Source: Candidatus Saccharimonadales bacterium
GTDB lineage: Bacteria; Patescibacteriota; Saccharimonadia; Saccharimonadales; 2-12-FULL-41-12
Length of the DNA: 64,000 nt
Reading direction: 5' to 3'
NCBI GenBank assembly: GCA_025451045.1
Contig: JANWLD010000003.1
Coordinates: forward strand, 133,690-197,689
In this document: piece after piece, positions 1 through 64,000 of the stretch
Layout: the number at the start of each line of letters is the position of its first letter
How positions within the stretch are numbered: position 1 is the first letter of the stretch
Notes under the pieces: generated by a model
The model's input: only the letters and a program-made list of their open reading frames with translations
Database searches by the model: none
What the model was told of the DNA's origin: nothing
Position numbers and translations under genes: made by a program

Positions 1-37
1 TTTCTTTTGGAATAGCGACATTAGTGCAAGTATACCT

Positions 38-1357
38 TTATTTGCGGTCGAAGAACCAGAACTTAACAGGAGTTCCTTCAAAGCCGAACTGCACGCGAAG
101 TTCTTTTTCCATGAAGCGCTTATAGCTCCAGTGCAGGAATTTGGTATCGCTGCCGTAGATCTTGAAAGTTGGGTCCGGGTTGTCTTCTTCCTGGACCATG
201 TAGTGCAGTTTTGGCGTGCGGTTTTTTAATCCCGCTGGCGGATGCTTGGCTGATATGGCCTGAAGCCATCTGTTCAGCTCAGTAGTCCGGATTTTAGTTT
301 GCCGCTTTTGGTCAATGTCCAGCAAAAGTTCGAATATCTTGGTCACGTTATGGCCACTGATACTGCTGGTAAAAATCAGCGGCGCCCAAGGCACAAAGGC
401 AAAGTCATGGGCAATACGAGGTGCCAGCACATCGCGGGTGAAAGCGTCTTTGCCTTCAGCAATGTCCCATTTGGAAACGACTAATACCAATCCCCGGCCG
501 GCTTCTTTGACCATGCCAGCGATTTTCTGGTCTAGCTGTACATTGAGTTCATTGACATCCATTAAAAGCAGGCAAACATCAGCCTCTTCGATAGCGGACA
601 AGCTTCTAATGACGCTGAATTGTTCCACGCCTTGCTTTATCTTGCCGCTGCGGCGGATACCGGCGGTATCGAGCAATTCAATCTCTCTATTTTCGTATTT
701 GACGACCACTCGGTTAACATCGCGGGTAGTACCAGCCCTGTCAGCGACTATTGCCTGCTGTTTTTTGGCCATGGCGTTAAATAGCGCCGATTTGCCGGCG
801 TTGGGCCGTCCCAGTATTGCCAACCTCAAGCGGTCTTTTGACACCTTGATACTGGCTTTAGGGATGGACTTAGCAACGTGGTCTAGGACTTCGCTCAAGC
901 CCCTGGACTGCGAAACGCTGGTCAGGAACACTTCTTTGATACCCAGTTTTTTGTATTGTTCCGGCTCAATCTTTTTTACCCGGTCAATCTTGTTGGCTAT
1001 CAAAGCGACTGGCTTTTTAGTCCTGAGCATTTGCTTTGCCAATCTTCGGTCTTCATCGTTGATGGCGGCTCCGGCATCAATCATCATTAAAATTACATCG
1101 GCGCTGTCGGCAGCCTGAGCTATTTGTTCCTGGATGGTAAATTCAAATTCGTCTTCGGCTTCTTTGACACCTGCAGTGTCCACCAACCAAAAATCCTTGC
1201 CGCCATAGCTGGCCTTGGCCATGATGCTGTCGCGGGTGGTGCCCGGCTCATTGGCGGTTACCGCTTCGCGTTTTTTTATCGCGGCATTAAAAAAACTGGA
1301 CTTACCAACATTAGCACGCCCGACTATCGCTACTATCCCGACTTTTGTTTTACTCAC
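38..1357 (-). CDS. der: GTPase Der/EngA (two tandem GTP-binding domains)
   Basis: 439-aa ORF with two P-loops (GRANVGKSS, GRPNAGKSA), two DTAG motifs, and NKID and SKWD G4 motifs. Confidence 0.93.
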   Translation of the reverse strand: MSKTKVGIVAIVGRANVGKSSFFNAAIKKREAVTANEPGTTRDSIMAKASYGGKDFWLVDTAGVKEAEDEFEFTIQEQIAQAADSADVILMMIDAGAAINDEDRRLAKQMLRTKKPVALIANKIDRVKKIEPEQYKKLGIKEVFLTSVSQSRGLSEVLDHVAKSIPKASIKVSKDRLRLAILGRPNAGKSALFNAMAKKQQAIVADRAGTTRDVNRVVVKYENREIELLDTAGIRRSGKIKQGVEQFSVIRSLSAIEEADVCLLLMDVNELNVQLDQKIAGMVKEAGRGLVLVVSKWDIAEGKDAFTRDVLAPRIAHDFAFVPWAPLIFTSSISGHNVTKIFELLLDIDQKRQTKIRTTELNRWLQAISAKHPPAGLKNRTPKLHYMVQEEDNPDPTFKIYGSDTKFLHWSYKRFMEKELRVQFGFEGTPVKFWFFDRK

Positions 1358-1377
1358 GCGGCTTATTATACCTGTTA

Positions 1378-2031
1378 TCAGGTTATTTCTTTATATTGGC
1401 CTTTATCGACATTTAAAATGTATTTGCCGAATTGGGTTCTATGCAGGCTTTCAACTTTGTAGCCGAGGGCATTGAGAGTACGGCGGATTTGGCGGTTTTT
1501 GCCCTCACTCAGCGTTACTTCATAAATATTGTTTGAACAATCAGATAATCGAATAAATTTACTCAAGCCGTCGCTTAAGACTACTCCTGTTAAAAGCTTG
1601 TTTTTGTCGGTAGCGCTTATGTTTTTGTTCAATCGGGCGCGGTAGACCTTTTCTTTTTGGTATCTGGGGTGTGTCAGCTCGTTGGCCAGCTCGCCATCAT
1701 CGCTAAGTAGGAGTAAGCCGGATGAATCCTTATCTAGTCTACCGACTGGCTTTAATTTGTGGTACTTTTTTGGCAGCAAGTCATATATTGTTTTACTGCC
1801 TTGGCCGTCTCTACTGACAACATAGCCGGCGGGTTTGTTGAGCATGATTGTCAGGGTCTTGACAGAAGGTGTAATAGCACCGTTGTCAAGGGTCAGGGTG
1901 TCGTTTTCTTTGACTTCATCGCCCAAGACCGCTATTTGGCCGTTGAGGTTTACCCGACCGGCTTTAATAGCGGCGTCAACCGAGCGTCGCGACATACCCG
2001 TAGCTCGGGCTAAATATTTGTTAATTCTCAC
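1378..2031 (-). CDS. 16S/23S rRNA pseudouridine synthase, RsuA/RluB family
   Basis: S4-like N-terminus (MRINKYLARATGMSRRSVD) and catalytic GRLDKDSSGLLLLS motif. Confidence 0.85.
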   Translation of the reverse strand: MRINKYLARATGMSRRSVDAAIKAGRVNLNGQIAVLGDEVKENDTLTLDNGAITPSVKTLTIMLNKPAGYVVSRDGQGSKTIYDLLPKKYHKLKPVGRLDKDSSGLLLLSDDGELANELTHPRYQKEKVYRARLNKNISATDKNKLLTGVVLSDGLSKFIRLSDCSNNIYEVTLSEGKNRQIRRTLNALGYKVESLHRTQFGKYILNVDKGQYKEIT

Positions 2032-2054
2032 CTAGAAATTATAACAGTTAAATC

Positions 2055-2090
2055 CCGCCAATTTTACGACGGCCGTCGAGATTTTGGCGG
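2055..2090 (-). terminator. Nested hairpin after the response-regulator gene (weak U-run)
   Basis: CCGCCAA (2055-2061) pairs with TTGGCGG (2084-2090); these enclose the perfect palindrome CGACGGCCGTCG (2067-2078); lies just downstream of the stop at 2108. Confidence 0.4.
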
Positions 2091-2107
2091 AAGATTCAAC
2101 AAGTTAT

Positions 2108-3172
2108 TTAAAGCGAGATTTTGCTGAAATCGTCCGGATGTTCAGGTGTTTGGTTCGGCTTTTCAACCCCGCCGGGCGGCGGCGGATTACCGCCTGTTTC
2201 TTTTGCTTCTTCCTTGGCAAGGAGTGCCTGAAGATCCGGGTCTTTGGTTGGATCATGAAGCGGTTGGATAACCTTTGTATTAGGATTTTCAGAATTTGAA
2301 ACCGGGGCTGACGGGGCGGGTGTTGGTGGAGCTGGCGCCGGGGTTTCTGTAGCAGGCGCCTCTTGTGGTTTTATTACGGTCGAAGGAAGCGTGCCGCTAG
2401 GTTCGCTGGCGGGCGGATGCTTGGCATCACCGGTTTGCACCAGTGTTTTCTCTTCTTCGGCTAAGGCTTCAGCCAGATTCGGACCGATTGAAGGTTCATC
2501 GGATTTGTCATCGGCTTTATCATCAGCCTTCGGCTTTTCTTCGCCCGCACTGTCAGGCAGGGTAACTTCTATTTTTTTAGCCTCCGATTTAGGCGGTTCA
2601 GGAACGGGAGTGCTGGGCGCAGGTGCTGGTGGTGTTGGAGACGCTGCAGCTGCCGGCGCAGATGGAGCGACTGGTGGCGAGTCAGGCGGTTGGGCTTCTT
2701 TAGTACCCTCTTCCTGAGCAGGCGCTGGACTAGGCGGGGTCGGTTCGGCCGGAGCCGGTGTTTCAACCGGTTTAGCTTCCTCAGCCGCCGGCGCGGCAGT
2801 CGTTTCATTGCCCATAATCTTTTTAACTGAAGCGACAACATCCTCCAGCGTAACCTGGCTTTTTACCAGATAAAGGTCGGCCCCAAGCTTGTCGGCGCGC
2901 TCTTTGTCTTCAGCTTGCGAAAGAGCGGTCATCATAATGACTTTAGTATCTTTGGTCTCAGGGGCGTTGCGTAGGATGTCGAGCATGTCAAAGCCGCTGA
3001 TTTTCGGCATCATGACATCGGTAATAATTAAAGCCGGCTTTTCTTTGACGGCGATAGCCAGCGCTTCTTCTCCGTCCGGCGCGGAGACTATTTCGTAGCC
3101 CTCCGCAGTCAGGCGCGCTTCATAGATTTCCCTTAAATTATTGTCGTCTTCTACAAGTAGAATTTTGGCCAT
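2108..3172 (-). CDS. Response regulator, receiver domain only, with a ~230-aa Pro/Ala/Glu/Lys-rich low-complexity tail
   Basis: N-terminal CheY-like REC (LLVEDD...DVMMPKISGF...KS); the remainder is PAPA/PTPP-type low complexity with no recognisable output domain. Confidence 0.8.
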   Translation of the reverse strand: MAKILLVEDDNNLREIYEARLTAEGYEIVSAPDGEEALAIAVKEKPALIITDVMMPKISGFDMLDILRNAPETKDTKVIMMTALSQAEDKERADKLGADLYLVKSQVTLEDVVASVKKIMGNETTAAPAAEEAKPVETPAPAEPTPPSPAPAQEEGTKEAQPPDSPPVAPSAPAAAASPTPPAPAPSTPVPEPPKSEAKKIEVTLPDSAGEEKPKADDKADDKSDEPSIGPNLAEALAEEEKTLVQTGDAKHPPASEPSGTLPSTVIKPQEAPATETPAPAPPTPAPSAPVSNSENPNTKVIQPLHDPTKDPDLQALLAKEEAKETGGNPPPPGGVEKPNQTPEHPDDFSKISL

Positions 3173-3194
3173 CAGAAGCTCCCTCCGGTCGCTT

Positions 3195-3270
3195 TAGGGG
3201 TTAGGTTATAGGGGCTAGGGGTTAGAAAGTTTATCTTGGCTATAACCTGTAACCTATAACCTGTAACCTG
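3195..3270. repeat. Two opposed blocks of tandem 7-nt units
   Basis: Left block 3195-3225: TAGGGGT TAGGTTA TAGGGGC TAGGGGT TAG. Right block 3240-3270: CTATAAC CTGTAAC CTATAAC CTGTAAC CTG. AGGTTATAGG (3203-3212) is complementary to CCTATAACCT (3253-3262). Confidence 0.6.
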
Positions 3271-3304
3271 ATGTGAAATAGAATGGAACATCAAAATAAT
3301 TGTA

Positions 3305-5059
3305 TCATGTTTGTGCTTGTGCCGGTTTAATTTGGGCTTGGCTTTTGAGCTGTTGGGCTCTTTGGGCGCTCAAGCGTGGAAAGTTGATATAAAAGGTACT
3401 GCCTTCGCCCAGTTTACTTTCAGCCCAGATGTTACCGTTATAAAGCTCGACGATCTTCTTGCAGATGAACAGGCCGAGGCCGGTACCTCCGATGGCGCGG
3501 GTAGAAGAATTATCAACCCGGTAGAATTTTTGAAACAGATGCGGCACATCTTCTTCCGGTATGCCCGGGCCAGTGTCGGAAATCTTTATCTGCACTACCT
3601 GATCGTTGCCGGTAATCCCGATTATCACCTGCCCTTCAGTCGTATATTTGACGGCGTTGTCAAAAACATTAGTAATCACTTCGCGGACGCGGTCCGGATC
3701 GATATTGGTGTAGTAAAGCGGTTGTATGGTCTTCATGCCGCCGCTGGTATCGATGACGCCGGAAGAATTGGCGTTGGAGTTGATGACCAGCTCCATTTTC
3801 AGGCCTTTCTTCTCGGCGCTGAAACGCAGATCCTCAGCCAGCTGGGTGACGAAACCGCCCATCTCTATGATGTCCGGATGGCTGGTTAACCGGCCATCTT
3901 CGGCCTTGGCGCTGGTCAGTAAGTCCTGAAATAGTTTGCCCAAATGTTGAGTGCTCAGATGGGCTTTGGCCAGAAATTCCCGCGCGTTGTTGTCAATCTT
4001 GCTGACCTTGTCATTTAAGGCCAAGGCCAGGTAGCCCTCAATGGCGGCAACCGGCGTGCGCATCTCGTGGCTGGCGGTACTGATGAAGTCGGCTCGCTGT
4101 TGTTCCTCGGCTTTCTCTTTACTGACATCGCGGAAAACGGCTACAGCGCCAACCAGCTGGTTGTTCTTGGGTAAAATAACCGGCGAAATTGCCAATGAAA
4201 TGAATATATTTTTGTTCTGGCGGTTTATAAGCTGTAATGTTTCTTTAACCTGTTGCTGGCGGGTAATGACTGAATTAAACGGATGTTCACTTTCGGGGAT
4301 AACCGCACCGGATTTGGTGTCTTGTACCAGCTTCAAAACCGGCCGGACATCAAGGCCTAGCGCTTCGGCCACCGGCCAGCCAGTCAGCTGGGAGGCGGCG
4401 TTGTTTATCAGGGTTATTTTGCCTTGAGTGTCCACGGCTATTATTCCATCGGTAATTGATTGGACCAGTATTTCAGACTGCTGCTCATTGCTTTTAAGCA
4501 TTCCGGAAAGTTTGTTGACCTGCCTGGATGATTCGGTGATAAATTTATTCCGCCAGAAGAAATAAGCAATAATTAAAACGACCACTGCGCTAATTAGCAG
4601 GATGGTGTAGTGGGAGGTCAGGTTGGCGATGTCGAACTGTATCTCCATCAGCAGATAAATAAAAGTCACTAAAAGCGTACCGATAAGAATCGGTATACCG
4701 TACATCCCCTCCAAAAAGCCCACGCCAAGCCATGTAACCAAGTAGATAAGCAAGCCGCTGTTGGTCTGGTCCATTACATCAAGCAGCGGCAACACAATCA
4801 TGAACGAAGCGGCAAAGGTGGCCAAGGTCAGGCTAACGCGGGCAACGAACCAATAAACTATCAGCAGGTAAAGCAAGTTGATACCAGCCAAAACCAGCAA
4901 CGCGTCATTAAGGCCATATTTGTCTGCCAACTGGGTGTTATCAGTAAAACGGGTGAACAAATACCCGCCCAAAAGCAACGCGTTTACGGCGGTAAGGACT
5001 ATATAATGCAACCGGTACCAAAACTTCGGAACGTGCTCTAGCAACTCATCGAGAATCAT
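3305..5059 (-). CDS. Membrane sensor histidine kinase (multi-TM N-terminus, PAS-like, HisKA, HATPase_c)
   Basis: H-box SHEMRTP, N-box DNAVKYT, G-boxes DTGPGIP and GGTGLGL; hydrophobic N-terminal ~170 aa. Confidence 0.88.
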   Translation of the reverse strand: MILDELLEHVPKFWYRLHYIVLTAVNALLLGGYLFTRFTDNTQLADKYGLNDALLVLAGINLLYLLIVYWFVARVSLTLATFAASFMIVLPLLDVMDQTNSGLLIYLVTWLGVGFLEGMYGIPILIGTLLVTFIYLLMEIQFDIANLTSHYTILLISAVVVLIIAYFFWRNKFITESSRQVNKLSGMLKSNEQQSEILVQSITDGIIAVDTQGKITLINNAASQLTGWPVAEALGLDVRPVLKLVQDTKSGAVIPESEHPFNSVITRQQQVKETLQLINRQNKNIFISLAISPVILPKNNQLVGAVAVFRDVSKEKAEEQQRADFISTASHEMRTPVAAIEGYLALALNDKVSKIDNNAREFLAKAHLSTQHLGKLFQDLLTSAKAEDGRLTSHPDIIEMGGFVTQLAEDLRFSAEKKGLKMELVINSNANSSGVIDTSGGMKTIQPLYYTNIDPDRVREVITNVFDNAVKYTTEGQVIIGITGNDQVVQIKISDTGPGIPEEDVPHLFQKFYRVDNSSTRAIGGTGLGLFICKKIVELYNGNIWAESKLGEGSTFYINFPRLSAQRAQQLKSQAQIKPAQAQT

Positions 5060-5132
5060 TAAGACAAATTATACTCCAAATGCTTATGCTTGAGCCAATC
5101 TGTTATACTAAAGTCCTAAAAATAGTAGTTGT

Positions 5133-5207
5133 GGTCGCATCGTCTAACGGCTAGGACACCAGGTTCTCATCCTGGCAATCGGGGTTCGATTCCCCGTGCG
5201 ATCACCA
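5133..5207 (+). tRNA. tRNA-Glu (anticodon CUC), CCA encoded
   Basis: Manual cloverleaf: acceptor GGTCGCA/TGCGATC, D-stem GTCT/GGAC, anticodon stem CCAGG/CCTGG with loop TTCTCAT, T-arm CGGGG-TTCGATT-CCCCG, discriminator A plus CCA. Confidence 0.9.
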
Positions 5208-5260
5208 CAAATCCAACGACGCTTCGCTCGTGACTACATAAATGTCCCCCGGACATTTAT

Positions 5261-5286
5261 GGGTTCGATTCCCCGTGCGATCACCA
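5261..5286 (+). repeat. 26-nt exact duplicate of the tRNA-Glu 3' end (T-arm half, acceptor, CCA)
   Basis: GGGTTCGATTCCCCGTGCGATCACCA occurs at 5182-5207 and again at 5261-5286; no matching 5' acceptor strand upstream of the second copy. Confidence 0.85.
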
Positions 5287-5294
5287 AGCTTGAC

Positions 5295-5828
5295 CTATAT
5301 TGGGTCTTTTTTGAGTTTGAGCCTGTAGCCTATGTAGCTTGATATTAAATGCATTAAGAACCAAACAATTATAATTAAAATGTATTGCTCAAGGCTTAAA
5401 ATTATAACGATAGAACTAAAAAGTAATCCGCCAACAATATAATCCAGCTGGTCAAACGGAAACCAGCTTTTACCCGAGTCCACATTAAGTTGCCTTTTGA
5501 CAAAGCTTTTGACCAAATCGCCGAATAACGCGCCAAAGCTTAGCAATACACCAAGCCAGATTGTCAGCTCGCTATAATCTAAGCCCCCTGCCGTTCCGCC
5601 GATTTGAGTCTGAAGATAAAATACCCAACTGCCCATCAATGTTCCTGCAACGATGCCGCGGATAGTTTTGTGCGGTCCGAGCAACGGCTTGCCCCGAAAT
5701 TTGCGGCCAAAGTCCAGCGGAGCGTTTAGCTCGCGTAAAACCGGTAGCTTAGCCGTGAAAATGGGCGTCATATTGGCGATACCGGCCGGTAAGAAAAACC
5801 ACAGACTGAACAAAAGGTCAGACATCAT
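5295..5828 (-). CDS. CarS-like (DUF46) CDP-archaeol synthase family membrane cytidylyltransferase
   Basis: 177-aa multi-TM protein; LPAGIANMTP...PLDFGRKF.GKPLLGPHKTIRG matches the family signature as I recall it; size fits; ATGA overlap with the upstream gene. Confidence 0.65.
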   Translation of the reverse strand: MMSDLLFSLWFFLPAGIANMTPIFTAKLPVLRELNAPLDFGRKFRGKPLLGPHKTIRGIVAGTLMGSWVFYLQTQIGGTAGGLDYSELTIWLGVLLSFGALFGDLVKSFVKRQLNVDSGKSWFPFDQLDYIVGGLLFSSIVIILSLEQYILIIIVWFLMHLISSYIGYRLKLKKDPI

Positions 5829-6448
5829 ACCCTATCCCCGATAAAACGGATGCGCTCGAAGATGGAAATGGTCCCAAGTATCGCTACTATGGCGGAGGCG
5901 AACAAGACTTGGCCTGCGAACATGCCGACGATGATTATTAGGATGCGGATTTCAAACGGCACCAGGCCCTCGTTGTACAAGCGGTTCACTTTATGGTGGT
6001 CGTCCGGCTTGTGGTTTATGGCGTAAGCTACCTCGCCCTTAGCTTTTATATAAGTGACGGTCAGGGTGCTGCCCAGTGCGAGCATCGGCACCCAGGCCCA
6101 GGAGTAATATGCGCCTTGGGATAGATAATACGCAACACCGCTGTAAATCAGAGTTTCCTTTACTCTGTCGGTCGAAGCGTCCAGCATCATGCCGCGCGGG
6201 CTGGCAATTTTTTTATACCGGGCCAGTTCCCCATCCAAGACGTCAAACAGTCCGAAAATTATCATAAGTATGCCAGCCAGCTCCAGTTTGCCATATGCTA
6301 TCAAAAGCGCTATCGGCAAATGAGCGGCTACGCTGACCCACGTCACCATATCCGGGGTAATGCGTCCACCGCTCGCTTTGTCCAGACTTTTGGCTAATTT
6401 CGCCATGTTACGCCGGATAATCCCCCGCAAGGCATCAAGCACTTTCAT
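5825..6448 (-). CDS. CDP-alcohol phosphatidyltransferase
   Basis: DVLDGELAR-x8-G-x3-D-x3-D motif (FDVLDGELARYKKIASPRGMMLDASTDRV); start moved to the internal Met (MKVLDAL); the track ORF extends to 6523. Confidence 0.85.
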   Translation of the reverse strand: MKVLDALRGIIRRNMAKLAKSLDKASGGRITPDMVTWVSVAAHLPIALLIAYGKLELAGILMIIFGLFDVLDGELARYKKIASPRGMMLDASTDRVKETLIYSGVAYYLSQGAYYSWAWVPMLALGSTLTVTYIKAKGEVAYAINHKPDDHHKVNRLYNEGLVPFEIRILIIIVGMFAGQVLFASAIVAILGTISIFERIRFIGDRV

Positions 6449-6656
6449 CTGACAATTGTAACACTGGCTTTTTAAAAGATGATACCCTTTGAGGCCTCTT
6501 TCAAAACATCCTCTACGCCCCAAAGCTGCCCTTCCTTGCTATAACTATCCAAAATTTTCTAACCATATCTAGAGATATGCTGATAAAATTGTTAAATGGT
6601 TACATCAAGAAATCATCAGCTTTGGAATCGAAGCAGAGTCTTGAAAGAGGCCTAGC

Positions 6657-7328
6657 ATGAAATATACCCTTCATACGGCCAAGATTGCCGATTGGGAGAA
6701 GTCCACGAAAGACCCGCATAATTTCTGGCAGAAAGTTGCCATCCGGTCGCATGGCGTTCTAACGCCCGCCAACATTGCCAGTGTAATAGGCGGCCTGCTG
6801 GCGCTTTACGGGCTTTGGATAATTTTAGACGGTGAAACAGTAAAAGGACTTGGTTTTATTGCTGCTGGCCGGATAGCTGATGTCGCCGACGGGATAATCG
6901 CCGAACGGACTAAGACCAAAAGTCCGCTTGGCGAAACAATTGATGCTACGGTGGATAAAATAGTCATAGGCGCAACGCTTTTGGTGCTGGGGGCGATGGA
7001 ATTGGTACCTTGGTTAATCATCGGTATAGTAGCGCTGCAAAACATTGCTAATGTGATTATCAGCGTTGTCGCTAAGCTCAGGGATAAGACCATTCATCCC
7101 TCGCGGCTCGGTAAAGTTTCGGCGGCTTTCAGCTGGGTGACGATTATCCTCTATCCGCTCGGCCAACATTTGCAGGAACAAGCCTATTACGGCATAGGTA
7201 GATTTCTGGTTGTGTTATCGCTGGCCAGCTTTGTCATTTATGTGGTTATGGGGCTTCAGGCCAGCTTGAGTTACGGATTGGTCATATACAAAGAGCCCGC
7301 CCGCCGGCTGTATAGATTATTTAGATAA
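6657..7328 (+). CDS. CDP-alcohol phosphatidyltransferase (second, divergent paralog)
   Basis: ADVADGIIAERTKTKSPLGETIDATVDK fits DxxDGxxAR...G...D...D; multi-TM. Confidence 0.8.
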   Translation: MKYTLHTAKIADWEKSTKDPHNFWQKVAIRSHGVLTPANIASVIGGLLALYGLWIILDGETVKGLGFIAAGRIADVADGIIAERTKTKSPLGETIDATVDKIVIGATLLVLGAMELVPWLIIGIVALQNIANVIISVVAKLRDKTIHPSRLGKVSAAFSWVTIILYPLGQHLQEQAYYGIGRFLVVLSLASFVIYVVMGLQASLSYGLVIYKEPARRLYRLFR

Positions 7329-7350
7329 AAACTCCTAGAATATAAGAATT

Positions 7351-8343
7351 ATGGCAGAGAGTTTGATTGCCGGGGATAACCTATTACTTAAGTTTGATAA
7401 ATTTGTCATTTTTTATAATCCGCTCAGTACTAATTCGCGCCGTTCACGCAAGCGGATTACCGAATTAAAAGAATTGTTCCCTTCCAAAGACGTCCAGATA
7501 ATTGAGACTTCGCCGGACGGATTGGCGGCCAACAAAAAATTAGTCGCCCGCGCAGCAAAAAAGTTTGATCAGCAAACGCTTGTCTGCATTGCCGCCGGCG
7601 ACGGGACGGTCAGCGCGGTACTGGACGCTCTTTTTGCGAATGATTCCACCGTATCAGACCAAGCCAAGAAGGTTCCTATCCTGCCGCTCTGGGGCGGTAA
7701 TGCCAATGACTTGGCCTATATGATAAACGGCCGGCCAAAAGGCCTTAGCCTGAAAAATATATTCGAAAAAGGCCAAATTGTGCCTATATATCCACTAACT
7801 ATAAAATTAAGCTCAAACGAAGGCACGGACAAAAGAATCGCCGCCTGTTATGTCAGCTTCGGCGCTTCGGCTTATGTCGCCAGCCAGCTGGACCTGCCTA
7901 GGCATCGGAGGATGACAACCCGTTTATTGCCCGGCGCCCGTTTAGTTGCCGAGTTTTTAATAACTACCCGCTCACTTATAAAAGCCCCGGCGTTTACTAT
8001 AAGCACCGGACATAGTCAGGAGCCGGTTTATGAGCGGATATTCATCAATGGGTCGCGTATTGCCAAGATTGACCGCTTGCCTTCGCGCCTTAACGAAAAA
8101 GCGTTTTATGAAGCTACGCTGGAACGCAAGCATCCGAAAAGCCTGATTTCCCTGCTTTCGGCGCTGAAAATATTGCGCAACCGGACTTACGGCGAAATTA
8201 CTGAAAAGGATCGTTCTTTCAGCCTGAACGATGACACTTGGGCCCAAGTAGACGGCGAAGTAATGAAACTGCCAAAAAATATGAAGGTAGAAATAAGCCT
8301 TAGCGAGACGCCTTTTTACGTTGTCAGCACAAAATTAGGATAA
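7351..8343 (+). CDS. Diacylglycerol kinase catalytic-domain lipid kinase (YegS/BmrU-like)
   Basis: AAGDGTVSAV nucleotide-binding motif and GGNANDLA motif. Confidence 0.75.
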   Translation: MAESLIAGDNLLLKFDKFVIFYNPLSTNSRRSRKRITELKELFPSKDVQIIETSPDGLAANKKLVARAAKKFDQQTLVCIAAGDGTVSAVLDALFANDSTVSDQAKKVPILPLWGGNANDLAYMINGRPKGLSLKNIFEKGQIVPIYPLTIKLSSNEGTDKRIAACYVSFGASAYVASQLDLPRHRRMTTRLLPGARLVAEFLITTRSLIKAPAFTISTGHSQEPVYERIFINGSRIAKIDRLPSRLNEKAFYEATLERKHPKSLISLLSALKILRNRTYGEITEKDRSFSLNDDTWAQVDGEVMKLPKNMKVEISLSETPFYVVSTKLG

Positions 8344-8403
8344 ATAGTTAGCGCCTTAAATATTTTGCTATACTGTTGCTATATGAAGGAGTTAAGAGGT
8401 GGT

Positions 8404-10410
8404 ATGAGCACGGACCAGCAAGCCGCCAATGTAATCCGAATCCTCTCGGCCGCTATGGTTGAGCGAGCAGGCAGCGGCCACCCCGGCGGCGCTATGGGCG
8501 CCGCCGATTTTATTCATGTCCTGTTTTCCGAATTCATGGTCGAAGACCCGGACAATCCGAAATGGCCTTGGCGTGATAGGTTTTTCCTCGATGCCGGGCA
8601 TATGTCGCCGATGATTTACAGTATCCTCACCCTGACTGGCCGGATGCCAATGGAGGAAATAAAAAACTTCCGGCAATGGGGCAGCAAAACTCCCGGTCAC
8701 CCGGAACGGGATTTGGACCTTGGGATAGAAAATACCAGCGGGCCACTCGGCCAAGGCCATGTCTTTGGTGTCGGTGCGGCCATCGCGGCCAAATTCCTAC
8801 AGGCTCGCTTTGGCGATTGGCAGGACCACACCATCTATTGCTTCATCAGCGACGGCGGTATCCAGGAAGAAATCAGCCAAGGCGCTGGGCGTATAGCGGG
8901 CAATCTGGGTTTGTCTAATTTGGTAATGTTCTATGACAGCAACCAAATTCAATTGTCGACCGAAACCAAAGCCGCGACTAGTGAAGATACTGCCAAAAAG
9001 TACGAAGCTTGGGGCTGGCGAACAATTACCATTGAGGGTAATAATCAGGACGAAATAAGAAAGGCGCTAAAAGCCGCCAAGGCTGAAAAATCCAAACCTA
9101 CATTGATTATTGGCAACACTGTCATGGGCAAATTCGCGCTGGACGAACATGGTAAGAAATTCGAACATCAAGTCAGCATGCACGGTATGCCGATTTCCGG
9201 CGCTGGCGGCTCGTATGAGAAAACTATTAAGAATCTTGGCGGCGACGTAGCTAATCCTTTTGTAATTCCCGATTCAGTTAAAGAGCTTTACGGGCAGTCG
9301 GCTGAGCGAAAAAAACAGGATGTTGCCGCTAGCAAAAAAGCGGAGTCGGAGTGGCGCAAAAATAATCTGGACAAAGCCAAGGATTTGGATTTTTACCTGT
9401 CCGGCCAACCGCCAAAGCTTGATTGGGGAAAAATTGCAAAAGAGCAAAAAGCAGATGCCGCAACCCGCGCAACCAGCAGCTATGTGTTGAGCCAGTTTGC
9501 TGAAAATATCGGAAATATGATTGTCATGAGCGCGGACCTAGCTAACAGCGATAAAACTGACGGCTTTTTAAAGAAATCTAAACCGTTTGTTCATGGTGAT
9601 TTTTCCGGCGCTTTTTTGCACTGCGGCGTCTCTGAGTTCACCATGGGCGCTCTGTCTATTGGTATGGCATTGCATGGCGGTGTGATTCCGGTTTGCGGTA
9701 CGTTCTTTGCCTTTTCTGATTATATGAAGCCAACGCTTCGTTTGGCGGCGCTGATGGAAGTTCCGGTCAAGTTTATGTGGACGCACGATGCTTTTCGCGT
9801 CGGCGAAGACGGCCCTACCCACCAGCCGGTTGAACAGGAAGCCCAATTGCGCCTGCTAGAGAAAGTTCATAACCATAGCGGCAAGCCCGGCTTCTTGGCG
9901 CTTCGTCCGGCAGATGGCGCTGAAACGACCGTTGCCTGGAAGATGGCTCTAGAAAATACTTCCACGCCAACGGGGCTTATCTTTACCCGCCAAAATATAG
10001 TTGATGTTACGGATTACAAACTGGCTCTAAACGCCGAGAAAGGCGCATACATTGCCCATGAGCCTAAAGGAAAGCCAGAGCTGGTAATTGTAGCTAACGG
10101 CAGCGAAGTCGGCTCGGCTTACGCCGCCATAAAGATGATTAAAGGAAAAAATATCCGTCTTGTGTCTGTTCCGAGCGAAGGCTTGTTCCGTGAACAACCC
10201 AAGGCTTACCAAGATTCAATCCTGCCAAGAGATGTCCCCCGATTCGGCGTGACAGCTGGCTTGGCTGTAAACCTGCTAGGACTTGTCGGTGATATAGATA
10301 GAATCCACAGTCTTGAGCATTTCGGCTTCAGCGCGCCTTATCAAAAGCTGGACGAAGAATTCGGCTTCACCCCAAAAGCCCTCGCTAAAGAAATCAAAGA
10401 GCTGGTTTAA
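8404..10410 (+). CDS. tkt: Transketolase
   Basis: GSGHPGGAMGAAD ThDP motif and full-length family features; start placed at MSTDQQ after SD AAGAGGTGG (track ORF starts at 8365). Confidence 0.93.
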   Translation: MSTDQQAANVIRILSAAMVERAGSGHPGGAMGAADFIHVLFSEFMVEDPDNPKWPWRDRFFLDAGHMSPMIYSILTLTGRMPMEEIKNFRQWGSKTPGHPERDLDLGIENTSGPLGQGHVFGVGAAIAAKFLQARFGDWQDHTIYCFISDGGIQEEISQGAGRIAGNLGLSNLVMFYDSNQIQLSTETKAATSEDTAKKYEAWGWRTITIEGNNQDEIRKALKAAKAEKSKPTLIIGNTVMGKFALDEHGKKFEHQVSMHGMPISGAGGSYEKTIKNLGGDVANPFVIPDSVKELYGQSAERKKQDVAASKKAESEWRKNNLDKAKDLDFYLSGQPPKLDWGKIAKEQKADAATRATSSYVLSQFAENIGNMIVMSADLANSDKTDGFLKKSKPFVHGDFSGAFLHCGVSEFTMGALSIGMALHGGVIPVCGTFFAFSDYMKPTLRLAALMEVPVKFMWTHDAFRVGEDGPTHQPVEQEAQLRLLEKVHNHSGKPGFLALRPADGAETTVAWKMALENTSTPTGLIFTRQNIVDVTDYKLALNAEKGAYIAHEPKGKPELVIVANGSEVGSAYAAIKMIKGKNIRLVSVPSEGLFREQPKAYQDSILPRDVPRFGVTAGLAVNLLGLVGDIDRIHSLEHFGFSAPYQKLDEEFGFTPKALAKEIKELV

Positions 10411-11054
10411 GCTCGGCCTAATCTCAGTTGTAGTTCATGGCGCTGTGTAGAAAGAGCGCTTGCTCCAAGTTCTACCATGCTGGATTCTACAGCTTCGGCT
10501 TGAGCTTCGCTGAATTCTTTATACGCTCCGACAAACTTTTCCAAGAAAGCTATGGATTTATCCCCTATACCTTCTACGCCCATAGTTCCATCTTTTAGCT
10601 TTTCTACCAACTCTGCTATTTTCTCAGCCTTAAAACCCGAAGTGTAAAAATGGATATATCCATTTTGAGGATAAGAATCTTTCTGTACATAGCTTTCATC
10701 TGTGTCATCCGGTAGATTCCGAGCTAGTGTATTAAACGTATAAGTAGCCATTTTTACCTGCATAGACTGGTTACTATCTGCAGCGTAAGCTTCGTATAGC
10801 GCAAAACTCTTTAAACAATCTTTCGTTACAAGCTCTACAATTCCATCTTCGGCTTCAAAAGCTTCAGTAAAAGTAGGCTCTGCTGGCGGTTTAGGTGTGT
10901 CATCTTCTAGGGGAACTACCGATATATTTGCCCGAGCTGCAAGATCCATATCCGCTATTTCAGCCACCAATGTCGAAGCGTCCTTTTCAGGCAATGCAAC
11001 GCGCACTTCGGTCATATTGAGGTCCGCTTCTGTCATAAGTTTAAATAATAACAC
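10407..11054 (-). CDS. Hypothetical acidic protein, last gene of the Y-family polymerase cassette
   Basis: 215-aa ORF co-oriented 33 nt downstream of the polymerase; no motif recognised. Confidence 0.5.
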   Translation of the reverse strand: MLLFKLMTEADLNMTEVRVALPEKDASTLVAEIADMDLAARANISVVPLEDDTPKPPAEPTFTEAFEAEDGIVELVTKDCLKSFALYEAYAADSNQSMQVKMATYTFNTLARNLPDDTDESYVQKDSYPQNGYIHFYTSGFKAEKIAELVEKLKDGTMGVEGIGDKSIAFLEKFVGAYKEFSEAQAEAVESSMVELGASALSTQRHELQLRLGRA

Positions 11055-11087
11055 AAAATAACCACATTGTCTAATTTATAGGCTTAT

Positions 11088-12377
11088 CTAACTGTCTTTG
11101 AAGAGGAGGTCGAGGTATTTGGTGCCGGTGAATGGTATCTTCTGTTTGACGATATGTTTGCCTTTGAGTGTGTTGAGCGAGTGGATGACGAAGTTGCCAT
11201 AGCGTTGGTTGAGTTCGTCTACCGCTTCGGTTAGCCATTCCTGCTTATTTACCTCTTCAAACAGGCTGGGTTGATTTCTGGTAGTCGGCGTCAGGTTGTA
11301 ACATGTTATCCCCATGATGGTCAGGTTGGTATGCCGCGGACGAGCTTGGAAAAGCTTTAGCGCCCGAGCGTAAATTTCTTTGTCGGTATAAAAACTTTCT
11401 TTGTAGGTACGCTTGGCGTGCCAGCGCTCGCCGGTTGCTAATCCGGCCCAGACTACTATGCTGCGGGCATCAGCGCCGTTGTATCGTAGTTTCTTGCCGG
11501 TAGTTTCGCATAGATAGTGAAAGCGTGGCAGAAGCTCCTCGTCCTTGTTGGTTCGCTTATCCAGCGCGAATTGTCGGCCCACCTGCCCTAACCGTGTCGG
11601 TTCATCATCTACTTCATAACCGCGCAGGCGCTGATACCATTCATCACCAACGATTCCATGAAAGACTAATCTGCGCAGAGTATCGGCGCTAGCGTTTAAA
11701 AAATCCAGGGGCGTGAAGATATCGACAGAATTCAACCGGGCTTTGTAATGTCTGGCTATTCCCGGCAAGTCGGTCAGCTCCAGCGAATCATAAATTTCCA
11801 TAAGATTTGTGTGGTCGATGGTGTCCAGCCCGTCCGGTTTGTGAAGGCTGGCTGCCGTTTTGGCCAAAAAGCGATTCTGGCCGATACCGATATTGACCTT
11901 TATCCAATGCCCCAGCTCGCTTTTAAGCCGGGCTTTTATCCCCAGGGCAATTTCATGAAGCGGACGCGGATTAACTATGTTTCGAGTGCCATGAAAATCA
12001 ATTAACCCCTCATCTATACTGCGCATTTTTACGTTCGGCGAATAGCTTTTCATAATATTTGCCAGCTTTTGGTGAACATAAAGATATTTGGGCGGGTCGG
12101 TTTCAAGCAGTACCAGCTCTGGTACGAGTTGTCTGGCTTCAATAAGTCCCATGCCGACTTTCACCCCGCGGTTCTTGGCTTCGTAGCTGGCGGCGATAAT
12201 GCAGCAATTTTTGGAAATGCGGTTGGTCATGCCAAGCGGTTTTCCCCGCAAGCTCGGCCTTGCCTGCTGTTCGGTCATAGCGAACGCGCTGTTGAGATCG
12301 ATATGCATGATTTGTGCCGGCTCTCTACTAATCGGCAGATGCCCCCATTTCAAGTCTTGCGAGCGCTGGGTTTTCAT
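11088..12377 (-). CDS. Y-family (DinB/ImpB-type) translesion DNA polymerase
   Basis: IMHIDLNSAFAMTEQ and SIDEGLIDF catalytic motifs; start set at MKTQRS, which restores an ATGA overlap with the upstream ORF once the inserted element is removed (track ORF extends to 12407). Confidence 0.85.
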   Translation of the reverse strand: MKTQRSQDLKWGHLPISREPAQIMHIDLNSAFAMTEQQARPSLRGKPLGMTNRISKNCCIIAASYEAKNRGVKVGMGLIEARQLVPELVLLETDPPKYLYVHQKLANIMKSYSPNVKMRSIDEGLIDFHGTRNIVNPRPLHEIALGIKARLKSELGHWIKVNIGIGQNRFLAKTAASLHKPDGLDTIDHTNLMEIYDSLELTDLPGIARHYKARLNSVDIFTPLDFLNASADTLRRLVFHGIVGDEWYQRLRGYEVDDEPTRLGQVGRQFALDKRTNKDEELLPRFHYLCETTGKKLRYNGADARSIVVWAGLATGERWHAKRTYKESFYTDKEIYARALKLFQARPRHTNLTIMGITCYNLTPTTRNQPSLFEEVNKQEWLTEAVDELNQRYGNFVIHSLNTLKGKHIVKQKIPFTGTKYLDLLFKDS

Positions 12378-12443
12378 CCCGTAGTGAGCCTCCAAGTTGC
12401 TACGCAAAAGTCCAACGAAAGTTCTTGGAGATCTACTACGGGA
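12378..12443 (-). mobile_element. Palindromic insertion element, copy C (MITE/PATE-like)
   Basis: Minus strand reads TCCCGTAGTAGATC...GGCTCACTACGGG, flanked by 5-bp direct repeat TTCAT (12373-12377, 12444-12448). Stem is 10 bp, then an AGAU/GCUC internal loop, then 7 bp (CTCCAAG/CTTGGAG). Confidence 0.55.
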
Positions 12444-12444
12444 T

Positions 12445-12720
12445 TCATGACTCGCCCTCGATTATTGTTACCAGCTTCCAAGTAAGCATCTCGGCGTCGA
12501 ATTCCAGCCGGTAATCATTTGCCCCGTCGCTCATGTCAAAAACATGTACCATTCGCTGTCCCTTAGTCGTCGGGTGGCGCAGACCAAGCTCGGTAAAGGC
12601 TATTTCCTTTTTGCCCCACCGCATCTTAACAGGCATTATCATATAAGCCGGATCCCCGTGGGATGCGAACCGGGTTATGACTTCTACCCTGTCGTTTATC
12701 TCTATAAAATTCATATACAA
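12445..12720 (-). CDS. Hypothetical 91-aa protein, first gene of the polymerase cassette
   Basis: ORF directly upstream of and co-oriented with the polymerase; originally overlapped its start (ATGA); no motif recognised. Confidence 0.55.
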   Translation of the reverse strand: MYMNFIEINDRVEVITRFASHGDPAYMIMPVKMRWGKKEIAFTELGLRHPTTKGQRMVHVFDMSDGANDYRLEFDAEMLTWKLVTIIEGES

Positions 12721-12884
12721 ACCTTCCGGATAAGTTACTTACAAGAACGGGTTTTAGAGTGTGGGTATCAAGGTTAGAGTAAGCTTACCGTTCAAAACTT
12801 TCTCGTTACCAAGAAACCGGTTTGTATATGAGGATTCGCAGGGACCGTAGTATGCGTTCCTGTTGTCTATTATAACAAAAAGCT

Positions 12885-13271
12885 TTAGGTGGTTTTGAGG
12901 CTGTTTAGGAACTGGACGAGTTGTTTTGGCGTGATTTCGGCTTTGATGAAATAGGCGTCGGCCTGCCGTTCTATGTCTTCGCGGGCTTCGTCGCTTTCCT
13001 GCAGGTTGGTGGTTATGACGATTTTGGCTTTGAGGTCTGGCATTTCGTGCCGCAGGGTTTTGAGTACGTCAACGCCAAGAATGTCAGGAATCATCAGGTC
13101 GAGCAGGATAATGTCATAGGTGTTGGTTTTAGCCTGGGCCAATCCCTCCACCCCGCTTTTAGCGATGCGTACCTCGTAGCCTTCTTTTTCCAGCGCGCGG
13201 GAATAAAGCTCGCTGATGAAGTCTTCATCTTCGATGCATAGAACTTTGATTGGTGTATCAGATATTTGCAT
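12885..13271 (-). CDS. Single-domain (CheY-like) response regulator
   Basis: 128 aa, receiver domain only (EDEDF...LLDLMIPD...TT...K). Confidence 0.88.
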   Translation of the reverse strand: MQISDTPIKVLCIEDEDFISELYSRALEKEGYEVRIAKSGVEGLAQAKTNTYDIILLDLMIPDILGVDVLKTLRHEMPDLKAKIVITTNLQESDEAREDIERQADAYFIKAEITPKQLVQFLNSLKTT

Positions 13272-13283
13272 ATTGTTATCTTG

Positions 13284-14819
13284 TTACTGCCTCGAAAGCG
13301 AATGGTTCTTTATCCAGCCATGAGCGCTCCTGGTTATGTCACTATTATCGCCTGACTTGTCTTTGTCCGCAAGGTTGGTATAAGGCAGAATGGTAAAGCC
13401 GAAGATGGTACCCTCGTTCTCTTTAGAGCGGACCCAGATATTACCGCCGTGCGCGGCAACCAGCGCCTTGCTCAGATATAAGCCCAACCCGGTACCTGCA
13501 ATATAGGAGCGGTTGCGGTGGTTGCGCGAATATTTTTCAAACAGATGCGGCATAACGGTTTCCGGTATGCCGACGCCGAAGTCCTCTATGGTAGTCTCAA
13601 CAAGATTATCCTTGGTCATGGCTACGTTGACCTTGATTAGGGTCTTGTCGTGCGGGCTGTATTTGATGGCGTTATCCAGCAAGTTGATTACTACTTCGGC
13701 GATGCTGACTTTATCAATACCGACTGGCGGCAGGCCTTCGGGTATGGTTAGCTGAATCACTTTGCCGTGGACCTTGGCGCGCATCTGCATGGTATTAACC
13801 ACGTTGGTTAGCGTATCTTTCCAGTTTTCTTCAGTTAGCTTCAGGCTAAGCTGGTTTTGTTCAATACGCGCCACGTTTAAGATATTACCGACAAAAGCCG
13901 TCAGGTTCTCGGCCGCGGCTTGCATTTTCTGCATGAAACTTTGCATTTCCGGATTCAGGCCGGGCCCGAGCTCTTCCTCAAAAACTTCGACATAACCCTT
14001 TAAAATCGTAAGCGGCGTACGTAGTTCATGGACGGCCAGCGCGATAAAGCTCAGTTCTTGCTCTTCGCCGCTATAAGCTTCGGTTTCGTCAAACGCTACC
14101 AAGACCACTTCGGCATTATTCTGCCCGACCTGCTTGGTGTAACTGGCCGCCAAATCACAATAGCGGGCCTCTTCGCCGTAAGATGTCATGCGGACACCGT
14201 GCCAAACCTTCTGCGCGGTGACGGCACTAGCGCGGCACTGCTTTATCCAATCTTCCAGAGTTATGTCGTGTTTGAACATGATGTCAAACTGGCTATAAAG
14301 GCTTTTCCCGGCTAAGGCTTCTTTCGTCTTGGCATACTCCTGGGCTTTAGGATTGGCAAAGACAATATTCGCGTCACTGCCGATGCCAATTACGCAGACC
14401 GGTAACTGTTGAATGCTCGTAGCGGCCGGTGTGGACTGGGTCTGCAAAGTAGGATCGGCTGAATGTGAAGCATACTCATAGACTTGATGCGTAAGGTTGG
14501 TAACCAGCTCTTTGGCAAGCCCGAGTTTTTCTACCTCAGGCGCTGGAATTGGCAGCGGCGACGGCGAAACGTGCATGATGGCCTGAGCCAGCGCGGTCAA
14601 CGGCTTGGTAACCTGTTTTGCTATGAAAGTACCAACAATAAGCGACACAAGTATCCATGTACCTGCCAAAAAGCCTAGGGTTACCAAAGGTTTTTCGTCC
14701 AGCCAAGTGATACTTGCCCACCATAAACCGAGCAAAATTACGCCGCTCAGCAGCAGCCAGCCTATCAGATATAACCTGATTGCTTTTTGAGCTTTCTCTA
14801 AATATCCCGGTCCACCCAT
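13284..14819 (-). CDS. Membrane sensor histidine kinase
   Basis: Two N-terminal TM segments, H-box VHELRTP, DNAIKYS, DFGVGIP, GTGLGLYLSK. Confidence 0.88.
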   Translation of the reverse strand: MGGPGYLEKAQKAIRLYLIGWLLLSGVILLGLWWASITWLDEKPLVTLGFLAGTWILVSLIVGTFIAKQVTKPLTALAQAIMHVSPSPLPIPAPEVEKLGLAKELVTNLTHQVYEYASHSADPTLQTQSTPAATSIQQLPVCVIGIGSDANIVFANPKAQEYAKTKEALAGKSLYSQFDIMFKHDITLEDWIKQCRASAVTAQKVWHGVRMTSYGEEARYCDLAASYTKQVGQNNAEVVLVAFDETEAYSGEEQELSFIALAVHELRTPLTILKGYVEVFEEELGPGLNPEMQSFMQKMQAAAENLTAFVGNILNVARIEQNQLSLKLTEENWKDTLTNVVNTMQMRAKVHGKVIQLTIPEGLPPVGIDKVSIAEVVINLLDNAIKYSPHDKTLIKVNVAMTKDNLVETTIEDFGVGIPETVMPHLFEKYSRNHRNRSYIAGTGLGLYLSKALVAAHGGNIWVRSKENEGTIFGFTILPYTNLADKDKSGDNSDITRSAHGWIKNHSLSRQ

Positions 14820-14826
14820 ATTTTGT

Positions 14827-16038
14827 TTAGCGGCCGTACTTTACATCACTCGGACTTTTTACTAGAGTTACCCAAGTCTGGCCGGGGTCAAGCGCAAGTT
14901 TGTTGCCGTCGGCATCATAGAAAGTAAACTGTTCGTTGCTTTTACCTTTTTTCCAAGTGCCTTTTTGAACCTGTCCGTCCTGGAATACAAACATTTTGCC
15001 CGGTCCCCTGGTTCCATATACTGAGTATATGCCGTTCTGCGAATATGGCATTACCAGCGCGATTACCACTTTGGGCGTTAGCTGTTTGTGGGATTTGTAG
15101 TCGTTATGCGGCCTGCCGCCTTCGCTTCGTTTATAAACATTTGACTTCGGCGCGTAATCATAATGGACGTTATAAAGCGGCCCGGAGAGAATGAAATCTA
15201 TTTTGGTTGCTTTAGGGGTTTTTCCGGATTCTTCCGGTTTTCTCAGCCAGCTGGTGAAATTGCTGGAAGTAAAGCCTCGTTTTTTGCTGGCCGCATCAAG
15301 CCCGTTCATTGAGGTGTAGAGATTATGCGGAGCAAAACGATTGCTCACTCTGTGGTAAGCGCTAAAATTCTTGAAATAATCAAGATCTTTTACATGCAGC
15401 CTGCCTAGTTTGGCTAAGCCTGCCCCGCTGCCGCCGGCGTGGGCGATTGCGGCATCAAATGGCAGGAATAAATCGATGTAATATGGCCTGACGGATCGGA
15501 CAGGGCCGATATAATCCGGACGGGATTCTAAAAATAGCGCGTTAAATCGGGTAATTCCCCCCTCTGCTATGGCTTCGAAGACTATTCCGGCGTCTTTTAG
15601 GCCCGATTGCGGCCGGGCGTCCGGACTGTTTTCTATCATTATTGCCGTTACCGCCCGTTTATTCAGTTTTTTGGATATTTCAACACCGGTCAGTCTTGAA
15701 GGTTCGGTATCTTTTTCTTCAAATTTACCGACAATTGCCGAATTGGGGTCGGAGCTTCTGCTCAAGGCCTTGGCAAGGGCATATATTCCAGTGCCGCCGG
15801 CTATGAGCAAAACTGCCATTATCAGGCCGCCGCCAAGTTTTTGGTTCTTACTGCTGGGCCAAAGGGCCATCCCTACGCTTAAGAACTTATGGGCATGGCG
15901 TTTGATTATGCCTTTTTGGCCGGACGGTCTTATGCTGCCCGAATCGTTGGCTACTAATGAGTCAACCTGATTTTGGGTGTTTTGGTTTAAAGCGTTTTTG
16001 TTTTTGTTCTCCCAAGGAGAACCCTCGTTTTCATTCAT
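14827..16038 (-). CDS. DUF3048 (YerB-like) membrane-anchored protein
   Basis: MIENSPDARPQSGL...GGITRFNALF core resembles DUF3048; single TM after a disordered N-terminus. Confidence 0.72.
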   Translation of the reverse strand: MNENEGSPWENKNKNALNQNTQNQVDSLVANDSGSIRPSGQKGIIKRHAHKFLSVGMALWPSSKNQKLGGGLIMAVLLIAGGTGIYALAKALSRSSDPNSAIVGKFEEKDTEPSRLTGVEISKKLNKRAVTAIMIENSPDARPQSGLKDAGIVFEAIAEGGITRFNALFLESRPDYIGPVRSVRPYYIDLFLPFDAAIAHAGGSGAGLAKLGRLHVKDLDYFKNFSAYHRVSNRFAPHNLYTSMNGLDAASKKRGFTSSNFTSWLRKPEESGKTPKATKIDFILSGPLYNVHYDYAPKSNVYKRSEGGRPHNDYKSHKQLTPKVVIALVMPYSQNGIYSVYGTRGPGKMFVFQDGQVQKGTWKKGKSNEQFTFYDADGNKLALDPGQTWVTLVKSPSDVKYGR

Positions 16039-16080
16039 AAGAAGAATATACCATATTTAACAGGTCTTTAACAGATGATT

Positions 16081-17490
16081 TTACAAGTCCTGCAACTGTT
16101 TTCCAAGCCGATTCAGGCAGGTCTTTTGGCCCAGTACTTCCATTGTCTCAGCCAACCCCGGGCTTGAGGCGGCTTGCGTAGTGGCGATGCGTATCAGGCT
16201 GAAGAGCACCGCCGGCTTTTCACCGGTGGTTTGAAGCAGCCCATTCAATGTTTCCTGAAGTTTATCGGCTTTAAACCCAGCTAGCTTTTCCAGCTCGGTT
16301 TTAGTAATTTCCAGCAGTTCTTTGAGCTGGCTTTTGTCGTATTTTTTTAGTTGCTTGTGTTCGCTTATCAGCTTTGGATTTACTGGCAAATCCTCAAAGA
16401 AAAAGCCCGTCAACTCTGGCAATTCGGCAAAAAATTTAAGCCGCTGCTGGACCAATGAAAGCACTTTATTTTTATATTCTTCATCATAATTTTCGGCAGT
16501 TTTGGGCCAAAAACCACTCACCTTTTTATAAAGTTCATCAAGTTTCATGTGCCGGATATGCGCGCCATTGAGCCAGCTCAATCGCCGTTCGTCGAAATGC
16601 GCGCCGCTTTTTTGAATTCGGTTCAGGCTGAATTTTTTAATCAGTTCGTCAATGGTAAATACTTCCTGCTCTGTGCCGTCGTTCCAGCCCAGTGCGGCTA
16701 AAAAGTTTATCATCGCTTCGGGCAGATAACCTTGCTCGCGATATTCTAAAATATCCTTGGCGCCGTCGCGCTTGGACAGCTTTTTGTTGCCCTGTTCGTT
16801 TAATATATGCGGCACAGTTACAAAAGTTGGAGGGTTTTCGCCTAGGGCCTCGTGCAGGTTGCGGTAATTCGGCAAGCTAGCTAAAAACTCCTGCCCGCGG
16901 ATAACGTGGCTTATCTTCATCTCCAGATCGTCGACCACATGGGCAAAATTATAGGTTGGAAAGCCATCGGATTTTATCAGGATAAAGTCATCAATTACTT
17001 CGGGACCGGTCTTAAGCTCCCCCATTACTTCGTCATGTGTGGTGTAATCTTTGGGCTCGGATTTGAACCTTAACGGCGTCTTGCCGTCCCAAGCGGGTGG
17101 GTTTTCCGGCCGGTGGTTCCGGTACAAAAACGGCTTTTTCTCGGCTTGGGCTTGCTCGCGGAATTTTTGAACTTCCTGTGGACTGTATGGGTCGCTGTAA
17201 GCTCTGCCGGCTTCAATCAGCCTGCCGGCGTATTGTCTGTACAGTTCCAGCCTCTCACTTTGAAAGAAAGGCCCTTCGTCAGGGTTTAGATTAAGCCACT
17301 CCAGGCAATCTCTGATGTGTTGCTCTGCTCCGTCGACTTTGCGCTTCTGGTCGGTATCTTCTATCCGCAAGATAAACTGGCCGCCGGCTTGTTTTGCGAC
17401 CAGCCACGCGAACAGAGCGGTGCGCATGCCGCCGGCGTGTAAAAAGCCCGTTGGGCTCGGCGCAAACCTCGTATGAACATTTTTTGACAT
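16081..17490 (-). CDS. gltX: Glutamate--tRNA ligase
   Basis: RFAPSPTGFLHAGG (HIGH-type) and KLSKRDG (KMSKS-type) motifs; start set at MSKNVHTRF (track ORF extends to 17520). Confidence 0.93.
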   Translation of the reverse strand: MSKNVHTRFAPSPTGFLHAGGMRTALFAWLVAKQAGGQFILRIEDTDQKRKVDGAEQHIRDCLEWLNLNPDEGPFFQSERLELYRQYAGRLIEAGRAYSDPYSPQEVQKFREQAQAEKKPFLYRNHRPENPPAWDGKTPLRFKSEPKDYTTHDEVMGELKTGPEVIDDFILIKSDGFPTYNFAHVVDDLEMKISHVIRGQEFLASLPNYRNLHEALGENPPTFVTVPHILNEQGNKKLSKRDGAKDILEYREQGYLPEAMINFLAALGWNDGTEQEVFTIDELIKKFSLNRIQKSGAHFDERRLSWLNGAHIRHMKLDELYKKVSGFWPKTAENYDEEYKNKVLSLVQQRLKFFAELPELTGFFFEDLPVNPKLISEHKQLKKYDKSQLKELLEITKTELEKLAGFKADKLQETLNGLLQTTGEKPAVLFSLIRIATTQAASSPGLAETMEVLGQKTCLNRLGKQLQDL

Positions 17491-17553
17491 TAAATGTATT
17501 TTAACAGTGTTCTTTATCAAAAGAACATAAGTTTGATGATATTCTAAAGAATT

Positions 17554-18645
17554 TTATAAACTGTTGGCTAGTTTGACGAGTTGGTCGTCGCTAAGACGGG
17601 CGTTGCCTTCGACTTTGTACCATTTGCCGCTGTCCACCCAAGTCGCATCGGCGTTATTGTATGTGTAGATAGTGTGCCCGGCGCCTTCGACGGTCTGGTA
17701 ATCTTTGTTTAATGAATCCAGGAAGTTAGCGACGAGCGCTTGGCTGTTCCAGCCGCTGGGCGATTGGATTAGTTCAAAACCTTTATCGTCAGTCCGGGAT
17801 TTGTAAGACAAAGTAACTTTGCCATAATCGGCCACAATCGGGTCGGCAAGGCCGAAACCTGCCGGACTGTAGGCTGGCAGATCAGCCGAGAAACCGGCTT
17901 TGTTGCTAGCCATCTTGACTTTGGCAACCGGCAAAAAATGGTAGACTCCATAACTTGCCAAAAGTAGGATTGATAAGCAGGCCACCGAGTAAGCCAGTTT
18001 GCGGCTTTTTTTGGATTTGGCGGTCTTTTCGACAAAAGTTTCGAGATGCGAAGAGGCTTCATGCATGGCCTTTTCAAACTGGTCGATAACCGGCCAATTA
18101 TTGACTGGCGGAACAGCCTTCGGCCGATGAATCTTAGCGGATTGTTCTTTGACCTCCAGTTTGGTAAGTTTCGGCGTAATGCCTGCTTGTTTCGCGGAAT
18201 GAACCGGATGAAACTTTTTGACCTTACTGCTTTTTGGCGTATGCTTTGCCCGCCACAACCGGTTTTTGTTGACCGGTTTGACTTGTGCCGCCGACGCTAT
18301 GTGTTTTTCGGCTTGGTTATTTTGGGCAGGCTTTTTAACCGCCGGGCGCATCAATGTGGCCGACTTTTCGGGCTTGCGGGCTATATCGGCGTGGGGTTCA
18401 GCGTGTATATGTTCTTTTTTAGTTTCCGGTTCATCCGTTTTGACTTCCACCCTAACCTTAATCGGTTTAGCTTTAGGCTCAGCTGGCCGAGGCCGGCCAA
18501 TCGGTAAATTATCAAGGGCCAATATATCATTTACCAACTGGGCCGGATCCATGCTGATGGCTCCTGCTTCGTCAGATAACAGATTGCCGGTGGCCGCGTT
18601 ATACTGGCGTCCGTTTATTTCGATTACTTTTTTTGCTGGGCTCAA
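17554..18645 (-). CDS. Hypothetical single-pass membrane protein (Lys/Pro-rich cytoplasmic part, folded extracytoplasmic C-terminus)
   Basis: 363-aa ORF with one TM (LAYSVACLSILLLASYGVYHFL); no catalytic motif. Confidence 0.6.
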   Translation of the reverse strand: MSPAKKVIEINGRQYNAATGNLLSDEAGAISMDPAQLVNDILALDNLPIGRPRPAEPKAKPIKVRVEVKTDEPETKKEHIHAEPHADIARKPEKSATLMRPAVKKPAQNNQAEKHIASAAQVKPVNKNRLWRAKHTPKSSKVKKFHPVHSAKQAGITPKLTKLEVKEQSAKIHRPKAVPPVNNWPVIDQFEKAMHEASSHLETFVEKTAKSKKSRKLAYSVACLSILLLASYGVYHFLPVAKVKMASNKAGFSADLPAYSPAGFGLADPIVADYGKVTLSYKSRTDDKGFELIQSPSGWNSQALVANFLDSLNKDYQTVEGAGHTIYTYNNADATWVDSGKWYKVEGNARLSDDQLVKLANSL

Positions 18646-18745
18646 AGTTCCGCCTTTTAAAGTATTTTTGCTTTCTTTGGGATAATCCTTATGTAATTAG
18701 TGTAAAACGATGCCCTCATGCGCGTCAATAAGATAAAATAGTGAC

Positions 18746-20236
18746 ATGGATTTTCTAGATCCGAGGAAAAAGCGCTCCCGTAATATAAGATTGACCATCG
18801 GCCACAGCCTGATGGTGGTTTTAGTGCTCATAGCTACTTATATATTAGTTTTCCGGGCTTATGGCTATGATTATGACCCGAAGACCGGCCAAGTCGTCCA
18901 AGACGGGCTGGTCTATATAGATAGTGCGCCGGACGGAGCGGCTATAAAGCTCAATGGCCAGGACTACAAATCCCAGACCAATACCCGGCTAGCCCTGCCG
19001 GAAGGCAGGTACGAGATGGAAATCAGCAAAAATGGTTATCAGACCTGGAAGCGAAGCTTCGATTTGGACGGCGGCGAAGTATTGCGTTTTGCCTATCCGC
19101 TACTATTTCCGGATAAGCTGGATACTGCCCATTTGCAGGATTTTAAAACCCCTGTTAGCTTTGCCAGCCAGAGTCCAGACCGGCGGTGGATTATTCTGGA
19201 GGAAAAAGACAAGCTTAACGCGATGACGCTGCTTGATCTGGAGAAACGCAGTAATGACAAACCGACCAAAAAGACACTCAATTTTCCAACCGGCCTGTTC
19301 CACGCTGCCTCTGGAAGGCACATTATAAAATTGGTGGAGTGGTCAACCGACAACCGCCATTTACTAGTGAAACATCAGTATAAAGGCGGCTTTGAGTTTT
19401 TGGTGATGGATATCCAGCAACCGACGCTGTCTTATAATGTTGAAAACACATTCAGCCGCGAAGCAGACAGAGTTACCCTGTTTGACAAAAAATTCGACAA
19501 GCTGTTTTTATACAATGCCAAGTCAAAGTCGCTGTTAAGGGCAGATGTCAAAGGCAAGGCGGTTCAGTCGTTTGCCAACGGTGTTATTAGCTATAAATCA
19601 CACGGTGATGACACTTTGCTTTATTCGCGGCCGAATACAACCGATAAGACCAAAGCCGACGTGGTGATGCGCCAAAACAATAAGGATTACGTGATTAAGA
19701 AAATACCGCGCTCTGACGACATACCGCTGGATATCGCCAGATATAGCGGGAGTTGGTATATCGTTGTCGGCGTGCAGAGCGAGCATCGCTCATATGTATA
19801 CCGCGACCCGGTGGATTTAGTACTTAACCGGGGCGAAAGTATTGAGTCGGTTCGGGCCATAGTGCTTAGAAACATCGGTAATATAGACGAAGTTTCCTTT
19901 TCCCAGAATGCGCGATTTATTCTTAGCCATAGCGGCCAGAACTTCAGTATCTATGATGCTGAACTGCAGCAACATTTCAGCTATACGCTTAGTCAGGAGC
20001 TGGACCTTTCCCAGGAGCCATTTTGGATGGACGGCCATCGGCTTATATCAAACAGCGGCGGCAAGATGTTAATATTCGATTATGATGGTATCAATCGGCG
20101 CAGTCTGATAAAAGCCGACGCGGCCTTGCCGGTAATGTTTGACCGCGATTATAAGGAAATGTACAGCCTGAATTCTTCAAAAAAGGGTAAATCCAGCTTG
20201 CTGCTCACCCAGCTTAGATTGCCTGCTGATAGATAA
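18746..20236 (+). CDS. PEGA domain-containing membrane-anchored protein
   Basis: N-terminal TM, then a PEGA-like segment (VYIDSAPDGAAIKLNGQ...LPEGRYEMEISKNGYQ). Confidence 0.7.
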   Translation: MDFLDPRKKRSRNIRLTIGHSLMVVLVLIATYILVFRAYGYDYDPKTGQVVQDGLVYIDSAPDGAAIKLNGQDYKSQTNTRLALPEGRYEMEISKNGYQTWKRSFDLDGGEVLRFAYPLLFPDKLDTAHLQDFKTPVSFASQSPDRRWIILEEKDKLNAMTLLDLEKRSNDKPTKKTLNFPTGLFHAASGRHIIKLVEWSTDNRHLLVKHQYKGGFEFLVMDIQQPTLSYNVENTFSREADRVTLFDKKFDKLFLYNAKSKSLLRADVKGKAVQSFANGVISYKSHGDDTLLYSRPNTTDKTKADVVMRQNNKDYVIKKIPRSDDIPLDIARYSGSWYIVVGVQSEHRSYVYRDPVDLVLNRGESIESVRAIVLRNIGNIDEVSFSQNARFILSHSGQNFSIYDAELQQHFSYTLSQELDLSQEPFWMDGHRLISNSGGKMLIFDYDGINRRSLIKADAALPVMFDRDYKEMYSLNSSKKGKSSLLLTQLRLPADR

Positions 20237-20331
20237 ATAGAGGGGGTTCTTTTTCAAAGAACCAATATGTTCTTGTGGCCAAGAACCAAACCATTCCATT
20301 TTTGAGTCAGCAAAAACGGAATCCAAAAACT

Positions 20332-20471
20332 GACAGCAGGTTGCGAAACGCTGTTGTCTCCAAGTACCAGACCGGCTTGTGAAGCAAAGGACTCCCTTTG
20401 GTCGCCCAGCCCCAGTTATCTAAAGGAGGGGGGCTGGGTTTAGTTTTGCTTCAATGATTCAAACCGGTCTG
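20332..20471. ncRNA. Candidate structured RNA in a 314-bp gap between convergent genes
   Basis: Nested helices: CAGACCGG 20368-20375 with CCGGTCTG 20464-20471; GAAGCAAA 20381-20388 with TTTGCTTC 20445-20452; CCCAGCCCC 20405-20413 with GGGGCTGGG 20430-20438. Also a hairpin at 20332-20358. Confidence 0.3.
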
Positions 20472-20550
20472 ACTGCACCCAACCGGTTTCACAAATGCTG
20501 AAAACCAGAACATTTCACAATGTCCGGACGAAATAATGATAAAAGTATTT

Positions 20551-21741
20551 TTATCTAAGCCAGTCGGTGAGGCGTTGCCAGAGGCTTGGTGAATTGCCGC
20601 CCAATTCAGCCGGTTTGGTTTGGTCATAAACGTCTACGCTGCTGGCTTTGTCTTTGGCCGGGTCCGGGTATATCTGCTCTCCCTGGATTATCATGCGGTT
20701 GACTGACAATCCCGGCGGATCACAGGTAATCAATGTGACGGTAGCTGTCCGGTCAGTCGGATTGAGTACGGATAAGTCCGTCGGGCTGGTGACGTATTTG
20801 TTGAAAACTTTATAAACGTAGCGTTTGCCATTTTTTTGGACGTAGAAAAGATCGCCATTATCCAAACTTTTCAGCAGTAAAAAGGCGAATTTATAACTGC
20901 CGCTGTTGAAAATATTACTGCTGGAATGACCGACAATTACCGCGTTGCCCTTCTCGCCCGGATTTGGCGTTATCGAGTAGTGCACTACGCCTCGTTCCAA
21001 ACCCTTTTGCACCGATTCTTCGCTTAGGGCATTCGCGTCATAAACCACCGGCGCTTCGACATTAATCTTCGGTATGATGATTTTTGACTGCTTGCCGACA
21101 TTGCCGGTGCTGGTCGGGTCGGTGATTATCGAAGTGGCGCTGACATTCTGGTTGGGCCGGATAAAGGGCGTGATGAACCGTTCGTTGAAAAAACTGAACA
21201 AGATGATGAAAAGAAATAACGTGCCCACGCCAAGGCCAAACAGCAACGCGTGGGCGTGGGATTTTTTCTGGTTTTTACGGGCTTGCTCGGCTACATGTTG
21301 CAAAAGCTCCTGCTTTTTCGAAGAGACAGACCTGCCGGCTTTGTTCTCTTCTTCGCGGGCTTTTCTTTCTTTTTCTACTTTCTCAGTCTGGGCGCTTATA
21401 TCATGTTGGTGCGTGGGGCGGCGCTTCTTCGCGTTCTTTTCGTAAAACTCTTGCCAGACGGCATGCTTTTCGCCGTCAGGCAGTTTCTGGTAATAATCGT
21501 GCCAGGCGGTCTGGATTTCGGCCAAACTGCGTCCGGACTTTTCCAGCTCTTCCATGTACTGCTGGTGTTTGGACAGAGCAGACTGATTATTTTTGAGTTT
21601 TTTAATCTCGGATAGTTCTTCGGACGCGTTCGGTTCGCTTTTGTAAAGCGACTGAAGCTTGGCACGCGCTATATTAGCGGCAGCTTCTTTTTGCTGCTTG
21701 ATTTTATCTGAGTCTGATTTCCTTTTTTCGGCTGGATCCAT
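20551..21741 (-). CDS. Sortase-family transpeptidase with a long Lys/Glu-rich N-terminal region
   Basis: TM segment, then VGHSSSN (His), TLITCDPPG (TLxTC Cys) and a downstream Arg (NRMII). Confidence 0.8.
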   Translation of the reverse strand: MDPAEKRKSDSDKIKQQKEAAANIARAKLQSLYKSEPNASEELSEIKKLKNNQSALSKHQQYMEELEKSGRSLAEIQTAWHDYYQKLPDGEKHAVWQEFYEKNAKKRRPTHQHDISAQTEKVEKERKAREEENKAGRSVSSKKQELLQHVAEQARKNQKKSHAHALLFGLGVGTLFLFIILFSFFNERFITPFIRPNQNVSATSIITDPTSTGNVGKQSKIIIPKINVEAPVVYDANALSEESVQKGLERGVVHYSITPNPGEKGNAVIVGHSSSNIFNSGSYKFAFLLLKSLDNGDLFYVQKNGKRYVYKVFNKYVTSPTDLSVLNPTDRTATVTLITCDPPGLSVNRMIIQGEQIYPDPAKDKASSVDVYDQTKPAELGGNSPSLWQRLTDWLR

Positions 21742-21824
21742 AAAGCTACATGCTTAAGTATACACCTTAAGAACACGAATTTTCTCCTTTAGCTATGTTA
21801 CAATTATCTGGTTAATGTTCCTTT

Positions 21825-21911
21825 GGGCGAGTGGCGGAACTGGCAGACGCGCCGGACTCAAAATCCTGTGTCCTTTTGGACGTGTGGGTTCGACTCCCAC
21901 CTCGCCCACCA
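21825..21911 (+). tRNA. tRNA-Leu (anticodon CAA), long variable arm, CCA encoded
   Basis: Acceptor GGGCGAG/CTCGCCC, anticodon loop CTCAAAA, variable arm TGTCCTTTTGGACGT, T-arm GTGGG-TTCGACT-CCCAC. Confidence 0.9.
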
Positions 21912-21975
21912 CGTCAGACCTAATATCAACCCTGCTAGATTTTGCGGGGACCCCGATTTGTTATTATTTAAGTAA

Positions 21976-22227
21976 GTGATTGTAGATATTATTGGTTGGG
22001 TTGGGACTTTGTTGGTAGTTTTGGCTTATTTCTTAGTAAGTACGGAGAAGTTAAAGCCTGTTGAAGCGGCTTATAATTTAATGAATTTTTTCGGTGCAAT
22101 ATTTATTGGAATAAACGTATACCATAATCATGCGTGGCCGGCATTTGGGCTCCAAATTGTATGGGGAGGGGTCGCGATTATAAGCTTGCTTAAGGCAAGG
22201 AAGTTGAAAACTCAAAGCAGGCGGTAG
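21976..22227 (+). CDS. Small 3-TM membrane protein (GTG start)
   Basis: 83 aa with three hydrophobic helices; no function assigned. Confidence 0.55.
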   Translation: MIVDIIGWVGTLLVVLAYFLVSTEKLKPVEAAYNLMNFFGAIFIGINVYHNHAWPAFGLQIVWGGVAIISLLKARKLKTQSRR

Positions 22228-23005
22228 CGAGGGCCTCGAGGGGCTTGGACGAGTTCTGCATCAGCCAGACGGCAGAGGCTGCGGATAATTTAGTATTATC
22301 GATAGTTTTTGCGCGAGTGCTTACCACATTGCCCGCCACTGCTACCCAAATTTGCCCCTCATCTTGGATAACCAAATTTGCCTTGTTCCCTACTGATATT
22401 TGATGGATTATTTCTGCTAGACGAGCCGATGGCGTGGTGGATTTTATCGGTACGCTAAGCCCCAGCGCGATGCCTATTTTTTGCAGCAAAGCACGGTCGA
22501 TTACCAGAGTTAAAGGCATTTTTACCAGTTGCTCGAGATTGATACCAACGCTTAAGATAGCTTCGAGGTTGAGCGTAACTGGCCGCACGGCGCGCAACAA
22601 AAAACCATCGATAATAGTCGTGGTTTCACTGTTTTTGCCAAAATCTCCGGCCAAAAGCACATGTTCTGCCCATTCGCTGCCATTGAACCACTCAGCTAAC
22701 GCTGTGCGGGCAAAACTGCCGCTTTTGTTGCTTGGCGCAAATTCTACCTCTGGGATTATCTGGGCAAGTTTACGCAGGCTTTCCGGCAAAAGTACCCGAA
22801 TATGTCCGGCACCGGCCTTATCTGCCGCCTCGAAAGCACTGGCAACATGGGCGAACTCGCCGCTTTGCCCGCCGATTATCAGTAGCTTGCCGGCATATTT
22901 TTTATTCTCCGGCTTGCTCCAAATCAAATCCTCAAATAACGGTTTTTCACTTTGTTTCTGCCAAAATTCCATAACTGCCCTATAAGCATAGGCGATTATA
23001 GACAA
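22190..23005 (-). CDS. YjeF C-terminal-type carbohydrate kinase fold protein (NAD(P)HX dehydratase-like)
   Basis: LLIIGGQSGEFAHVASAFEAADKAGAGHIRVL resembles the YjeF_C signature; true start may be the internal Met (MEFWQ). Confidence 0.65.
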   Translation of the reverse strand: MSIIAYAYRAVMEFWQKQSEKPLFEDLIWSKPENKKYAGKLLIIGGQSGEFAHVASAFEAADKAGAGHIRVLLPESLRKLAQIIPEVEFAPSNKSGSFARTALAEWFNGSEWAEHVLLAGDFGKNSETTTIIDGFLLRAVRPVTLNLEAILSVGINLEQLVKMPLTLVIDRALLQKIGIALGLSVPIKSTTPSARLAEIIHQISVGNKANLVIQDEGQIWVAVAGNVVSTRAKTIDNTKLSAASAVWLMQNSSKPLEALATACFEFSTSLP

Positions 23006-23036
23006 AAATAGAAATTCATGCTATAATATACCCTTT

Positions 23037-24200
23037 ATGGCCTCAGAACCTAATTCACCGGAGCTTATGCACCCAGGCGAGGACTTTTCTCGTTTTGGGC
23101 ATGCTGTTATTGGCGATCATAAAAATGCTTCAGAGCCTTCCTATAGCTTTCCTCAAGAAGGGCCGGACGACGGTATATTCCCCTGGCCTGAAGGGGGCTC
23201 TGGTACTACTGCAATTCGCTACATCTTTTGGAGACATATAGAGGAAAACGGGGAGGAGCTTGCCAAAGCCATTCAAGGAGCGGATGTGGTGGCTCTTGAA
23301 GCGGTAGCAACAGCCGACCCGAATGACCCGGATTTATCTAACAAAAAAGTCGAAATTCGTACAGATAGAATAATTACAAACCATTTATTGGGAGCGGAAT
23401 TAACTCCTGATGAGGAGCATGTAATAAAAAGAGCGACTAAAAGCGGCCAAGTGCCACCAGAGGAAGAGCGCAAAGCATGGTTTGAAGATTTTGGCCACAT
23501 TGGCCCAGCATATATTAGCTTAATCGGCTCGGGGGTAAGGTGTGAATGGCTGAATGTCGAATATAGGCATTCTTCTAAGATTAGCCGGTTAGAGCAGGAG
23601 GAAGAATCTACACGGCACAAATTCTCGGATCATGTTGTTAACAGCGGTGCAAGTTTTAATAGGTTGATGAATATATCATTTGACGGTATACGGGCACAGT
23701 TTGCTCCACTGGCTTTTCGTGAAAAAATAACAGAAAAACAACTTGAAAAAATAACCCAAAGGTACGCGGGAGCTAATATCGCTGTGGTTTACGGAGCCGC
23801 TCATACTCTTATGAGCCGCATGATAACTATGCCCAATGTGCATATGCAAAGATTATTCCTGCCTGATCATGAAAAACCCAGCCCATATGAATCAATATAT
23901 AAAAATACCCATGCAATTCGTGACATAGTACGTGTTACCGATGTGGCTCCCGAAATCCCGCTTCGCTATCACGTACTCGATAGAATCGTCCTTTATGAGT
24001 TCTCTGGGCGCAGGAAACGTGCAAAAAAGGAAAAATATATCGAGCGTTATAATCGGCTAACCCCTGAAGATAAAGAGAATCTTTTAGAACAAGTCATGCA
24101 GTTATGGCAGGATGAGATTCCTGAAAATAAGCCGGGGTATTATCTAAAAATTCTCAAAAGACACAAGGCTACCAAGAAAATAATAAAAGCTACAATTTGA
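23037..24200 (+). CDS. Hypothetical protein
   Basis: 387-aa ORF; weak resemblance of ADVVALEAV and VVYGAAHTL to TraB/GumN-type motifs, which is not enough for a call. Confidence 0.55.
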   Translation: MASEPNSPELMHPGEDFSRFGHAVIGDHKNASEPSYSFPQEGPDDGIFPWPEGGSGTTAIRYIFWRHIEENGEELAKAIQGADVVALEAVATADPNDPDLSNKKVEIRTDRIITNHLLGAELTPDEEHVIKRATKSGQVPPEEERKAWFEDFGHIGPAYISLIGSGVRCEWLNVEYRHSSKISRLEQEEESTRHKFSDHVVNSGASFNRLMNISFDGIRAQFAPLAFREKITEKQLEKITQRYAGANIAVVYGAAHTLMSRMITMPNVHMQRLFLPDHEKPSPYESIYKNTHAIRDIVRVTDVAPEIPLRYHVLDRIVLYEFSGRRKRAKKEKYIERYNRLTPEDKENLLEQVMQLWQDEIPENKPGYYLKILKRHKATKKIIKATI

Positions 24201-24204
24201 TTTC

Positions 24205-25074
24205 TTAAATAAGCTGGGAAAGTAGGGCGCGGAGGGTGTCGTAGTTACCGCGGTCAGAGGTGGAATGGCCGGCGACGGTCCAGAATATCTCGCTATCCGG
24301 AAGCTTCTGGTGCAAGTCGTAAGCGGCTTTCGGCGGAGTGACAAAATCATAACGTCCTTGAACAATTTTGACTGGAACATTAATCTTGGAAGCGTTATCT
24401 AAGATGTAATTTTCCGGCAAAAACACGTCGTGCTTGAAATATTCGAATTCAATCTTAAGCGGCGTGTCATCGTATTTTTCGCGGTCTAGCGGATAATATC
24501 TGTCGTCCAGCCGATAAAACTGGATAAAAGCCGAGCTGTAAGCAAAGAAATCAATCTTGTCTTTTTTCTGTTTAAGCTGGTTGTATCTTTCCCACGCATC
24601 CGGGTAGAACATACGGTACTTTCCTTCGGTCAGCCATTCAATCTCTTCTTTACTGCACAGCCAAATACCGCCAATGACCATCGATTTGATTTGTGCAGAG
24701 TGCTTAATAGCGTAGCACAGCGCCAAAGTTGAACCCCACGAAGTACCGTGCACATGCCACTTGTCGATTTTGAGCTTGCCGCGGACAAGCTCGATATCTT
24801 CAACCAGCTTCGGCGTAGTATTTTCTTTAAGCGAGCCATATGGCGTGCTGTTGCCCGACCCGCGTTGGTCTAAGAATATTACACGGTGCTTTTTTGGGTT
24901 AAAAAAGCTTTTGAACTTATCCCTGCAGCCAACGCCCGGACCGCCGTGCAGGAATAATATGGGTATTCCATCCGGGCTGCCCCACTCCTGGACATATAGC
25001 TTGTGCAAGCCATCAGCGGTCTTTATATGATGCTCGGCAATAGTAAATTCGTCTTTACTCAGGACCTCGGCCAT
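24205..25074 (-). CDS. pip: Proline iminopeptidase (alpha/beta hydrolase)
   Basis: FLHGGPGVG, DQRGSGNS and nucleophile elbow GTSWGS; start moved to MAEVLSK, which removes the overlap with the upstream gene. Confidence 0.85.
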   Translation of the reverse strand: MAEVLSKDEFTIAEHHIKTADGLHKLYVQEWGSPDGIPILFLHGGPGVGCRDKFKSFFNPKKHRVIFLDQRGSGNSTPYGSLKENTTPKLVEDIELVRGKLKIDKWHVHGTSWGSTLALCYAIKHSAQIKSMVIGGIWLCSKEEIEWLTEGKYRMFYPDAWERYNQLKQKKDKIDFFAYSSAFIQFYRLDDRYYPLDREKYDDTPLKIEFEYFKHDVFLPENYILDNASKINVPVKIVQGRYDFVTPPKAAYDLHQKLPDSEIFWTVAGHSTSDRGNYDTLRALLSQLI

Positions 25075-25081
25075 ATGTTTA

Positions 25082-26260
25082 TTATAAAGCAATACGGGTC
25101 TTGGCGGCTTGCGCCAAAGTTTCCAGCATCCGCGCGGTGGTATCCAGCCCGACACATCCGTCGGTGACGGATTGGCCATAGACTAGTTTCTTGCCGGGTT
25201 CAAGTTTTTGAGCTCCTTCTACAAGATTGCTCTCTATCATTACGCCGCAGATATCAGGACTACCTTCGCTTACCTGACGGGCGACATTTTCAAGGACGGC
25301 TTCCTGATTACGGTAATCTTTGTTGCTGTTAGCATGCGAACAATCAATCATTATCGAAGTATTAAGGCCATTAGCGCGAAGTTTGTCCGTGGTCTCTTTG
25401 ACATGGCTTTTGTCATAATTCGCTCCTTTGCTGCTGCCACGCAGGACAATATGGCAATACGGGTTGCCTTTGGTCTTGATAGAGGCTGATTTACCCTTGA
25501 GATCTATACCTGGGAAAACATGCGATTCTTTGGAGGCGGCAATAGCATCAATGGCTATCTGTACACTGCCGCCGGTGCCGTTTTTGTATCCGACAGGGAA
25601 TGATACCCCGGAAACAAGTTCGCGGTGCAACTGGCTCTCAGTGGTACGGGCACCGATTGCGCCCCATGATACCAAATCGGAGACGTATTGCGGCGTACGG
25701 GTGCTTAACAGTTCGTAAGATACCGGCAAGCCAAGTTCGGTTATGTCGGCCAGAAGTTTTCGCGAAACCCTAAACCCCTTGTTGACATGGTAACTGCCGT
25801 CAAGGTCAGGGTCGTTAATAATTCCTTTCCAGCCGACCGTAGTACGTGGTTTTTCCAGGTATGTACGCATGACGATTTCTAACGTATCAGCGTATTTATC
25901 GCGCTGGCCTTTTAAGAAACGGGCGTATTCCATAGCCGCATCAGCGTCATGGATAGAACATGGGCCAACCACTACCAATAGCCTGCTATCTTTCCGTTCC
26001 GGTCCGACTATTTTTTCTATCGCCCGGCGGCTATTTATCACTGTTTCAGCTGATTTTTCGGATTGCGGGAATTCGCCGATGACTTGCTCAGGGCTGTCCA
26101 GCGGCAATATTTGTTCAATCCTACTATCTGTAAGTATCTGCTCTCTCATACTTTTTCTCTTAATAGATTGTACCTCATCCTCACGGATATCGTAGGGGCG
26201 ATCGGCAACCAATTCCGTTTTTGGTGCTTCTCGCGGCTTGTCTTCGGTTAAAGTTTCCAT
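25082..26260 (-). CDS. aroG: 3-deoxy-7-phosphoheptulonate (DAHP) synthase, class I
   Basis: VVVGPCSIHD, KPRTTVGWKG and IDCSHANS motifs; cannot distinguish the F/G/H isozyme type. Confidence 0.9.
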   Translation of the reverse strand: METLTEDKPREAPKTELVADRPYDIREDEVQSIKRKSMREQILTDSRIEQILPLDSPEQVIGEFPQSEKSAETVINSRRAIEKIVGPERKDSRLLVVVGPCSIHDADAAMEYARFLKGQRDKYADTLEIVMRTYLEKPRTTVGWKGIINDPDLDGSYHVNKGFRVSRKLLADITELGLPVSYELLSTRTPQYVSDLVSWGAIGARTTESQLHRELVSGVSFPVGYKNGTGGSVQIAIDAIAASKESHVFPGIDLKGKSASIKTKGNPYCHIVLRGSSKGANYDKSHVKETTDKLRANGLNTSIMIDCSHANSNKDYRNQEAVLENVARQVSEGSPDICGVMIESNLVEGAQKLEPGKKLVYGQSVTDGCVGLDTTARMLETLAQAAKTRIAL

Positions 26261-26273
26261 AAATTTCTCCTTA

Positions 26274-26306
26274 TAAAATAAAAATCGCCCGCTCTTCAGC
26301 GGACGA
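26274..26306 (-). terminator. Attenuator terminator upstream of DAHP synthase
   Basis: Minus strand: UCGUCCGCU-GAAG-AGCGGGCGA (9 bp, one G.U), then AUUUUUAUUUU; SD AAGGAG and ATG follow within ~25 nt. Confidence 0.7.
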
Positions 26307-26329
26307 GGTGCTTTTTCTTAGTAGTTTAT

Positions 26330-26410
26330 TTAAAACGCAAATTGAGCACTGTCCGCGCTAAGCGGCATAAAGTAAGTGCTAAACCAATACTGTTTTAAAT
26401 ATGTTTTCAC
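26330..26410 (-). CDS. Aromatic-rich leader peptide (V/M)KTYLKQYWFSTYFMPLSADSAQFAF
   Basis: 27-codon ORF from GTG; 8 of 26 residues are Tyr/Trp/Phe; sits between a promoter-like element and the terminator in front of DAHP synthase. Confidence 0.55.
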   Translation of the reverse strand: MKTYLKQYWFSTYFMPLSADSAQFAF

Positions 26411-26417
26411 GATTACT

Positions 26418-26447
26418 ACTATACTACATTTATTTTGCTAATGCAAA
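26418..26447 (-). promoter_or_regulatory. Putative promoter of the aromatic leader
   Basis: TTTGCA (26442-26447), 18-nt spacer, TATAGT (26418-26423), 7 nt, GTG. Confidence 0.4.
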
Positions 26448-26448
26448 C

Positions 26449-26700
26449 CTATCTTTTGAATTTGCGCTTGCCCGACCCGCGAAGTCTTCTCGCGGCTCTA
26501 GTGATCATATCCAGCTCAGGACCCTGTCTTGCCGGCGGCGTTTTCTTATCTTCTTTACGCCGTCCTTTTGGTTCTTCTGAGGCTTCCGAGGCGTCAGGTT
26601 CGGTCGAATCCTTGGCAACTATATCTTCGGCTTCGCCCGTGCTGCCTCTGACTTCAATATCATCATTCCCCAGCATTTCCATATCTATATTATAGCGCAC
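26449..26700 (-). CDS. Hypothetical disordered 83-aa protein (acidic N-terminal half, basic C-terminus)
   Basis: ORF co-oriented with the M20 peptidase gene and overlapping its end by 16 nt; low complexity, so uncertain. Confidence 0.35.
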   Translation of the reverse strand: MRYNIDMEMLGNDDIEVRGSTGEAEDIVAKDSTEPDASEASEEPKGRRKEDKKTPPARQGPELDMITRAARRLRGSGKRKFKR

Positions 26701-27767
26701 TGCTCGAGATATTTACGGAGTATAGTGGTTAGCTGAATAACTCCTTCGGCGTCCACCCACTCGCTGTCAGCATGCCGCCCGCCGCCGTTAGGCTGGATAA
26801 CGACACAAGGTATATTATGGGCACAAAAATACCGCGCGTCGGTTGAGCCGACAGAATGGCTCTTGGGGATTTTCCGGCCCAGCACTGTTTCGGCAGTCCG
26901 GATAAAGTCGATTATTTCCGGTTTTTCGGTATCTACGTTTATGCACGAGAAAAGTTCGATGTTTTTACTGTCCACGCCATGTTTTAGGCATATCTTCTCC
27001 ACTTGAGCCTTGAGACTTTCATATATTTCACTGGTTTTGAACCGGATGTCTAAAACAGCTTCGGCGTGGTCGGGAATCTGGTTCATGGCTTTGCCGGAGC
27101 TGATTTTCGTAAGCGACAGTGTCAATTCTTCGTCAGAGTAGTCTTCGCGGAGTTTGTGAAGTTCGTGTATCGTTCGGGTCAAGATTTCCGCGGCGTTTAT
27201 TCCTTTGTGAGGGACAGAGCCATGGGCGTTCTTGCCGGTTTTTGAAAGTTTGACGAACCAGGCGCCGTTGCCGGTCGACTCCAAGTGCCAGTCTTTGCCG
27301 GAATCCGGCAGAATACAAACATTGGCGCCGTAGCCTTGGTTGAGCAAGGCTTCAACGCCGTTGTGGCCGCCGATTTCTTCGTCAAAACTGAGCATAATAC
27401 CAAAATCGTATTTGGAGGTGTCTTTTCCAAGGTCATTAATTAGCTTCATATAGCTAGCGCAAGCGAATTTCATATCGAAAGTACCCCGGCCTTTCAGCTT
27501 ACCGTCTTCTCTTTTCATTTTAAAAAGCTTGTCACCCGCTGGTACGACATCCATATGGCATTGAAGCATTACTTTCGGTTTTTTGGTCTTTTGAGCGGTA
27601 GCAACGACATTAGGATAACCGTCGGACTCTATTAGCTTGGTATGCAGGCCGTGAGATTTGAAAAATTCAGCGCAATGCTCAGCGCAGGCTTTTGAGGCCT
27701 TTTTATCGGCTGTAACCGAAGCAAAGGCCACCAGTTCTTCCAGATAGTCAGCTTCACTCTTCATGCC
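26685..27767 (-). CDS. M20-family metallopeptidase/deacylase (ArgE/DapE-like)
   Basis: LQCHMDVVPAGD, GRGTFDMK and SFDEEIGG metal-ligand motifs; start placed at the internal MGMKSE (track ORF extends to 27833). Confidence 0.8.
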   Translation of the reverse strand, partial: GMKSEADYLEELVAFASVTADKKASKACAEHCAEFFKSHGLHTKLIESDGYPNVVATAQKTKKPKVMLQCHMDVVPAGDKLFKMKREDGKLKGRGTFDMKFACASYMKLINDLGKDTSKYDFGIMLSFDEEIGGHNGVEALLNQGYGANVCILPDSGKDWHLESTGNGAWFVKLSKTGKNAHGSVPHKGINAAEILTRTIHELHKLREDYSDEELTLSLTKISSGKAMNQIPDHAEAVLDIRFKTSEIYESLKAQVEKICLKHGVDSKNIELFSCINVDTEKPEIIDFIRTAETVLGRKIPKSHSVGSTDARYFCAHNIPCVVIQPNGGGRHADSEWVDAEGVIQLTTILRKYLEQCAII

Positions 27768-27801
27768 CATATTATAGGCTAAATCCGGGTAAATCGCTTC
27801 C

Positions 27802-28215
27802 TTAGGCCGCTTGCTGTATTTCGACCGGCTCAACTGTTTGAGCGGTTGATGCTCTGCCCAAGTCCTTCTCTACGTCAAGTTCGGACAGCCGATCATGCAG
27901 ATTGTGCGGAAGCTCATGGACAAGCTGGACATAATTAGTAATGGGCATGCGGATAATTGGTTTGCCTTCGGCTACCTTTATCCATGCCGCGGGCTTGCCG
28001 CGTTCCTGTTTTGCTTTGGCAAAAGTGTCGTTACGCTTGGTAAGTACCGTGCTATTCGGGTCGAAAGTGCCATCTTCGTATACATAGCGTTCAACGCCGT
28101 TTTGCATGGTCGTAACCCTCATCCTTGGCCCTTCGTATGATTCCGGATAACCCAGTAATTTCTTGCCGTCAGGATAAATTTTTCTTTGCGGCGGTTTGTA
28201 CATCTTTTTGTTCAT
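27802..28215 (-). CDS. Hypothetical 137-aa protein, first gene after the Leu/Ile/Val leader
   Basis: ORF with SD AGGAG; no recognisable motif. Confidence 0.55.
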   Translation of the reverse strand: MNKKMYKPPQRKIYPDGKKLLGYPESYEGPRMRVTTMQNGVERYVYEDGTFDPNSTVLTKRNDTFAKAKQERGKPAAWIKVAEGKPIIRMPITNYVQLVHELPHNLHDRLSELDVEKDLGRASTAQTVEPVEIQQAA

Positions 28216-28235
28216 TTCTCACTCCTCTCTAAATT

Positions 28236-28264
28236 AAAAACTCCCGCTTGGTTAGCGGGAGCTC
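28236..28264 (-). terminator. Attenuator terminator (Leu/Ile/Val leader)
   Basis: Minus strand: AGCUCCCGCU-AACCA-AGCGGGAGUU, then UUUAAUUU; the structural-gene SD lies ~15 nt downstream. Confidence 0.75.
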
Positions 28265-28287
28265 ATTTTCTTAGGTTAATTACAAGC

Positions 28288-28347
28288 TTACCCGCTGGTC
28301 TCCGGGGCCACTACTACTGCGATTGCGAGTATTAATGATTTGCTCAT
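28288..28347 (-). CDS. Leader peptide MSKSLILAIAVVVAPETSG
   Basis: 20-codon ORF; 7 of 19 residues are Leu/Ile/Val, plus 4 Ala; AGCGGG-UA-AGCU around the stop codon is complementary to the terminator 5' arm. Confidence 0.65.
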   Translation of the reverse strand: MSKSLILAIAVVVAPETSG

Positions 28348-28353
28348 AATTCC

Positions 28354-28382
28354 ACCTTACGCCTCTCTGTTAATGTTGTCAA
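28354..28382 (-). promoter_or_regulatory. Putative promoter of the Leu/Ile/Val leader, with its -35 overlapping the upstream stop codon
   Basis: TTGACA (28377-28382, contains the TGA stop of the 528-aa gene), 17-nt spacer, TAAGGT (28354-28359), 6 nt, ATG. Confidence 0.4.
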
Positions 28383-29965
28383 GCAGCTTTCTTAGCTTCA
28401 GCTTTTTGGACTCGTTCTTCGGCACGGTCAATTACATTGACAGCATGCATCAAAGCCTCAACTCCAGCTCTTTCTGAAACTTTTGATTTGGCGTGGGTGT
28501 CTATTTCGTATCCGTTATGTTTGACGGTCGCGAATATTCTGACCGCAGCATCTGAACCTTCTTCCAGATCATCAACGTGCCAGCCGCCAATATCAAACTC
28601 AAAACCTACGATAAACTGCATCACCTGCTTTGCGGCATCTACTACGCCGCCTTCTGATTTGACAGTCTTTTTCTGTCCGTTGATGGTGAGGGTTGCCTCG
28701 CAAATCCCCTCTGTGTCTCCGCTGAAAGAGAAAGTCTCAAGATTGAACTTGTCTTCCATCTTCTCCCCGGTCACTCCGCTAGCAAGTTTTTCGAGGTCAT
28801 TGTGGCCGAGATTTCTGTCTTCATTTGTTGAGAGGTCTTTAACAGCTTCCGTTACCCTCAATAGTTCATCGTCACCCACATTTACATTTAGTCTGGAAAG
28901 TTCGTATCGGACCCCGGCTTTGCCGCTTTGGTCATTTATCTTGAACTCAAAAGGCTTATCAAAACCGAATGTCGAAGAAGGAAAGTTCTTAAAGGTTCCC
29001 TCGTCTTTGATTACGCCGTCCTGATGCATGCCGGAACCGTGCACATAGCTTTTGCGGCCAATGAACGGTTGAGTTTCTGCAACACGTACGCCAAGTGCCC
29101 GCGGCGCTACGCTATGGGTCAGATTACGCAATTTCAACGGGTCGACATTTGTCCTAAGACCCAGTTCTGGCTGGACGGCTATATTACCGACCACCAGTTC
29201 TAAAGGAGTGTTGCCATTGCGCTCACCGACTCCGCCGATTGTTACCTCAACCTGTTCGGCACCGCCGAAACGCAAGGCATCCACGCTATTCATTACCGAT
29301 TGCCCCAAGTCATTGTGGCAATGGGCTGCGATGACTACATCTTTAAAGCCCTGGCTGTCCAGTTCTTCACGTACTGCCAATAGTCTTTCGGAGTATTCTC
29401 TTGGCAACATAGCCCCTACGGTATCAGGAAGCATCATAGTTGTTGCACCAGTGTTGGCTACGGCAAGAACCGTTTTTTTCAAAAACTCCAAGTCAGCCCT
29501 TGTTGAATCTTCAAACGAGAATTCTACGTCATGCGTATGTTCCTTCGCCTGTTTGGTTGATTTAACTGCGAGTTCAAGCAGGCTTTTTCTGCCCATGCCG
29601 AGACGTTCTTTTATGTGCAAATCACTGACCGGCGCGCAAACGTTAATCCGAGCCCTATCACCGGCCGGTTCCAACGCCCGGCCGGCTTGTTCTATATCTT
29701 CAGGCAGTGTTCGAGCAAAAGCGGCTATGATAGGACCGTTTACTTTATCTGCGATATTTCGAACGGTTGCAAAATTGCCGCGGCTGGATCCGGGAAAACC
29801 GGCTTCAATCACATCCGTACCGGCTTCCGCCAAGCTTTCGGCAATGTATAAGGCGTTTTCCTTATTGGCGCTTGCATCGGGTGATTGGACTCCGTCGCGA
29901 AGCGTGGTATCAAAAATTATCACATTGGTTGGTTCTTTAAGTTGTTCTCCGCCTTGCTCTCTCAT
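28379..29965 (-). CDS. LeuA/CimA-family 2-alkylmalate synthase, 528 aa (citramalate synthase inferred from its Ile leader)
   Basis: FDTTLRDGVQS, HCHNDLG, and a C-terminal LeuA-dimer-type regulatory domain. Confidence 0.88.
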   Translation of the reverse strand: MREQGGEQLKEPTNVIIFDTTLRDGVQSPDASANKENALYIAESLAEAGTDVIEAGFPGSSRGNFATVRNIADKVNGPIIAAFARTLPEDIEQAGRALEPAGDRARINVCAPVSDLHIKERLGMGRKSLLELAVKSTKQAKEHTHDVEFSFEDSTRADLEFLKKTVLAVANTGATTMMLPDTVGAMLPREYSERLLAVREELDSQGFKDVVIAAHCHNDLGQSVMNSVDALRFGGAEQVEVTIGGVGERNGNTPLELVVGNIAVQPELGLRTNVDPLKLRNLTHSVAPRALGVRVAETQPFIGRKSYVHGSGMHQDGVIKDEGTFKNFPSSTFGFDKPFEFKINDQSGKAGVRYELSRLNVNVGDDELLRVTEAVKDLSTNEDRNLGHNDLEKLASGVTGEKMEDKFNLETFSFSGDTEGICEATLTINGQKKTVKSEGGVVDAAKQVMQFIVGFEFDIGGWHVDDLEEGSDAAVRIFATVKHNGYEIDTHAKSKVSERAGVEALMHAVNVIDRAEERVQKAEAKKAA

Positions 29966-29982
29966 TCTTCTCCTTATAAATT

Positions 29983-30007
29983 AAAAACTCCCGCTTTCGC
30001 GGGAGCT
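29983..30007 (-). terminator. Attenuator terminator (Ile leader)
   Basis: Minus strand: AAGCUCCCGC-GAAA-GCGGGAGUUU, then UUAAUUU; SD AAGGAGA and ATG follow directly. Confidence 0.78.
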
Positions 30008-30032
30008 TAGCTTTCAAAAACAAAAAGTAAAC

Positions 30033-30086
30033 TTACCCGCGTGCCTCCGGGATAATAATTATTGTGTCAATAATCTGTTTACTCAT
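30033..30086 (-). CDS. Ile-rich leader peptide MSKQIIDTIIIIPEARG
   Basis: 18-codon ORF; 6 of 17 residues are Ile, including a run of four; CGCGGG-UA-AGUU around the stop codon is complementary to the terminator 5' arm. Confidence 0.7.
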   Translation of the reverse strand: MSKQIIDTIIIIPEARG

Positions 30087-30094
30087 CGTCTGAG

Positions 30095-30123
30095 ATTGTA
30101 TAACCTTGAGAATTAGTTGTCAA
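30095..30123 (-). promoter_or_regulatory. Putative promoter of the Ile leader
   Basis: TTGACA (30118-30123), 17-nt spacer, TACAAT (30095-30100), 8 nt, ATG. Confidence 0.55.
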
Positions 30124-30130
30124 CTTTTGG

Positions 30131-31981
30131 TTATTTATAATATGAACTTTGGAACATCTTTGTCATGGATCTTTTATGTATTTCTCTTTGGTGGCGCCAT
30201 TCAGCCCTTTTTATAAGGTTAACTGCTTTGATATAGGCGTGGATGGTGGCGTTGTTCAGGCTGGTGCCTTCGCTGTATGCAGTTACGGTCACGCCTTTAT
30301 AAGCCACCTTGACTATAGCTCCTGCTTCAGAATCGGAGCCGCTATGAAGGGCAAAAGGTTTCGCATCTTCAATATCCCCGCTAAAGTCAAGTATCTTACC
30401 GATGGCGATTCTGGCGGCATCTACTTCCCCCTTGTTGCTCGTGGCTTTTTCTGTTCGTCTCTTGCCGTCTATATTTAAAGTTATTTTGGCATAGTCATCA
30501 TTTTCCTTCCCGTGGGATTTTGCGTGCAGTTCACTATCTGTCATTTTTATAGCGTCGTCCTGCCCGTGGAATAACTGTTCAAGCGCGAAGGCCTCGATTT
30601 CTAGATCGGTTATGGGCTGTTTCCTTGTTTTTGAAACGGTGTTGGAGTTGATAACTATTTGTTCTATATCAAGCTTAGCTACATCAAAGGCTAGATCGGT
30701 TAATCTTTTCACGGTTTCTTCCGAATTAATTACCAATTCTGACTTGTAGATGTCCGTACCGCCAAGATTGGCCCGACCAGCTTTACCTTGGTACTTCCCA
30801 TCTTCCAATATAGCCGCGACGGGATGTCCGAAGCCTCGGTTGTCTACAGCGGCGTAGGTCGCGGCCCCTCCTTTATTAATAGCATCCGAATGAACGCCCG
30901 AGCGGTGAACTATAGTATGGAAACCGGTGACGGGGGTATCGGGGTCAAGCTCCAATCCGGCGGCGTCTAATAGGCCTTCTGCTACGGCTTTCAACTTGGT
31001 TGTATCCACCGTAATTACTACGGGCGCGGCAAACTCATCCCGATCGGTCAGAACGTTGCGTACATAAGGCGCTAAATACATATTGCCGTTGCGTTCGCCT
31101 TTGCCGGGAGCGCTGACTGACTCCACTTGAAAGTCCGGTATAGCTGAACTTCTTGCTAACGCGGCGTTTATTACCGCATGCATTGAAGATATGGTGTTTT
31201 GAACGGCTCTCTGGCCATCATCGTGGTTGTGGCTCGATATCGTAATCTCTTCCACCCTGCCTTCGTCAATCATCCAGTTTGTCGCGGCGTCGAATATTTT
31301 GGCCATGCGGATAGGACTGGCAGCTCCTAGAGTGTCGGGCAGGTTAATTACATTTATATCTTCCTGCAGTGCGGTTCTGACTGCTCTTTCTAAGAAGACC
31401 ATATCAGTTGTAGAAGCTGCTTCGCAGGAAAACTCTACCGTACCATCAGGTCCTATTGCATCTCGGGCTCTGCGTATACTGTCCACGCCCATTTCAAGTA
31501 CTTCTTCCCTGGTCATGGCAGGGTGTTTTGCGCGCATGTGTTCTTCGGCGGTGGCGATAAATACATGTATTCCGGGTCTGTCAGCTTCTTCTACGGCTCT
31601 GGCTGCTTGCTCAATTCCTGCCGGATTAGCCAGAGTAAGTCCGGTAATGACAGGCGTCCAGATTTTTGGCGGCAAGTCTACCCAGTTACCATTTTCAATA
31701 GACTTCGGTAATATCTGGTACTGGGTTTGCCCGACTGTTCTGGCTACTTCAGCTATTTCTTCTTCATCGCCCATACTGGCTGGAAAGCCAGCTTCGATTA
31801 CGTCTACTCCCTGGCTTACTATCAACTCCGCCAGCTCGACTTTTGAGCCTTCAGGGAATTGATTCTCCTGAGGCAAAGACTGCGCCCCGTCGCGTAGCGT
31901 AGTGTCGAATATCTCTATTTTCATTGCCGCCGGATCAAATTCCGGTTTAGAAGGCAGTGTTTCTACTTGGCTTTGTATCAT
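30131..31981 (-). CDS. LeuA-family 2-isopropylmalate synthase-like enzyme, 616 aa
   Basis: FDTTLRDGAQS, SSHNHDDG (HxH) and a C-terminal LeuA-dimer-type domain; preceded by a Leu-rich leader. Confidence 0.85.
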   Translation of the reverse strand: MIQSQVETLPSKPEFDPAAMKIEIFDTTLRDGAQSLPQENQFPEGSKVELAELIVSQGVDVIEAGFPASMGDEEEIAEVARTVGQTQYQILPKSIENGNWVDLPPKIWTPVITGLTLANPAGIEQAARAVEEADRPGIHVFIATAEEHMRAKHPAMTREEVLEMGVDSIRRARDAIGPDGTVEFSCEAASTTDMVFLERAVRTALQEDINVINLPDTLGAASPIRMAKIFDAATNWMIDEGRVEEITISSHNHDDGQRAVQNTISSMHAVINAALARSSAIPDFQVESVSAPGKGERNGNMYLAPYVRNVLTDRDEFAAPVVITVDTTKLKAVAEGLLDAAGLELDPDTPVTGFHTIVHRSGVHSDAINKGGAATYAAVDNRGFGHPVAAILEDGKYQGKAGRANLGGTDIYKSELVINSEETVKRLTDLAFDVAKLDIEQIVINSNTVSKTRKQPITDLEIEAFALEQLFHGQDDAIKMTDSELHAKSHGKENDDYAKITLNIDGKRRTEKATSNKGEVDAARIAIGKILDFSGDIEDAKPFALHSGSDSEAGAIVKVAYKGVTVTAYSEGTSLNNATIHAYIKAVNLIKRAEWRHQREIHKRSMTKMFQSSYYK

Positions 31982-31993
31982 TTTTTCTCCATT

Positions 31994-32024
31994 AAATTAA
32001 AAATAGGCTTCTTGGTTGAAGCCT
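31994..32024 (-). terminator. Attenuator terminator (Leu leader)
   Basis: Minus strand: AGGCUUC-AACCAA-GAAGCCU, then AUUUUUAAUUU; SD GGAGA lies ~15 nt downstream. Confidence 0.7.
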
Positions 32025-32063
32025 GATGCTTTGGGCTGTACTGTGGCTCCGATACCCTCGGAA

Positions 32064-32141
32064 CTAGGCTTCAACCATGCTGAAGCACAGCCCTTTAAGG
32101 CTGAGTAGGAGGTCCAAGTGCTTCGCTATGTATGAAACCAT
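32064..32141 (-). CDS. Leu-rich leader peptide MVSYIAKHLDLLLSLKGLCFSMVEA
   Basis: 26-codon ORF; 6 Leu, clustered as LDLLLSLKGL; its last codons GGUUGAAGCCU(AG) are an 11-nt perfect complement of the terminator 5' arm plus loop. Confidence 0.72.
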   Translation of the reverse strand: MVSYIAKHLDLLLSLKGLCFSMVEA

Positions 32142-32150
32142 ATCAAAATA

Positions 32151-32179
32151 ACGATAACCCGCTTTAGGTCTTTTGTCAA
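32151..32179 (-). promoter_or_regulatory. Putative promoter of the Leu leader
   Basis: TTGACA (32174-32179), 17-nt spacer, TATCGT (32151-32156), 9 nt, ATG. Confidence 0.5.
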
Positions 32180-32180
32180 A

Positions 32181-32273
32181 CCCCGTAGTGAGCTTTCGTG
32201 ACTCTCTCGGCCAAGTGGCCGGGAAACTTTAGCCGCCCCTTTGGGCGGCTAAACTCGAAAGTCTACTACAGGG
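32181..32273 (-). mobile_element. Palindromic insertion element, copy A
   Basis: Minus strand reads CCCTGTAGTAGAC...GCTCACTACGGGG, flanked by 5-bp direct repeat TCAAA (32176-32180, 32274-32278). Inner stem TTTCG/CGAAA; the interior carries the hairpin TTTAGCCGCCC-AAAG-GGGCGGCTAAA (32228-32253). Confidence 0.55.
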
Positions 32274-32987
32274 TCAAACCAGTTTGTATTCACCGTCTGA
32301 TTCTTCAAGATGATAAACTTGGCTTTTGCGCTCAATGATTATCGGCCACTTTTTGGCTTTTGCATGTTCAAGCAGGGTTTTGTTAGGGTTGAAGGCTATG
32401 GGTTTCTCAACCAGTTCCAACATTGGTATATCACCCTCGGTATCGCCGACTCCTATGCTTCCTTCCAGCGACAAACCTTTCGCGTCAATAATTTTTTGCA
32501 AGGTCTTGCCCTTCGCCCCTGCCGGGAAGCTGGCATAGCCGCCGAATTTATCGCCAGACTTTTTGTATTTGGTACCGGTCCATTCGTCAAAACCGTAATA
32601 TTTGGAAACTTTTTCAACTATTTCGTACTGCGAGCCGGAAATCGCTATCAGATAGTATCCTTTGTCTTTCAGCTCAGCTACCAAGTCGCGCGTGTAGGTA
32701 TAGACTTGGTCTTTATATTTTGCGAATACTTTGTCGACTGCTTTAGAAAATACGGATATATTCAGCTGGCTTACGTGCTTGTCGAATATCTCAATCGATT
32801 TATTCGCGTAGTTCTCGTAGGCTTTTTCCGAGCTGCGGGCTTTCCAGGAATCAAACAGGTTATGTACTTCCCGGTAATCTTCATTATCTATCAGTCCTTC
32901 GATTGCCAGTTCATAGAAAACGGCCATGAAAAGCTGCCAGCGGATAAGCGTTCCGTCAAAATCAAACACCGCAAACCTTTTGCTCAT
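32274..32987 (-). CDS. HAD-IB family hydrolase (phosphoserine phosphatase-like)
   Basis: FDFDGTL motif I, S/T motif II region, and GVGDTEGDIPML motif IV. Confidence 0.78.
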   Translation of the reverse strand: MSKRFAVFDFDGTLIRWQLFMAVFYELAIEGLIDNEDYREVHNLFDSWKARSSEKAYENYANKSIEIFDKHVSQLNISVFSKAVDKVFAKYKDQVYTYTRDLVAELKDKGYYLIAISGSQYEIVEKVSKYYGFDEWTGTKYKKSGDKFGGYASFPAGAKGKTLQKIIDAKGLSLEGSIGVGDTEGDIPMLELVEKPIAFNPNKTLLEHAKAKKWPIIIERKSQVYHLEESDGEYKLV

Positions 32988-33781
32988 AGGACTAACTCTA
33001 TGCTTACCGGGCAGTGGTCGGAGCCCATGACGTCGGCGTGGATTTCAGCCAATTTGACCTTGTCTTTTAACGAGTCGGAAACCAGGAAATAATCAATCCG
33101 CCAGCCGACGTTGCGTGCTCGGGCATTAGCCCAATGCGTCCACCAGGTGTAATGGCCGTTGCCACTAGTAAACATTCTAAAAGTATCAACAAAACCGGCG
33201 TCTAAAAAGTTCTGGAAGCCTTCGCGCTCCTCGTCGGTAAAGCCCTTTTTGCCGATGTTCGGTTTTGGCCGTGCCAGGTCTTCCTCTGTATGTGCAACAT
33301 TTAGATCCCCACAAAAAATAACCGGTTTTTTCTGTTCCAACTCTTTGCAATAGGCCAAAAAGGCCGGATCCCACTGCTTGTGGCGCAGAGGTACGCGGGA
33401 TAAATCATCCTTGGCGTTCGGAGTATAGACAGTAACGACATAGAATTTATCGAATTCGGCGGCGATTACCCTGCCTTCTTTGCTCGGGTCGCCGTAATTG
33501 TCGGCTACCAAGCCGTATTTATTGGCGATATGTACGGGTAATCCGTTGATAACGGCTTTGGGCTTTATCTTAGTAAAAATCGCAGTGCCGGAGTAGCCCT
33601 TTTTTTCGGCAGAGTTCCAGTATTCTTCATAGTCTGGCAAATCTACTTCCGATTGTCCCTGTTGGGCCTTGGTTTCCTGCAGACACAGAATATCCGGTTT
33701 ATGTTTTTCGGCAAACGGCATAAATAACTTCTTATTATGGACGGCTCTTATACCATTCACATTCCAGCTATATATTTTCAT
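32984..33781 (-). CDS. xth: Exodeoxyribonuclease III
   Basis: MKIYSWNVNGIRA, LQETK, and SDHCPV at the C-terminus. Confidence 0.92.
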   Translation of the reverse strand: MKIYSWNVNGIRAVHNKKLFMPFAEKHKPDILCLQETKAQQGQSEVDLPDYEEYWNSAEKKGYSGTAIFTKIKPKAVINGLPVHIANKYGLVADNYGDPSKEGRVIAAEFDKFYVVTVYTPNAKDDLSRVPLRHKQWDPAFLAYCKELEQKKPVIFCGDLNVAHTEEDLARPKPNIGKKGFTDEEREGFQNFLDAGFVDTFRMFTSGNGHYTWWTHWANARARNVGWRIDYFLVSDSLKDKVKLAEIHADVMGSDHCPVSIELVL

Positions 33782-33789
33782 AAACTCAC

Positions 33790-34050
33790 TTAGGCGGGTT
33801 TAGCTTCGAGCCGGTTGATTCGTTTTTCGTGATTTTGAACTTGATGATTTGTATCGGTAACTGCTGCTTTGACAGTTTTCATATCCGTTTTAAGTTCCGA
33901 TATATCATCAGCCACTGGAGCCAGTTTTTTATCAATCAACACACCATTGTTTTCTAAAAAGATTGCAAACTTGCGGTCTAGTTCTTCTAATATTAACGCA
34001 GTTTTGTCCTCAAAAGCCCGCAATATTGCCTGTTTATCGTCTTCACTCAT
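33790..34050 (-). CDS. Hypothetical coiled-coil protein
   Basis: 86-aa ORF co-oriented immediately upstream of xth. Confidence 0.45.
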   Translation of the reverse strand: MSEDDKQAILRAFEDKTALILEELDRKFAIFLENNGVLIDKKLAPVADDISELKTDMKTVKAAVTDTNHQVQNHEKRINRLEAKPA

Positions 34051-34087
34051 AGCTTTTAGTTTAGCATTTTTGATATACTAGGCGTCA

Positions 34088-34795
34088 ATGGCTTACAAAA
34101 GAGTATTACTCAAAATCTCAGGTGAACAGCTGGCCGGCAAATATGACAGTGGTTTTGATACCGAACATGCCGAATGGCTGGCTCGTGAAGTCAAAAAAGT
34201 AGTAGAAAAAGGACAGCAAGTCGCCATTATGGTGGGCGGCGGCAATATTGTCCGCGGCGCGCAGATTGCCGGACACGGTATACACCGAGTCACGGCTGAC
34301 CATATGGGGATGCTCGCGACCATGATAAACGCTCTTGCTCTGACAGATGTTTTTGAGAACGAGGGACTCAAAACCCGCTGTCTGAGCAATATCTTTTCCG
34401 ACCAGGTAGCTGAAAAATTCATCCACCGGCTGGCTAACAAGCACTTCCAAAAAGACCGTGTAGTTATCTTGGCCGGCGGTACTGGGCGGCCATATGTGAC
34501 GACAGATACTGCCGCAGTCAATCTGGCGTTGGAGCTGGACTGCGATATTGTGCTCAAAGCAACCAAGGTAGACGGTGTTTATGATGCCGACCCGGCTAAA
34601 AATTCCGGCGCAAAGAAATTCGAAAGCCTTACCTTCCAGCAAGCTGTTGAGAATCCATCAATAAAAGTTATGGACAAGGCCGCGTTGGCTCTGGCAATGG
34701 AGCATGGCATACCGATACTTATCTTTGATGCATTAAAGCAAGGCAATATCGAAGCCGCCATCAAAGGCGAGTCTGTTGGTACGAAAATAAGTTAA
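34088..34795 (+). CDS. pyrH: UMP kinase
   Basis: YKRVLLKISGEQL, GGGNIVRG and TKVDGVYDADP motifs. Confidence 0.93.
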   Translation: MAYKRVLLKISGEQLAGKYDSGFDTEHAEWLAREVKKVVEKGQQVAIMVGGGNIVRGAQIAGHGIHRVTADHMGMLATMINALALTDVFENEGLKTRCLSNIFSDQVAEKFIHRLANKHFQKDRVVILAGGTGRPYVTTDTAAVNLALELDCDIVLKATKVDGVYDADPAKNSGAKKFESLTFQQAVENPSIKVMDKAALALAMEHGIPILIFDALKQGNIEAAIKGESVGTKIS

Positions 34796-34805
34796 GGAGC
34801 TACTT

Positions 34806-35531
34806 ATGGCCAAAGAATATGACTTTACGGGGCTCAAAGCCCTTTTTATAAACTGCACGCTTAAAAAATCGCCGGAAAAAAGCCATACCCAACTTCTTGT
34901 AGATATCAGCCAAAAAATTATGGAAAAGCACGGGGTTAAAACTGATGTTATCAGGGCGCTTGACCACGATATTGCCATTGGTGTCTATCCTGATATGCGC
35001 GAGCACGGCTGGAAAAAAGATGAATGGCCGGTTTTGTTTAAAAAAGTCGCAGAGGCTGACATCCTGGTTATTGCGGGCCCGATTTGGCTGGGCGATAACA
35101 GCTCGGTAACCAAAATGATTATCGAACGATTATATGCTCATTCCGGCGATTTTAACGACAAAGGCCAATATGTTTATTACGGCAAAGCCGGCGGCGCGCT
35201 GATAACCGGCAATGAGGACGGCATTAAACACTGCGCGATGAATATTCTCTATTCTCTCCAGCACATTGGTTATTCTATCCCGCCAGCAGCCGATGCTGGA
35301 TGGATTGGCGAAGCCGGTCCCGGACCGAGCTATGGCGACAAGCTCGATGATGGCACCATTGTTGGCAAAGACAATGATTTTACCAATCGAAACACAACCT
35401 TTATGACCTGGAACTTGATGCACTTGGCTAAGATGCTAAAAGATAACGGCGGCTTTCCAGCTTATGGGAATTTACGCAAAGAATGGGACGCCGGTACGCA
35501 CTTCGACTTCGAAAACCCGGAATACAGGTAG
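34806..35531 (+). CDS. Flavodoxin-like fold NAD(P)H-dependent FMN reductase family protein
   Basis: Family-typical LFINCTLKKSPEKSHT and ADILVIAGPIWLG segments. Confidence 0.7.
   Translation: MAKEYDFTGLKALFINCTLKKSPEKSHTQLLVDISQKIMEKHGVKTDVIRALDHDIAIGVYPDMREHGWKKDEWPVLFKKVAEADILVIAGPIWLGDNSSVTKMIIERLYAHSGDFNDKGQYVYYGKAGGALITGNEDGIKHCAMNILYSLQHIGYSIPPAADAGWIGEAGPGPSYGDKLDDGTIVGKDNDFTNRNTTFMTWNLMHLAKMLKDNGGFPAYGNLRKEWDAGTHFDFENPEYR
35512..35531 (+). repeat. Left copy of a 20-bp direct repeat (3' end of the reductase gene)
   Basis: AAAACCCGGAATACAGGTAG; the second copy at 36632-36651 differs at one position (C/T). Confidence 0.85.
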
Positions 35532-35545
35532 GATAATAAATTACT

Positions 35546-36517
35546 ATGACATTGATTATTTCAAAAGACGGGAAAGATGCTCGACGCCTAAATCCAACCC
35601 AGATAGACAAAGAAGATTATCTTCAACAATATATTTATGACAACCCTGATGCGGTGCCAGTCTATGAAATTGATGAGGACATCCGTTTACTTATTCTGGC
35701 CCGGGAATTTGGCACGGCCAGCGGGCCGATTGATGCACTTGGTATAGACCAGCATGGCGATATTTACTTGATTGAAACAAAGCTATACAAGAATCCTGAT
35801 AAACGCACTGTCGTTGCTCAAGTACTTGATTACGGAGCCTCGCTTTGGCGGAGTTCTATAGATTTTAATGACTTCACGTTGCAACTGGATAAGCATGTTG
35901 CAAAACAGTTTAACGCAAGCCTGATTGAAAAACTTCAAGAATTTTTCGACCTTGATGATAATGCTACTGATTCACTGCTGGACAATATGAAATCAAATCT
36001 TGCTGGTGGCACCTTCAAGTTTGTGGTGTTGATGGATAACCTGGAGCGTCGGCTCAAAGACCTGATCCTGTTTGTTAATCGCAATAGCCAGTTTGATGTC
36101 TACGCGGTTGAACTTGAATATTATAAACATCAGGATTTTGAAATTATTATTCCGAAGCTGTACGGAGCTGAGATTAAAAAAGAGGTGACCGGGACTAGGA
36201 TTTCTCAGCGGACGCTAACTGTGGAAGAATTCTGGGGTGGGCTGGCTGGTAATGTTCCTGCAGAGCAATTCGATGCATTAAAATCGCTGATAGAAAATCT
36301 CATCTCAAAAGCAGATGAGGTAAGGACGGGCACTAAAAGCATTGGATTGGTTTTTAATAAGTTTACTGATAACAAACCTCTGTTCGGTTTTTACACTGCC
36401 GGAAGTGTATCGCTAAATTTTGGACATATAATCCAACAGGAAAAGAAAGAGTTGCTTCAATCACTGCTTAAAAAGTACCTGCCTGAGGTCTGGAAAATAC
36501 CGAAGTTTCAAAGATAA
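35546..36517 (+). CDS. PD-(D/E)xK (NucS/DUF91-like) nuclease-fold protein with an uncharacterised C-terminal domain
   Basis: N-terminal pattern E..L...I.....REF....GPIDALGID..GDIYLIETK gives D...E.K catalytic-type spacing; no match recognised for the C-terminal 220 aa. Confidence 0.55.
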   Translation: MTLIISKDGKDARRLNPTQIDKEDYLQQYIYDNPDAVPVYEIDEDIRLLILAREFGTASGPIDALGIDQHGDIYLIETKLYKNPDKRTVVAQVLDYGASLWRSSIDFNDFTLQLDKHVAKQFNASLIEKLQEFFDLDDNATDSLLDNMKSNLAGGTFKFVVLMDNLERRLKDLILFVNRNSQFDVYAVELEYYKHQDFEIIIPKLYGAEIKKEVTGTRISQRTLTVEEFWGGLAGNVPAEQFDALKSLIENLISKADEVRTGTKSIGLVFNKFTDNKPLFGFYTAGSVSLNFGHIIQQEKKELLQSLLKKYLPEVWKIPKFQR

Positions 36518-36631
36518 GACTTATTTAAAACGTTTCCAGGGCTTTCAGCAAACGAAAATGTTGAAGGATTACAAAAAGTATTCGATGAATTATTAAAATG
36601 AGCCAATCTCAAATAATAAATATTAACCACA

Positions 36632-36651
36632 AAAACCCGGAATATAGGTAG
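36632..36651 (+). repeat. Right copy of the 20-bp direct repeat, abutting the TauE start codon
   Basis: AAAACCCGGAATATAGGTAG followed directly by ATG at 36652. Confidence 0.85.
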
Positions 36652-37389
36652 ATGCTCGAAGTTATCGGTGCGGTTATTGCCGGATTTTGCGGAGGCTTGA
36701 TCGGTACGATAAGCGGCGGAGGCGGTCTGATAACCATACCCTATTTACTCTTTACTGGTCTGCCTATTGATGTTGCGATAGCTACTTCGCGATTATCGGC
36801 GTTTGGAATTGGCGCCGGCTCATTCCGAAATTTTTATGTTAATAAAAAGATAAAATGGAAATTTGTACCCTATTTTGTAGTTGTTGCTATCATTGGAGCA
36901 ATCATAGGCGCGCTACTGGTGGTACATCTTGACAATGAGATTTTAGAGAAAATTGCCGGCGCGGTATTACTGCTGCTGTTACCGACACTGTTTGTAAATA
37001 AAGACTTCGGGCTAAAAGAGCTAAAAACCGGCAGGATTAAAAAAGTCTCGGGAATGTTCGTTTATCTCGCAGCGATGATTTATGGCGGGTTTTTTGGTCC
37101 CGGTGCCGGAGTATTTTTAGTGTATATTTTGGCTTATTTTTTTGGATTAACTTTTATCCGTGCAATGGCAACTAATTTAGTAGCTTGGATGGCTTTGACC
37201 GTCGTAGCTTTTACCATCTTTGCTGTCCATGGCCTAATAGATTACCGTTTGGGACTAGCTATGTTAGTAGGGGTTACATTGGGTGGCTATGTAGGCTCAA
37301 AATTGGCCATTGAAAAAGGCGAAGGGTTTGTAAAGTTGGTACTTACCATAGTTATTTTAGCTACCAGTGCCAAACTGCTCTTGTTTTAA
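36652..37389 (+). CDS. TauE/SafE family sulfite/anion exporter-like membrane protein
   Basis: 245 aa, ~8 TM, Gly-rich N-terminal helix (GFCGGLIGTISGGGGLITIP) typical of the family. Confidence 0.82.
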   Translation: MLEVIGAVIAGFCGGLIGTISGGGGLITIPYLLFTGLPIDVAIATSRLSAFGIGAGSFRNFYVNKKIKWKFVPYFVVVAIIGAIIGALLVVHLDNEILEKIAGAVLLLLLPTLFVNKDFGLKELKTGRIKKVSGMFVYLAAMIYGGFFGPGAGVFLVYILAYFFGLTFIRAMATNLVAWMALTVVAFTIFAVHGLIDYRLGLAMLVGVTLGGYVGSKLAIEKGEGFVKLVLTIVILATSAKLLLF

Positions 37390-37748
37390 TTACCAGGCAA
37401 ACGTTCGACTGGTATATCAAAACCCGCAGTGTCGCACTGTACTACGACTAAGTCGCTGCTTATGTAGGGGATGCTCTTGGTCGGCACAAGGTCTTCGCCA
37501 AGCTTGATTACCACCTTCCCGCAAGATACAGCATTGACATCTTCCGGTGGCACTTGAAAGGCCTTTAAGCTGGCGGCTTTGTCGCTGGCTTCACGGGCGG
37601 TGGCCGGGATTTTGATAGGCTCTACCTCGTCTACAGCGCCTATCTGAGCATTTATGCCAACGAGAGCACCGCCTCCAAGCAGAACAAGTAGTGCTGCCGC
37701 TGCCTTTCCTTTAAGGCCTATTTTTTCACCAAAGGTTTCATTACCCAT
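37386..37748 (-). CDS. Hypothetical secreted/anchored protein
   Basis: 120 aa with an N-terminal signal-anchor (AAAALLVLLGGGALVG). Confidence 0.5.
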   Translation of the reverse strand: MGNETFGEKIGLKGKAAAALLVLLGGGALVGINAQIGAVDEVEPIKIPATAREASDKAASLKAFQVPPEDVNAVSCGKVVIKLGEDLVPTKSIPYISSDLVVVQCDTAGFDIPVERLPGN

Positions 37749-37793
37749 TCAACAGATGATAACAGAGATAATCTGACTAACCACGAGCATTTA

Positions 37794-38255
37794 TTAAAAA
37801 TCCTGGCTTTTGCGGCCACCCTTTAGGTAGTCCTGCCGGAATTTTTTGACCATTTCTATGTAGTCGGTTAAATAATTTTCCCCGAAACCGTCACGGTCCC
37901 ATTCCTCAGTCGTCGTAAATTTTAGGTTTTCTTCGGGAACAATGTAAACAAGAGCCTGTATTTTGTTGCCATTTTCTAACTTGATTTCAGTTTTAAATTT
38001 TTTATAAAAATCATCTTCAAAAGTGTCCAAAAGTTCTAATTCTTCAGGTGTAATATCTGTGTGGACCATGCCGGATACGGACGATTCGCTGTTAGTAACG
38101 ACAAGACCCGGGTAGCGTTTATCTTTAATTCTTATTCTTTTGAAGCCGGTTATCGTACCTGAAATACCCTCAAGAGGTCGGCCAAGTAATGCAGATACTA
38201 TCTCGCCAAAACTAAGTGTGCCATAAACAAAAATTGTGCTGAGTGATGTATTCAT
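37794..38255 (-). CDS. Gamma-glutamylcyclotransferase-like (AIG2/GGACT fold) protein
   Basis: IFVYGTLSFGEIV N-terminal signature; start moved to MNTSL because the longer track ORF runs into the tRNA-Ser gene. Confidence 0.68.
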   Translation of the reverse strand: MNTSLSTIFVYGTLSFGEIVSALLGRPLEGISGTITGFKRIRIKDKRYPGLVVTNSESSVSGMVHTDITPEELELLDTFEDDFYKKFKTEIKLENGNKIQALVYIVPEENLKFTTTEEWDRDGFGENYLTDYIEMVKKFRQDYLKGGRKSQDF

Positions 38256-38266
38256 AATTCTGAATC

Positions 38267-38356
38267 TGGCGGAGAGAACAGGATTTGAACCTGCGAGAGA
38301 CTTGCGCCTCAACACGCTTTCCAAGCGTGCGCCTTAAACCACTCGGCCACCTCTCC
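38267..38356 (-). tRNA. tRNA-Ser (anticodon GGA), long variable arm, CCA encoded
   Basis: Reverse complement: GGAGAGG...CACGC-TTGGAAA-GCGTG...GCAGG-TTCAAAT-CCTGT-TCTCTCC-G-CCA. Confidence 0.9.
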
Positions 38357-38414
38357 TTAGTGTGAATGTCAGATAAATAAATTATAGCGAAAAAAGGTGT
38401 AAAAAACACCTTGC

Positions 38415-38486
38415 CCCGTAGTAGACTTTTCATTGGTCAAACCGGTAATTTTGAGGCCAAAATTATATGAAAAGCTCACTACGGGG
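38415..38486 (+). mobile_element. Palindromic insertion element, copy B
   Basis: Plus strand reads CCCGTAGTAGAC...GCTCACTACGGGG, flanked by 5-bp direct repeat CTTGC (38410-38414, 38487-38491). Inner stem TTTTCAT/ATGAAAA. Confidence 0.55.
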
Positions 38487-38603
38487 CTTGCAAGCAGTAG
38501 ACAGAACAACGTAAAATATTATTTAACTGGCCTCACCCTCTCGCGCTTTAACGCTTGCGTTTGCCGTCGGGCTGGTTTTAGACAACCTTAATAAACAAAA
38601 CCC

Positions 38604-39476
38604 ATGTCACTAATAAAGCTCAAAGACGTTAGCAAACTCTATGGCCTTGGAGAAGCTACTACGGTAGCCCTCGAAGACGTTGAGTTAGTTATCGAAAAGG
38701 GCGAATTCGTCGCTATTATGGGCCCGAGCGGTTCGGGGAAAACGACACTGCTCAATGTTATCGGGTTACTTGACCGCCCCAGCCATGGCCTATATCAACT
38801 CGATACTCGCTCTGTCGAACGGCTTAAGCCTAATGCCCGAGCCAAAGTCCGCAGGGATAAAATCGGTTTCGTCTTCCAATCATCCAACCTATTGCCGCGT
38901 ATGACGGTGCTGGATAACGTTGCCCTGCCCTTGGTTTACAAAGGCCGGTTGGCCACCCGGCGGGTTAAGATAGCCGAGAAAATGCTGGATCGGGTCGGTT
39001 TGACCGACCGGCAGTACTTTTATCCGCATCAACTTAGCGGCGGCCAGATCCAGCGGGTGGCAATTGCCCGCGCCCTTATAAATGACCCGGCCATTATCAT
39101 CGCGGATGAGCCGACGGGCAACCTTGACAGCATAGCTTCACGGGTAGTTATGGAGCTGCTAAGGGATATTAACAAGCTGGGCAATACCGTACTGATGGTT
39201 ACCCATAATCCGGAGCTGACCAGATACGCCAGCCGGGTGCTTTATATGCATGACGGGGCTATTCGCCATGACGTGCAAAAAGAGGTCGGTGTGGCCGCGA
39301 CTACCCGGGAAACCAAACTATTCGCGCCGGAAGGCTCGGTTGAGGATGATCTTCAGAGCGTGTCTGCCAAGATGGCGCTGGAAGAAGAAAAGGAGTCCAA
39401 GAAACCAGCCAAGAAGCAAAAGAGCCGCAAACCGAAACTAAAAACCAAGCCGAGGAAGAAAAATGCTAAGCGATAA
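38604..39476 (+). CDS. ABC transporter ATP-binding protein (MacB/LolD type) with a Lys-rich C-terminal tail
   Basis: Walker A GPSGSGKTT, signature LSGGQIQR, Walker B IIIADEPT; tail KKPAKKQKSRKPKLKTKPRKKNAKR. Confidence 0.9.
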   Translation: MSLIKLKDVSKLYGLGEATTVALEDVELVIEKGEFVAIMGPSGSGKTTLLNVIGLLDRPSHGLYQLDTRSVERLKPNARAKVRRDKIGFVFQSSNLLPRMTVLDNVALPLVYKGRLATRRVKIAEKMLDRVGLTDRQYFYPHQLSGGQIQRVAIARALINDPAIIIADEPTGNLDSIASRVVMELLRDINKLGNTVLMVTHNPELTRYASRVLYMHDGAIRHDVQKEVGVAATTRETKLFAPEGSVEDDLQSVSAKMALEEEKESKKPAKKQKSRKPKLKTKPRKKNAKR

Positions 39477-40695
39477 CTTGCGCATGGCCATCACCTCGAT
39501 ACGCTCCAATCGCCTAAGGAGCTTCCTGACTTCGCTGGGCATCATTATCGGTGTATTTTGCGTAGTGACCAGCATAAGTCTGGCCGACGGCGTGAAAAAC
39601 CAAGTCATCAGTGAGACTAGCAAGCTGGGCAACGATGTTCTGACTATCCGACCGGGGAAGCCTCTTCATAGCGGTGAAAAAGGAATTATTTCTGAAGTTA
39701 ATATCTTAGGTACGGCCTCTACCGGCGCGGTGTTAAGCGAAAAAGATTTGGTAATCGTACGTGATAATAGTGAGCTCAGGGAGATTGCGCCGCTTAACCT
39801 TGTCTCAGCCGAACCGGTATTTAGTAACAAAACCTTAAAAGAAGCAGTCATTATCGGTACTACTCCGGAACTGCCGGACATATTTAGTCAGGAAATAGAG
39901 TTTGGCTCGTTCTTCGGGGCCGCTGATAAAGACAGGAATGTAGCTGTTGTAGGAGCCGGCGTAGCCGAAAAACTGTTTGGTGAAAATGTACCGATAGGCC
40001 AGCACTTCACTATCCGCGGCCAGACTTTCGCCGTACAAGGTGTTTTTGAACGGTATAAGACCGCTTCTGTTTCCCAGGGGATTGATTTCAATAACGCAAT
40101 TTTCGTCCCTTATCATCCGGCAAAAGCAGTAAACGGCGACTCAGCCAATTCTTATGAAATACTGGCTAAAGTTAATGACGTAAACCGGATTGATGAGGCC
40201 GAAACCTCAATCAAAAACGACCTATTGCAGGCTCACGGCGGCTTGGAAGATTTTACAATATTTCAGTCCGGCGATACCCAGTCGGTTACCGGCAGTGTGC
40301 TCGATCTTATTACTACCATGGTACTGGGCATAGCAATTATCGCGATACTGGTTGGCGGTATAGGCATCATGGATATTATGCTGGTTTCGGTGTCTGAGCG
40401 GACCCGCGAAATCGGCATCCGAAAAGCCGTCGGCGCGACTAATCACCAGATAAGAAAACAGTTCCTCCTGGAAGCGATAGTCTTGAGCGCTTGGGGTGCT
40501 ATAATCGGCGTAATAATATCAATAATCTTTAACGTCGTTATTCGAGTTACAACCAATCTGCAGCCGTCTATCCCGTGGCCGGTAGTACTTTTTTCGGTAG
40601 TAGCTTCAATCATCTTTGGGGTAATATTCGGTACCGCGCCAGCTGTCAAGGCATCACAAAAAGACCCGATAGACGCTCTGCGCAGCGGCTTTTAG
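39463..40695 (+). CDS. ABC transporter permease (MacB/FtsX family)
   Basis: N-terminal TM, large periplasmic domain, C-terminal FtsX-type 3-TM bundle; overlaps the ATPase gene by 14 nt. Confidence 0.88.
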   Translation: MLSDNLRMAITSIRSNRLRSFLTSLGIIIGVFCVVTSISLADGVKNQVISETSKLGNDVLTIRPGKPLHSGEKGIISEVNILGTASTGAVLSEKDLVIVRDNSELREIAPLNLVSAEPVFSNKTLKEAVIIGTTPELPDIFSQEIEFGSFFGAADKDRNVAVVGAGVAEKLFGENVPIGQHFTIRGQTFAVQGVFERYKTASVSQGIDFNNAIFVPYHPAKAVNGDSANSYEILAKVNDVNRIDEAETSIKNDLLQAHGGLEDFTIFQSGDTQSVTGSVLDLITTMVLGIAIIAILVGGIGIMDIMLVSVSERTREIGIRKAVGATNHQIRKQFLLEAIVLSAWGAIIGVIISIIFNVVIRVTTNLQPSIPWPVVLFSVVASIIFGVIFGTAPAVKASQKDPIDALRSGF

Positions 40696-40696
40696 C

Positions 40697-41464
40697 CTAA
40701 AGTTCTTGTCCTATAGCGCTTACCAACTGGTCCATTGTCGGTCGGTTCTGTGGATGGGGGTTAAGGGCTGACTGGATGACAATCCGCATACCTGTTGGCG
40801 TAAAACTGGGAAAATCTCCTGTTAGCTCGGGCGGTGCCGCGGGGTCTAGTCGACCCATAAATTCCTCGTATTCAACTGTTGGTCCCAAGTCCGTTCCGCG
40901 CAGCGCATACAGCAAAGTACGGGCAGCCTCGTAAACGTCGCTTTTGCTGTTGGGACTGGAGCCATTTATTACTTCCGGCGCAGTGAAAGCCGGTTCAACG
41001 TGAGGTCTATGGGCCTCTCCAGCCTGCGCTCCGATTAAAACAGCTTTCAGGCTTGGTATGGCAAGGGCTTTTTCGTCAATTACCGTGTTATAAAAACCGG
41101 AAACCGCGCCGGTTTCATGAGTTCTGTCGATAAATATCGTTTTCGGGTTAATATCGCCATGGGCCTCTATTTCCTTGTCCTCATGCATTTCGCTGACCAG
41201 TCTCAATGCGTCCAGAGTTACTTGGGTAGCCTCTATCCAATCTATTGCTCCGGCTTCTATAGCCTTTTCAAGCGAGCCGTCGGTTAGCTCTGTATTTACC
41301 CTATAAATAGCCAGTCCGGATTGGGTTATAGTGATTTCGTCTACCGGTACTATGCCGTGGCGCTCCAGTCCGGCGTCTATTATTTCCAACCCATTATCGA
41401 ACTCCCCAGTGGCTTCGGGGCTTTCGGATACTTTTAATTGTGGTTGTGTGAGGTCAGTTTTCAT
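40697..41464 (-). CDS. Degenerate Ser/Thr protein kinase-like protein (C-lobe motifs only)
   Basis: HGDINPKTIF (HRD-type loop variant), FTAPEV (APE), SDVYEAARTLLYAL and RPT near the end; no glycine-rich loop, VAIK Lys or DFG recognisable. Confidence 0.5.
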   Translation of the reverse strand: MKTDLTQPQLKVSESPEATGEFDNGLEIIDAGLERHGIVPVDEITITQSGLAIYRVNTELTDGSLEKAIEAGAIDWIEATQVTLDALRLVSEMHEDKEIEAHGDINPKTIFIDRTHETGAVSGFYNTVIDEKALAIPSLKAVLIGAQAGEAHRPHVEPAFTAPEVINGSSPNSKSDVYEAARTLLYALRGTDLGPTVEYEEFMGRLDPAAPPELTGDFPSFTPTGMRIVIQSALNPHPQNRPTMDQLVSAIGQEL

Positions 41465-41616
41465 CGTTAAATTGTTAAATACTTACATCTACACCGTAAC
41501 ACCTTAAATTTGTGTTTTTTGCTAATTTACAGTTTTAGTCATATGAATTTTTGAAAATATGTCAAATATATCATATGTGATAACTTTATGCTTATGTTTA
41601 GCTGAAAATCGTTGTA

Positions 41617-44316
41617 CTATTTACGCCTGATTTTTCGGTAAACTTTGCGGCTGGTCAAACGCAGGTACTCTCCGCCGAGGTAATAGTATGGAAAGACGGT
41701 AACTACAAGGAAGGTGCTGGACAGCAGGCCAAAGATAAGTACCACGGTCAAGCCTTCCCAGAACGGGCTGGTTATGGCTAGCGGAATCAGCGAGACTACG
41801 GCAGTCAGGCTGGTGGCTATCAGCGGGCGGAACCGTTCGGCTAACGCCTCATGGATAGCATCTACCGGCCGGCTACCCCGCCGCCGCGCTTGGTTGGCAT
41901 AATCCGTCAGTAGAATCGTATTTTTCAGGCTCAGGCCGATTAACGCGAAGAAGCCGAGCATCGCGAAGAAGCTAAAGGCGTTATCGGTGATGTAAAGTCC
42001 AAGAGTGATGCCAAAAAGACTGAATGGTATCGCCATAAAGATGAGAAGCGGCTGAAGCAGGCTTTTGAACTGCACGGCCAACAATATGTAGATTGCCAGC
42101 AGCACTAGCGGAAATGCGATGGCCAGGGTTTTGAAGCTGTCCTGGTTTTCGTCTTCTTGGCCAAAGTTAAAGCTCAGGCTGTTGCTAGCCAGGCCATAGG
42201 AAGCGACTTTCGACGGCGGGAATTCTTTTTCGACGGCATCTTTAGCCAGCGTAACCAGCGTAGTAGTGTCGTTGTCGACAAAATCGGCTGAGACCTCGAC
42301 GTATTGTTTGTTATCCTCACGGTTATAAATGTCGCTGTTACTGCCAAGTACTGACTTTATCTTGGCCGTGCTACCGTCTATTCGTTTGAGCTCGGCGTGT
42401 TCTAGGTAAGTTTTGATGTCATCGCGCAGTTTCAGCGCGGCTTCGCGGTTCTTGCTGGAATCAACCCGGGCCGCAAAGGCCGAAGCCGGCGGTCCAGCAT
42501 CAACCTGGGCTACATTCACTTGGGCGTCATTAAAACCGACAAACTTTTGATTCAGCTGATCTACCAGTTCAGGCGCTTTTACTTCCCTGTTTTTATAGTC
42601 GGTTATGTCTAAGCTAAGCATGGCTGTTTTTATGTCAGCCGCTCCATAGTAAGACGCTTTTTCAAAATTTTGGCCAATCGTGCCGCCGATAATTTTGTCG
42701 GCATTATCGGCTACGGCTTCCGCTTTTGTAATGTTGGTTCCCGGAGGGAAATTGAGCGTTACGCCCAGCTGGTTGGAATCTTTGCTAGGCGGGAAGATGT
42801 TAAAGGTTACCTTTTGGAAAAGAAAGCCGCTAGCACCGATAAAAAGAAAGCCGATGAGCACCGCTATCAACCCTACGCCGAAGAGCTTCTTTTTAGAATT
42901 TTTAGCAAGCAACATCGGTTTGGCCACAAGTTCGGCCAGTTTGTGCTCAAAGTTAAAGGCTCCGGATGCCGATTTTTTACCAAGCTGGTTTTTGCCTAGT
43001 AGCAGGAACCGGGCAAAAAGCGGAATAAAAACGAAAGCGATAATCAGGCTTACCATCAGCGCCGAGATGATGGTTATAGGAATTGCGCGAATAAACTTAC
43101 CGAGAATTCCGCCGACAAAAATAAGCGGCGAGAAGCTTAATGCCGCCGTCAGCGTCGCGGCTACCATTGCCCGGCTGACTTTGCCAACGGCCACTTCCAC
43201 GGCTTTGGACGCGGATTTCACCCGCCGGCGCTGGGCATCAAGCGCTTCGACCATGATTATCGTATCGTCAATAATCAATGACAAAGCAAGAATCAAAGAA
43301 AACAGAGTGATGGTATTGAGCGTGTAGCCTATCAAATACAGCAGCCCGTTGACGATTGCCAGCACCGTAATCATTGAAATAACGGTTAAAAGTGAAGCCC
43401 GGATGGCAATAACAATCGAGCCGATAACCAGTACTGCCAACAGCCCTTCCAGAAGTACATGCTGCAATTCGTTTATCTGGGCTTTTATCTGCGGGGCATA
43501 ACTGCCGCTGATTTTGGCCTGATAACCAGAGAACTCTGCGTTGTGGTTCAGGTCGTTGACCGCCGATTGTATCTGCGCGTCCAGTTCAAGGCTGTCCACG
43601 TCTTTATTGGCCTTAAACCCTATAATTACGGAGTTATAAAAATTATTCTCGCTATCTTCGCGCTGGCCAAAGCGGTCAAAAAGTTGTTGGGTCGGCTCAG
43701 ACTTGCCGGTTTGGGTGTTGGTGGCGGCTTTGTAAGGGTCAATTATTGAAACGCTGTTTACCAGCGAAAGGTTTTTCGACTTAAAGTACTCGGCCGCGCC
43801 TTTGGCTTTGGCGGTCAGCTCGGCAGTCGGAACTGCTTTGGCCGAATAAAAAGATACTACGAGGTCATCACCGCGGGAAGTAAAACCAAATTTATAAGGG
43901 TCAAATTGCAGCGATGCTTGGCTAGGCAGCAGTTTTTTCGAATCGATATCGGTTTTTAATTTGGCAGATTCGCTGTCGGCATTAACGCCGTCATTGTAGG
44001 AAACTATAACTGAATAAAAATTATCCTGGGACTGGGATTGGATGGTTTTGACTTCCGGTTGCTTGAGGAGGTATTCGCTTAGCGGCGCGGCTATTTGCTT
44101 ATCAACTTTAGCCGGGTTGTTTACCAGGTATGTTCCCTGCGCTACGGCAAACGGCGTTTCAATCGCCGGGAAACCTTCGCGGTTGAGTAAAGTGGTGTAG
44201 CAGGTAGCGCCGAACAGCGTTAGAACCAGCCAAAGCAACGCTGTTTTTCGCGGATGGCTAAAGAACAGCATTGTCAATTTCTGCAACGGTTTAAGCGAAT
44301 TTGTTTTCTTTTTCAA
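41617..44316 (-). CDS. RND-superfamily efflux transporter permease (short AcrB-like)
   Basis: 899 aa, two 6-TM bundles and two large loops, LSLIIDDTIIMVEA motif. Confidence 0.85.
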   Translation of the reverse strand: MKKKTNSLKPLQKLTMLFFSHPRKTALLWLVLTLFGATCYTTLLNREGFPAIETPFAVAQGTYLVNNPAKVDKQIAAPLSEYLLKQPEVKTIQSQSQDNFYSVIVSYNDGVNADSESAKLKTDIDSKKLLPSQASLQFDPYKFGFTSRGDDLVVSFYSAKAVPTAELTAKAKGAAEYFKSKNLSLVNSVSIIDPYKAATNTQTGKSEPTQQLFDRFGQREDSENNFYNSVIIGFKANKDVDSLELDAQIQSAVNDLNHNAEFSGYQAKISGSYAPQIKAQINELQHVLLEGLLAVLVIGSIVIAIRASLLTVISMITVLAIVNGLLYLIGYTLNTITLFSLILALSLIIDDTIIMVEALDAQRRRVKSASKAVEVAVGKVSRAMVAATLTAALSFSPLIFVGGILGKFIRAIPITIISALMVSLIIAFVFIPLFARFLLLGKNQLGKKSASGAFNFEHKLAELVAKPMLLAKNSKKKLFGVGLIAVLIGFLFIGASGFLFQKVTFNIFPPSKDSNQLGVTLNFPPGTNITKAEAVADNADKIIGGTIGQNFEKASYYGAADIKTAMLSLDITDYKNREVKAPELVDQLNQKFVGFNDAQVNVAQVDAGPPASAFAARVDSSKNREAALKLRDDIKTYLEHAELKRIDGSTAKIKSVLGSNSDIYNREDNKQYVEVSADFVDNDTTTLVTLAKDAVEKEFPPSKVASYGLASNSLSFNFGQEDENQDSFKTLAIAFPLVLLAIYILLAVQFKSLLQPLLIFMAIPFSLFGITLGLYITDNAFSFFAMLGFFALIGLSLKNTILLTDYANQARRRGSRPVDAIHEALAERFRPLIATSLTAVVSLIPLAITSPFWEGLTVVLIFGLLSSTFLVVTVFPYYYLGGEYLRLTSRKVYRKIRRK

Positions 44317-44439
44317 CTGTATTTTCCCCCTAGTTTGTTTTTATTAGTTTAACGGCATTTTTGTCGCGGGTAAAATAAAAACCCTTAACAACCGATAGGA
44401 ATTTAACCGCTTAAGAGGTATAATACTCTTTTAATAAAG

Positions 44440-45468
44440 ATGACTGACAAGACTTCCGACTACAAAATTGCGACTCTTGGGAGCCATTCCGCGCTTCAGA
44501 TACTAAAAGGCGCGCGCGACGAAGGCTTTAAAACAATGATAATCGCCCTCAAGGGACGGACTCAGCCGTATGAGTCTTTCAAAGTTGCCGATGAGATAAT
44601 TGAGCTGGAATCATTCAAGGACCTCCCCGGTTTGGAACAGCGGCTGATTGATGAGAATGTGATTTTAGTACCGCACGGCTCATTTTTTAGCGCCTATACC
44701 GATTTGGAGGCATTAAACCAATCCGACGCGCTTTACTTCGGTAATAAAAAGATTTTGCCATGGGAACAAAGCCGGACTAAACAGCGTGAATGGCTGAAAA
44801 AAGCCGGACTGACCCTGCCGAAGATTTATGATAAGCCCGAAGATATCGACGGCCCTTGCATCATCAAGTTTTATGGTGCTGGCGGCGGCAAAGGATACTT
44901 TTTGGCCAAGACCGCCGAAGAGTTTTATGAAAAAATCAAACCTCATAAAGACAAGAGATACATAATCCAGCAATACATCGTCGGAGCGCCGCTGTATGTA
45001 CATTACTTCTACTCGCCGCTAACAGGCGAGCTCGAAGTGATGAGCATGGACAAGCGTTACGAGACCAACGTCGATTCCATCGGGCGTATAAGCGCCAAAG
45101 ACCAACTGGATTTGAATATCGAAAGCTCTTACAACATCATGGGCAACCTGCCGGTGGTAGTACGCGAATCGATGTTGCCGCAGATATTTTCTATGGGTGA
45201 AGAGGTCGTTAAGGTTTCCAAGAAACTGGAGCCGGGCGGACTCACCGGACCGTTTTGCCTGGAAACAATAGTCACGCCGGAACTGGAATTTTATGTATTT
45301 GAAATTTCCGCCCGCATCGTCGCGGGGACTAATCCGTACATCAACGGCTCGCCCTATACTGATCTTCGTTACAAAGAACCAATGAGTACCGGTCGCCGCG
45401 TAGCACGAGAGATAAAGCTAGCATTAGAAAGTGATGAAATAGAAAAGGTTTTGATAAATGGCAATTGA
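44440..45468 (+). CDS. purP: Archaeal-type 5-formaminoimidazole-4-carboxamide ribonucleotide (FAICAR) synthetase, PurP family
   Basis: IATLGSHSALQILKGARDEGFKT N-terminal signature, then an ATP-grasp region. Confidence 0.78.
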   Translation: MTDKTSDYKIATLGSHSALQILKGARDEGFKTMIIALKGRTQPYESFKVADEIIELESFKDLPGLEQRLIDENVILVPHGSFFSAYTDLEALNQSDALYFGNKKILPWEQSRTKQREWLKKAGLTLPKIYDKPEDIDGPCIIKFYGAGGGKGYFLAKTAEEFYEKIKPHKDKRYIIQQYIVGAPLYVHYFYSPLTGELEVMSMDKRYETNVDSIGRISAKDQLDLNIESSYNIMGNLPVVVRESMLPQIFSMGEEVVKVSKKLEPGGLTGPFCLETIVTPELEFYVFEISARIVAGTNPYINGSPYTDLRYKEPMSTGRRVAREIKLALESDEIEKVLINGN

Positions 45469-46579
45469 CAGCAGCAAACTACTAGACGGTTATGACTTGA
45501 ATAACATTCGCATTGCTACGCTCGGCGGACATAGCGCGCTGGACGTATGCCGCGGCGCGAAGAGCGAAGGGTTCGAAACGGTCGTTGTAGCCCAAAAAGA
45601 CCGCGCCAAGACTTTTACCGATTATTACAAAACCCGCGGTAACAAAGGCTGTGTCGACCATGTCATCTTGGTAGATGATTTCGCGGACGTAGCCAAGCCG
45701 GAAATCCAGAAACAACTACGCGAATTAAACGCGGTATTCGTACATAGCCGTTACTTTTGGGTTTACTGCGATATCAACCAGATTGAAAATGATTTTAACG
45801 TGCCGATTATCGGCAACCGGGTGCTGGTGCGCAAAGAAGAGCGCGACGAAGAAAAAAACCAGTACTTCCTACTCAAAGAAGCCGGTATAAATATCCCGAA
45901 ACAGTTTGCTGATCCAAAAGACATTGACCGTCAGGTTATCGTCAAGGCTGCCGAAGCGAACCGTAAGTATGAGCGGGCCTTTTTCTTGGTGCATAGCTAT
46001 GAAGACTATCTGGCCGAGTCCAAGAAACGTTTGGACAGCGGCGCTATAGATAAGCAGTCTTTAGACAATGCGATTATCGAAGAATTTGTTCTTGGTCCGC
46101 AATTGAACTTGAATTTCTTTTATTCGCCAGTTACGGATGAGCTGGAGCTACTGGGAACTGACACTCGCCGCCAGACTAATATAGATGGTCTCTTGCGCCT
46201 GACCGCAACTGAGCAGACTGAAGTATTGAAGCACGTCCGGCCGCAATATATCGAGAACGGACATATAGCCGTCACTATAAAAGAATCTTTGCTGGAAAAG
46301 GCATATGAAGCCGGCGAGAAGTTTGTTGAGTCGGTTGCCAAGCATTATCCGCCCGGTATGATTGGCCCGTTTGCCCTCCAAGGCGCGATTACCCCCGGCC
46401 CGCCAAAAGAAAAATTGTTTGTTTTTGACGTGAGCATGCGCATTCCCGGCAGTCCCGGTACAATGTTTACGCCCTACTCCGGCTATATGTACGGTGAAAA
46501 TATGAGCGTTGGCAAGCGCCTGGCCATGGAAGTCAAACAAGCCATAGCCGAAAATAAATTAGATCTATTAATTACTTAA
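45458..46579 (+). CDS. PurP-family paralog (second ATP-grasp formate-dependent ligase-like gene)
   Basis: IATLGGHSALDVCRGAKSEGFET; overlaps the first purP by 11 nt. Confidence 0.72.
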   Translation: MAIDSSKLLDGYDLNNIRIATLGGHSALDVCRGAKSEGFETVVVAQKDRAKTFTDYYKTRGNKGCVDHVILVDDFADVAKPEIQKQLRELNAVFVHSRYFWVYCDINQIENDFNVPIIGNRVLVRKEERDEEKNQYFLLKEAGINIPKQFADPKDIDRQVIVKAAEANRKYERAFFLVHSYEDYLAESKKRLDSGAIDKQSLDNAIIEEFVLGPQLNLNFFYSPVTDELELLGTDTRRQTNIDGLLRLTATEQTEVLKHVRPQYIENGHIAVTIKESLLEKAYEAGEKFVESVAKHYPPGMIGPFALQGAITPGPPKEKLFVFDVSMRIPGSPGTMFTPYSGYMYGENMSVGKRLAMEVKQAIAENKLDLLIT

Positions 46580-47028
46580 CTAATAAATGTAGCAGCTTCA
46601 CCGGGCTCCAGGCTCTGTATGGTGTCAGCTAGTTTACTGGCCTGCTCGCTTCTTTCCCCGCGATGATACTCCCTTGCAAATAGATCATGATCCAATGGCT
46701 GTGTTCTAAGCTGTTCGCAAACATCTTCAAGTTCGTCTTCTCTTATTACTAGCAGTGGTATGCGGTGAGCGCCTCTTACAAAGCGTCCAATTCTTTCTTC
46801 TAGAGACAAGGCTTTAATTGCCGACAAATCTTCTGCGTTTGGCAGTGCTCCGGCATCTATCATTGCCTTGGCTTGTTTGTTAGCATCGGGCTGTCTCTTC
46901 CCAGCGTTAGGGGGATCTATAAAGCTGCCTGAAGCTTTATCAAGAGCGGAATTAATTAAATACACACTCCCAGGGTCACCTAGAGTCTTATTGTCAAAAA
47001 TTAAGTTCCCAAACCTGTCTTTTTCCAT
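46576..47028 (-). CDS. Hypothetical protein, paralog of the adjacent 175-aa ORF
   Basis: Shares DAGALPNAEDLSAIKALSLEERI and PLLVIREDELEDVCEQL blocks with the neighbour. Confidence 0.55.
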   Translation of the reverse strand: MEKDRFGNLIFDNKTLGDPGSVYLINSALDKASGSFIDPPNAGKRQPDANKQAKAMIDAGALPNAEDLSAIKALSLEERIGRFVRGAHRIPLLVIREDELEDVCEQLRTQPLDHDLFAREYHRGERSEQASKLADTIQSLEPGEAATFIS

Positions 47029-47030
47029 AA

Positions 47031-47558
47031 TTATTCTACCGGTACTACTTCTGCCTGAAGAGCGTTTATTTCGCCTAAAAGTTCTGTGAATCGCGTAGGA
47101 CGAGCTTCAGGTACAAATCTTTCATCGCTTTTTTCAAGCGCCTTTTTAACTTCTTCCAGTTCGTCAGGCCTTATTGCGACAACAGGATCTAATTCTCCTG
47201 AGGAAGGTACCATATAAGCGCGGTTAAACTCTGAGTAATGACCTTCTTTATCATGGTACAGATTCATTGATTTTAGTCTATTTGTATAGTCATGAAGCCT
47301 ATCACGAAGAGGGATAGCTCTTATTTCACCTATATCGATTTGACGGATGTCAGCACCAGCAACACCAGCTTCTAATAATGCGGCGGCGGCAAGCAAGGCT
47401 TGGCGATTATCCCTCGTATCCTCTGCGGTATGTTCAAAAGCACCTGGCTCAACTTCAAAAAGTTGAGGTGAATCCTCATATTCTATGGACAAATCTATAA
47501 CCTCGACTTTTTCATGGTCGCTTTGATCCAAAATTAAATACTCGCCTTGTAAATGCAT
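47031..47558 (-). CDS. Hypothetical protein, paralog of the adjacent 150-aa ORF
   Basis: Shares EAGVAGADIRQIDIGEIRAIPLRDRL and PVVAIRPDELEEVKKAL blocks with the neighbour; 2-nt gap to it. Confidence 0.55.
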   Translation of the reverse strand: MHLQGEYLILDQSDHEKVEVIDLSIEYEDSPQLFEVEPGAFEHTAEDTRDNRQALLAAAALLEAGVAGADIRQIDIGEIRAIPLRDRLHDYTNRLKSMNLYHDKEGHYSEFNRAYMVPSSGELDPVVAIRPDELEEVKKALEKSDERFVPEARPTRFTELLGEINALQAEVVPVE

Positions 47559-47603
47559 AACTACCTATAATACCATACTTTGTATTTTATTGCAAAGATT
47601 TTA

Positions 47604-48371
47604 TTAACGGTATTGGTTGATTTGGGTTTTTAGGTCTTCAGCGGCTTGAGCCGGATTTTCGGCGTAAATTATGCCGCGGGAAGAATTAATAATCAGGCCT
47701 TTGCTCTCAGAAGTTAGTCCGGCTTTAAGCATTGGCTCAAGTTCGCCGCCCTGAGCGCCGATGCCAGGCACTAGTATGGGTGTATCATCCCCGGCTATTT
47801 CCCGGATTCTTTTCAACTCTTCAGGGTATGTAGCCCCGACAATAAACATTACGTTCCCTATTTTAAGCGCGGTTTCAGCGACAATCTCATAAAGCGGCTT
47901 TCCATCTACTTTCAGGTTTTGAAATTCCTCGGAGCCTTTGTTTGAGCCTTTTACCCAAATAAAAATACCTTTGTCTTTATATTCAAAATATGGCTCAAGC
48001 TCTTGGATGCCTTGATAAGGCTGAAGCGTAACTGCATCAGCACCTAAATATTCAAAGGCGAACTCGGCGTATTTATTGTTCGTATTGCCTATGTCGCCCC
48101 GCTTGAAGTCCAAGATTATTGGAATATCCGGGCAGGTTGATTTGATATAATCACAAGTCTCTTTAAGCTGAGCGATGCCATCCGCGCCCAACGCTTCATA
48201 AAAAGCCGAATTGGGCTTGTAAGCACAAACCAGATTATGTGTTGAATCAATTATCGATTTATTAAACTCAAACAATGTCTTGCTGGATTTATCCGTATCC
48301 GGATCCAGCCCAACGCAGACAAGCGAATTATTTTTGGCTGCTGCTATGTTTAATTTCTCGGTAAAACTCAT
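47604..48371 (-). CDS. pyrF: Orotidine 5'-phosphate decarboxylase
   Basis: LVCVGLDPD and ILDFKRGDIGNT motifs. Confidence 0.88.
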   Translation of the reverse strand: MSFTEKLNIAAAKNNSLVCVGLDPDTDKSSKTLFEFNKSIIDSTHNLVCAYKPNSAFYEALGADGIAQLKETCDYIKSTCPDIPIILDFKRGDIGNTNNKYAEFAFEYLGADAVTLQPYQGIQELEPYFEYKDKGIFIWVKGSNKGSEEFQNLKVDGKPLYEIVAETALKIGNVMFIVGATYPEELKRIREIAGDDTPILVPGIGAQGGELEPMLKAGLTSESKGLIINSSRGIIYAENPAQAAEDLKTQINQYR

Positions 48372-49564
48372 TTTATTATCAAATCCTCACGATTAGGGCC
48401 AATACCAATCATTGTAACGGGTATGTTTAAATAGTTTTCGATGAATTTCAGATAATTTTCGGCTTCAGCTGAGCTGTCGTCCTGCCAAGTGGGTAATTCT
48501 TTATATACCGGTTCGCATTGTACTAGCTCCTCGGCAGAACTGGGCGGACTGGATATTTCTTGCCCGCTTAATTTATAAGCCACAGCTAGTTTAGTAGTTT
48601 CGCCGTGGCGGTTGATACAGTCAAATTTAGTTAAAGCTATTTCATCTATGCCATTGACTTCGACCGCGCGTTTTAAAGCGACCAAATCCAGATAGCCGAC
48701 TTCACGTTCACGCCCGGTAGTCGCTCCGAATTCGCTGTCGACCTTGCCTTTTTCGCCGCGCGTTTGGGCGGCGATTTGCTCATCTGTAATTTTGCTTACA
48801 AATGGTCCGCCGCCGACTTTTGACGGTGTAGCCTTGGCAACTCCTATTACTCTGCCGACTTGTTTGTAGTTGATGCCGCTGCCGCTCATTAGGCCGGCAA
48901 CAGTGGTGTCGGAAGATGTTACAAACGGATATTTGCCATGGTTGATATCCAGCCCAAAAGCTTGAGCGCCTTCAACCAATACGTTTTTACCCGAACTTAT
49001 AGACTCTTGGATTAATGCGACGCTATCGCACAGATAGTCCTTTAGCTGGGCAGAGGCTTCAGTAAACTGTTTATCGCCGATTTTGGCAAGCTCATCTTGG
49101 TTTTCGATTATTTCCGCCCTTACCCCCTCGCGCAAAGCTTTATCGGCGGCGGTAAAAGCAATGCCTGCTTTGGTGCTGCCCTGCCCTTTATTACCGCTCT
49201 CGCGCTGTTCGTCTTTTTGTTTATGAATCGGCAATACTAGATGGACTGTTTTACTGATAAATAAATTCTTTGGAGATATTTCTACGCCTTTGGACTTGGC
49301 ATTTTCAATTTCTTCAACTAGTTTCACCGGGTCCAGAAAACAGCCGTTGCCGATTATGTTCACAATATTTTTATAAGTTATGCCGGAGGGTATCTGGTGC
49401 AGGGCTAAAGTTTCACCGTTTTGGAGTACTATCGTATGTCCGGCATTGGCGCCGCCGTTACCGCGGATGACAACATCGGACTTTTCGGCAAGATAATCGA
49501 CAATCTTTCCCTTGCCTTCGTCGCCGTATTGCAGGCCGACCACGAAAGTAGCTTTAGTTTGCAT
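48368..49564 (-). CDS. purA: Adenylosuccinate synthase
   Basis: GLQYGDEGKGKIVDYL, GNGGANAGHT and GTTGREREVG motifs. Confidence 0.93.
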   Translation of the reverse strand: MQTKATFVVGLQYGDEGKGKIVDYLAEKSDVVIRGNGGANAGHTIVLQNGETLALHQIPSGITYKNIVNIIGNGCFLDPVKLVEEIENAKSKGVEISPKNLFISKTVHLVLPIHKQKDEQRESGNKGQGSTKAGIAFTAADKALREGVRAEIIENQDELAKIGDKQFTEASAQLKDYLCDSVALIQESISSGKNVLVEGAQAFGLDINHGKYPFVTSSDTTVAGLMSGSGINYKQVGRVIGVAKATPSKVGGGPFVSKITDEQIAAQTRGEKGKVDSEFGATTGREREVGYLDLVALKRAVEVNGIDEIALTKFDCINRHGETTKLAVAYKLSGQEISSPPSSAEELVQCEPVYKELPTWQDDSSAEAENYLKFIENYLNIPVTMIGIGPNREDLIIK

Positions 49565-49614
49565 TTCTACCTTAAGCTTACGCTAACAGGGGCAAAATCG
49601 CAAACTTAAACCTT

Positions 49615-49962
49615 TTAAACGACGAATTCTATTTCGACAACACGTACTTGCTCGAGAAATTCAGGGAATGCATCCGGAGGTCCAGCTACACGGAACGGGG
49701 TTTTGCCATCCACGCGAGCTTTCAAGGCGTCACTATATAGCTTTTTTCTGTATCCTCGAGCCGCATGGCTATTAGAGGATAATCCTATACTTTCGGCTTT
49801 CGTCCCTCCGGCGCCCATGCTCCATTGGCTATCTTCTCTTTTCCCAAATACCTTAAGGTTTAATCTAGCCGAAGCCGCCGGTTCTTCCAGTTGCCCGGCT
49901 TGCTCTTGGTCAACAAAACCGTAACGTATTAAAGTTTTTATTTCTGGTGAATCTGGCATCAT
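49615..49962 (-). CDS. Hypothetical protein
   Basis: 115-aa ORF between guaA and purA, co-oriented. Confidence 0.45.
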   Translation of the reverse strand: MMPDSPEIKTLIRYGFVDQEQAGQLEEPAASARLNLKVFGKREDSQWSMGAGGTKAESIGLSSNSHAARGYRKKLYSDALKARVDGKTPFRVAGPPDAFPEFLEQVRVVEIEFVV

Positions 49963-49971
49963 AATTTTCCT

Positions 49972-50274
49972 TTAAAGCTCTATACGGCTGAAACGCATAA
50001 GATTAGCGAAGTCATGCATCTCGTCTATAAGTTTTCCTGTTTCCGAAAAAGTCGATGCTGCGAGTGCTATTGCTGGCAATACAACAATTTTTTTATCAGG
50101 ATTTTCAAATAATTTCTTAGACGCTAACGCTGTTCCAGCAGCCAGTCCGCCTATTAGCGCGGCTTTACCGGTTAGTTCGGCTAGGGTTGGCTGAGATGGG
50201 TCGGAGCTTCGATTATAGCCCCAGACAACAGCTCTGTGGACTTCGCGCAAATCACTTCTTAATCCATTTAACAT
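49972..50274 (-). CDS. Hypothetical protein with two short hydrophobic segments
   Basis: 100-aa ORF between guaA and purA, co-oriented. Confidence 0.45.
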   Translation of the reverse strand: MLNGLRSDLREVHRAVVWGYNRSSDPSQPTLAELTGKAALIGGLAAGTALASKKLFENPDKKIVVLPAIALAASTFSETGKLIDEMHDFANLMRFSRIEL

Positions 50275-50313
50275 AGCTAAAAATATTAACCTAAATTGTA
50301 TATTTTGTCAAAA

Positions 50314-51840
50314 TCATTCCCATTCGATGGTGCCGGGCGGTTTGGACGTAATGTCATAAACCACTCGGTTGACGCCGCGGACTTCGCTGACTATCCGGCT
50401 GCTGATCTTGTCCAGTAGCTCATAGGGCAGTTTTGCCCAATCGGCAGTCATACCGTCGGTAGACTCAACGGCACGAATAGCTATGACTTGTTCGTGTGTC
50501 CGGCCATCGCCCATTACTCCGACGGTCTTTACGGGCAGTAGCACCGCAAAATACTGCCACAGAGGATTATTGGCCTTAGCATTTATGACTTCTTCACGGA
50601 CTATGGCGTCGGCTTCCTGCAAGACACCGATTGCTTCAGGGGTAATTTTGTCTATTATCCGCACGGCCAGTCCCGGTCCGGGGAACGGCTGCCTTTGGGT
50701 AACTTTATCTGGCAGACCCAACTTGGCGCCTATTTCGCGGACTTCATCCTTGAACAGTTCCCTTAAAGGTTCTATCAGCTTGAGGTTCATTTTCTCCGGC
50801 AGGCCGCCAACGTTATGGTGTGATTTGATGGTTACTGAAGGGCCGTTGACCGAAACGGATTCAATTACATCGGGGTAAAGCGTACCTTGCACCAGATACT
50901 CGACATTTGCTATCTTTGAAGCTTCTTCCTCGAATATTGCAATAAATTCATTGCCGATTATCTTGCGTTTTTCTTCAGGGTCGCTGATGTCTTTCAGCTT
51001 TGAAAAGAATCTTTCGCCTGCCTGAATAGGAACTATGTTTAGCCCTTGGCCTTTGTATATATCCAGCACTTCCTCATATTCATCTTTTCGAAGCAGGCCG
51101 GTGTCTACGAATATACAAGTCTGCTTGTCGCCGACGGCTTTGTTCACTAGCGTTGCCGCTACGGATGAATCCACTCCGCCAGACAGCGCGCAGATGACGT
51201 TAGTATCACCAACTGCCTCTTTGATTTTTTGGACTTGTTCGTCGATTATCGAGCTGGCCGACCAATCTTTTGAAAAATCGCAAATGCTCACAAATGCTTC
51301 CAGTATTTCGCGGCCGTGCTCGCTATGCGCGACTTCCGGGTGGAACTGCAAGCCGTATATTTTCTTTTCTGAATTCTCAATTTCGGCTATGGTATCGCCG
51401 CTCGTCGCAGTGACGCTAAAGCCCTTCGGCGGTTTGCTGACATGGGTGCCGTGGCTCATCCAGACCGTACTTTTATCAAATGTTTTGTCAATTAGTTCGC
51501 TGTTAGATTTGAGCGTAATAGTAGCTTTACCATATTCGCGGGTTTTGGATTCTTCCACTTCACCGCCGAATTTCTGGGCTATCAACTGCATACCGTAGCA
51601 AACACCTAGAACTGGTATGTCTTGCTCCAAAATACCTTCTGTCAATGCCGGCGCGCCTTTGTCGAATACAGAATTTGGGCCGCCGGAAAGGACTATGCCT
51701 TTTGGATTGTATTTTTTTATATCATCTAAACTAGCGCTAAACGGCAGGATAATACTGTAAACGCCCAGTTCGCGTCCTCTGCGGGCAATTAACTGAGTAT
51801 ATTGAGAACCATAGTCCAAAATCACAAGAGCTTCATGCAT
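50314..51840 (-). CDS. guaA: GMP synthase (glutamine-hydrolysing)
   Basis: GATase CYGMQL, PP-loop SGGVDSSV, C-terminal GTIEWE. Confidence 0.95.
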   Translation of the reverse strand: MHEALVILDYGSQYTQLIARRGRELGVYSIILPFSASLDDIKKYNPKGIVLSGGPNSVFDKGAPALTEGILEQDIPVLGVCYGMQLIAQKFGGEVEESKTREYGKATITLKSNSELIDKTFDKSTVWMSHGTHVSKPPKGFSVTATSGDTIAEIENSEKKIYGLQFHPEVAHSEHGREILEAFVSICDFSKDWSASSIIDEQVQKIKEAVGDTNVICALSGGVDSSVAATLVNKAVGDKQTCIFVDTGLLRKDEYEEVLDIYKGQGLNIVPIQAGERFFSKLKDISDPEEKRKIIGNEFIAIFEEEASKIANVEYLVQGTLYPDVIESVSVNGPSVTIKSHHNVGGLPEKMNLKLIEPLRELFKDEVREIGAKLGLPDKVTQRQPFPGPGLAVRIIDKITPEAIGVLQEADAIVREEVINAKANNPLWQYFAVLLPVKTVGVMGDGRTHEQVIAIRAVESTDGMTADWAKLPYELLDKISSRIVSEVRGVNRVVYDITSKPPGTIEWE

Positions 51841-51873
51841 TTACATATATTTTAACAGAGCGGTAGGAGGTTT

Positions 51874-52347
51874 ATGAAATATAGGAGTACTATGTTCTTG
51901 ACATTGAGTAAATTTAAAAGTAAATTAATCAAACATATGTTTTACGGATTAGCCGAAAAAAGTATAGAGCTACGCGAAGGAGAAAAACTTTTTAGCACTA
52001 GGATGCAAAAAGCTTTTTTTGATAATCTCGGCCATCGCCCGTTCAGAGGAAGTCAGCACATAAATGGCGCCGGGTATCTGCTTGAGCCGGATACTGGTTG
52101 CGTTCGTATTGTCGTTGATGTGGCTACGACATACGGAAGCGGCAAAACCATCAATAAATCTATTGGAACAGCTCGTGCGGCCGACATTAATGATGCCGAA
52201 AAACTTGTCGAGGCGATGAATGAGCCGCCGACACTTCAAAGGGCCAATCGTGCCATAGAGGCTGTCCATCCGGTGGCGGCTAATGCTGGCAATATTGCCG
52301 TCTATGCCACTGCGGCGGGATGTGCCCTGGCTGCAGTGATAATGTAG
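51874..52347 (+). CDS. Hypothetical protein with a hydrophobic C-terminus
   Basis: 157-aa ORF; no motif recognised. Confidence 0.4.
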   Translation: MKYRSTMFLTLSKFKSKLIKHMFYGLAEKSIELREGEKLFSTRMQKAFFDNLGHRPFRGSQHINGAGYLLEPDTGCVRIVVDVATTYGSGKTINKSIGTARAADINDAEKLVEAMNEPPTLQRANRAIEAVHPVAANAGNIAVYATAAGCALAAVIM

Positions 52348-53706
52348 TTATTTAGCGGTGAAAGCGAAGCGTTCGGTAAAGATGTGTTCTTTCGGTACGC
52401 CGAGCTCTATCAGCGCCTGCTCGACAGCGCTCATCATTCCCGGCGGGCCGCAGAGCGCAACTTTGCGTTTTTTTACGTCCTTGACTAATTTCGCCACTAA
52501 CTGCTTGTCAATAATACCTTTATAGCCGCTTTTAGGCGCGTTTTCGCTGAAGATATAGTGTATTTTGGCGCCTGTCCGCTTCGATATTTCCTCCAGTTCG
52601 CTTGATAATGCCAAATCCCCAGGGCTTCTGACGCTATATAAGACAATGGCGTCTTTTGCTTTATCTCCCAGCCCTTCCAGCATGGCCCGGATAGGCGTGA
52701 TGCCGATGCCGCCGGCTATAAATAACGGCTTGGCGCCTTCCAGCCGCTCAGTCGTAAAAACACCGTGCGGCCCGTCAAAGAACAGTTTCGTCCCCGGTTT
52801 TATCTTTTGCAGATCCGTCGTGTAATCCCCCACCGCTTTTGGCGTAAGCCTCAAACCATTCTTCGGACTGCCGGTCGAAATGGTGAAAGGATGCGTCTGC
52901 CACCAGAGTTTCTTGGCAAAAAACCGCCAAATGCCAAACTGCCCCGGTATGAAAAAATCATCCGGCAATGGTTTTTTGGACGAGATATAGATAGAAACTA
53001 CGCCTCCGGCGGCTTTTTCGACCTTTGATACAGTGAAATCATAGATGAAATAGCGCATGACCAACCGTCCGAACCGGTACCAACCGATAGTTCCCAAAAC
53101 TACTATATAAAGCGCGTACCAGTAGGCTCTGAACACATCATTGCTAAGCAGGTCCAAGCCGTTATTTATCTGGTGCCAGAACGCTGAAAGAACTGCGATA
53201 TAAACCGACAAATGGATAAGATACCAATATTCATAGCGCAGTTTAGAACGAACCATGGTTATCGACATCGCTATCACACCGATAAGTATTACTGCGGCAA
53301 TGTAGGCCAGCCAGACCCATGGGTAATGCTCGAACTGGCTAACGGTCTGGTCGATGAAGTTGAGATTGTGCAGATGCTGGTGCCCGAAAGTCACGAAAAA
53401 GATATGCGCCAGCAGTAGATAAAAGATTAAATATCCATTAAGTCGATGCAATCTTTGTTGTAATACCGTACCAACATAACGCTCCATGACTGGCAGGCGG
53501 CTTTGCAGGACGAACTGGTGCAGTACGGACAAGGCTAGAAACAGACCAAGCAAATCGCCGATAGAAACCAGCCTTAAGTCCGCTGGCGCATTCTGCCAAT
53601 TGTTAGTGAGCCAGAACAAGAATATCCCAAAGGCGTTAAGAAAAATGACAGAGAAAAATAATGTCCGAATAGTTTCCTGTTTTTTATCCGCCCATGTTTT
53701 AGCCAT
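52348..53706 (-). CDS. Ferric reductase/NOX-family membrane flavocytochrome (6-TM domain plus FNR-like FAD/NAD(P)H domain)
   Basis: N-terminal TM domain with paired His residues, HPFTIS FAD-binding motif, GGIGITP NAD(P)H motif, C-terminal CGPPGM. Confidence 0.8.
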   Translation of the reverse strand: MAKTWADKKQETIRTLFFSVIFLNAFGIFLFWLTNNWQNAPADLRLVSIGDLLGLFLALSVLHQFVLQSRLPVMERYVGTVLQQRLHRLNGYLIFYLLLAHIFFVTFGHQHLHNLNFIDQTVSQFEHYPWVWLAYIAAVILIGVIAMSITMVRSKLRYEYWYLIHLSVYIAVLSAFWHQINNGLDLLSNDVFRAYWYALYIVVLGTIGWYRFGRLVMRYFIYDFTVSKVEKAAGGVVSIYISSKKPLPDDFFIPGQFGIWRFFAKKLWWQTHPFTISTGSPKNGLRLTPKAVGDYTTDLQKIKPGTKLFFDGPHGVFTTERLEGAKPLFIAGGIGITPIRAMLEGLGDKAKDAIVLYSVRSPGDLALSSELEEISKRTGAKIHYIFSENAPKSGYKGIIDKQLVAKLVKDVKKRKVALCGPPGMMSAVEQALIELGVPKEHIFTERFAFTAK

Positions 53707-53765
53707 TAAGAAAATTATATCTTAATAAACGAATAGTATAATCCGATAAATTAATTAAAAACGCA

Positions 53766-54482
53766 TTGAAAGAAAAAAGACGCCGAACCATAGCAGTGAT
53801 TCTCTTAGCTGTTTTATCAGCGGTGTTTATTTTTAATATTAATTCTGCGCAAGCGCCCCCGGTAGCATACAAGCAAACCGTAGAACAACCCCAATCAGGC
53901 GCGATAAACGTACTTGCGGCGCTGGAGCGCGTTGAAGTCAAAGGCCGGGCGCCCAAGACTGGATATACCCGCGCCCAGTTTTTGAGCGATTGGGGCGAGG
54001 CCGGCGGCTGTGACCTGCGAAACCTGATTTTGCAGAGGGATTTGTCGGATACTTTTGTTGACCCTGTCGGCAAATGCGTGGTTATCAGAGGCAGGTTGGA
54101 TGATCCGTACACCGGCAAAGTCATTGAATTCAAACGAGGCCAAGGCACGTCAGATGCTGTTCAGATAGACCATGTGGTCGCGTTGTCCGATGCTTGGCAA
54201 AAAGGCGCGCAACAGCTTGGTTTTGACGTGCGAAACCGGTTCGGCAACGATCCGCTTAATCTGCTGGCAGTCGACGGGCCGGCTAACCAAAACAAAAGCG
54301 ACGCTGACGCGGCTACCTGGTTGCCAGCGAACAAAGGCTATCGCTGCCGTTACGTTGCACGGCAAACCGCTGTTAAGCTTAAATATCATCTCTGGATGAC
54401 AGCCGCGGAAAAAGACGCGATCAAACTTCAGTTGCGCCGCTGCCCTGACCAAGTACTGCCAATAGAAGGCGGCAAACCGTGA
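53766..54482 (+). CDS. Secreted DUF1524/His-Me-finger (HNH-like) nuclease, TTG start
   Basis: Signal-anchor (TIAVILLAVLSAVFIF); QIDHVVALSDAW...NLLAVDGPANQNKSDADAATWLP motif block. Confidence 0.7.
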   Translation: MKEKRRRTIAVILLAVLSAVFIFNINSAQAPPVAYKQTVEQPQSGAINVLAALERVEVKGRAPKTGYTRAQFLSDWGEAGGCDLRNLILQRDLSDTFVDPVGKCVVIRGRLDDPYTGKVIEFKRGQGTSDAVQIDHVVALSDAWQKGAQQLGFDVRNRFGNDPLNLLAVDGPANQNKSDADAATWLPANKGYRCRYVARQTAVKLKYHLWMTAAEKDAIKLQLRRCPDQVLPIEGGKP

Positions 54483-55918
54483 AGAAAAAATTCCACGTTT
54501 CATGGCTGGTGGCTTGGGCCAGTCTGGGGGTTTTGTGCGGTGTGCTGCTGTCTTTCTCCACCAAGGACTATTTCATCGGCTCGACATGGCTGCTTACAGG
54601 CTTGAGCCTGCTTTTCATTTCATTGCTGAATCGCAAGCCGGCTATGATACTTCTGGCCGTTTGCGCTGGTCTTTTGGTAGGGCTATGGCGCGGCAGCCAG
54701 ATTTATCCTTCGCAAGTTGTTTACTCTCAATTCATAAGCAAACAAGTCGCTATATCCGGAACGGTCAGCGAGGATATAGCTTATGCTCAAGACGGCGCTA
54801 TGCAAATCAAACTCAAAAACATAAGACTTTATGACCAGCCTATAGCCGGACAAATCTGGCTGAGTTCACAGCAAAACCTGCCGATAAAACGTAGCGACAG
54901 GCTTGCGATAAGTGGTAAATTGAGCAAGGGTTTCGGTAACTTTTCAGCCGCTATTTATCGGGCAGGAATTGTCAAGGCCGGTCGTATCAAGCATGGCGAC
55001 GTAGCGCTGGAAGCGCGAGATTGGTTTTCTGATTCGATCCGACGGGCCATTAAAGAGCCGGAGGCCAGTTTGGGCATCGGCTTTTTGACCGGACAGCATT
55101 CTACTTTGCCAGAGAGCTTGGTTAATAACCTGCGGCTGTTGGGACTGACTCATATCATTGTTGCCAGCGGCTATAATTTGACCATACTTGTCCGATTTGC
55201 CCGGCGCGGGCTGGCCGGTATATCGAAATACTCTGCCATGCTCGGCTCGTCGCTGCTGATAATCGGTTTTATTATGGTGACTGGTGCCAGTCCGTCGATG
55301 GTCCGGGCTGGTTTGATAACCGGGCTTAGTTTGGCGGCTTGGTACTGGGGCCGGAAAATCCATCCATTGGTGTTGATTTTATTTTCGGCGGCAGTGACAG
55401 TGCTTTTTAACCCGTCATATCTGCATGGTGATTTGGGCTGGTATCTATCGTTCGCGGCTTTTTGCGGAGTTATCATCCTTTCGCCATTGCTACTTAATTA
55501 TTTTTGGGGTAAGAATGAACCGAATGCCTTGCTTCGAGTAGTGGTTGAGACTTTGTCCGCCCAGATTCTGACCGCACCGATAATCGCTTTTTCTTTTGGC
55601 CAGTATGCACCGTTGGCGCTTATTGCCAACGTATTGATACTGCCGTTGATACCTCTGGCGATGGTGTTTACTTTCACTGCCGGTATCGGTGGATTTTTAT
55701 CCGCCATCCTTGTCGGCATACTTGCTTTTCCGGGCCAGCTAATTTTAAGCTATATGACATTTACCGTAACAAGGCTTGCCGGTTTGCCGATGGCTCACGG
55801 CGAGATCAAATTCCCTGCTGCTTACCTGGCAATTTCTTATATGCTTATCCTAGTTTTGTGCCTGTGGTTGTGGCGGCGGACCGGACATGATTTTGCCGAA
55901 GATTCGATAATTGAATAG
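54479..55918 (+). CDS. comEC: ComEC/Rec2-family DNA internalisation channel (no metallo-beta-lactamase domain)
   Basis: Multi-TM; competence-domain motif LLGLTHIIVASGYNLTIL; GTGA overlap with the nuclease gene. Confidence 0.85.
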   Translation: MKKKFHVSWLVAWASLGVLCGVLLSFSTKDYFIGSTWLLTGLSLLFISLLNRKPAMILLAVCAGLLVGLWRGSQIYPSQVVYSQFISKQVAISGTVSEDIAYAQDGAMQIKLKNIRLYDQPIAGQIWLSSQQNLPIKRSDRLAISGKLSKGFGNFSAAIYRAGIVKAGRIKHGDVALEARDWFSDSIRRAIKEPEASLGIGFLTGQHSTLPESLVNNLRLLGLTHIIVASGYNLTILVRFARRGLAGISKYSAMLGSSLLIIGFIMVTGASPSMVRAGLITGLSLAAWYWGRKIHPLVLILFSAAVTVLFNPSYLHGDLGWYLSFAAFCGVIILSPLLLNYFWGKNEPNALLRVVVETLSAQILTAPIIAFSFGQYAPLALIANVLILPLIPLAMVFTFTAGIGGFLSAILVGILAFPGQLILSYMTFTVTRLAGLPMAHGEIKFPAAYLAISYMLILVLCLWLWRRTGHDFAEDSIIE

Positions 55919-55951
55919 TGCGTTATACTGGTCTTATAAAACGAGGTTATT

Positions 55952-56905
55952 TTGAAAACTTTACCCCATTATTTATTAGCGCATCTGGAGGGCAATGAGC
56001 GCCAGATTGAGCTGAACTTGATAATCGCCGATATTGCTGACGCTGGAAAGAAGATAGCGCATGAAGTCCAGCGCTCAGGATTGCTTGATTTACACGGTGC
56101 GGCCGGCGGCCAAAATGTCCATGACGATGAAGTGCAAAAACTGGATGAACACAGCAATAGCATTATGAAGGACATCTTATCGGCGAATGAACATATAATT
56201 GGCTTAGCAAGTGAAGAGGAAGAAGACGTCGTGGATGTTTCAAACGGCAAAGACCACGGCTATCTGGTAGCTTTTGACCCGCTGGATGGTTCCAGCAATA
56301 TAGATATCAACATGCCCGTAGGAACTATTTTTTCTGTCTTGCCTTCCGCGGGCGATATTAAAGAGGATTTTCTCCAGCCAGCCGGTAAGCAAGTGGCGGC
56401 CGGGTATGTTCTCTATGGTTCAAGCACGGTAATGGTGTTTAGTCTCGGCAACGGTGTCCATGAGTTTACTCTTGACCCGGATAACGGCGAATTCGTCCTG
56501 ACCACCGAGAATATAAAAATGCTGGAAAACACCGGCTACATTGCCTATAACCCCTATGTCTTGCCAAATATGGATCCGAAAAAAGCCGAGGCTTATCGAC
56601 AACTATGCGACCAGACAGCTCGCTCGATGCGTTGGATAGGCGCGATGGTCGCCGATGTGCACCGCACATTGTTTAAGGGCGGCTTTTTTGCCTACCCGTC
56701 AGTCGGAAAAGGTGGAAATTATAAAGGCAAGCTACGGATGCAGTACGAGGCCAAGCCGCTTGGATGGCTGGTTGAACAAGCTGGCGGCAAAGCAATCTTA
56801 GATGACAAGCCCATCAATGATTTGACATCAAGTGACCTACACCAAAAAGTATCAGTCGAGCTCGGCGACGCCGGCACAATGAGGTTGTTTGAAAGCTTCC
56901 TATGA
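55952..56905 (+). CDS. fbp: Fructose-1,6-bisphosphatase class I (TTG start)
   Basis: FDPLDGSSNID metal-binding motif and GKLRMQYEAKPL region. Confidence 0.9.
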   Translation: MKTLPHYLLAHLEGNERQIELNLIIADIADAGKKIAHEVQRSGLLDLHGAAGGQNVHDDEVQKLDEHSNSIMKDILSANEHIIGLASEEEEDVVDVSNGKDHGYLVAFDPLDGSSNIDINMPVGTIFSVLPSAGDIKEDFLQPAGKQVAAGYVLYGSSTVMVFSLGNGVHEFTLDPDNGEFVLTTENIKMLENTGYIAYNPYVLPNMDPKKAEAYRQLCDQTARSMRWIGAMVADVHRTLFKGGFFAYPSVGKGGNYKGKLRMQYEAKPLGWLVEQAGGKAILDDKPINDLTSSDLHQKVSVELGDAGTMRLFESFL

Positions 56906-56920
56906 GATTAACTTTGATAC

Positions 56921-57116
56921 GGCTTTAGTTTTTTGTCTCGGGAAGAGCTCTCTACAGGTTTCGCTCTGCTCAAGCCTGTGGCGTTTGCGACTCTCCCGAT
57001 ACAAGCTAAAGCCAGACAGGTTGTCTTGCCAGGTGAGTCTGTGAAGGCCAAGTGCAGCACGTGATATGATTTTTTATCACGTGCGAAACGCTCACCTGGA
57101 AGATAATTTGTCTGGC
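56921..57116. ncRNA. Candidate structured RNA between convergent fbp and fda
   Basis: Helices: GGCTTTAG 56921-56928 with CTAAAGCC 57006-57013; GCCAGACA 57011-57018 with TGTCTGGC 57109-57116; CCAGGTGAG 57029-57037 with CTCACCTGG 57091-57099; GCACGTGATA 57057-57066 with TATCACGTGC 57075-57084. Confidence 0.3.
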
Positions 57117-57118
57117 TC

Positions 57119-58006
57119 TTACTTAACGGAGGCGTCGCAGATACTTTGGATTGAAGTATCTAAAGTTTGGTTGAACTGCTCATCGCTTTGCTGTGCGCTT
57201 AAACCTTCAGTCAGAGCGCGCGAGAAACTGGCGATAACCCCGGGGTTCTTGGCCAGCTCGGCATTTGCCTTTTCTCGGCTATAACCTCCGGAAAGCGCGA
57301 CTACTCGGACTACTTTTGGATTATCAACGAATTCCTGATAAAAACCGGGTACGTCCGGCAAAGTCAGCTTCAGCATTATCAGCTGGTCGTCGCTTAAGCT
57401 ATTTATTTGAGATAACATTTCGGCCTTAACCAATTCTTCGGCTTGGGCTTTCTCGGGACTGTTAATATCGACTTCCGGCTCGATAATCGGTACTAGGCCT
57501 TTGGCTATAATCTGCTTGGAAGTTTCAAACTGCTGGGCTACAACTGCTTTTATACCTTCGGGGTTAGCCAACTTGATGACGCTGCGCATCTTGGTGCCGA
57601 AGATACCGGCGGCTTTGGCTTTATCCAGAAACTCGTCCAAGCCCGGATTTGGCTTCATAACTTGCACGCCGTTTTCTTCGTCTGCTAGCCCTTTGTCTAT
57701 TTTAAGAAATGGCACTATTTGTTTCTTTTCCCAGAGATACTGAGCAGTCGGCATATCTTCTACCTGCCGGTCCATGGTCATCTCAAATAAGATTGCCCCC
57801 AAAATCCGTTCGCCGGTAAAAACCGGACTGGCGATAATCCTACTGCGCATGGTGTGGACTAAGTCAAACATCTCAGCTTCACTGCTATAAACGTTTTCTT
57901 CAATGCCATACAGTTTCAAAGCTTTCGGCGTAGAGCCGCCGCTTTGGTCCAGGGCCGCTACGAAACCGTTGCCACTTTTCATTTTTGCTAACTGATCTGT
58001 GTCCAT
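57119..58006 (-). CDS. fda: Fructose-bisphosphate aldolase class I
   Basis: Near full-length similarity, as I recall it, to staphylococcal Fda ([46 protein letters not shown]). Confidence 0.92.
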
Positions 58007-58150
58007 AAACCCTCCAAATTATGGGTAGAATTGTAGACAAAATCGAATAATGTCGCAAGCTTTGATTAACAGATTATTAAAAACTGAACTAGATTGATTT
58101 GACCAAGAGTCGTTGCTTGGGCTAATTTGGAGTAGTTACCCAAAATATAA

Positions 58151-59716
58151 ATGCTAAAACTACAAAGAATACTGCTGCTAATACTCAGCGCGACTTTATT
58201 TTTACCTATTTTTCAGCTTAGCGTTGGTGCTGTTGCGCCATCGGCCAAAGTAATAATTACTGAGGTTAAGCTGGGCGGCGGCGATGACGTGATTTTTGCT
58301 GACAGTAGCAAGGCCAAGGATTTCGTTACGCTTTATAATCAAAGCTCCGAACCCGTTTCTCTTGATGGCTGGTCGCTTCAATACGCAAAAGCCGGCGCAG
58401 GTTTCGCGGATTGTAATGCCCAGTTTGCCGCTGGCAATATCACTCAGCTGAGCGGTACGTTGCTACCGGGCACTATTAGTCTGCCGATTAAACGTTCTAT
58501 GAACGACGCGACTGATGGCGCTCTTCGGCTGATTGACACTGGCGGCGTGATTAACGACTTAATTGGCTGGGGCGTAACGACAAAATGCTATGATGGTTCG
58601 CCCAGCTCTACTCCTGCCAATGGTAAAAGCTTGCAAAGATATCTAGATTGCGATACGAACCTACCGGTGGATACTGACAATAATTCAGCCGATTTTGCCC
58701 TTAGCGATATACCAAGCCCGGGAGTTTTGGCTGGCCCGCTGACGGCTGATTGCGCGCCTCCACCACCTCCAGAAGATCCGGGCGATGATGATAATCCTGG
58801 CTCAGAAGATACTACCAGCGGGCAAGGAACGGGTCCAGCCTCAAGCTGCGGAGGAGTAATAATCAGCGAACTTTTGCCAAATCCGGCCGGATCTGACGCA
58901 GGACATGAGCTTATTGAACTTTTCAATCCGACTGGTCATGACATTTCCCTTGCCGGTTGCAAACTGCAAACCACGGCCAATTCCAAGCTATTTGCCTTTA
59001 CGGATGAAGAAATGGCGGCCGGCCAATACAAAGCTTTTTATAATGATACAACTGGATTGACACTGGCAAATTCCGGCGGCGGCTCGGTCTTTTTGATAGA
59101 TACGGACAATAGTGAAATTGACCAGGCGGATTACGCGGCAGATTTGGATGACGATGTGTCGTGGTCACTGATTAACGGCGATTGGCGGCAAACTTTCACT
59201 ATTACCCCGGAGACAGCCAATGAACTGTTAGAGCTAAAGCCTTGTCCTGCGGGGCAAATGCGCAACCCTGACACTAACAGGTGTATAAATATTGTTACCG
59301 CGGCTGTTGGATTGGGTCCATGCGCCCCGGGTAAAGAACGCAATCCTGATACTCATCGCTGTCGTAACATCGCTTCGCTGGCCTCAGTACTTAAAGCCTG
59401 CGCTGCTGACCAGTTCCGCAATCCGGCAACAAACCGCTGTAAAAAAGTTTCAAGCAGCTCTTTAGCACCCTGCAAGGCGGGTCAGGAGAGGAATCCGGCT
59501 ACCAACCGCTGCAAGAAAACTCTTGCAGGTTCATCTTATGCTGACGGTAATATAAATGACGTTAAAGATGTATTGTCATCTTCATCGCCGGTCGATAGAT
59601 CCAGCTGGGCTATGGCCGGTATCAGCGTGTTGGGCGCTATGCTATATGCCGCTTGGGAGTGGCGCAGTGAAATAACCCAGCAACTGGGTATTTTAAGGAG
59701 TAAATTTTCTGTCTGA
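58151..59716 (+). CDS. Surface protein with two lamin-tail (LTD) domains, four Cys-pair repeats and a C-terminal TM anchor
   Basis: Signal peptide; VIITEVKLGG... and VIISELLPNPAGSDAGHELIELFNP LTD signatures; PPPPPEDPGDDD linker; C-terminal hydrophobic WAMAGISVLGAMLYAAW. Confidence 0.75.
   Translation: MLKLQRILLLILSATLFLPIFQLSVGAVAPSAKVIITEVKLGGGDDVIFADSSKAKDFVTLYNQSSEPVSLDGWSLQYAKAGAGFADCNAQFAAGNITQLSGTLLPGTISLPIKRSMNDATDGALRLIDTGGVINDLIGWGVTTKCYDGSPSSTPANGKSLQRYLDCDTNLPVDTDNNSADFALSDIPSPGVLAGPLTADCAPPPPPEDPGDDDNPGSEDTTSGQGTGPASSCGGVIISELLPNPAGSDAGHELIELFNPTGHDISLAGCKLQTTANSKLFAFTDEEMAAGQYKAFYNDTTGLTLANSGGGSVFLIDTDNSEIDQADYAADLDDDVSWSLINGDWRQTFTITPETANELLELKPCPAGQMRNPDTNRCINIVTAAVGLGPCAPGKERNPDTHRCRNIASLASVLKACAADQFRNPATNRCKKVSSSSLAPCKAGQERNPATNRCKKTLAGSSYADGNINDVKDVLSSSSPVDRSSWAMAGISVLGAMLYAAWEWRSEITQQLGILRSKFSV
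59243..59512 (+). repeat. Four tandem coding repeats C-x2-[GD]-[QK]-x-RNP-[DA]-T-[NH]-RC
   Basis: CPAGQMRNPDTNRC, CAPGKERNPDTHRC, CAADQFRNPATNRC, CKAGQERNPATNRC, spaced ~23-25 aa apart. Confidence 0.85.
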
Positions 59717-59721
59717 AAAGC

Positions 59722-59747
59722 GAAAACAGGTCCGCAGACCTGTTTTC
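59722..59747. terminator. Bidirectional intrinsic terminator
   Basis: GAAAACAGGTC-CGCA-GACCTGTTTTC, with A-run/T-run arms, 6 nt after the LTD gene stop. Confidence 0.7.
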
Positions 59748-59898
59748 TGAGAAAAGCATTTTGGATTGACCTCACACTTTTCCTGTACATAAATTTACTC
59801 TCATACAATGAGCGTGTCAACAATAATTTTCTTTTGTGTGGACAACATGTTCACAAACCTGTGGATATAAGAGGAGTATGTAGTCAGAGCAAGTAAAT

Positions 59899-60591
59899 TT
59901 ACCTGCTTGAAGTAGCGTTGTTTTGTGGCGATCTAAGATCTGTCACTAACTCCCCTGCTTCTTCTATCATAAGTCCGGCTCGGGCAAGAAGGTATCTAGC
60001 CTGCTTGACTCTAACATCCGGAAAGTCAAATACCCTTGTTTCGTATGCCCGGCGCACCAAATGAGGACGATTGTTGGCCTCAAGCTTATCTTTAGCAGTC
60101 TCTACATGGTTGGTTACAGTGTTCTTATGAACTTTGAGTCTCTTTGATATCTTTTGGTTTGTTATCCCCTGCGCAATTAAGGATAGGATTTTAAAAGTTC
60201 TTGGCTTTATATGGGGGACCGGTTCTTCCTGGCCTATTAACTTTATCGGCAGAATGCCCTCGACTATGACTATGTTGACAGCATGCGACATGGATTTAGC
60301 ACCTAATTTATCAAGTATGTCCGAACGATGCCTTACAACTGTCATGTGATGGCGGTTAGTATCGGCGGCTTGTACTTTTGCCAGCTTGCCAAGAGAAGCC
60401 TTTTCCAGCTCCTGGAACTGTACAGGTGTTAAATCTGGAATTTCTAATCTTGGCCGGTCTAAGACAGCTTCCACATCGCTGGCTGCTTTTTCCATATCTT
60501 TATGGGCATCATAAATCTCCTGACCAGCTTGCACAGATAGAATTTCTGCACCGGACTCAATTGATGTGGTTGGCGGGGTTGTTTTATCCAT
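59899..60591 (-). CDS. LuxR/GerE-type HTH transcription regulator with an uncharacterised N-terminal domain
   Basis: C-terminal ILSLIAQGITNQKISKRLKVHKNTVTNHV helix-turn-helix. Confidence 0.75.
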   Translation of the reverse strand: MDKTTPPTTSIESGAEILSVQAGQEIYDAHKDMEKAASDVEAVLDRPRLEIPDLTPVQFQELEKASLGKLAKVQAADTNRHHMTVVRHRSDILDKLGAKSMSHAVNIVIVEGILPIKLIGQEEPVPHIKPRTFKILSLIAQGITNQKISKRLKVHKNTVTNHVETAKDKLEANNRPHLVRRAYETRVFDFPDVRVKQARYLLARAGLMIEEAGELVTDLRSPQNNATSSR

Positions 60592-60701
60592 TTATTTACC
60601 TATAATACTATAAAAATGCAAATATGTCTAGTTTTTGAGACCTGACCGATTTAATCTATAATCTAACTAACCTTATAAAAATAAGAGGAAATAACCGGTA
60701 A

Positions 60702-61925
60702 ATGGCCAGGATTAATGAGAATTATAAGAAGCTTCAGGAAGGGTACCTTTTTCCCGAGATATATAAGCGTACGGTCGCGTTCCAAAAGAATAACCCCGGC
60801 GTTGAGCTGATTAAACTTGGTATTGGCGATACGACCCGGCCGCTAACGATGGCAGTGGTCAAGCATTTGCACGAAGTAGCTGATGAAATGGCCGACGAAA
60901 GTACTTATCGGGGGTATGATGCCGAACAAGGCATTATGGAACTGAGAGAAGCCCTGGCAAAACATTACAAAAAATACGGTGTAAATCTAAAAGCAGACGA
61001 AGTGTTTATAAATGACGGGGCGAAGCCTGATCTTGCCAACCTGCAGTCAATCTTCGCAGGCAATAGCGTAGTAGCAGTACAGGACCCGGTCTATCCGGCA
61101 TATGTAGACAGTACGGTTATCAGCGGTAAGACCACCGGCTATAAGGATGGAAAATATGAGGGCATAGTTTATATGGATTGCACCGAGGAGAACGGCTTTT
61201 TCCCTGACTTGCCTAAACAAAACGTAGACTTGATATATCTTTGCAGCCCGAACAACCCGACCGGCGCGGTGGCAACACACGAGCAGTTGAAAAAATTCGT
61301 CGACTACGCCCAAGAAAAAAAGGCGGTTATTATCTTTGACGCGGCTTATAGCGCATTTATATCCGACGTGGGCCTGCCTCGTTCGATTTATGAAGTCGAT
61401 GGCGCGAAAACCTGCGCGATTGAGGTAAACAGTTTCTCCAAGCTCGCCGGCTTTACCGGTGTGCGTCTGGGGTGGACAGTTGTACCGCATGAACTCTGCG
61501 CAGAAGGTACAAAGCCCGGTGAAGTCCAAGCGCTCTGGGACCGGCGCCAAACAACGATGTTTAACGGCGCGTCCAATATAGCCCAGCTGGCCGGAATTGC
61601 CGTGCTTTCAGAAGAGGGCCAGGAGGAAGTCCGCGAAGTAATTGATTACTATATGCACAACGCCAAGATTATCCGTGACGGATTAGCTGAAGTTGGCCTT
61701 GAAGTTTCGGGCGGCACGAACGCGCCGTATATCTGGGCGAAGACGCCAAATGGCCTTGATTCTTGGGAATTTTTTGACAAAGCTTTGAATGAAGCCCATG
61801 TGGTGGTAACGCCCGGCGCCGGTTTTGGACAGCGCGGCGAAGGCCATTTCCGTCTCAGTGCTTTCGGCAAACGGGAAAATATTGAAAAAGCGGTAGATAA
61901 TATAAAAAAGAATTTGAAGATATGA
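60702..61925 (+). CDS. dapL: LL-diaminopimelate aminotransferase
   Basis: INENYKKLQEGYLFPEI N-terminal signature; SFSKLAGFTGVRLG PLP-lysine region. Confidence 0.86.
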   Translation: MARINENYKKLQEGYLFPEIYKRTVAFQKNNPGVELIKLGIGDTTRPLTMAVVKHLHEVADEMADESTYRGYDAEQGIMELREALAKHYKKYGVNLKADEVFINDGAKPDLANLQSIFAGNSVVAVQDPVYPAYVDSTVISGKTTGYKDGKYEGIVYMDCTEENGFFPDLPKQNVDLIYLCSPNNPTGAVATHEQLKKFVDYAQEKKAVIIFDAAYSAFISDVGLPRSIYEVDGAKTCAIEVNSFSKLAGFTGVRLGWTVVPHELCAEGTKPGEVQALWDRRQTTMFNGASNIAQLAGIAVLSEEGQEEVREVIDYYMHNAKIIRDGLAEVGLEVSGGTNAPYIWAKTPNGLDSWEFFDKALNEAHVVVTPGAGFGQRGEGHFRLSAFGKRENIEKAVDNIKKNLKI

Positions 61926-63193
61926 GCAAAAACCTGCCCTTTGACGAGAAAAAACTACGGGAAATCGCCGGTAAATACCCTACACCGTTCCATATTTATG
62001 ACGAGGCCGGTATCAGGAAGACCGCGAAAGCCCTGAATGCCTGTTTTGATTGGTCGGAAAACTATATTAATTATTTCGCGGTCAAGGCTACGCCGAACCC
62101 ATATATTATGTCTATTCTTAAAGAAGAAGGTATGGGTGCCGACGCCAGCTCCCTGCCCGAACTGCTTTTATCCGAAGCCGCGGGCCTTTCCGGCGAGCAG
62201 ATTATGTTCACTTCCAATAACACCCCGCCTGAGGAGTACAAGAAGGCTTATGAACTCGGCGCGGTCATCAATCTGGATGATATCAGCCAGATAGAAGTGC
62301 TTCACCAAACTCTCGGTGGTAAATTCCCTGAGCTCATTAGTTTTCGCTACAATCCCGGGCCGGATAGGGTGACGGATAAAGGCAATGTCATAGGTAATCC
62401 GCAGGATGCCAAATACGGGGTGACGACCGAACAGCTGCCGGAAGCTTATGCCAAAGCGCGCAGTCTTGGCGCTAAACGCTTTGGTTTGCACACAATGGTA
62501 ATTTCCAATGAGCGCAAAGAAGAGGGCCATATCCAAACCGCTGAGATGTTATTTGAAATGGCTGTGAAATTAAAGCAGGAAAAAGATATACGGATAGAAA
62601 CGGTAAATTTTGGCGGAGGACTAGGTATTCCCTACAAGCCGGATGAACAGCCGATTGACCTTGATAAGCTCAAAGAAGGCATAAAAAACAAATACGAAGA
62701 AATCGTAGTAAAAAACGGCCTAGAGCCTATACGGATAGTTACTGAAAATGGCCGGTTCGTGACCGGACCGAACGGCTATCTGGTAACGACCGTCAGAAGC
62801 TTGAAGCATACCTACCATGATTTCGCGGGGGTTGATGCGACGATGGCCGATCTTATGCGGCCGGGTATGTACAGCGCCTACCATCATCTAACGGTTCCCG
62901 GAAAAGAAGGTACCCCTACCAAGCCGCAGCGGGTTACCGGCAGTTTGTGTGAAAATAACGATATCTTTACCGGTCCGAGCGACCGGCTGCTACCGGAGCT
63001 TGCCGTCGGTGATTTGGTTGTGATTCACGACACCGGAGCGCACGGCCATGCCATGGGTTTTAACTACAATGGCAAACTAAGGCACTCGGAACTTCTGCTC
63101 AAAGAAGACGGTTCTATCCAGCAGATCCGCCGTAGCGAGACTGTCGCTGATTACTTCAAAACGTTAGATTTTCCCGGCTTGAATTCCGCTTAA
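61922..63193 (+). CDS. lysA: Diaminopimelate decarboxylase (group IV PLP decarboxylase)
   Basis: Alanine-racemase-fold decarboxylase features (YFAVKATPNP, GGGLGIPY, GSLCENNDIF); ATGA overlap with dapL supports the lysA assignment. Confidence 0.82.
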   Translation: MSKNLPFDEKKLREIAGKYPTPFHIYDEAGIRKTAKALNACFDWSENYINYFAVKATPNPYIMSILKEEGMGADASSLPELLLSEAAGLSGEQIMFTSNNTPPEEYKKAYELGAVINLDDISQIEVLHQTLGGKFPELISFRYNPGPDRVTDKGNVIGNPQDAKYGVTTEQLPEAYAKARSLGAKRFGLHTMVISNERKEEGHIQTAEMLFEMAVKLKQEKDIRIETVNFGGGLGIPYKPDEQPIDLDKLKEGIKNKYEEIVVKNGLEPIRIVTENGRFVTGPNGYLVTTVRSLKHTYHDFAGVDATMADLMRPGMYSAYHHLTVPGKEGTPTKPQRVTGSLCENNDIFTGPSDRLLPELAVGDLVVIHDTGAHGHAMGFNYNGKLRHSELLLKEDGSIQQIRRSETVADYFKTLDFPGLNSA

Positions 63194-63262
63194 ATTTAAC
63201 AACAGATTCGCGCAAAGTTAGTTGTTATACTGCAATTGTAACGTTGGGAAAACAAGACAAAT

Positions 63263-64000
63263 ATGAGGGTATATAACTTCAGCGCCGGTCCGGCAATGCT
63301 TGCGGAAGAGGTACTCCAGCAAGCGGCCGATGAGATATTGGACTTTGAAGGCCATGGCATGAGCGTAATGGAGATGAGCCATCGCAGCACTGAATTTATC
63401 CGTATTGCTGAGGAAACCGAAGCGGACCTGCGCGAGCTGATGAAGATACCAAAAAATTATAAAGTGCTGTTTTTACAGGGCGGCGCGACCGGACAATTCG
63501 CGGCGATTCCGATGAACCTATCAAAAAAGACTGACACGGCAGATTACATCCTTACCGGACTTTGGGGCAAAAAGGCCATCAAGGAAGCCGAGAAATACTT
63601 AAGCGTCAACATAGCGGCTAAAACTGAACCGTTCACGACTATACCGGAATTAACGGCATGGAATCTCTCAAAAAATGCGGCTTATGTGCATATAACCCAG
63701 AACGAGACGATAAACGGCGTGGCTTTTAACTACACGCCAAAAACCGATGCGCCGCTGGTGGCCGACATTAGCTCAATGATTTTGTCCGAACCTATTGATG
63801 TATCTAAATACGGCGTGCTTTATGCCGGCGCGCAGAAGAATATCGGGCCGGCTGGCCTGACAATTGTTATTGTTCGCGATGATCTTATGGGCAAAGCCCG
63901 GTCGTACACGCCGATGGTCTGGAACTGGTCGGAAAAATCAGTTTCCGGCTCAATGCTTAACACCCCGCCAACCTACAGCTGGTACCTGGCCGGGTTGGTC
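63263..64000 (+). CDS. serC: Phosphoserine aminotransferase (5' part; runs off the window)
   Basis: Manual translation MRVYNFSAGPAMLAEEVL...MEMSHRSTEF...FLQGGAT; open to the window end; absent from the ORF track because it has no stop in the window. Confidence 0.9.
   Translation, partial: MRVYNFSAGPAMLAEEVLQQAADEILDFEGHGMSVMEMSHRSTEFIRIAEETEADLRELMKIPKNYKVLFLQGGATGQFAAIPMNLSKKTDTADYILTGLWGKKAIKEAEKYLSVNIAAKTEPFTTIPELTAWNLSKNAAYVHITQNETINGVAFNYTPKTDAPLVADISSMILSEPIDVSKYGVLYAGAQKNIGPAGLTIVIVRDDLMGKARSYTPMVWNWSEKSVSGSMLNTPPTYSWYLAGLV

Follow-up and report, generated by a model that had tools for sequence, protein, structure and literature searches.

Four Units with Predicted Leader Control at One Locus

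The stretch of DNA analyzed here (the window) comprises 64,000 nt assigned to a Candidatus Saccharimonadales bacterium (GCA_025451045.1 JANWLD010000003.1:133690-197689). Between 25.0 and 32.2 kb, its minus strand carries four consecutive transcription units, each with a predicted leader-peptide attenuator; all features described below lie on that strand. Two of these units encode LeuA-family proteins arranged head-to-tail, one of 616 aa (30131..31981) behind a Leu leader and the other of 528 aa (28379..29965) behind an Ile leader, with a terminator between leader and gene each time. Pfam detects an HMGL-like domain (PF00682) and a C-terminal regulatory LeuA_dimer domain (PF08502; E = 2.4e-11 for the 616-aa and 2.7e-9 for the 528-aa protein) in both; the HMGL-like domain of the former contains insertions, and the latter also carries an HCS_D2 domain. 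These features bear out a preliminary description of the sequence, and the locus proved larger than first described, with Val and aromatic attenuators beyond the Leu and Ile ones. Judged by its sequence, the source is a saccharibacterium (Saccharimonadales, Patescibacteria/CPR). The named homologues of the window proteins belong to Candidatus Saccharibacteria, and all 53 of 53 leader-RNA matches in genomes came from Saccharibacteria/Saccharimonadales MAGs. Three related loci (L001, L005, and L069) have the same gene order and leaders, and their proteins share 59-73% identity with the window proteins.

The promoter of the Leu leader (32151..32179; TTGACA-17-TATCGT) ends 9 nt upstream of the leader ATG, so the transcript should be near-leaderless. 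The leader ORF (32064..32141) encodes MVSYIAKHLDLLLSLKGLCFSMVEA followed by a stop codon, and its LLL run is written CTC-CTA-CTC, using the two rarest Leu codons of the window. Within it, a conserved RNA core of 27 nt (GGGCUGUGCUUCAGCAUGGUUGAAGCC; 32067..32093) contains the 5' arm of a helix, designated helix A, and a hairpin with the 3' arm GGUUGAAGCC; a variable hairpin (UUCCGAGGGUAUCGGAG) and the 3' arm of helix A (ACAGCCC) follow at 32033..32063. The intrinsic terminator (31998..32024) reads AGGCTTC-AACCAA-GAAGCCT plus a T run, with its stem at 32024-32005. The GGUUGAAGCC arm is predicted to pair alternatively with the 5' arm of the terminator as an antiterminator, and its pairing with GGCUUCAACC is the MFE structure. 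In the Ile unit, the promoter (30095..30123; TTGACA-17-TACAAT, 11/12 matches) ends 8 nt upstream of the ATG of a leader ORF (30033..30086) that encodes MSKQIIDTIIIIPEARG and a stop codon, with an IIII run and six Ile among 17 codons. Its terminator, AAGCTCCCGC-GAAA-GCGGGAGTTT, lies at 29985..30008, and an upstream GCGGG can pair with CCCGC to form the predicted antiterminator.

The Val attenuator (28238..28382; promoter TTGACA-17-TAAGGT, terminator 28264-28238) shares its RNA scaffold with the Ile leader, and its leader ORF (28347..28288) encodes MSKSLILAIAVVVAPETSG and a stop codon, with a VVV run. It precedes an operon (26685..28215) consisting of a 137-aa ORF (27802-28215), for which no family match was found, and an M20/ArgE-DapE-type hydrolase (26685-27833), the true start of which is probably near 27770. 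Finally, the aromatic attenuator (26285..26447; promoter TTTGCA-18-TATAGT, terminator 26306-26285) contains a leader ORF (26410..26330) that starts with GTG and encodes KTYLKQYWFSTYFMPLSADSAQFAF and a stop codon, with the run YWF..YF. The gene behind it (25082..26260) encodes a DAHP synthase of the AroF/G/H type that scores above the NCBIfam cut-offs.

Evidence for Attenuation

In the four window attenuators, the terminator stems comprise 7-11 base pairs and lead into T runs, and the gap from terminator to start codon is 20-24 nt in all units (20-23 nt for Leu and Ile). Seventy-four short ORFs in the window contain a run of at least three identical residues, and a perfect terminator lies behind only three of them, namely the Leu, Ile, and Val leaders. 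Likewise, such a terminator stands just upstream of only four of the 58 window genes, and these are the four units described here. The association of leader and terminator is thus far above chance. The folds also exceed shuffled sequence in stability (z-scores of -3.6, -5.4, and -2.9).

At least 55 Saccharimonadales species carry the Leu leader RNA. Of 60 sequences, 54-60 retain helix A, and double changes (7-20) are found at the base pairs of the terminator. L063 and L064 show compensatory changes both in helix A and in the pairing of antiterminator with terminator, which in L063 has become GAUUGAAGCC with GGCUUCAAUC. The frame of the Leu-type leader and its C-terminal module, (S/G)LxGLCFxMVEA, are conserved in approximately 55 species, whereas the codon run differs among them (LLL(L) versus I/V runs) and synonymous Leu codons vary between species within the run. 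Across approximately 70 related leaders, frame and runs are conserved with synonymous variation, and in 44 of the 72 leaders in the loci studied the distance from the promoter end to the start codon of the leader is 6-11 nt.

These elements are consistent with the following mechanism. Transcription from a sigma-70-type promoter would produce a near-leaderless short ORF, on which scarcity of the charged tRNA would stall the ribosome at Leu, Ile, Val, or aromatic codons. The upstream RNA segment would then be free to pair with the 5' arm of the terminator, a geometry that we infer to favor the antiterminator, and RNA polymerase would read through into the enzyme gene. Where the ribosome reaches the stop codon, or where translation is absent, the terminator would form 20-24 nt before the gene. 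Leucine shortage would in this way switch on the 616-aa LeuA-type enzyme and isoleucine shortage the 528-aa enzyme, while the Val unit would supply the small 137-aa protein and the M20 hydrolase, and the aromatic unit the DAHP synthase.

It could be argued that the elements act without leader translation, as riboswitch-like or protein-binding RNAs of which the short ORFs are by-products. Such a mode of action has been suggested for the LEU element of Actinobacteria, the behavior of Streptomyces leaders with mutated codons differed from the prediction of classical attenuation (PMC1262725), and the 27-nt core is very strongly conserved in nucleotides, with a three-way-junction-like fold. However, only the codon run shifts systematically with the gene, in frame, between Leu and Ile/Val, and it does so with synonymous variation and rare codons; a second, unrelated scaffold behaves likewise, with runs of Ile and Val; and promoter and start codon are separated by a fixed, leaderless spacing. 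Rfam searches gave only sub-threshold scores for the leaders (20-21 bits against gathering thresholds of 41-55), so that no match to a known RNA family speaks for such a role either. Action independent of translation thus seems highly improbable.

Translation-dependent attenuation, which we prefer, has its closest counterparts in Corynebacterium glutamicum, where leader peptides precede the monocistronic leuA, ilvBNC, trp, and aroF, and where the ilvB leader is translated without a ribosome-binding site (PMC4046766; PMC1262725); a comparative analysis covers attenuators across Actinobacteria (PMC1262725). As in that organism, the targets here include a monocistronic gene for isopropylmalate synthase as well as AHAS (in relatives) and DAHP synthase; the leaders contain four consecutive Leu codons, Val/Ile runs, or Phe-Tyr-Phe; translation of the leader peptide takes place on a leaderless transcript; and the terminator lies directly before the gene. 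In contrast, the present elements belong to Patescibacteria and are unrelated to those of C. glutamicum in RNA sequence, without an Rfam family match. One RNA scaffold is reused here with reprogrammed codon runs before different genes, and the targets extend to a second LeuA-type enzyme, a short IlvA, an M20 hydrolase, and many small ORFs. The enterobacterial leu, ilvGMEDA, ilvBN, pheA, and trp leaders likewise form alternative 1:2, 2:3, and 3:4 hairpins, use rare regulatory codons, and have a stop codon adjoining segment 2. Their Rfam models (Leu_leader; RF01859, Phe_leader; RF00513, Trp_leader) nevertheless score below threshold here, and the present units are monocistronic, with leaderless leader transcripts, rather than whole-pathway operons.

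Codon Runs and Downstream Genes

The identity of the codon run follows that of the downstream gene. Behind Leu-run leaders, a LeuA with the pocket of 2-isopropylmalate synthase (IPMS) is found in 14 cases and another gene in two; behind Ile/Val-run leaders, such a LeuA is found in no case and other genes in 24 (Fisher 5e-9, with loci counted as independent and kinship ignored). In general, Leu runs accompany LeuA-type genes, and Ile/Val runs accompany IlvA, IlvBN, or the 528-aa clade. The IIII leader itself stands before a member of the 528-aa clade in the window, L001, L059, and L062 and before an IlvA-like dehydratase in L005, L012, L035, and L061; in L069, RidA-IlvA occupies the slot of the 528-aa gene. 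The Leu leader of L001 precedes a LeuA that exceeds the NCBIfam IPMS equivalog cut-off (595 versus 532 bits); the window and L001 have the leader and approximately the first 15 codons in common and diverge beyond. Behind approximately 25 Leu-type leaders there are only small, non-conserved ORFs, indicating that the RNA element is not exclusive to recognizable biosynthetic genes. IlvE-like genes exist as well.

Identity of the Two Synthases

The two paralogs share only 28% identity. As the preliminary description had anticipated, family membership alone does not separate them: by HMM score both are "bacterial LeuA", with bacterial IPMS models as best NCBIfam matches, under every equivalog cut-off (221 bits for the 616-aa and 385 bits for the 528-aa protein against 532 for TIGR00973/NF00208x). 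The R-D and H-x-H metal/substrate ligands of the DRE-TIM (HMGL-like) domain are present in both. In a tree, they fall into separate clades, neither within canonical LeuA: the 616-aa protein belongs to a clade specific to Saccharibacteria/Patescibacteria, and the 528-aa protein to a small saccharibacterial clade that adjoins bacterial LeuA.

A conserved difference lies in the 2-oxoisovalerate pocket, at positions that we take to be H97, S139, N167, and P169 of E. coli LeuA and that were chosen on the basis of LeuA engineering work in which they are reportedly pocket residues. That work is cited just in general terms by PMC7826400. Every canonical LeuA and every long and short form of the 616-aa protein has H, S, N, and P, whereas N, S, M, and P (H97N and N167M) occupy these positions in each of the nine proteins of the 528-aa clade, which thus departs from the IPMS pocket.

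The 616-aa enzyme is most likely a 2-isopropylmalate synthase, a divergent LeuA of Saccharibacteria type, because it retains the allosteric domain together with its catalytic residues and all four pocket residues. Like bacterial LeuA (TIGR00973/NF002086; 3rmj, 3eeg), both proteins have an HMGL-like domain followed by LeuA_dimer, with the R-D, H-x-H, and E catalytic/metal-binding residues; the 616-aa clade differs in its barrel insertions and in the loss of the regulatory domain from many members, and the 528-aa clade in its N at 97 and M at 167.

The 528-aa enzyme is probably a citramalate-type synthase for the Ile branch. It would combine acetyl-CoA with a smaller 2-oxoacid, i.e., pyruvate, to give citramalate, which would lead via 2-oxobutyrate to Ile. 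In this it would resemble the citramalate synthases (Leptospira LiCMS 3ble, archaeal CimA, TIGR00977, and the apple enzyme MdCMS, which is derived from IPMS; PMC7826400) as a LeuA-family enzyme apparently dedicated to Ile, with a pocket altered relative to IPMS and an Ile-linked regulatory logic. However, it lies outside all of those clades, and its changes of H to N and N to M are its own. An assignment to known CimA was rejected, as the protein's 127, 104, and 249 bits fall short of the respective cut-offs of 450, 950, and 485 (TIGR00977, NF042433, and the archaeal TIGR02090); these scores are well under its LeuA model scores. Should it be a citramalate synthase, it would represent a new origin of that activity.

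Could both proteins instead be IPMS isozymes, with the Ile-rich leader reflecting no more than a multivalent response to branched-chain amino acids, of the kind seen with enterobacterial ilv leaders? Bacterial IPMS indeed provides the best HMM and PDB matches for each of them, and both contain LeuA_dimer. Against this, the two pocket substitutions conserved in the 528-aa clade are absent from every IPMS examined, the leader of the 528-aa gene is purely Ile and never Leu and precedes threonine dehydratase in relatives, and the clade is never found behind pure Leu runs. We therefore regard two isozymes as very unlikely. The division of function that the preliminary description read from the leaders gains in strength from three independent lines, namely the pocket difference, the covariation of codon run and gene, and the presence of IlvA in the Ile slot; together, these lend good support to a split into an isopropylmalate synthase and a probable new lineage of citramalate synthases, the citramalate assignment itself staying an inferred one.

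Whereabouts of the Downstream Enzymes

Pfam scans of all ORFs agreed with the preliminary description in that neither leuBCD nor ilv genes nor any further aro genes were found in the 64 kb. Nor were leuBCD, ilvCD, or further aro genes found in approximately 60 related loci, or leuB, leuCD, ilvC, or ilvD in both 10-kb flanks of ilvBN on three long contigs. Approximately 0.6 Mb of Saccharimonadales sequence around the leaders yielded first-step enzymes and hydrolases only, and never leuB, leuCD, ilvC, or ilvD. These four are required, such that without them neither enzyme could yield an amino acid.

One reading of this pattern is that the lineage has kept entry steps only (LeuA-type enzymes, citramalate synthase/IlvA, AHAS in relatives, and DAHP synthase), with the downstream enzymes missing, so that the products would be finished by or act on a host bacterium, or the genes would be remnants of fading pathways. 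Cultivated Saccharibacteria are amino-acid auxotrophs living on Actinobacteria, which fits, as do the survey around the leaders, the ilvBN-ridA-ilvA clusters of relatives that lack ilvC, their usual neighbor, the patchy distribution and in situ replacement of the genes, and the many leaders without a recognizable gene. However, amino-acid-specific attenuators, allosteric domains, and conserved catalytic and pocket residues are sensible only if the product leads to that amino acid, and neither citramalate nor isopropylmalate is of use in the absence of LeuCD and LeuB. Moreover, the absence was seen near the leaders, a scope that whole genomes exceed, and in the relative L067, pheA and an aminotransferase lie behind an F-Y-F leader of their own, which, with the IlvE-like genes, points to dispersed but real pathways. 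On balance, the retention of entry steps alone appears unlikely. A more specific version, which we judge quite unlikely, holds that the entry enzymes for Leu, Ile/Val, and aromatic amino acids are kept with the cell's own tRNA charging as the switch, and that an actinobacterial host completes the intermediates, which would be isopropylmalate, citramalate or 2-oxobutyrate, acetohydroxy acids, and DAHP. If true, the epibiont would bypass the feedback control of its host and raise the supply of scarce amino acids.

Our favored assumption, which seems reasonably likely, is that the genome carries leuCD, leuB, and the remaining downstream genes away from this locus, as is the case for leuA and aroF in Corynebacterium. 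Taken as a whole, the model of four attenuator-switched units, an IPMS plus a citramalate-type synthase, and downstream genes at other sites is one that we consider rather probable. The preliminary description had thought a separate organization notable; with a monocistronic leuA and a DAHP synthase gene, under attenuator control and apart from their pathways, being normal in Corynebacterium (PMC4046766), that point falls away, and what is unusual is the phylum. This tiny-genome saccharibacterium, from a supposedly auxotrophic lineage, would still place entry steps of amino-acid synthesis under fine regulation by predicted attenuators, and the pheA-aminotransferase unit of L067, with its own leader, indicates that amino-acid genes are dispersed in this lineage.

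Leaders and their target genes

On the minus strand of the window, four adjacent amino acid-specific attenuators are predicted ahead of committed-step enzymes in a member of the Saccharibacteria lineage, with classical attenuation as the mechanism indicated by their sequences. The preliminary description had placed a Leu leader ahead of the 616-aa LeuA-family gene and an Ile leader ahead of the 528-aa gene; both are real, and two further leaders accompany them. The Leu leader, on the minus strand, has a promoter (TTGACA-17-TATCGT), followed 9 nt on by the ORF MVSYIAKHLDLLLSLKGLCFSMVEA with its stop codon and then by a terminator, and the Ile leader on the same strand likewise comprises a promoter (TTGACA-17-TACAAT), the stop-terminated ORF MSKQIIDTIIIIPEARG, and a terminator. 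Located via a sub-threshold match to the Rfam family Trp_leader, the Val leader (ORF MSKSLILAIAVVVAPETSG and stop codon, plus terminator) occupies the gap separating the 528-aa gene from the ORF that follows, within 26685-28382 (-), an interval that also holds the genes behind it: a 137-aa ORF that matches no family and a hydrolase of the M20 (ArgE/DapE) type. The fourth, an aromatic leader before the DAHP synthase gene (25082-26447, -), has a GTG start, the ORF KTYLKQYWFSTYFMPLSADSAQFAF with its stop codon, and a terminator; its aromatic-rich stretch is YLKQYWFSTYF, and the element as such is kept in two related Saccharimonadales loci, L001 (with IWFYNYF) and L005.

Throughout the window, a strong terminator 20-24 nt ahead of a start codon was found only at the four leader-controlled genes, and a perfect terminator followed just 3 of the 74 ORFs with a homopolymer run, namely the Leu, Ile, and Val leaders. 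The folding stability of all four leader regions was above that of shuffled controls, and the Leu run is written with CTC and CTA, which the window genes use less than any other Leu codon. At gathering thresholds, Rfam returned three tRNAs from the window and nothing else, and with permissive E-values the leaders gave only sub-threshold Trp_leader and Phe_leader matches; the leader elements thus lie outside every curated Rfam family.

Two divergent LeuA-family proteins

The two LeuA-family ORFs lie head to tail at 30131-31981 (616 aa) and 28379-29965 (528 aa) on the minus strand, exactly as first described, and each encodes an HMGL-like catalytic domain joined to a LeuA allosteric/dimerisation domain. 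The proteins share only 28% identity. For both, the top model matches are bacterial 2-isopropylmalate synthases (IPMS), with scores of 221 bits (616 aa) and 385 bits (528 aa) that fall far under all curated equivalog cut-offs (532 bits for IPMS); bacterial IPMS catalytic domains are also the nearest solved structures, and the named homologues of both belong to Candidatus Saccharibacteria. Base composition is uniform across the region, and recent horizontal transfer of the block was rejected on its GC content of 0.47, equal to that of the remainder of the window.

In a neighbour-joining phylogeny of the paralogs, an analysis that the preliminary description had proposed, the two proteins fall in different clades: that of the 528-aa protein sits beside, yet outside, canonical LeuA, and that of the 616-aa protein is separate.

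Codon runs and the division of function

Across the related loci, the LeuA-family genes behind Leu-run leaders fall into four groups: canonical LeuA, the 616-aa type, a ~390-aa form of the latter that lacks the regulatory domain, and a type of 470 aa. Ile/Val-run leaders precede acetohydroxyacid synthase genes (AHAS; IlvB and an ACT small subunit), RidA-IlvA, short IlvA, M20 hydrolases, or members of the 528-aa clade, and never, among the leaders compared, a LeuA with an IPMS pocket. When IPMS-pocket LeuA genes are set against all others, the counts are 14 and 2 for Leu-run leaders and 0 and 24 for Ile/Val-run leaders (Fisher 5e-9, on counts that are phylogenetically non-independent). The codon run of the shared scaffold has been reprogrammed to match the gene behind it.

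One comparison bears directly on the 616-aa protein. In L001, the gene behind the Leu leader scores over the curated IPMS cut-off; window positions 31880-32200 (-) and L001 positions 8030-8350 are alike in DNA sequence through the promoter, the leader, and some 15 codons at the start of the gene; beyond these the resemblance is at family level only (28% identity between the 616-aa protein and the canonical LeuA of L001). The gene body has been swapped in situ, one LeuA type for another, behind a fixed regulator, which argues that both types do the same job.

Approximately 60 family members were aligned with what we take to be the N-terminal sequence of E. coli LeuA, the numbering of which reproduces H97, S139, N167, and P169, the pocket residues reportedly employed in LeuA engineering. 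On this assumed reference, H, S, N, and P are present in all canonical LeuA proteins and throughout the 616-aa clade, and all nine members of the 528-aa clade carry N, S, M, and P. Engineering of the LeuA pocket is mentioned, in general terms, in the published literature (PMC7826400). Both clades have intact metal-binding and catalytic residues. The 616-aa protein is probably an IPMS, and here the leader serves as a guide to the function of a divergent enzyme, pointing to a Saccharibacteria-type IPMS clade.

Behind the pure Ile leader stands a member of the 528-aa clade in four loci and, in another four, an IlvA-type dehydratase; the slot of the 528-aa gene is occupied by RidA-IlvA in L069, the locus with the closest homologue of the 616-aa gene (63% identity). 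That either of two genes can stand under the same Ile-specific switch suggests that they have one output in common, 2-oxobutyrate for Ile, and a LeuA-family enzyme with that output would be a citramalate synthase, an assignment to which we give an even chance for the 528-aa protein. By model scores the protein lies outside all known citramalate synthase clades; if it has this activity, the activity arose anew, and the leader-based assignment implies that citramalate synthase probably evolved four times independently. The division into IPMS and citramalate synthase, which had been read from the leaders, is upheld in part: the pocket residues, the link between codon run and gene, and the presence of IlvA in the same slot speak for it, whereas both proteins still match IPMS models best.

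Several other arrangements were observed. VVV(V) leaders ahead of the pair formed by the 137-aa ORF and the M20 gene also occur in L001, L005, L060, and L061, and M20 genes stand behind leaders of the Leu-type scaffold in L007 and L019; amino acid-scavenging hydrolases may accordingly be part of the same regulon. A conserved protein of ~143 aa without a family match is encoded directly behind IIII leaders, at times followed by short IlvA (L005 8747-9178, L035 1870-2300, L069 5310-5738), and further small ORFs of 75-97 aa lie between leaders and LeuA-type, IlvB, or RidA genes. The divergent LeuA-like clade of ~470 aa, found behind Leu-run leaders (L017 6541-7890, L021 4827-6236, L009, L044), has the pocket H, S, N, A, with no LeuA_dimer match noted.

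Conservation and RNA structure of the leaders

The block HAD, LeuA-type gene, second gene, small ORF, M20, and DAHP synthase recurs with the same leaders in three related contigs. A pattern of 24 specified bases representing the Leu leader core was present in 53 genomes (one per species), and the Leu-type RNA scaffold is common to at least 55 species, the genomes being Saccharibacteria/Saccharimonadales MAGs save for a few otherwise labelled; together with the named homologues, this places the window within the CPR/Patescibacteria. In-frame translation yields the C-terminal module (S/G)LxGLCFxMVEA in all copies, this module corresponding to the conserved RNA, and the run directly ahead of it varies between LLL(L) and an I/V-rich mixture.

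The Leu-type RNA comprises a long-range 9-bp helix of GGGCUGUGC with GCACAGCCC, a hairpin with the 3' arm GGUUGAAGCC, a variable hairpin with visible covariation, and a terminator with the 5' arm GGCUUCAACC, the complement of the 3' arm of the first hairpin. Two copies, found via the protein and not the pattern, have compensatory changes in the long helix, and one of them also has such a change in the antiterminator/terminator pairing. A second scaffold, CCCGGAG..GCGGG-UAA..GCUCCCGC..GCGGGAGUUUU, underlies the Ile and Val leaders; its pattern retrieved only four short contigs in a metagenome scan. A strong promoter ends 6-11 nt ahead of the leader start codon in 44 of 72 leaders, and the leader peptides would thus be translated from leaderless transcripts. 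In C. glutamicum, the leader peptide of ilvBNC is also reported to be made without a ribosome-binding site (Morbach et al., 2000, cited in PMC4046766).

Behind approximately 25 Leu-type leaders, each complete with its terminator and ribosome-binding site, there are only small ORFs (50-170 aa) without conservation from one genome to another; many of these leaders sit directly upstream of rplJ-rplL. Examples in 8-kb loci are L010, L014, L015, L018, L022, L025, L026, L028, L030, L033, L034, L041, L042, L045-L047, L053, and L055-L058. Simple gene decay was considered and is unsupported, as tblastn detected no remnants of LeuA, IlvA, or IlvB behind these leaders.

Relation to known attenuators

The nearest described set is that of C. 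glutamicum, in which leader peptides precede monocistronic leuA, ilvBNC, trpE, and aroF, a likeness in both mechanism and targets. There, the leuA leader has four Leu codons and the aroF leader Phe-Tyr-Phe (PMC4046766; PMC1262725); the leader of the window DAHP synthase parallels the latter. What is new relative to known attenuators is the phylum, the RNA scaffolds without any Rfam match, and the reuse of a single scaffold, its codons reprogrammed, ahead of different genes. Both of the divergent LeuA clades are new as well. A full-text literature search returned nothing relevant on isopropylmalate synthase, acetolactate synthase, DAHP synthase, or amino acid biosynthesis in Saccharibacteria/TM7, nor on leader peptides in Patescibacteria. 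The leaders give the phylum a first regulatory "regulon" that is legible from sequence by itself.

Downstream pathway genes

The general picture of Saccharibacteria, and of CPR bacteria at large, is one of epibionts unable to make amino acids. The leaders raise a question that can be tested: whether genomes this small encode the branched-chain and aromatic pathways in full, dispersed over separate units, or the entry steps only. The earlier statement that the 64 kb contain no leuBCD, ilv, or further aro genes was borne out by Pfam scans of all window ORFs, which detected no LeuB, LeuCD, IlvB, IlvC, IlvD, IlvE, or shikimate enzyme besides DAHP synthase. Nor were leuB, leuCD, ilvC, or ilvD found in ~60 related loci or, in three long contigs, in the 10 kb flanking ilvBN on each side. 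A motif scan of the related loci for LeuB, IlvD, aconitase-type, KARI, and shikimate enzymes gave only AHAS and class-IV aminotransferase candidates, a weak negative given its strict patterns.

It is unlikely that the genome retains just the first enzymes of these pathways: AHAS is widespread in Saccharimonadales, IlvE-like genes occur, one relative has pheA and an aminotransferase behind their own F-Y-F leader, and dead-end products would hardly call for amino acid-specific control together with allosteric domains that have been kept. On these grounds scattered but functional pathways are favoured, with somewhat better than even confidence.

Among the Saccharimonadales loci, L029, L031, L049, L067, and L068 contain a compact cluster of ridA, ilvB, ilvN (an 85-88-aa ACT subunit), and ilvA, without ilvC. 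L067 also encodes a bifunctional chorismate mutase/prephenate dehydratase and an aminotransferase behind the leader MRTQSNKQFYFTGTNLAVCS, which ends in a stop codon and is followed by a terminator; the ilv cluster of L067 is preceded by a leader of a third type (MNVIANSIILVIIVVLA...), for which no terminator is obvious. These features of L067 are at 18600-19850 (-) and 9440-9620 (+). In L006, L020, and L054, the genes after IlvA are those for threonine dehydrogenase and 2-amino-3-ketobutyrate CoA ligase.

Other genes in the window

Near purA, guaA, and pyrF, two adjoining paralogous genes with DUF1246 and DUF1297 domains (44440-46579, +) encode what we take to be archaeal-type PurP (FAICAR synthetase), a pair unusual in a bacterium. 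An LL-diaminopimelate aminotransferase-like gene adjoins a diaminopimelate decarboxylase-like gene at 60702-63193 (+), and with these goes 26685-27833 (-), the interval of the M20 hydrolase; the window thus encodes the lysine/peptidoglycan precursor pathway at least in its final part.

Follow-up and report, generated by a model that had tools for sequence, protein, structure and literature searches.

Why should the gene for a LeuA-family enzyme in a member of the Saccharimonadales (Saccharibacteria, CPR) be preceded by a short open reading frame (ORF) filled with isoleucine codons and then by an intrinsic terminator? We examined this question in the window, by which we mean the whole 64-kb stretch of DNA analyzed, and in related loci, which are designated by L numbers. 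The names of GltX and LeuA-like homologs are the basis of the taxonomic placement. The sequence anatomy of the element, its conservation, its alternative structures and its geometry are observed directly. We judge it likely that the element is a ribosome-mediated attenuator that senses charged tRNA-Ile and controls a divergent LeuA-family paralog, a mode of control that would proceed through leader translation, ribosome stalling and isoleucine-dependent read-through. What is new is a further case of a known attenuation mechanism, found in an unexpected lineage.

The isoleucine leader and its alternative structures

The original prediction proposed the layout TTGACA-N17-TACAAT-N8-ATG, followed by the leader ORF, a terminator, a Shine-Dalgarno sequence (SD) and the 528-aa gene, and this order is borne out on the minus strand (Table 1). 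The promoter matches the consensus at 11 of 12 positions and, as had been proposed, is the top promoter-like site within 27.5-32.5 kb; its -35 hexamer begins 8 nt past the stop codon of the upstream 616-aa gene. The ORF reads ATG AGT AAA CAG ATT ATT GAC ACA ATA ATT ATT ATC CCG GAG GCA CGC GGG TAA, so that the predicted count of six Ile codons among 17, with ATT, ATA and ATC all used and Leu and Val absent, is likewise correct. The regulatory Ile codons are those at positions 5, 6 and 9-12. In 17 leaders TTGACA is kept 29-35 nt 5' of the start codon, which implies a 5' untranslated region (UTR) of 0-5 nt without an SD and thus a leaderless or nearly leaderless message. The element carries every sequence feature expected of a leader-peptide attenuator.

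Table 1. Features of the locus, in window positions
Feature	Position	Strand	Details
Ile-leader promoter, sigma-70-type TTGACA-N17-TACAAT	30095..30123	-	TTGACA 30123..30118; TACAAT 30100..30095
Ile leader ORF, 17 codons + stop, peptide MSKQIIDTIIIIPEARG	30033..30086	-	ATG 30086..30084, 8 nt past -10
Helix P1	30027..30084	-	arms GAGUAAAC (30084..30077) and GUUUACUU (30032..30025); full-leader fold
Region 2, antiterminator 5' strand, C-GCGGG-[UA]-AGUUUAC	30027..30041	-	folds and conservation
Antiterminator hairpin, regions 2:3, 44 nt	29998..30041	-	MFE -17.4 kcal/mol
Intrinsic terminator, regions 3:4 + U-rich tail	29978..30008	-	AAGCUCCCGC-GAAA-GCGGGAGUUU
Shine-Dalgarno AAGGAGA of the 528-aa gene	29969..29975	-	start ATG at 29965
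528-aa LeuA-family (DRE-TIM Claisen-condensing) enzyme gene with LeuA_dimer regulatory domain	28379..29965	-	candidate citramalate synthase
616-aa tandem paralog, LeuA-type pocket H-S-N-P, own Leu leader	30131..31981	-	upstream of the 528-aa gene
Leu-type leader/attenuator, different scaffold	31996..32179	-	TTGACA 32179..32174; ORF 32141..32064, MVSYIAKHLDLLLSLKGLCFSMVEA then stop; terminator 32024..32005
Val/BCAA-type leader, Ile-leader scaffold	28230..28382	-	TTGACA 28382..28377; ORF 28347..28288, MSKSLILAIAVVVAPETSG then stop; terminator 28264..28238
Aromatic-type leader	26277..26447	-	ORF 26410..26330, (V)KTYLKQYWFSTYFMPLSADSAQFAF then stop; terminator 26306..26285
DAHP synthase gene, behind the aromatic-type leader	26260..25082	-	TIGR00034, 479 bits vs cut-off 173

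The prediction had been made to depend on conservation of the isoleucine run in orthologous leaders. Such runs are kept in 10 leaders, orthologous or paralogous, through synonymous changes. Four of these were found via the protein and five by scanning metagenomes for the terminator pattern, and the relatives read MSKQIIIDSIIIIPEISG, MSKQIIIAEIIIIPGGRG, (V)SKQIIISEIIIPDRG, MSRQIIIAEIIISPGGRG, MSKQIIISIIISPPRG, MSRQTIIAEIIIIPGERG, MSKLIIICEIIIPGSGG, MSKKMIINPIIIIPEISG and (V)SKQIIIIEIIHPASG. Each of the 10 holds five to eight Ile residues (codon totals ATT 33, ATC 21 and ATA 15), and the ORF, its frame, the Ile runs and the stop position are kept even where the downstream protein has fallen to 53% identity. 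A contig scan with protein alignment returned mostly generic LeuA motif matches, with L023 the sole useful locus.

The terminator stem, AAGCTCCCGC-GAAA-GCGGGAGTTT at 30008..29985 (-) followed by TTAATTT, has 10 bp with six GC pairs and a GAAA loop, at -17.1 kcal/mol. Its CTCCCGC/GCGGGAG pairing is identical in L001, L003, L084 and L085, loci that were found independently via the protein; for half of the leaders the stem doubled as the search pattern, and, being invariant, it can yield no covariation. Region 2 runs from the final two sense codons across the stop codon, placed in a bulge, into the first bases beyond it, with the consensus GCGGG-UA-AGYUU across leaders. Because GCGGGTA is invariant in 16 of 16 leaders though the codon before GGG differs (CGC, AGC, TGC or GGC), region 2 is conserved at the level of RNA. 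The antiterminator that it forms in the window has a z score of -3.78, with none of 200 shuffles equally stable, and a matching hairpin is present in all 20 leaders of the Ile scaffold (-13.7 to -18.5 kcal/mol, next to -14.8 to -18.7 for the terminators). Antiterminator and terminator share a strand and are mutually exclusive, on the basis of conservation and energy and not of covariation; the lower antiterminator helix is conserved and gives no covariation signal (2473 of 5000 permutations as good). A simpler antiterminator, a mere 5-6 bp GCGGG:CCCGC pairing, was ruled out when folding gave the longer, bulged helix.

These parts suggest how the switch would work. Transcription would begin 0-2 nt ahead of the leader AUG, giving a nearly leaderless message. 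With Ile-tRNA plentiful, the ribosome would pass the Ile codons and reach the stop, covering region 2 (GCGGG-UAA-GUUUAC), so that region 3 pairs with region 4 and transcription stops at the U-run. With Ile-tRNA scarce, the ribosome would stall in the run and leave region 2 free to pair with region 3 once it is made; no terminator would form, and the 528-aa gene would be transcribed. The distance that this requires is fixed among leaders, the run ending 12-13 nt upstream of region 2.

Folding under constraint, with an assumed ribosome footprint of P-12 to P+13 or P+15, is consistent with this sequence of events. In nascent RNA without region 4, the antiterminator is the minimum free energy (MFE) structure at each A-site position through the last codon of the run and is lost from the codon after the run through the stop codon, in 16 of 16 leaders; full-length RNA with its ribosome on the stop codon adopts the terminator, again in all 16. 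At equilibrium, the full-length RNA usually settles into the terminator even when a ribosome is stalled on it, so the two states are not separated and the attenuation model relies on co-transcriptional kinetics. Truncated RNA without any ribosome also favors the antiterminator.

The enzyme behind the isoleucine leader

What the leader controls was originally proposed to be a citramalate synthase, and this part of the prediction stands only partly. It gains from a substrate pocket altered relative to the Leu-leader paralog and from a gene replacement in L149; it loses from failed CimA cut-offs and from a window in which no leuBCD or ilv genes were found. We lean, with some caution, toward the 528-aa enzyme supplying 2-oxobutanoate for isoleucine by the pyruvate route, that is, toward citramalate synthase activity. 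The clade of Ile-leader enzymes may represent a citramalate synthase lineage of independent origin.

The 528-aa protein has the domains PF00682, PF22617 and PF08502 and keeps the catalytic and metal-binding residues R13, D14, E141, T171, H202 and H204 (E. coli numbering, here and below). It falls below the cut-offs of the CimA models (126.6 vs 450 bits for TIGR00977 and 103.6 vs 950 for NF042433) and of the LeuA equivalogs, of which the best is NF002086 (384.8 vs 532 bits), while in L001 and L084 the Leu-leader paralog passes the LeuA equivalog cut-off, with 595 and 555 bits, respectively. At the four substrate-pocket positions named in PMC3370425 and PMC7826400, the canonical LeuA set H97, S139, N167 and P169 is not found in the 528-aa protein. 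All eight members of its clade read N-S-M-P, with H97N and N167M changed and S139 and P169 kept; five Leu-leader paralogs have H-S-N-P, and 111 other LeuA homologs have H-S-N-(P or A).

Among known enzymes, the 528-aa protein resembles Leptospira CimA (NF042433; PDB 3BLE), the Geobacter-type TIGR00977 and apple MdCMS in being a LeuA-family Claisen-condensing enzyme. Its Ser at position 139 differs from the residue of the Leptospira CimA structure, which we take to be Tyr. Unlike characterized citramalate synthases, it is nearest to bacterial LeuA and far below the CimA cut-offs. In apple, MdCMS arose from IPMS through changes at four pocket residues and lost the C-terminal regulatory domain (PMC7826400); two of these four positions are changed in the 528-aa clade, and the 528-aa protein, unlike MdCMS, retains that domain. 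The H-to-N and N-to-M changes are not described among the characterized CMS that we checked.

The gene context bears on the same question. In L149, a threonine-dehydratase-like gene occupies the slot of the 528-aa gene behind the same Ile leader, and in L097, L167 and L173 biosynthetic IlvA lies behind Ile/BCAA leaders; 2-oxobutanoate is the product common to the threonine-dehydratase and citramalate routes. Conversion of citramalate to 2-oxobutanoate requires leuCD/leuB. Neither leuBCD nor ilvBCDE was found among the 50 of 62 window ORFs scanned against Pfam (all of at least 150 aa), and neither LeuCD nor LeuB was found in L001. A search for an IlvA ortholog from a related 896-kb contig or from the window's own 265-kb contig gave none among the best 120 matches, but these were saturated at ~60% identity, so the result carries little weight.

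A less probable but substantial alternative is that the attenuator is real and the enzyme is not a citramalate synthase, being instead a second isopropylmalate synthase isozyme or another 2-oxo acid synthase. Candidate substrates would be 2-oxobutanoate (giving 2-ethylmalate), 2-oxoglutarate or glyoxylate, with isoleucine control for another reason. The best HMM and PDB matches, all LeuA/IPMS (NF002086; 3eeg, 3rmj), are what this alternative expects, as are the failed CimA models and the retained Ser139 and Pro169. The same Ile leader also precedes small proteins of unknown function in L089, L111 and L167, and it is thus not bound to one enzyme. However, the gene directly upstream is a LeuA-type paralog that has a Leu leader to itself, and a second leucine enzyme under isoleucine-only control would be odd. 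All eight clade members depart at two of the four pocket positions, which show little or no variation in 116 LeuA homologs, and the in situ replacement in L149 is by a threonine-dehydratase-like gene, whose route shares 2-oxobutanoate. On this evidence we retain citramalate synthase activity as the preferred reading.

Codon runs, shared scaffolds and other readings of the element

Only four sites in the window combine a terminator, an SD and a start codon, and a short ORF with an amino-acid run precedes each: the Ile, Leu, Val/BCAA and aromatic types of Table 1. The Leu-type leader is conserved in L001, L003, L023, L107, L149, L089 and L097 and matches no Rfam family. Downstream of the Val/BCAA-type leader come an ORF of 137 aa and a gene for an M20 deacylase. 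Paralogous leaders of the Ile scaffold bear Val/BCAA runs, and those of the second scaffold bear Leu/Ile runs; Val/BCAA runs on a shared scaffold imply that specificity is written in the codons. Neighboring AA_kinase and semialdehyde dehydrogenase genes, considered as a Lys/Arg-type pathway, proved to be PyrH and Asd, and that assignment was discarded.

Could the isoleucine ORF be an accident of composition? In that case the hairpin would be the terminator of the 616-aa gene, the promoter would merely drive the 528-aa gene, and there would be no attenuation. Lying 123 nt past the stop codon of the 616-aa gene, the hairpin would also block read-through from that gene. Isoleucine makes up 7.0% of the residues of the window's long ORFs, giving a probability of 5e-4 per ORF for at least six Ile in 16 codons; with 644 short ORFs in the window, ~0.3 such ORFs are expected by chance, so the Ile-rich composition is not decisive by itself. 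An Ile run is present in only one short ORF of the 64 kb. The Ile codons can also fold as an AU hairpin, AUUAUUG-ACA-CAAUAAU, but in L003 and L107 this palindrome is lost and the Ile codons are kept. The promoter, moreover, lies upstream of the terminator, which its own transcripts must cross. Together with the synonymous turnover of the runs at 53% downstream identity, the Val runs carried elsewhere on the same scaffold and the fixed spacing between run and region 2, these observations make a chance ORF very improbable.

We regard as equally remote the idea that the element is a protein-, tRNA- or metabolite-binding RNA switch, whether riboswitch, T-box-like element or repressor operator, with the ORF incidental. 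Much about the RNA would suit such a switch, including the conservation of GCGGGUA as nucleotides. The full leader folds at -42.6 kcal/mol (z = -5.55), with a helix, P1, that pairs the 5' end of the ORF with the segment directly past its stop codon, enclosing the whole ORF and competing with the lower half of the antiterminator. The arms of P1 covary among leaders (GUAAAC/GUUUAC, GCAAGC/GCUUGU, AAAGCAAAU/AUUUGCUUU), and cognate pairs beat permuted pairs in stability in 5000 of 5000 permutations; P1 may have a regulatory role. Yet the variable portion of the element coincides exactly with the codon run, and paralogs vary by amino acid, with Ile or Val on one scaffold and Leu/Ile on the other; a ligand pocket would leave this variation unexplained. 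A conserved unpaired module for binding a ligand or tRNA is absent. No leader or riboswitch family reached threshold in a sensitive Rfam scan of the Ile and Leu leaders, and the window as a whole, scanned at the gathering threshold, gave three tRNAs only; the best sub-threshold matches to the Ile leader were Phe_leader, in its terminator part only (20 bits vs 55), and sRNA models.

Least probable of all is that the peptide itself is functional, as a hydrophobic membrane peptide or toxin, with the terminator unrelated to its translation: in its favor are a hydrophobic composition and a conserved N-terminus, MSK(Q), but the conservation of MSK coincides with the 5' arm of P1, the C-terminal codons (NGC GGG UAR) are conserved as nucleotides and not as residues, and sister leaders exchange the core for amino acids that match the downstream pathway, as with the aromatic residues encoded ahead of DAHP synthase.

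Known systems and the biology of Saccharibacteria

The enterobacterial attenuators (ilvL of ilvGMEDA, ivbL of ilvBN, leuL and thrL) combine an ORF of regulatory codons, a terminator and an overlapping antiterminator, with the position of the ribosome deciding between them. The thrL leader mixes Thr and Ile, ilvL has Leu, Val and Ile, and ivbL has Val and Leu; leuL precedes a LeuA gene. The window's leader shares the short regulatory-codon ORF, the intrinsic terminator and the overlapping antiterminator and, as with leuL, has a LeuA-type gene downstream. It differs from the enterobacterial leaders in that its run is of Ile only, its target is a LeuA paralog and not an ilv or thr operon, its mRNA has no SD and a 5' UTR of 0-5 nt, and its stop codon sits in the antiterminator bulge. 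It stands apart, too, in its CPR host, in a scaffold that recurs with other codon runs, and in having no match among the Rfam leader families.

Cultivated Saccharibacteria have Actinobacteria as their known hosts. In that phylum, ilvB leader peptides and a leuA "LEU element" have been described (Seliverstov et al. 2005, PMC1262725), as has an upstream ORF of Corynebacterium ilvBNC (PMC10272879). The likeness lies in short ORFs with Ile, Val and Leu runs that overlap terminators before BCAA genes in monoderm hosts. In the actinobacterial leuA element a pseudoknot joins Leu codons to the SD, and control by classical attenuation has been questioned for it (PMC1262725); the window's leader, unlike the actinobacterial elements, has a full terminator/antiterminator pair, and its sequence and fold are different. 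A leucine-rich attenuator peptide precedes the ilv-leu operon of Staphylococcus aureus; this peptide, too, reportedly responds to just one branched-chain amino acid and governs genes of BCAA synthesis (PMC5794164). It differs in sensing Leu and not Ile, in governing a full ilv-leu operon and in acting with CodY (PMC5794164).

The literature that we searched held no description of leader-peptide attenuation in the Candidate Phyla Radiation and nothing relevant on isopropylmalate, leuA or ilvA in Saccharibacteria/CPR. Attenuation of this kind demands tight coupling of transcription and translation, and Saccharibacteria are commonly pictured as pure amino-acid auxotrophs. A further reading, which we consider improbable, is that these Saccharimonadales keep only the first, feedback-controlled enzymes (LeuA; CimA-like or IlvA with AHAS; DAHP synthase), each under a starvation-sensing leader. 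If this were true, the epibiont would, when short of one amino acid, make the committed intermediate and pass it to its host, evading the host's allosteric control, or alternatively host enzymes would finish the pathway and the end product would then be harvested. Neither the 64 kb nor the related loci showed downstream leu, ilv or aro genes, and incomplete amino-acid pathways are reported for a related family in a recent preprint. However, IlvBN, RidA and PheA occur in sister genomes, which argues for ordinary, dispersed, complete pathways.

The presence of four amino-acid-specific attenuators (Leu, Ile, Val/BCAA and aromatic) in one locus suggests that these ultrasmall epibionts would sense single shortages through tRNA charging. 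Biosynthetic entry enzymes under such regulation conflict with the picture of Saccharibacteria as pure auxotrophs. A scaffold with swapped codon runs amounts to a natural experiment on the evolution of attenuator specificity, and the leaders themselves point to the amino acids that would limit an uncultivated epibiont.

Isoleucine leader upstream of the 528-aa gene

The original prediction of a promoter, an Ile-rich short ORF, a terminator, an SD, and a 528-aa LeuA-family gene matches the minus strand exactly, and the promoter, which it had called the best match, ranks first (11/12 match) in a consensus scan of 27.5-32.5 kb that also flags the hairpin as terminator-like. By composition alone, the Ile richness of the leader ORF is not compelling: Ile makes up 7.0% of residues in the long ORFs of the window, a stretch of 16 codons has six or more Ile with P = 5e-4 per ORF, and ~0.3 cases are expected among 644 short ORFs. 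More telling, when the entire window is scanned blind for a GC-rich hairpin with a U-run, SD, and start codon, only 4 sites match, and upstream of every one lies a short ORF that has an amino acid run.

Coordinates of leaders and genes in the window and in related loci (L numbers) of other genomes and metagenomes
Locus	Feature	Coordinates	Strand	Details
Window	Leu-type leader	32179..31996	-	MVSYIAKHLDLLLSLKGLCFSMVEA, stop; different scaffold; upstream of LeuA-type gene
Window	LeuA-type gene	30131..31981	-	616 aa
Window	Ile-leader promoter region	30087..30123	-	TTGACA to start codon
Window	-35 TTGACA	30123..30118	-	then 17-nt spacer
Window	-10 TACAAT	30100..30095	-	8 nt before ATG
Window	Ile leader ORF	starts 30086	-	ATG AGT AAA CAG ATT ATT GAC ACA ATA ATT ATT ATC CCG GAG GCA CGC GGG TAA; MSKQIIDTIIIIPEARG, stop
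Window	Antiterminator hairpin	30041..29998	-	
Window	Terminator hairpin	30008..29985	-	AAGCUCCCGC-GAAA-GCGGGAGUUU, then UUAAUUU
Window	528-aa ORF	29965..28379	-	downstream of hairpin, after SD AAGGAGA
Window	Val/BCAA-type leader (Val/Leu/Ile)	28382..28230	-	MSKSLILAIAVVVAPETSG, stop; scaffold and terminator stem of Ile leader
Window	M20 deacylase	26685..27833	-	ArgE/DapE family
Window	Aromatic-type leader and terminator	26447..26277	-	(V)KTYLKQYWFSTYFMPLSADSAQFAF, stop; upstream of DAHP synthase
Window	Tandem DUF1246/DUF1297 genes	44440..46579	+	two; PurP-like, archaeal-type
Window	CarS-like gene	5295..5828	-	CDP-archaeol-synthase family
L116	Leu-type scaffold	~930..1037		Ile run MSFEPTAQQRIIIPGIHGLCFSVVEAWRT; before 361-aa gene
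L089	Leu-type scaffold	~2860..2978		Leu version; before 75-aa protein
L097	Leu-type scaffold	~3160..3262	-	Leu version; before 75-aa protein
L089	Small protein behind Ile leader	3383..3883		166 aa
L111	Small protein behind Ile leader	1017..1301		94 aa
L167	Small protein behind Ile leader	419..856	-	145 aa
L149	Ile leader and X	2440..3618		X, 349 aa
L172	M20 deacylase with BCAA genes	7991..12664		
L173	M20 deacylase with BCAA genes	7649..11503		

The Ile run is kept in orthologous leaders, with synonymous codons interchanging, and on this point the original prediction survives the refuting condition it had set. Five loci found through the protein, independently of the RNA (L001, L003, L084, L085, and L086), share the intergenic element, with leaders MSKQIIIDSIIIIPEISG, MSKQIIIAEIIIIPGGRG, (V)SKQIIISEIIIPDRG, MSRQIIIAEIIISPGGRG, and MSRQTIKAEIIIIPGERG, and scanning metagenomes for the terminator pattern adds MSKQIIISIIISPPRG, MSRQTIIAEIIIIPGERG, MSKLIIICEIIIPGSGG, MSKKMIINPIIIIPEISG, and (V)SKQIIIIEIIHPASG. 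Ile codons swap freely across the leaders (ATT 33, ATC 21, ATA 15); Val is absent from all of them, and a single Leu occurs in one only.

Across 17 leaders, 29-35 nt lie between the end of TTGACA and the start codon, and the ORF begins 6-12 nt past the -10 element. No SD precedes the start codon in any of the 17, unlike the structural genes, which follow strong AAGGAG sites. Allowing 17 nt for the spacer and 6 nt for the -10 element, transcription is predicted to start 0-5 nt upstream of the AUG or GUG, which suggests that the leader peptides are translated leaderless or near leaderless.

Alternative RNA structures and ribosome position

GCGGGUA, spanning the last 1⅔ sense codons and the first two stop-codon bases, is invariant in 16/16 aligned leaders while the codon preceding GGG varies (CGC, AGC, UGC, or GGC), which places the conservation at the RNA level. 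Extended by the post-stop bases, GCGGG-[UA]-AGYUUR pairs with the terminator 5' arm, (A)AAGCU-CCCGC, in an antiterminator whose bulge contains the leader stop codon. The window hairpin folds at -17.4 kcal/mol (z = -3.78), and its equivalent is the MFE structure in all 20 leaders of the Ile-leader scaffold (-13.7 to -18.5 kcal/mol), whose terminators range from -14.8 to -18.7 kcal/mol.

A ribosome covering P-12 to P+13 or P+15 was moved in silico through the leaders, on nascent RNA without the terminator 3' arm. In each of 16 leaders the antiterminator is the MFE structure for every A-site position through the last run codon and is lost from the first codon after the run through the stop; when the ribosome occupies the stop codon, full-length RNA takes the terminator fold, again in 16/16. 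So modeled, the switch geometry is that of classical attenuation. The model has weak points: the terminator stem is invariant across leaders and served partly as the search pattern, an arm-permutation test across leaders finds no covariation in the lower antiterminator helix, equilibrium folds of full-length leader RNA fail to separate the two states, and truncated RNA without a ribosome likewise favors the antiterminator. It thus depends on the order of events during transcription.

Another helix, P1, pairs the first codons (GAGUAAAC) with post-stop bases (GUUUACUU) and competes with the lower half of the antiterminator. Its arms covary across leaders, cognate pairs exceeding permuted ones in 5000/5000 permutations, a test inflated by sequence relatedness, and P1 may serve as an anti-antiterminator for untranslated transcripts. 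The attenuator reading of the Ile leader is well supported, and we consider it highly probable.

Probable attenuators in series and neighboring genes

Four probable attenuators lie in series on the minus strand of the window: Leu, Ile, Val/BCAA, and aromatic. The Leu-type leader has its own terminator/antiterminator (GGUUGAAGCCUAG ... AGGCUUCAACC), is conserved in at least seven other Saccharimonadales loci (L001, L003, L023, L107, L149, L089, and L097), and matches no Rfam family. The Val/BCAA-type leader, whose -35 overlaps the 528-aa gene stop codon, precedes a 137-aa ORF, the product of which has no Pfam match, and the M20 deacylase gene. Behind the aromatic-type leader (L001 counterpart, MKTHNGQIWFYNYFTARRAVRAGFMFV) are a bona fide AroFGH-type DAHP synthase (TIGR00034, 479 bits versus a cut-off of 173) and a prolyl aminopeptidase gene. 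That a single scaffold stands in front of different genes with codon runs that differ argues strongly for the run as the sensor.

Elsewhere, the Leu-type scaffold is reused as well, with an Ile run in L116 and with Leu versions in L089 and L097 before 75-aa proteins of unknown function. Behind the Ile leaders of L089, L111, and L167 stand small proteins rather than an apparent enzyme gene; in L167, RidA and IlvA come after. The M20 deacylase recurs with BCAA genes as RidA-IlvB-IlvN-IlvA-M20 or Val leader-small ORF-M20. In L173, a classic mixed leader (MSKFARNIILVIIVVLDRGCVARTAV, stop) precedes RidA-IlvBN-IlvA, with a PheA-like gene close by.

On the LeuA equivalog model, the Leu-leader paralogs of L001 (595 bits) and L084 (555 bits) exceed the cut-off, those of L003 and L149 come near it, and that of L023 scores lower (431.5). 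The window copy is unusually long and very divergent, with 28% identity to the L001 gene in the same position and a LeuA-model score of 221 versus 595 bits, yet its pocket residues are still canonical. For the neighboring 528-aa gene, in contrast, the two genomes share 67% identity.

The best named matches of the window glutamyl-tRNA synthetase (70-77% identity) are nearly all Candidatus Saccharimonadales/Saccharibacteria, with one Candidatus Parcubacteria and one Patescibacteria group entry as exceptions; together with a close relative of the 528-aa protein named Candidatus Saccharibacteria, they identify a Saccharimonadales genome (CPR/Patescibacteria). This bacterial window also holds the PurP-like and CarS-like genes.

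Identity of the 528-aa enzyme and known leaders

Only eight sequences are closely related to the 528-aa protein (53-100% identity); beyond them, identity falls to 36%, with ordinary LeuA. The protein has HMGL-like catalytic, HCS_D2, and LeuA_dimer regulatory domains, with catalytic residues intact, and misses all curated LeuA and CimA cut-offs (best LeuA model, 384.8 bits versus 532; CimA models, 126.6 versus 450 and 103.6 versus 950); no characterized CimA clade claims it. In E. coli LeuA, pocket residues H97, S139, N167, and P169 set substrate size (PMC3370425). The pocket is N-S-M-P in 8/8 members of the clade formed by the 528-aa protein and its orthologs, which keep S139, H-S-N-P in 5/5 Leu-leader paralogs, and H-S-N-(P or A) in 111 other LeuA homologs; how H-to-N and N-to-M alter the size of the pocket is ambiguous from sequence.

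L149 has the gene order of the window (Leu leader, LeuA, Ile leader, X, Val leader), X being a threonine-ammonia-lyase-like protein that replaces the LeuA paralog behind Ile leader MSKKMIINPIIIIPEISG, an in situ non-orthologous displacement. In other Saccharimonadales, biosynthetic IlvA (TIGR01124, 669 bits versus 411) sits downstream of Ile or BCAA leaders, adjoining RidA and IlvBN. 2-Oxobutanoate can be reached by either of two routes, through threonine dehydratase or through citramalate synthase, so the L149 displacement supports the predicted citramalate synthase, as does the placement of IlvA. It is kept tentative by the missed CimA cut-offs, the retained S139, the ambiguous pocket substitutions, and the lack of leuCD/leuB and ilvC/D/E among the 50 of 62 called window ORFs (all of at least 150 aa) scanned against Pfam. 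The assignment is plausible, and on balance we lean slightly toward citramalate synthase activity for the 528-aa protein.

The mechanism proposed for the Saccharimonadales Ile leader is also that of the ilv, leu, and thr leaders of enterobacteria and of actinobacterial ilvB leaders (PMC1262725). The Ile leader differs from them in its Ile-only specificity and target gene, its probable leaderless start, a stop codon inside the antiterminator, a scaffold shared by leaders whose codon runs differ, and its lineage. We found no description in the literature of leader-peptide attenuation or of leuA or ilvA regulation in Saccharibacteria/CPR; a 2026 preprint describes a related Saccharimonadia family with partial amino acid pathways. 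The probable Ile attenuator is a known regulatory mechanism in an unexpected lineage.

Follow-up and report, generated by a model that had tools for sequence, protein, structure and literature searches.

Background

Attenuation of the trp type is a classical mechanism and is part of the general knowledge on bacterial gene regulation. It has been summarised in PMC4007540, and the same paper gives 14 predicted leaderless leader peptides in Deinococcus deserti, which are located before tRNA synthetase and amino-acid biosynthesis genes. Polycysteine leaderless short ORFs are described in mycobacteria (bioRxiv 10.1101/834739). In Corynebacterium, the ilvB-II motif or ilvBNC uORF is a branched-chain-rich uORF acting by attenuation, as given by comparative genomics (PMC10272879), and a three-hairpin model is available for the ilvBNC uORF (PMC11857589).

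Here we surveyed and analyzed a leader on the minus strand of the window (the whole stretch of DNA that was analyzed, 64,000 nucleotides), which is placed before a LeuA-like gene. The leader is quite probably a leucine-sensing leader-peptide transcription attenuator which ties this gene to the supply of charged tRNA-Leu. The elements, their conservation and covariation and the agreement between codon class and gene are shown in silico; from these we infer the start site, the translation of the ORF, the stalling of the ribosome, the direction of regulation and the role of the long-range helix.

The locus is like the enterobacterial leuL, trpL and ilvL leaders in having a short ORF with a cognate codon run, an antiterminator and a terminator which exclude each other, a stop codon which lets the terminating ribosome mask the antiterminator 5′ arm, and a terminator just before the first gene. 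It is unlike them (Rfam Leu_leader) in showing no sequence or covariance-model similarity and in having a leader ORF without SD; the whole ORF here forms a predicted anti-antiterminator hairpin, an extra long-range helix and a variable hairpin are present, one scaffold is reused with different codon runs and the host belongs to the Saccharibacteria (CPR). With the ORFs of Deinococcus and mycobacteria it shares a start site (here predicted) at or next to the start codon of an ORF enriched in a single amino acid, and also the targets, which include aminoacyl-tRNA synthetases and biosynthetic genes (here LeuRS, behind the related leaders L071 and L077). The start sites of those bacteria were measured, whereas those of Saccharibacteria are derived from promoter geometry; the lineage is a different one, the sequences are unrelated and a conserved RNA core is here common to different specificities. 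Like Corynebacterium ilvB-II, the present element is a conserved RNA motif which would be a branched-chain-amino-acid uORF attenuator, but motif and phylum are others, and the scaffold serves several gene types in place of ilvB only. The T-box (RF00230) is similar in sensing tRNA charging and in the choice between terminator and antiterminator before amino-acid genes and synthetases. A T-box, in contrast, recognises the uncharged tRNA itself and needs no translation, and no T-box match was obtained in the window or in 15 related loci.

Layout of the locus and probable leaderless start

The range 31994-32179, given in a preliminary description which named no strand, has as its exact limits the −35 box and the end of the U-rich tail. 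Every sequence element listed there was found in its place on the minus strand, including segments 1 and 2, the 3:4 terminator and the U-run, and the leader ORF was confirmed from ATG 32141 to TAG 32064. In 5′ to 3′ order the elements are promoter, ORF, variable hairpin, GUACAGCCC, A-rich spacer, terminator, SD and LeuA-like gene. The promoter (TTGACA-17-TATCGT, 32179-32151) and the terminator (32024-32005) were also recovered independently by consensus scan. The features are as follows.

32174-32179, minus strand: −35 box TTGACA (consensus scan)
32151-32156, minus strand: −10 box TATCGT, 17 nt from the −35 box (consensus scan)
32064-32141, minus strand: leader ORF MVSYIAKHLDLLLSLKGLCFSMVEA with its stop, 25 codons, ATG 32141 to TAG 32066-32064 (ORF list; conserved frame)
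32133-32139, minus strand: 5′-proximal arm GGUUUCA (codons 1-3), which forms the base of the ORF-spanning hairpin by pairing with UGAAGCC in segment 2
32118-32126, minus strand: 5′ arm of helix a, GCGAAGCAC, which pairs with GUGCUUCAGC (segment 1)
32097-32117, minus strand: regulatory Leu codons UUG 32117-32115, CUC CUA CUC 32111-32103 and CUU 32099-32097
32089-32102, minus strand: inner hairpin AGCCU-UAAA-GGGCU inside the ORF, paired in 97.9% of cells
32085-32093, minus strand: 5′ arm of the long-range helix, GGGCUGUGC (codons G-L-C)
32079-32086, minus strand: segment 1 of the preliminary description, GCUUCAGC, GCUUCA(GC), able to pair with segment 2
32066-32077, minus strand: segment 2, antiterminator 5′ arm UGGUUGAAGCCU, which ends on the U of the UAG stop
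32046-32064, minus strand: variable hairpin GUUCCGA-GGGUA-UCGGAGC
32033-32041, minus strand: 3′ arm of the long-range helix, GUACAGCCC
32025-32032, minus strand: A-rich spacer AAAGCAUC between long-range helix and segment 3
32005-32024, minus strand: intrinsic terminator AGGCUUC-AACCAA-GAAGCCU, whose 5′ arm and loop (32024-32013) are the antiterminator 3′ arm
31994-32004, minus strand: U-rich tail AUUUUUAAUUU
31987-31990, minus strand: SD GGAG of the regulated gene
30131-31981, minus strand: LeuA-like gene, 616 aa, ATG 31981, with HMGL-like and LeuA_dimer domains
29965-28379, downstream of paralog 1: LeuA-like paralog 2, 528 aa

In most of the family members a TTGACA-like box is followed after 16-18 nt by a TAnnnT box. 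In the window the ATG at 32141 is placed 9 nt past the end of the −10 box, and the predicted transcription start, as indicated by the promoter geometry, is at about 32144-32143, that is 2-3 nt before the AUG. Of the 62 listed leaders having a clear promoter, 59 have their start codon 6-10 nt past the end of the −10 box, and for most members the geometry predicts a 5′ end which precedes the start codon by 0-4 nt. An SD-like 4-mer was found before the leader start in 3 of these 62 and before the window ORF not at all; before the downstream gene, after the terminator, it is present in 88 of 94 listed leaders. Since no SD precedes the leader ORF, its start is 9 nt from the −10 box and transcription is predicted to begin 2-3 nt before the AUG, the ORF is probably read as a leaderless mRNA. 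The leader of 219 nt folds with z = −3.96, and none of 200 shuffles folds as well.

The regulated gene is a divergent isopropylmalate-synthase-like (LeuA-like) gene of putative function; its 616-aa protein scores 221 bits with NCBIfam LeuA, far below the cutoff of 532. Two more leaders of this kind are present nearby. The 165-nt gap before paralog 2 holds TTGACA-17-TACAAT and, after 8 nt, the Ile-rich ORF MSKQIIDTIIIIPEARG ending in a stop, followed by a GC-rich terminator stem of 7 bp (10 bp in the predicted fold), with a fold z of −5.19. Ahead of the DAHP synthase gene, the gap contains a YWF-rich (aromatic) leader, VKTYLKQYWFSTYFMPLSADSAQFAF with its stop, and a 9-bp terminator; a homologue of this leader, VKKHMSQYWFTPF..., is carried by L001. 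Both leaders are predicted to be leaderless as well and are part of the same gene cluster, and three amino-acid-specific leaders in one cluster strengthen the attenuator interpretation. A covariance-model search of the 64-kb window gave no second copy of the Leu-leader scaffold.

Distribution of the leader family

About 100 homologues of the LeuA-like protein were found in a large protein collection, in size classes of approximately 390 and 590 aa. The relatives from the protein search all come from MAGs of Candidatus Saccharibacteria or Patescibacteria, with 37-53% identity. A homologous leader is located directly upstream in 9 of 9 Saccharibacteria/Patescibacteria genome loci and also at 9 of 9 further distinct loci which were fetched via other homologues. 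The leader is thus upstream of all 18 distinct relatives retrieved through the protein alone, and the presence of the same element at all these independent relatives makes chance untenable.

A DNA-pattern scan of metagenomes gave at least 120 stretches, at least about 100 of them true leaders in which the ORF is again in frame. Since GGCTGTGCTT, TGAAGC and RYACAG are fixed by the pattern, this set is biased, and conservation at the fixed bases was judged only on the 19 leaders found through the protein. The downstream genes in the family are LeuA-like, IlvA, IlvB, RidA, LeuRS, M20 peptidase and a small ORF; in L131 the leader precedes an extra ORF of 81 aa. The divergent relative L140, which is without a clear terminator, was uninformative.

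The search of Rfam 15 with the window region 31850-32400 and 15 related loci gave no family at gathering threshold and no T-box. At E up to 10 the region 31850-32400 gave eight weak sub-threshold matches, for example SAM-SAH with 13.1 bits against a gathering threshold of 40, and the T-box, Leu_leader and Leu-phe leader families are absent from these eight. In these searches Rfam recognises only the tRNAs and the L10 leader, a separate element before rplJ. No description of this attenuator element was found in the Saccharibacteria/Patescibacteria literature. By these searches, this is an undescribed leader family with at least 100 members in Saccharibacteria; the attenuation mechanism itself is classical.

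Codon signature of the leader ORF

The window ORF has 6 Leu in 11 codons, including CUC-CUA-CUC. LLL together with at least 6 Leu in 11 residues is found in 5 of the 811 short ORFs of the window, and among these five only MVSYIAKHLDLLLSLKGLCFSMVEA has a promoter-like site on one side, a terminator-like site on the other and a LeuA-like gene just behind. All 94 unique listed leaders keep the frame open, as compared with 15 and 43 for the other two frames; the count covers 15 codons ahead of the conserved core, a part which the search pattern leaves free. Across the family, Leu makes up 37%, Ile 14% and Val 4% of codons −10 to −2 (55% for the three together).

The class of the codon run tracks the downstream gene in the listed leaders. 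Leu-type runs precede LeuA-like genes in 20 of 20 cases and Leu-rich runs precede LeuRS (L071, L077); Ile runs are found before IlvA (IIICH, RIIIPGI, SIIIIPDI, RIIMSPII) and mixed Ile/Val/Leu runs before IlvB (IVVISIL, VIIIVL, IAVIVL). The ratio of Leu-type to other runs is 20:0 for LeuA-like genes against 1:9 for IlvA/IlvB/RidA-IlvA, with a Fisher p of 7e-7 which ignores shared ancestry.

Terminator, antiterminator and accessory helices

The pairings proposed in the preliminary description all exist in the window. The 2:3 antiterminator duplex is a perfect one of 11 bp, or 12 bp counting U:A, and the 3:4 terminator is a stem of 7 bp followed by the U-run. The core of segment 2, GGUUGAAGCCU, occupies 32076-32066 and runs into the UAG stop, which overlaps the last base of segment 2. 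Antiterminator and terminator share a strand. Complementary motifs are repeated along the leader: the GCUUC type in the 5′ codons, segment 1 and segment 3, and the GAAGC type in helix a, segment 2 and segment 4.

The terminator stem covaries across 93 listed leaders, and stems of 7-11 bp are present in nearly all members. The terminator 5′ arm is complementary to the ORF end in 101 of 101 listed leaders, giving an antiterminator duplex of 10-17 bp with a mean of −20 kcal/mol in all of them. In the 19 independent leaders the antiterminator pairing is 91% with 4 compensatory pairs. When antiterminator and long-range helix were counted together, none of 500 shuffles reached the observed covariation and the slid controls were at most 42% paired. 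The central proposal of the preliminary description, a translated Leu-rich ORF with a terminator and an exclusive antiterminator whose 5′ arm ends at the stop, which would sense leucine through ribosome stalling, is supported by the open frame, by the codon class which follows the gene and by compensatory changes in both 2:3 and 3:4. Its picture of a complete four-segment attenuator holds for this core, but the scheme omits the long-range helix, the covarying variable hairpin, the ORF-spanning hairpin and the probable leaderless start.

The ORF-spanning hairpin was scored by folding each sequence against shuffled 5′ halves. Counting of pairs for the 5′ helices on a MAFFT alignment gave 68.7% paired, no better than shuffles; such counting fails because the helix register shifts between sequences, and the per-sequence method was used for this reason. 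Scored in this way, the hairpin has a mean z of −2.57. In the minimum-energy fold segment 2 pairs with the 5′ codons in 18 of 19 independently found leaders, and segment 1 pairs with the 5′ half (a GAAGCA-like stretch) in 89% of them. This 5′ half carries the Leu codons. In the IlvA-type leaders, read by eye, the inner hairpin has CCC(G) in place of its 5′ arm, paired with the GGG as before, and in the variable hairpin all 5 counted pairs change on both sides across the family.

The 1:2 hairpin of the preliminary description, 6 bp in the window and extendable to 8, is compatible in 94% of cells, yet it is no better than shuffles and shows no covariation; what is conserved for segments 1 and 2 is their pairing with the 5′ half of the ORF. 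An outer helix AGCCU:AGGCU given by RNAalifold is compatible in 96% of cells, varies only by wobble and was rejected; it is probably an artefact, since the AGCCU motif occurs three times.

The long-range helix GGGCUGUGC:GUACAGCCC is 9 bp in the window and is conserved at 9-10 bp, with 96.5-99.4% of cells paired in the 19 independently found leaders. A compensatory change affects one of its pairs (C-G in 15, U-A in 4), with a U.G intermediate in L133, so its covariation is that of one pair in one lineage. The spacer on its 3′ side is mostly 7-9 nt (range 0-18) and 55% A in 101 listed leaders, and the 5′-side linker is 3-10 nt, mostly 6-7. These lengths would leave room for a pseudoknot of the long-range helix with the antiterminator.

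Proposed mechanism and role of the long-range helix

In the absence of a ribosome the ORF would fold on itself, the 5′ codons pairing with segment 2 and GCGAAGCAC with segment 1; segment 2 being held in this way, segment 3 would be free to form the terminator with segment 4. When leucine is replete and translation is fast, the ribosome at the UAG would mask segment 2 and the terminator would again form, and by both of these routes transcription would end at the U-run. Under leucine starvation the ribosome would stall at the Leu codons, which lie in the 5′ half of this hairpin of the ORF, and thus remove the 5′ partner of segments 1 and 2. The ORF hairpin would be blocked and its 3′ half released, so that the 12-bp 2:3 antiterminator may form and allow readthrough into the gene. 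The Leu cluster does lie just upstream of segment 1, as was described earlier, but the stalled ribosome does not cover segment 1, since with the A site on CUC-CUA-CUC (32111-32103), even on the last codon of the run, the protection ends at about 32093 and leaves segment 1 (32086-32079) uncovered.

The released GGGCUGUGC may then pair with the downstream GUACAGCCC. This helix would most likely aid readthrough by occupying the first bases of segment 1, which are then lost to segment 2, and it would coexist with the antiterminator as a pseudoknot; we take readthrough promotion to be slightly more likely than not.

A less likely alternative is that the long-range helix acts as a lock for the OFF state. 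Here a three-way junction of the long-range helix, the 1:2 hairpin and the variable hairpin would sequester segment 2, and readthrough would need a ribosome which itself lies over GGG or segment 1, its A site being at about 32102-32087. The predicted energies agree with such a lock: in the window the three-way junction with the terminator comes to −41.9 kcal/mol against −27.1 kcal/mol for the antiterminator with the variable hairpin, and the RNAalifold consensus, obtained independently, consists of the long-range helix and the terminator. An equilibrium ribosome-mask model without pseudoknots, worked out through constrained folds and partition functions, likewise puts the long-range helix with the terminator ahead of the antiterminator. 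It gives termination for an A site on LLL (mean terminator probability 0.94-0.95); antitermination comes only with the A site moved on by 1-6 codons and is then partial, about 0.5. The order of terminator and then antiterminator, seen in the window, also holds on average in 93 listed leaders.

The lock is favoured by the folding programs because pseudoknots cannot be represented in them. It would make the first regulatory codons (LLL) terminate, which is the opposite of the role of a sensor, and for the Ile/Val codons of the IlvB type, which are even further upstream, it would likewise be counter-productive. The helix is conserved at the length given above, and its extra pairs overlap and compete with the 1:2 hairpin, which is part of the lock and is without covariation; moreover, the helix domain leaves segment 2 largely unpaired in 42 of 93 listed leaders. 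The termination on LLL in the equilibrium model was not accepted as evidence of inverted regulatory logic, since that model allows the long-range helix or the antiterminator but never both at once. If the two cannot coexist, the helix would lock the OFF state and the simple stalling logic would need revision. What likelihood is left over between promotion of readthrough and the lock falls to some other role of the helix.

Other explanations

It is very improbable that the short ORF encodes a functional hydrophobic micro-protein and that the terminator is an ordinary one at a gene end. The C-terminal motif GLCFxxVEA is conserved, as a micro-protein would have it, but its third codon positions are invariant and first-position changes from Gly to Arg are tolerated, and the N-terminal half is unconserved as protein. 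A synonymous Leu change from CUG to UUG goes together with a change from G to A on the partner strand, which is a constraint at the level of RNA as far as the paired change indicates, and an ordinary terminator would not have a 5′ arm complementary to the ORF end in every listed leader. Besides attenuation, the peptide may have a role in trans.

Still less probable is an incidental ORF in an RNA which binds a ligand or tRNA as a riboswitch (leucine aptamer or T-box-like) or which binds a protein. Such an RNA would suit the multi-helix architecture and the very high nucleotide conservation including third codon positions (GGGCUGUGCUUC, UGAAGC), but it goes against the lack of any Rfam family at gathering threshold in the window or in 15 related loci, the frame open in all the listed leaders, the start codon always just after the −10 box and a gene-specific part consisting only of the amino-acid identity of the codon run, a scaffold that a fixed aptamer cannot explain. 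A T-box Stem I with a CUC 'specifier', seen by eye in the long hairpin, was rejected because the codon is on the 5′ side of the stem, T-box sequence is absent and the ORF is conserved.

Value of the findings

The attenuator reading may be extended to the family, tentatively and with less assurance than is given to the locus itself. In the reduced genomes of Saccharibacteria and related Patescibacteria the leaders may represent a modular scaffold specific to these groups, leaderless and built of six complementary segments with a pseudoknot of helix and antiterminator, which is retargeted (Leu, Ile, Ile/Val) by a swap of the codon run and controls enzymes of a partial branched-chain pathway, LeuRS and a small-protein family.

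The family is absent from Rfam 15 and such leaders are currently missed by genome annotation. The leader class provides a functional handle on divergent and unannotatable genes; the placement of paralog 1 after a Leu leader and of paralog 2 after an Ile leader suggests that the two have different pathway roles. The natural variants, at least 100 in number, have one scaffold and differ only in the sensor codons, and they form a series which can be used in studies on the retargeting of attenuators.

Saccharibacteria are very small bacteria which are usually described as amino-acid auxotrophs. The present leaders indicate that these bacteria keep an amino-acid-responsive control of branched-chain-related genes, and that they do so by the oldest known RNA mechanism.

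Leader candidates and other features in the window

Two further leaderless leader candidates were observed on the minus strand of the window, apart from the predicted Leu leader. The second candidate (30123-29983), a putative leader-peptide attenuator, lies between the two LeuA-like paralogs and the third (26446-26280) precedes a DAHP synthase gene. Their components are listed below together with a tRNA gene.

Features of the second and third leader candidates, and tRNA gene
30123-30118, minus: -35 box TTGACA, second candidate
30100-30095, minus: -10 box TACAAT, 17 nt after TTGACA, second candidate
30086-30033, minus: ORF MSKQIIDTIIIIPEARG*, starting 8 nt past TACAAT, second candidate
30005-29988, minus: terminator CUCCCGC-GAAA-GCGGGAG followed by a U-run, 3' of the MSKQIIDTIIIIPEARG ORF
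29965, minus: ATG of paralog 2, downstream of this terminator and U-run
within 26446-26280, minus: promoter TTGCAT-17-TATAGT, 7 nt before the GTG start, third candidate
start 26410, minus: ORF VKTYLKQYWFSTYFMPLSADSAQFAF* with GTG start, third candidate
26306-26285, minus: terminator, with a U-run, 3' of the VKTYLKQYWFSTYFMPLSADSAQFAF ORF
26260-25082, minus: DAHP synthase gene, downstream of the third candidate
21825-21911, plus: tRNA-Leu(CAA) gene, reading UUG

The second candidate has a scaffold unlike that of the Leu leader and a fold z of -5.19, and six of the 17 residues of its MSKQIIDTIIIIPEARG ORF are Ile, which suggests that paralog 2 is under Ile control. In the third candidate 8 of the 26 residues of the VKTYLKQYWFSTYFMPLSADSAQFAF ORF are aromatic; a homologous leader element, having the QYWF core in common, is present in the related locus L001 upstream of its own DAHP synthase gene.

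A perfect GC-rich hairpin, UUUAGCCGCCC-AAAG-GGGCGGCUAAA (32252-32226, both strands), with U/A runs on either side, separates the Leu leader promoter from the HAD-hydrolase gene (32987-32274); it probably terminates transcription of that upstream gene. The UUG read by tRNA-Leu(CAA) is the first Leu codon of the Leu leader; for the CUC and CUA codons of its LLL run (CUC-CUA-CUC), which need other species, no tRNA-Leu was found within the window.

Genomic position and genes behind the leaders

Among the related loci, the leader and a variable cargo recur at a site upstream of rplJ-rplL, a 170-aa gene of unknown function and dnaX (L005, L012, L022, L027, L030, L046, L050, L052, L057, L082, L098, L107, L120, L129 and others), where the cargo is LeuA-like, IlvB, RidA, IlvA, an M20 peptidase or a small ORF. 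All five rplJ-containing loci scanned retain a separate Rfam L10 leader before rplJ, so the amino-acid leader does not target this gene.

In many loci (L011, L026, L035, L037, L046, L049, L067, L078, L082, L094, L120, L123, L131 and others) the first ORF past the leader encodes a small protein of 57-130 aa; in L131 this ORF (1243-1488) follows the leader and precedes the LeuA-like gene. The motif (V/I)(S/P)Y(A/S)G(E/T)E is common to these proteins, many of which have ...ANLPA at the C-terminus, and three representatives checked against Pfam gave no match.

The LeuA-like homologues (P0002-P0098) fall into two length classes, one of about 585-616 aa having the LeuA_dimer allosteric domain and the other of about 387-407 aa lacking it, and Leu-type leaders precede both.

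Variant leaders and a possible additional pairing in the Leu leader

In L037, L041 and L063 the leader retains its ORF, its long-range helix and the complementarity of segments 2 and 3, and lacks both a U-run and the 3' arm of the terminator; these copies may be in decay or may act in another way. In the Leu leader AGCCU is present three times (inner hairpin arm, segment 2 and segment 4), and therefore RNAalifold also offers the pairing AGCCU:AGGCU (32102-32098 with 32024-32020), which would extend the long-range helix on its outer side. This extension is 96% compatible, and all its changes are wobble changes. Were it real, it would act as a nested antiterminator that could be used only with the ribosome stalled at a position further upstream.
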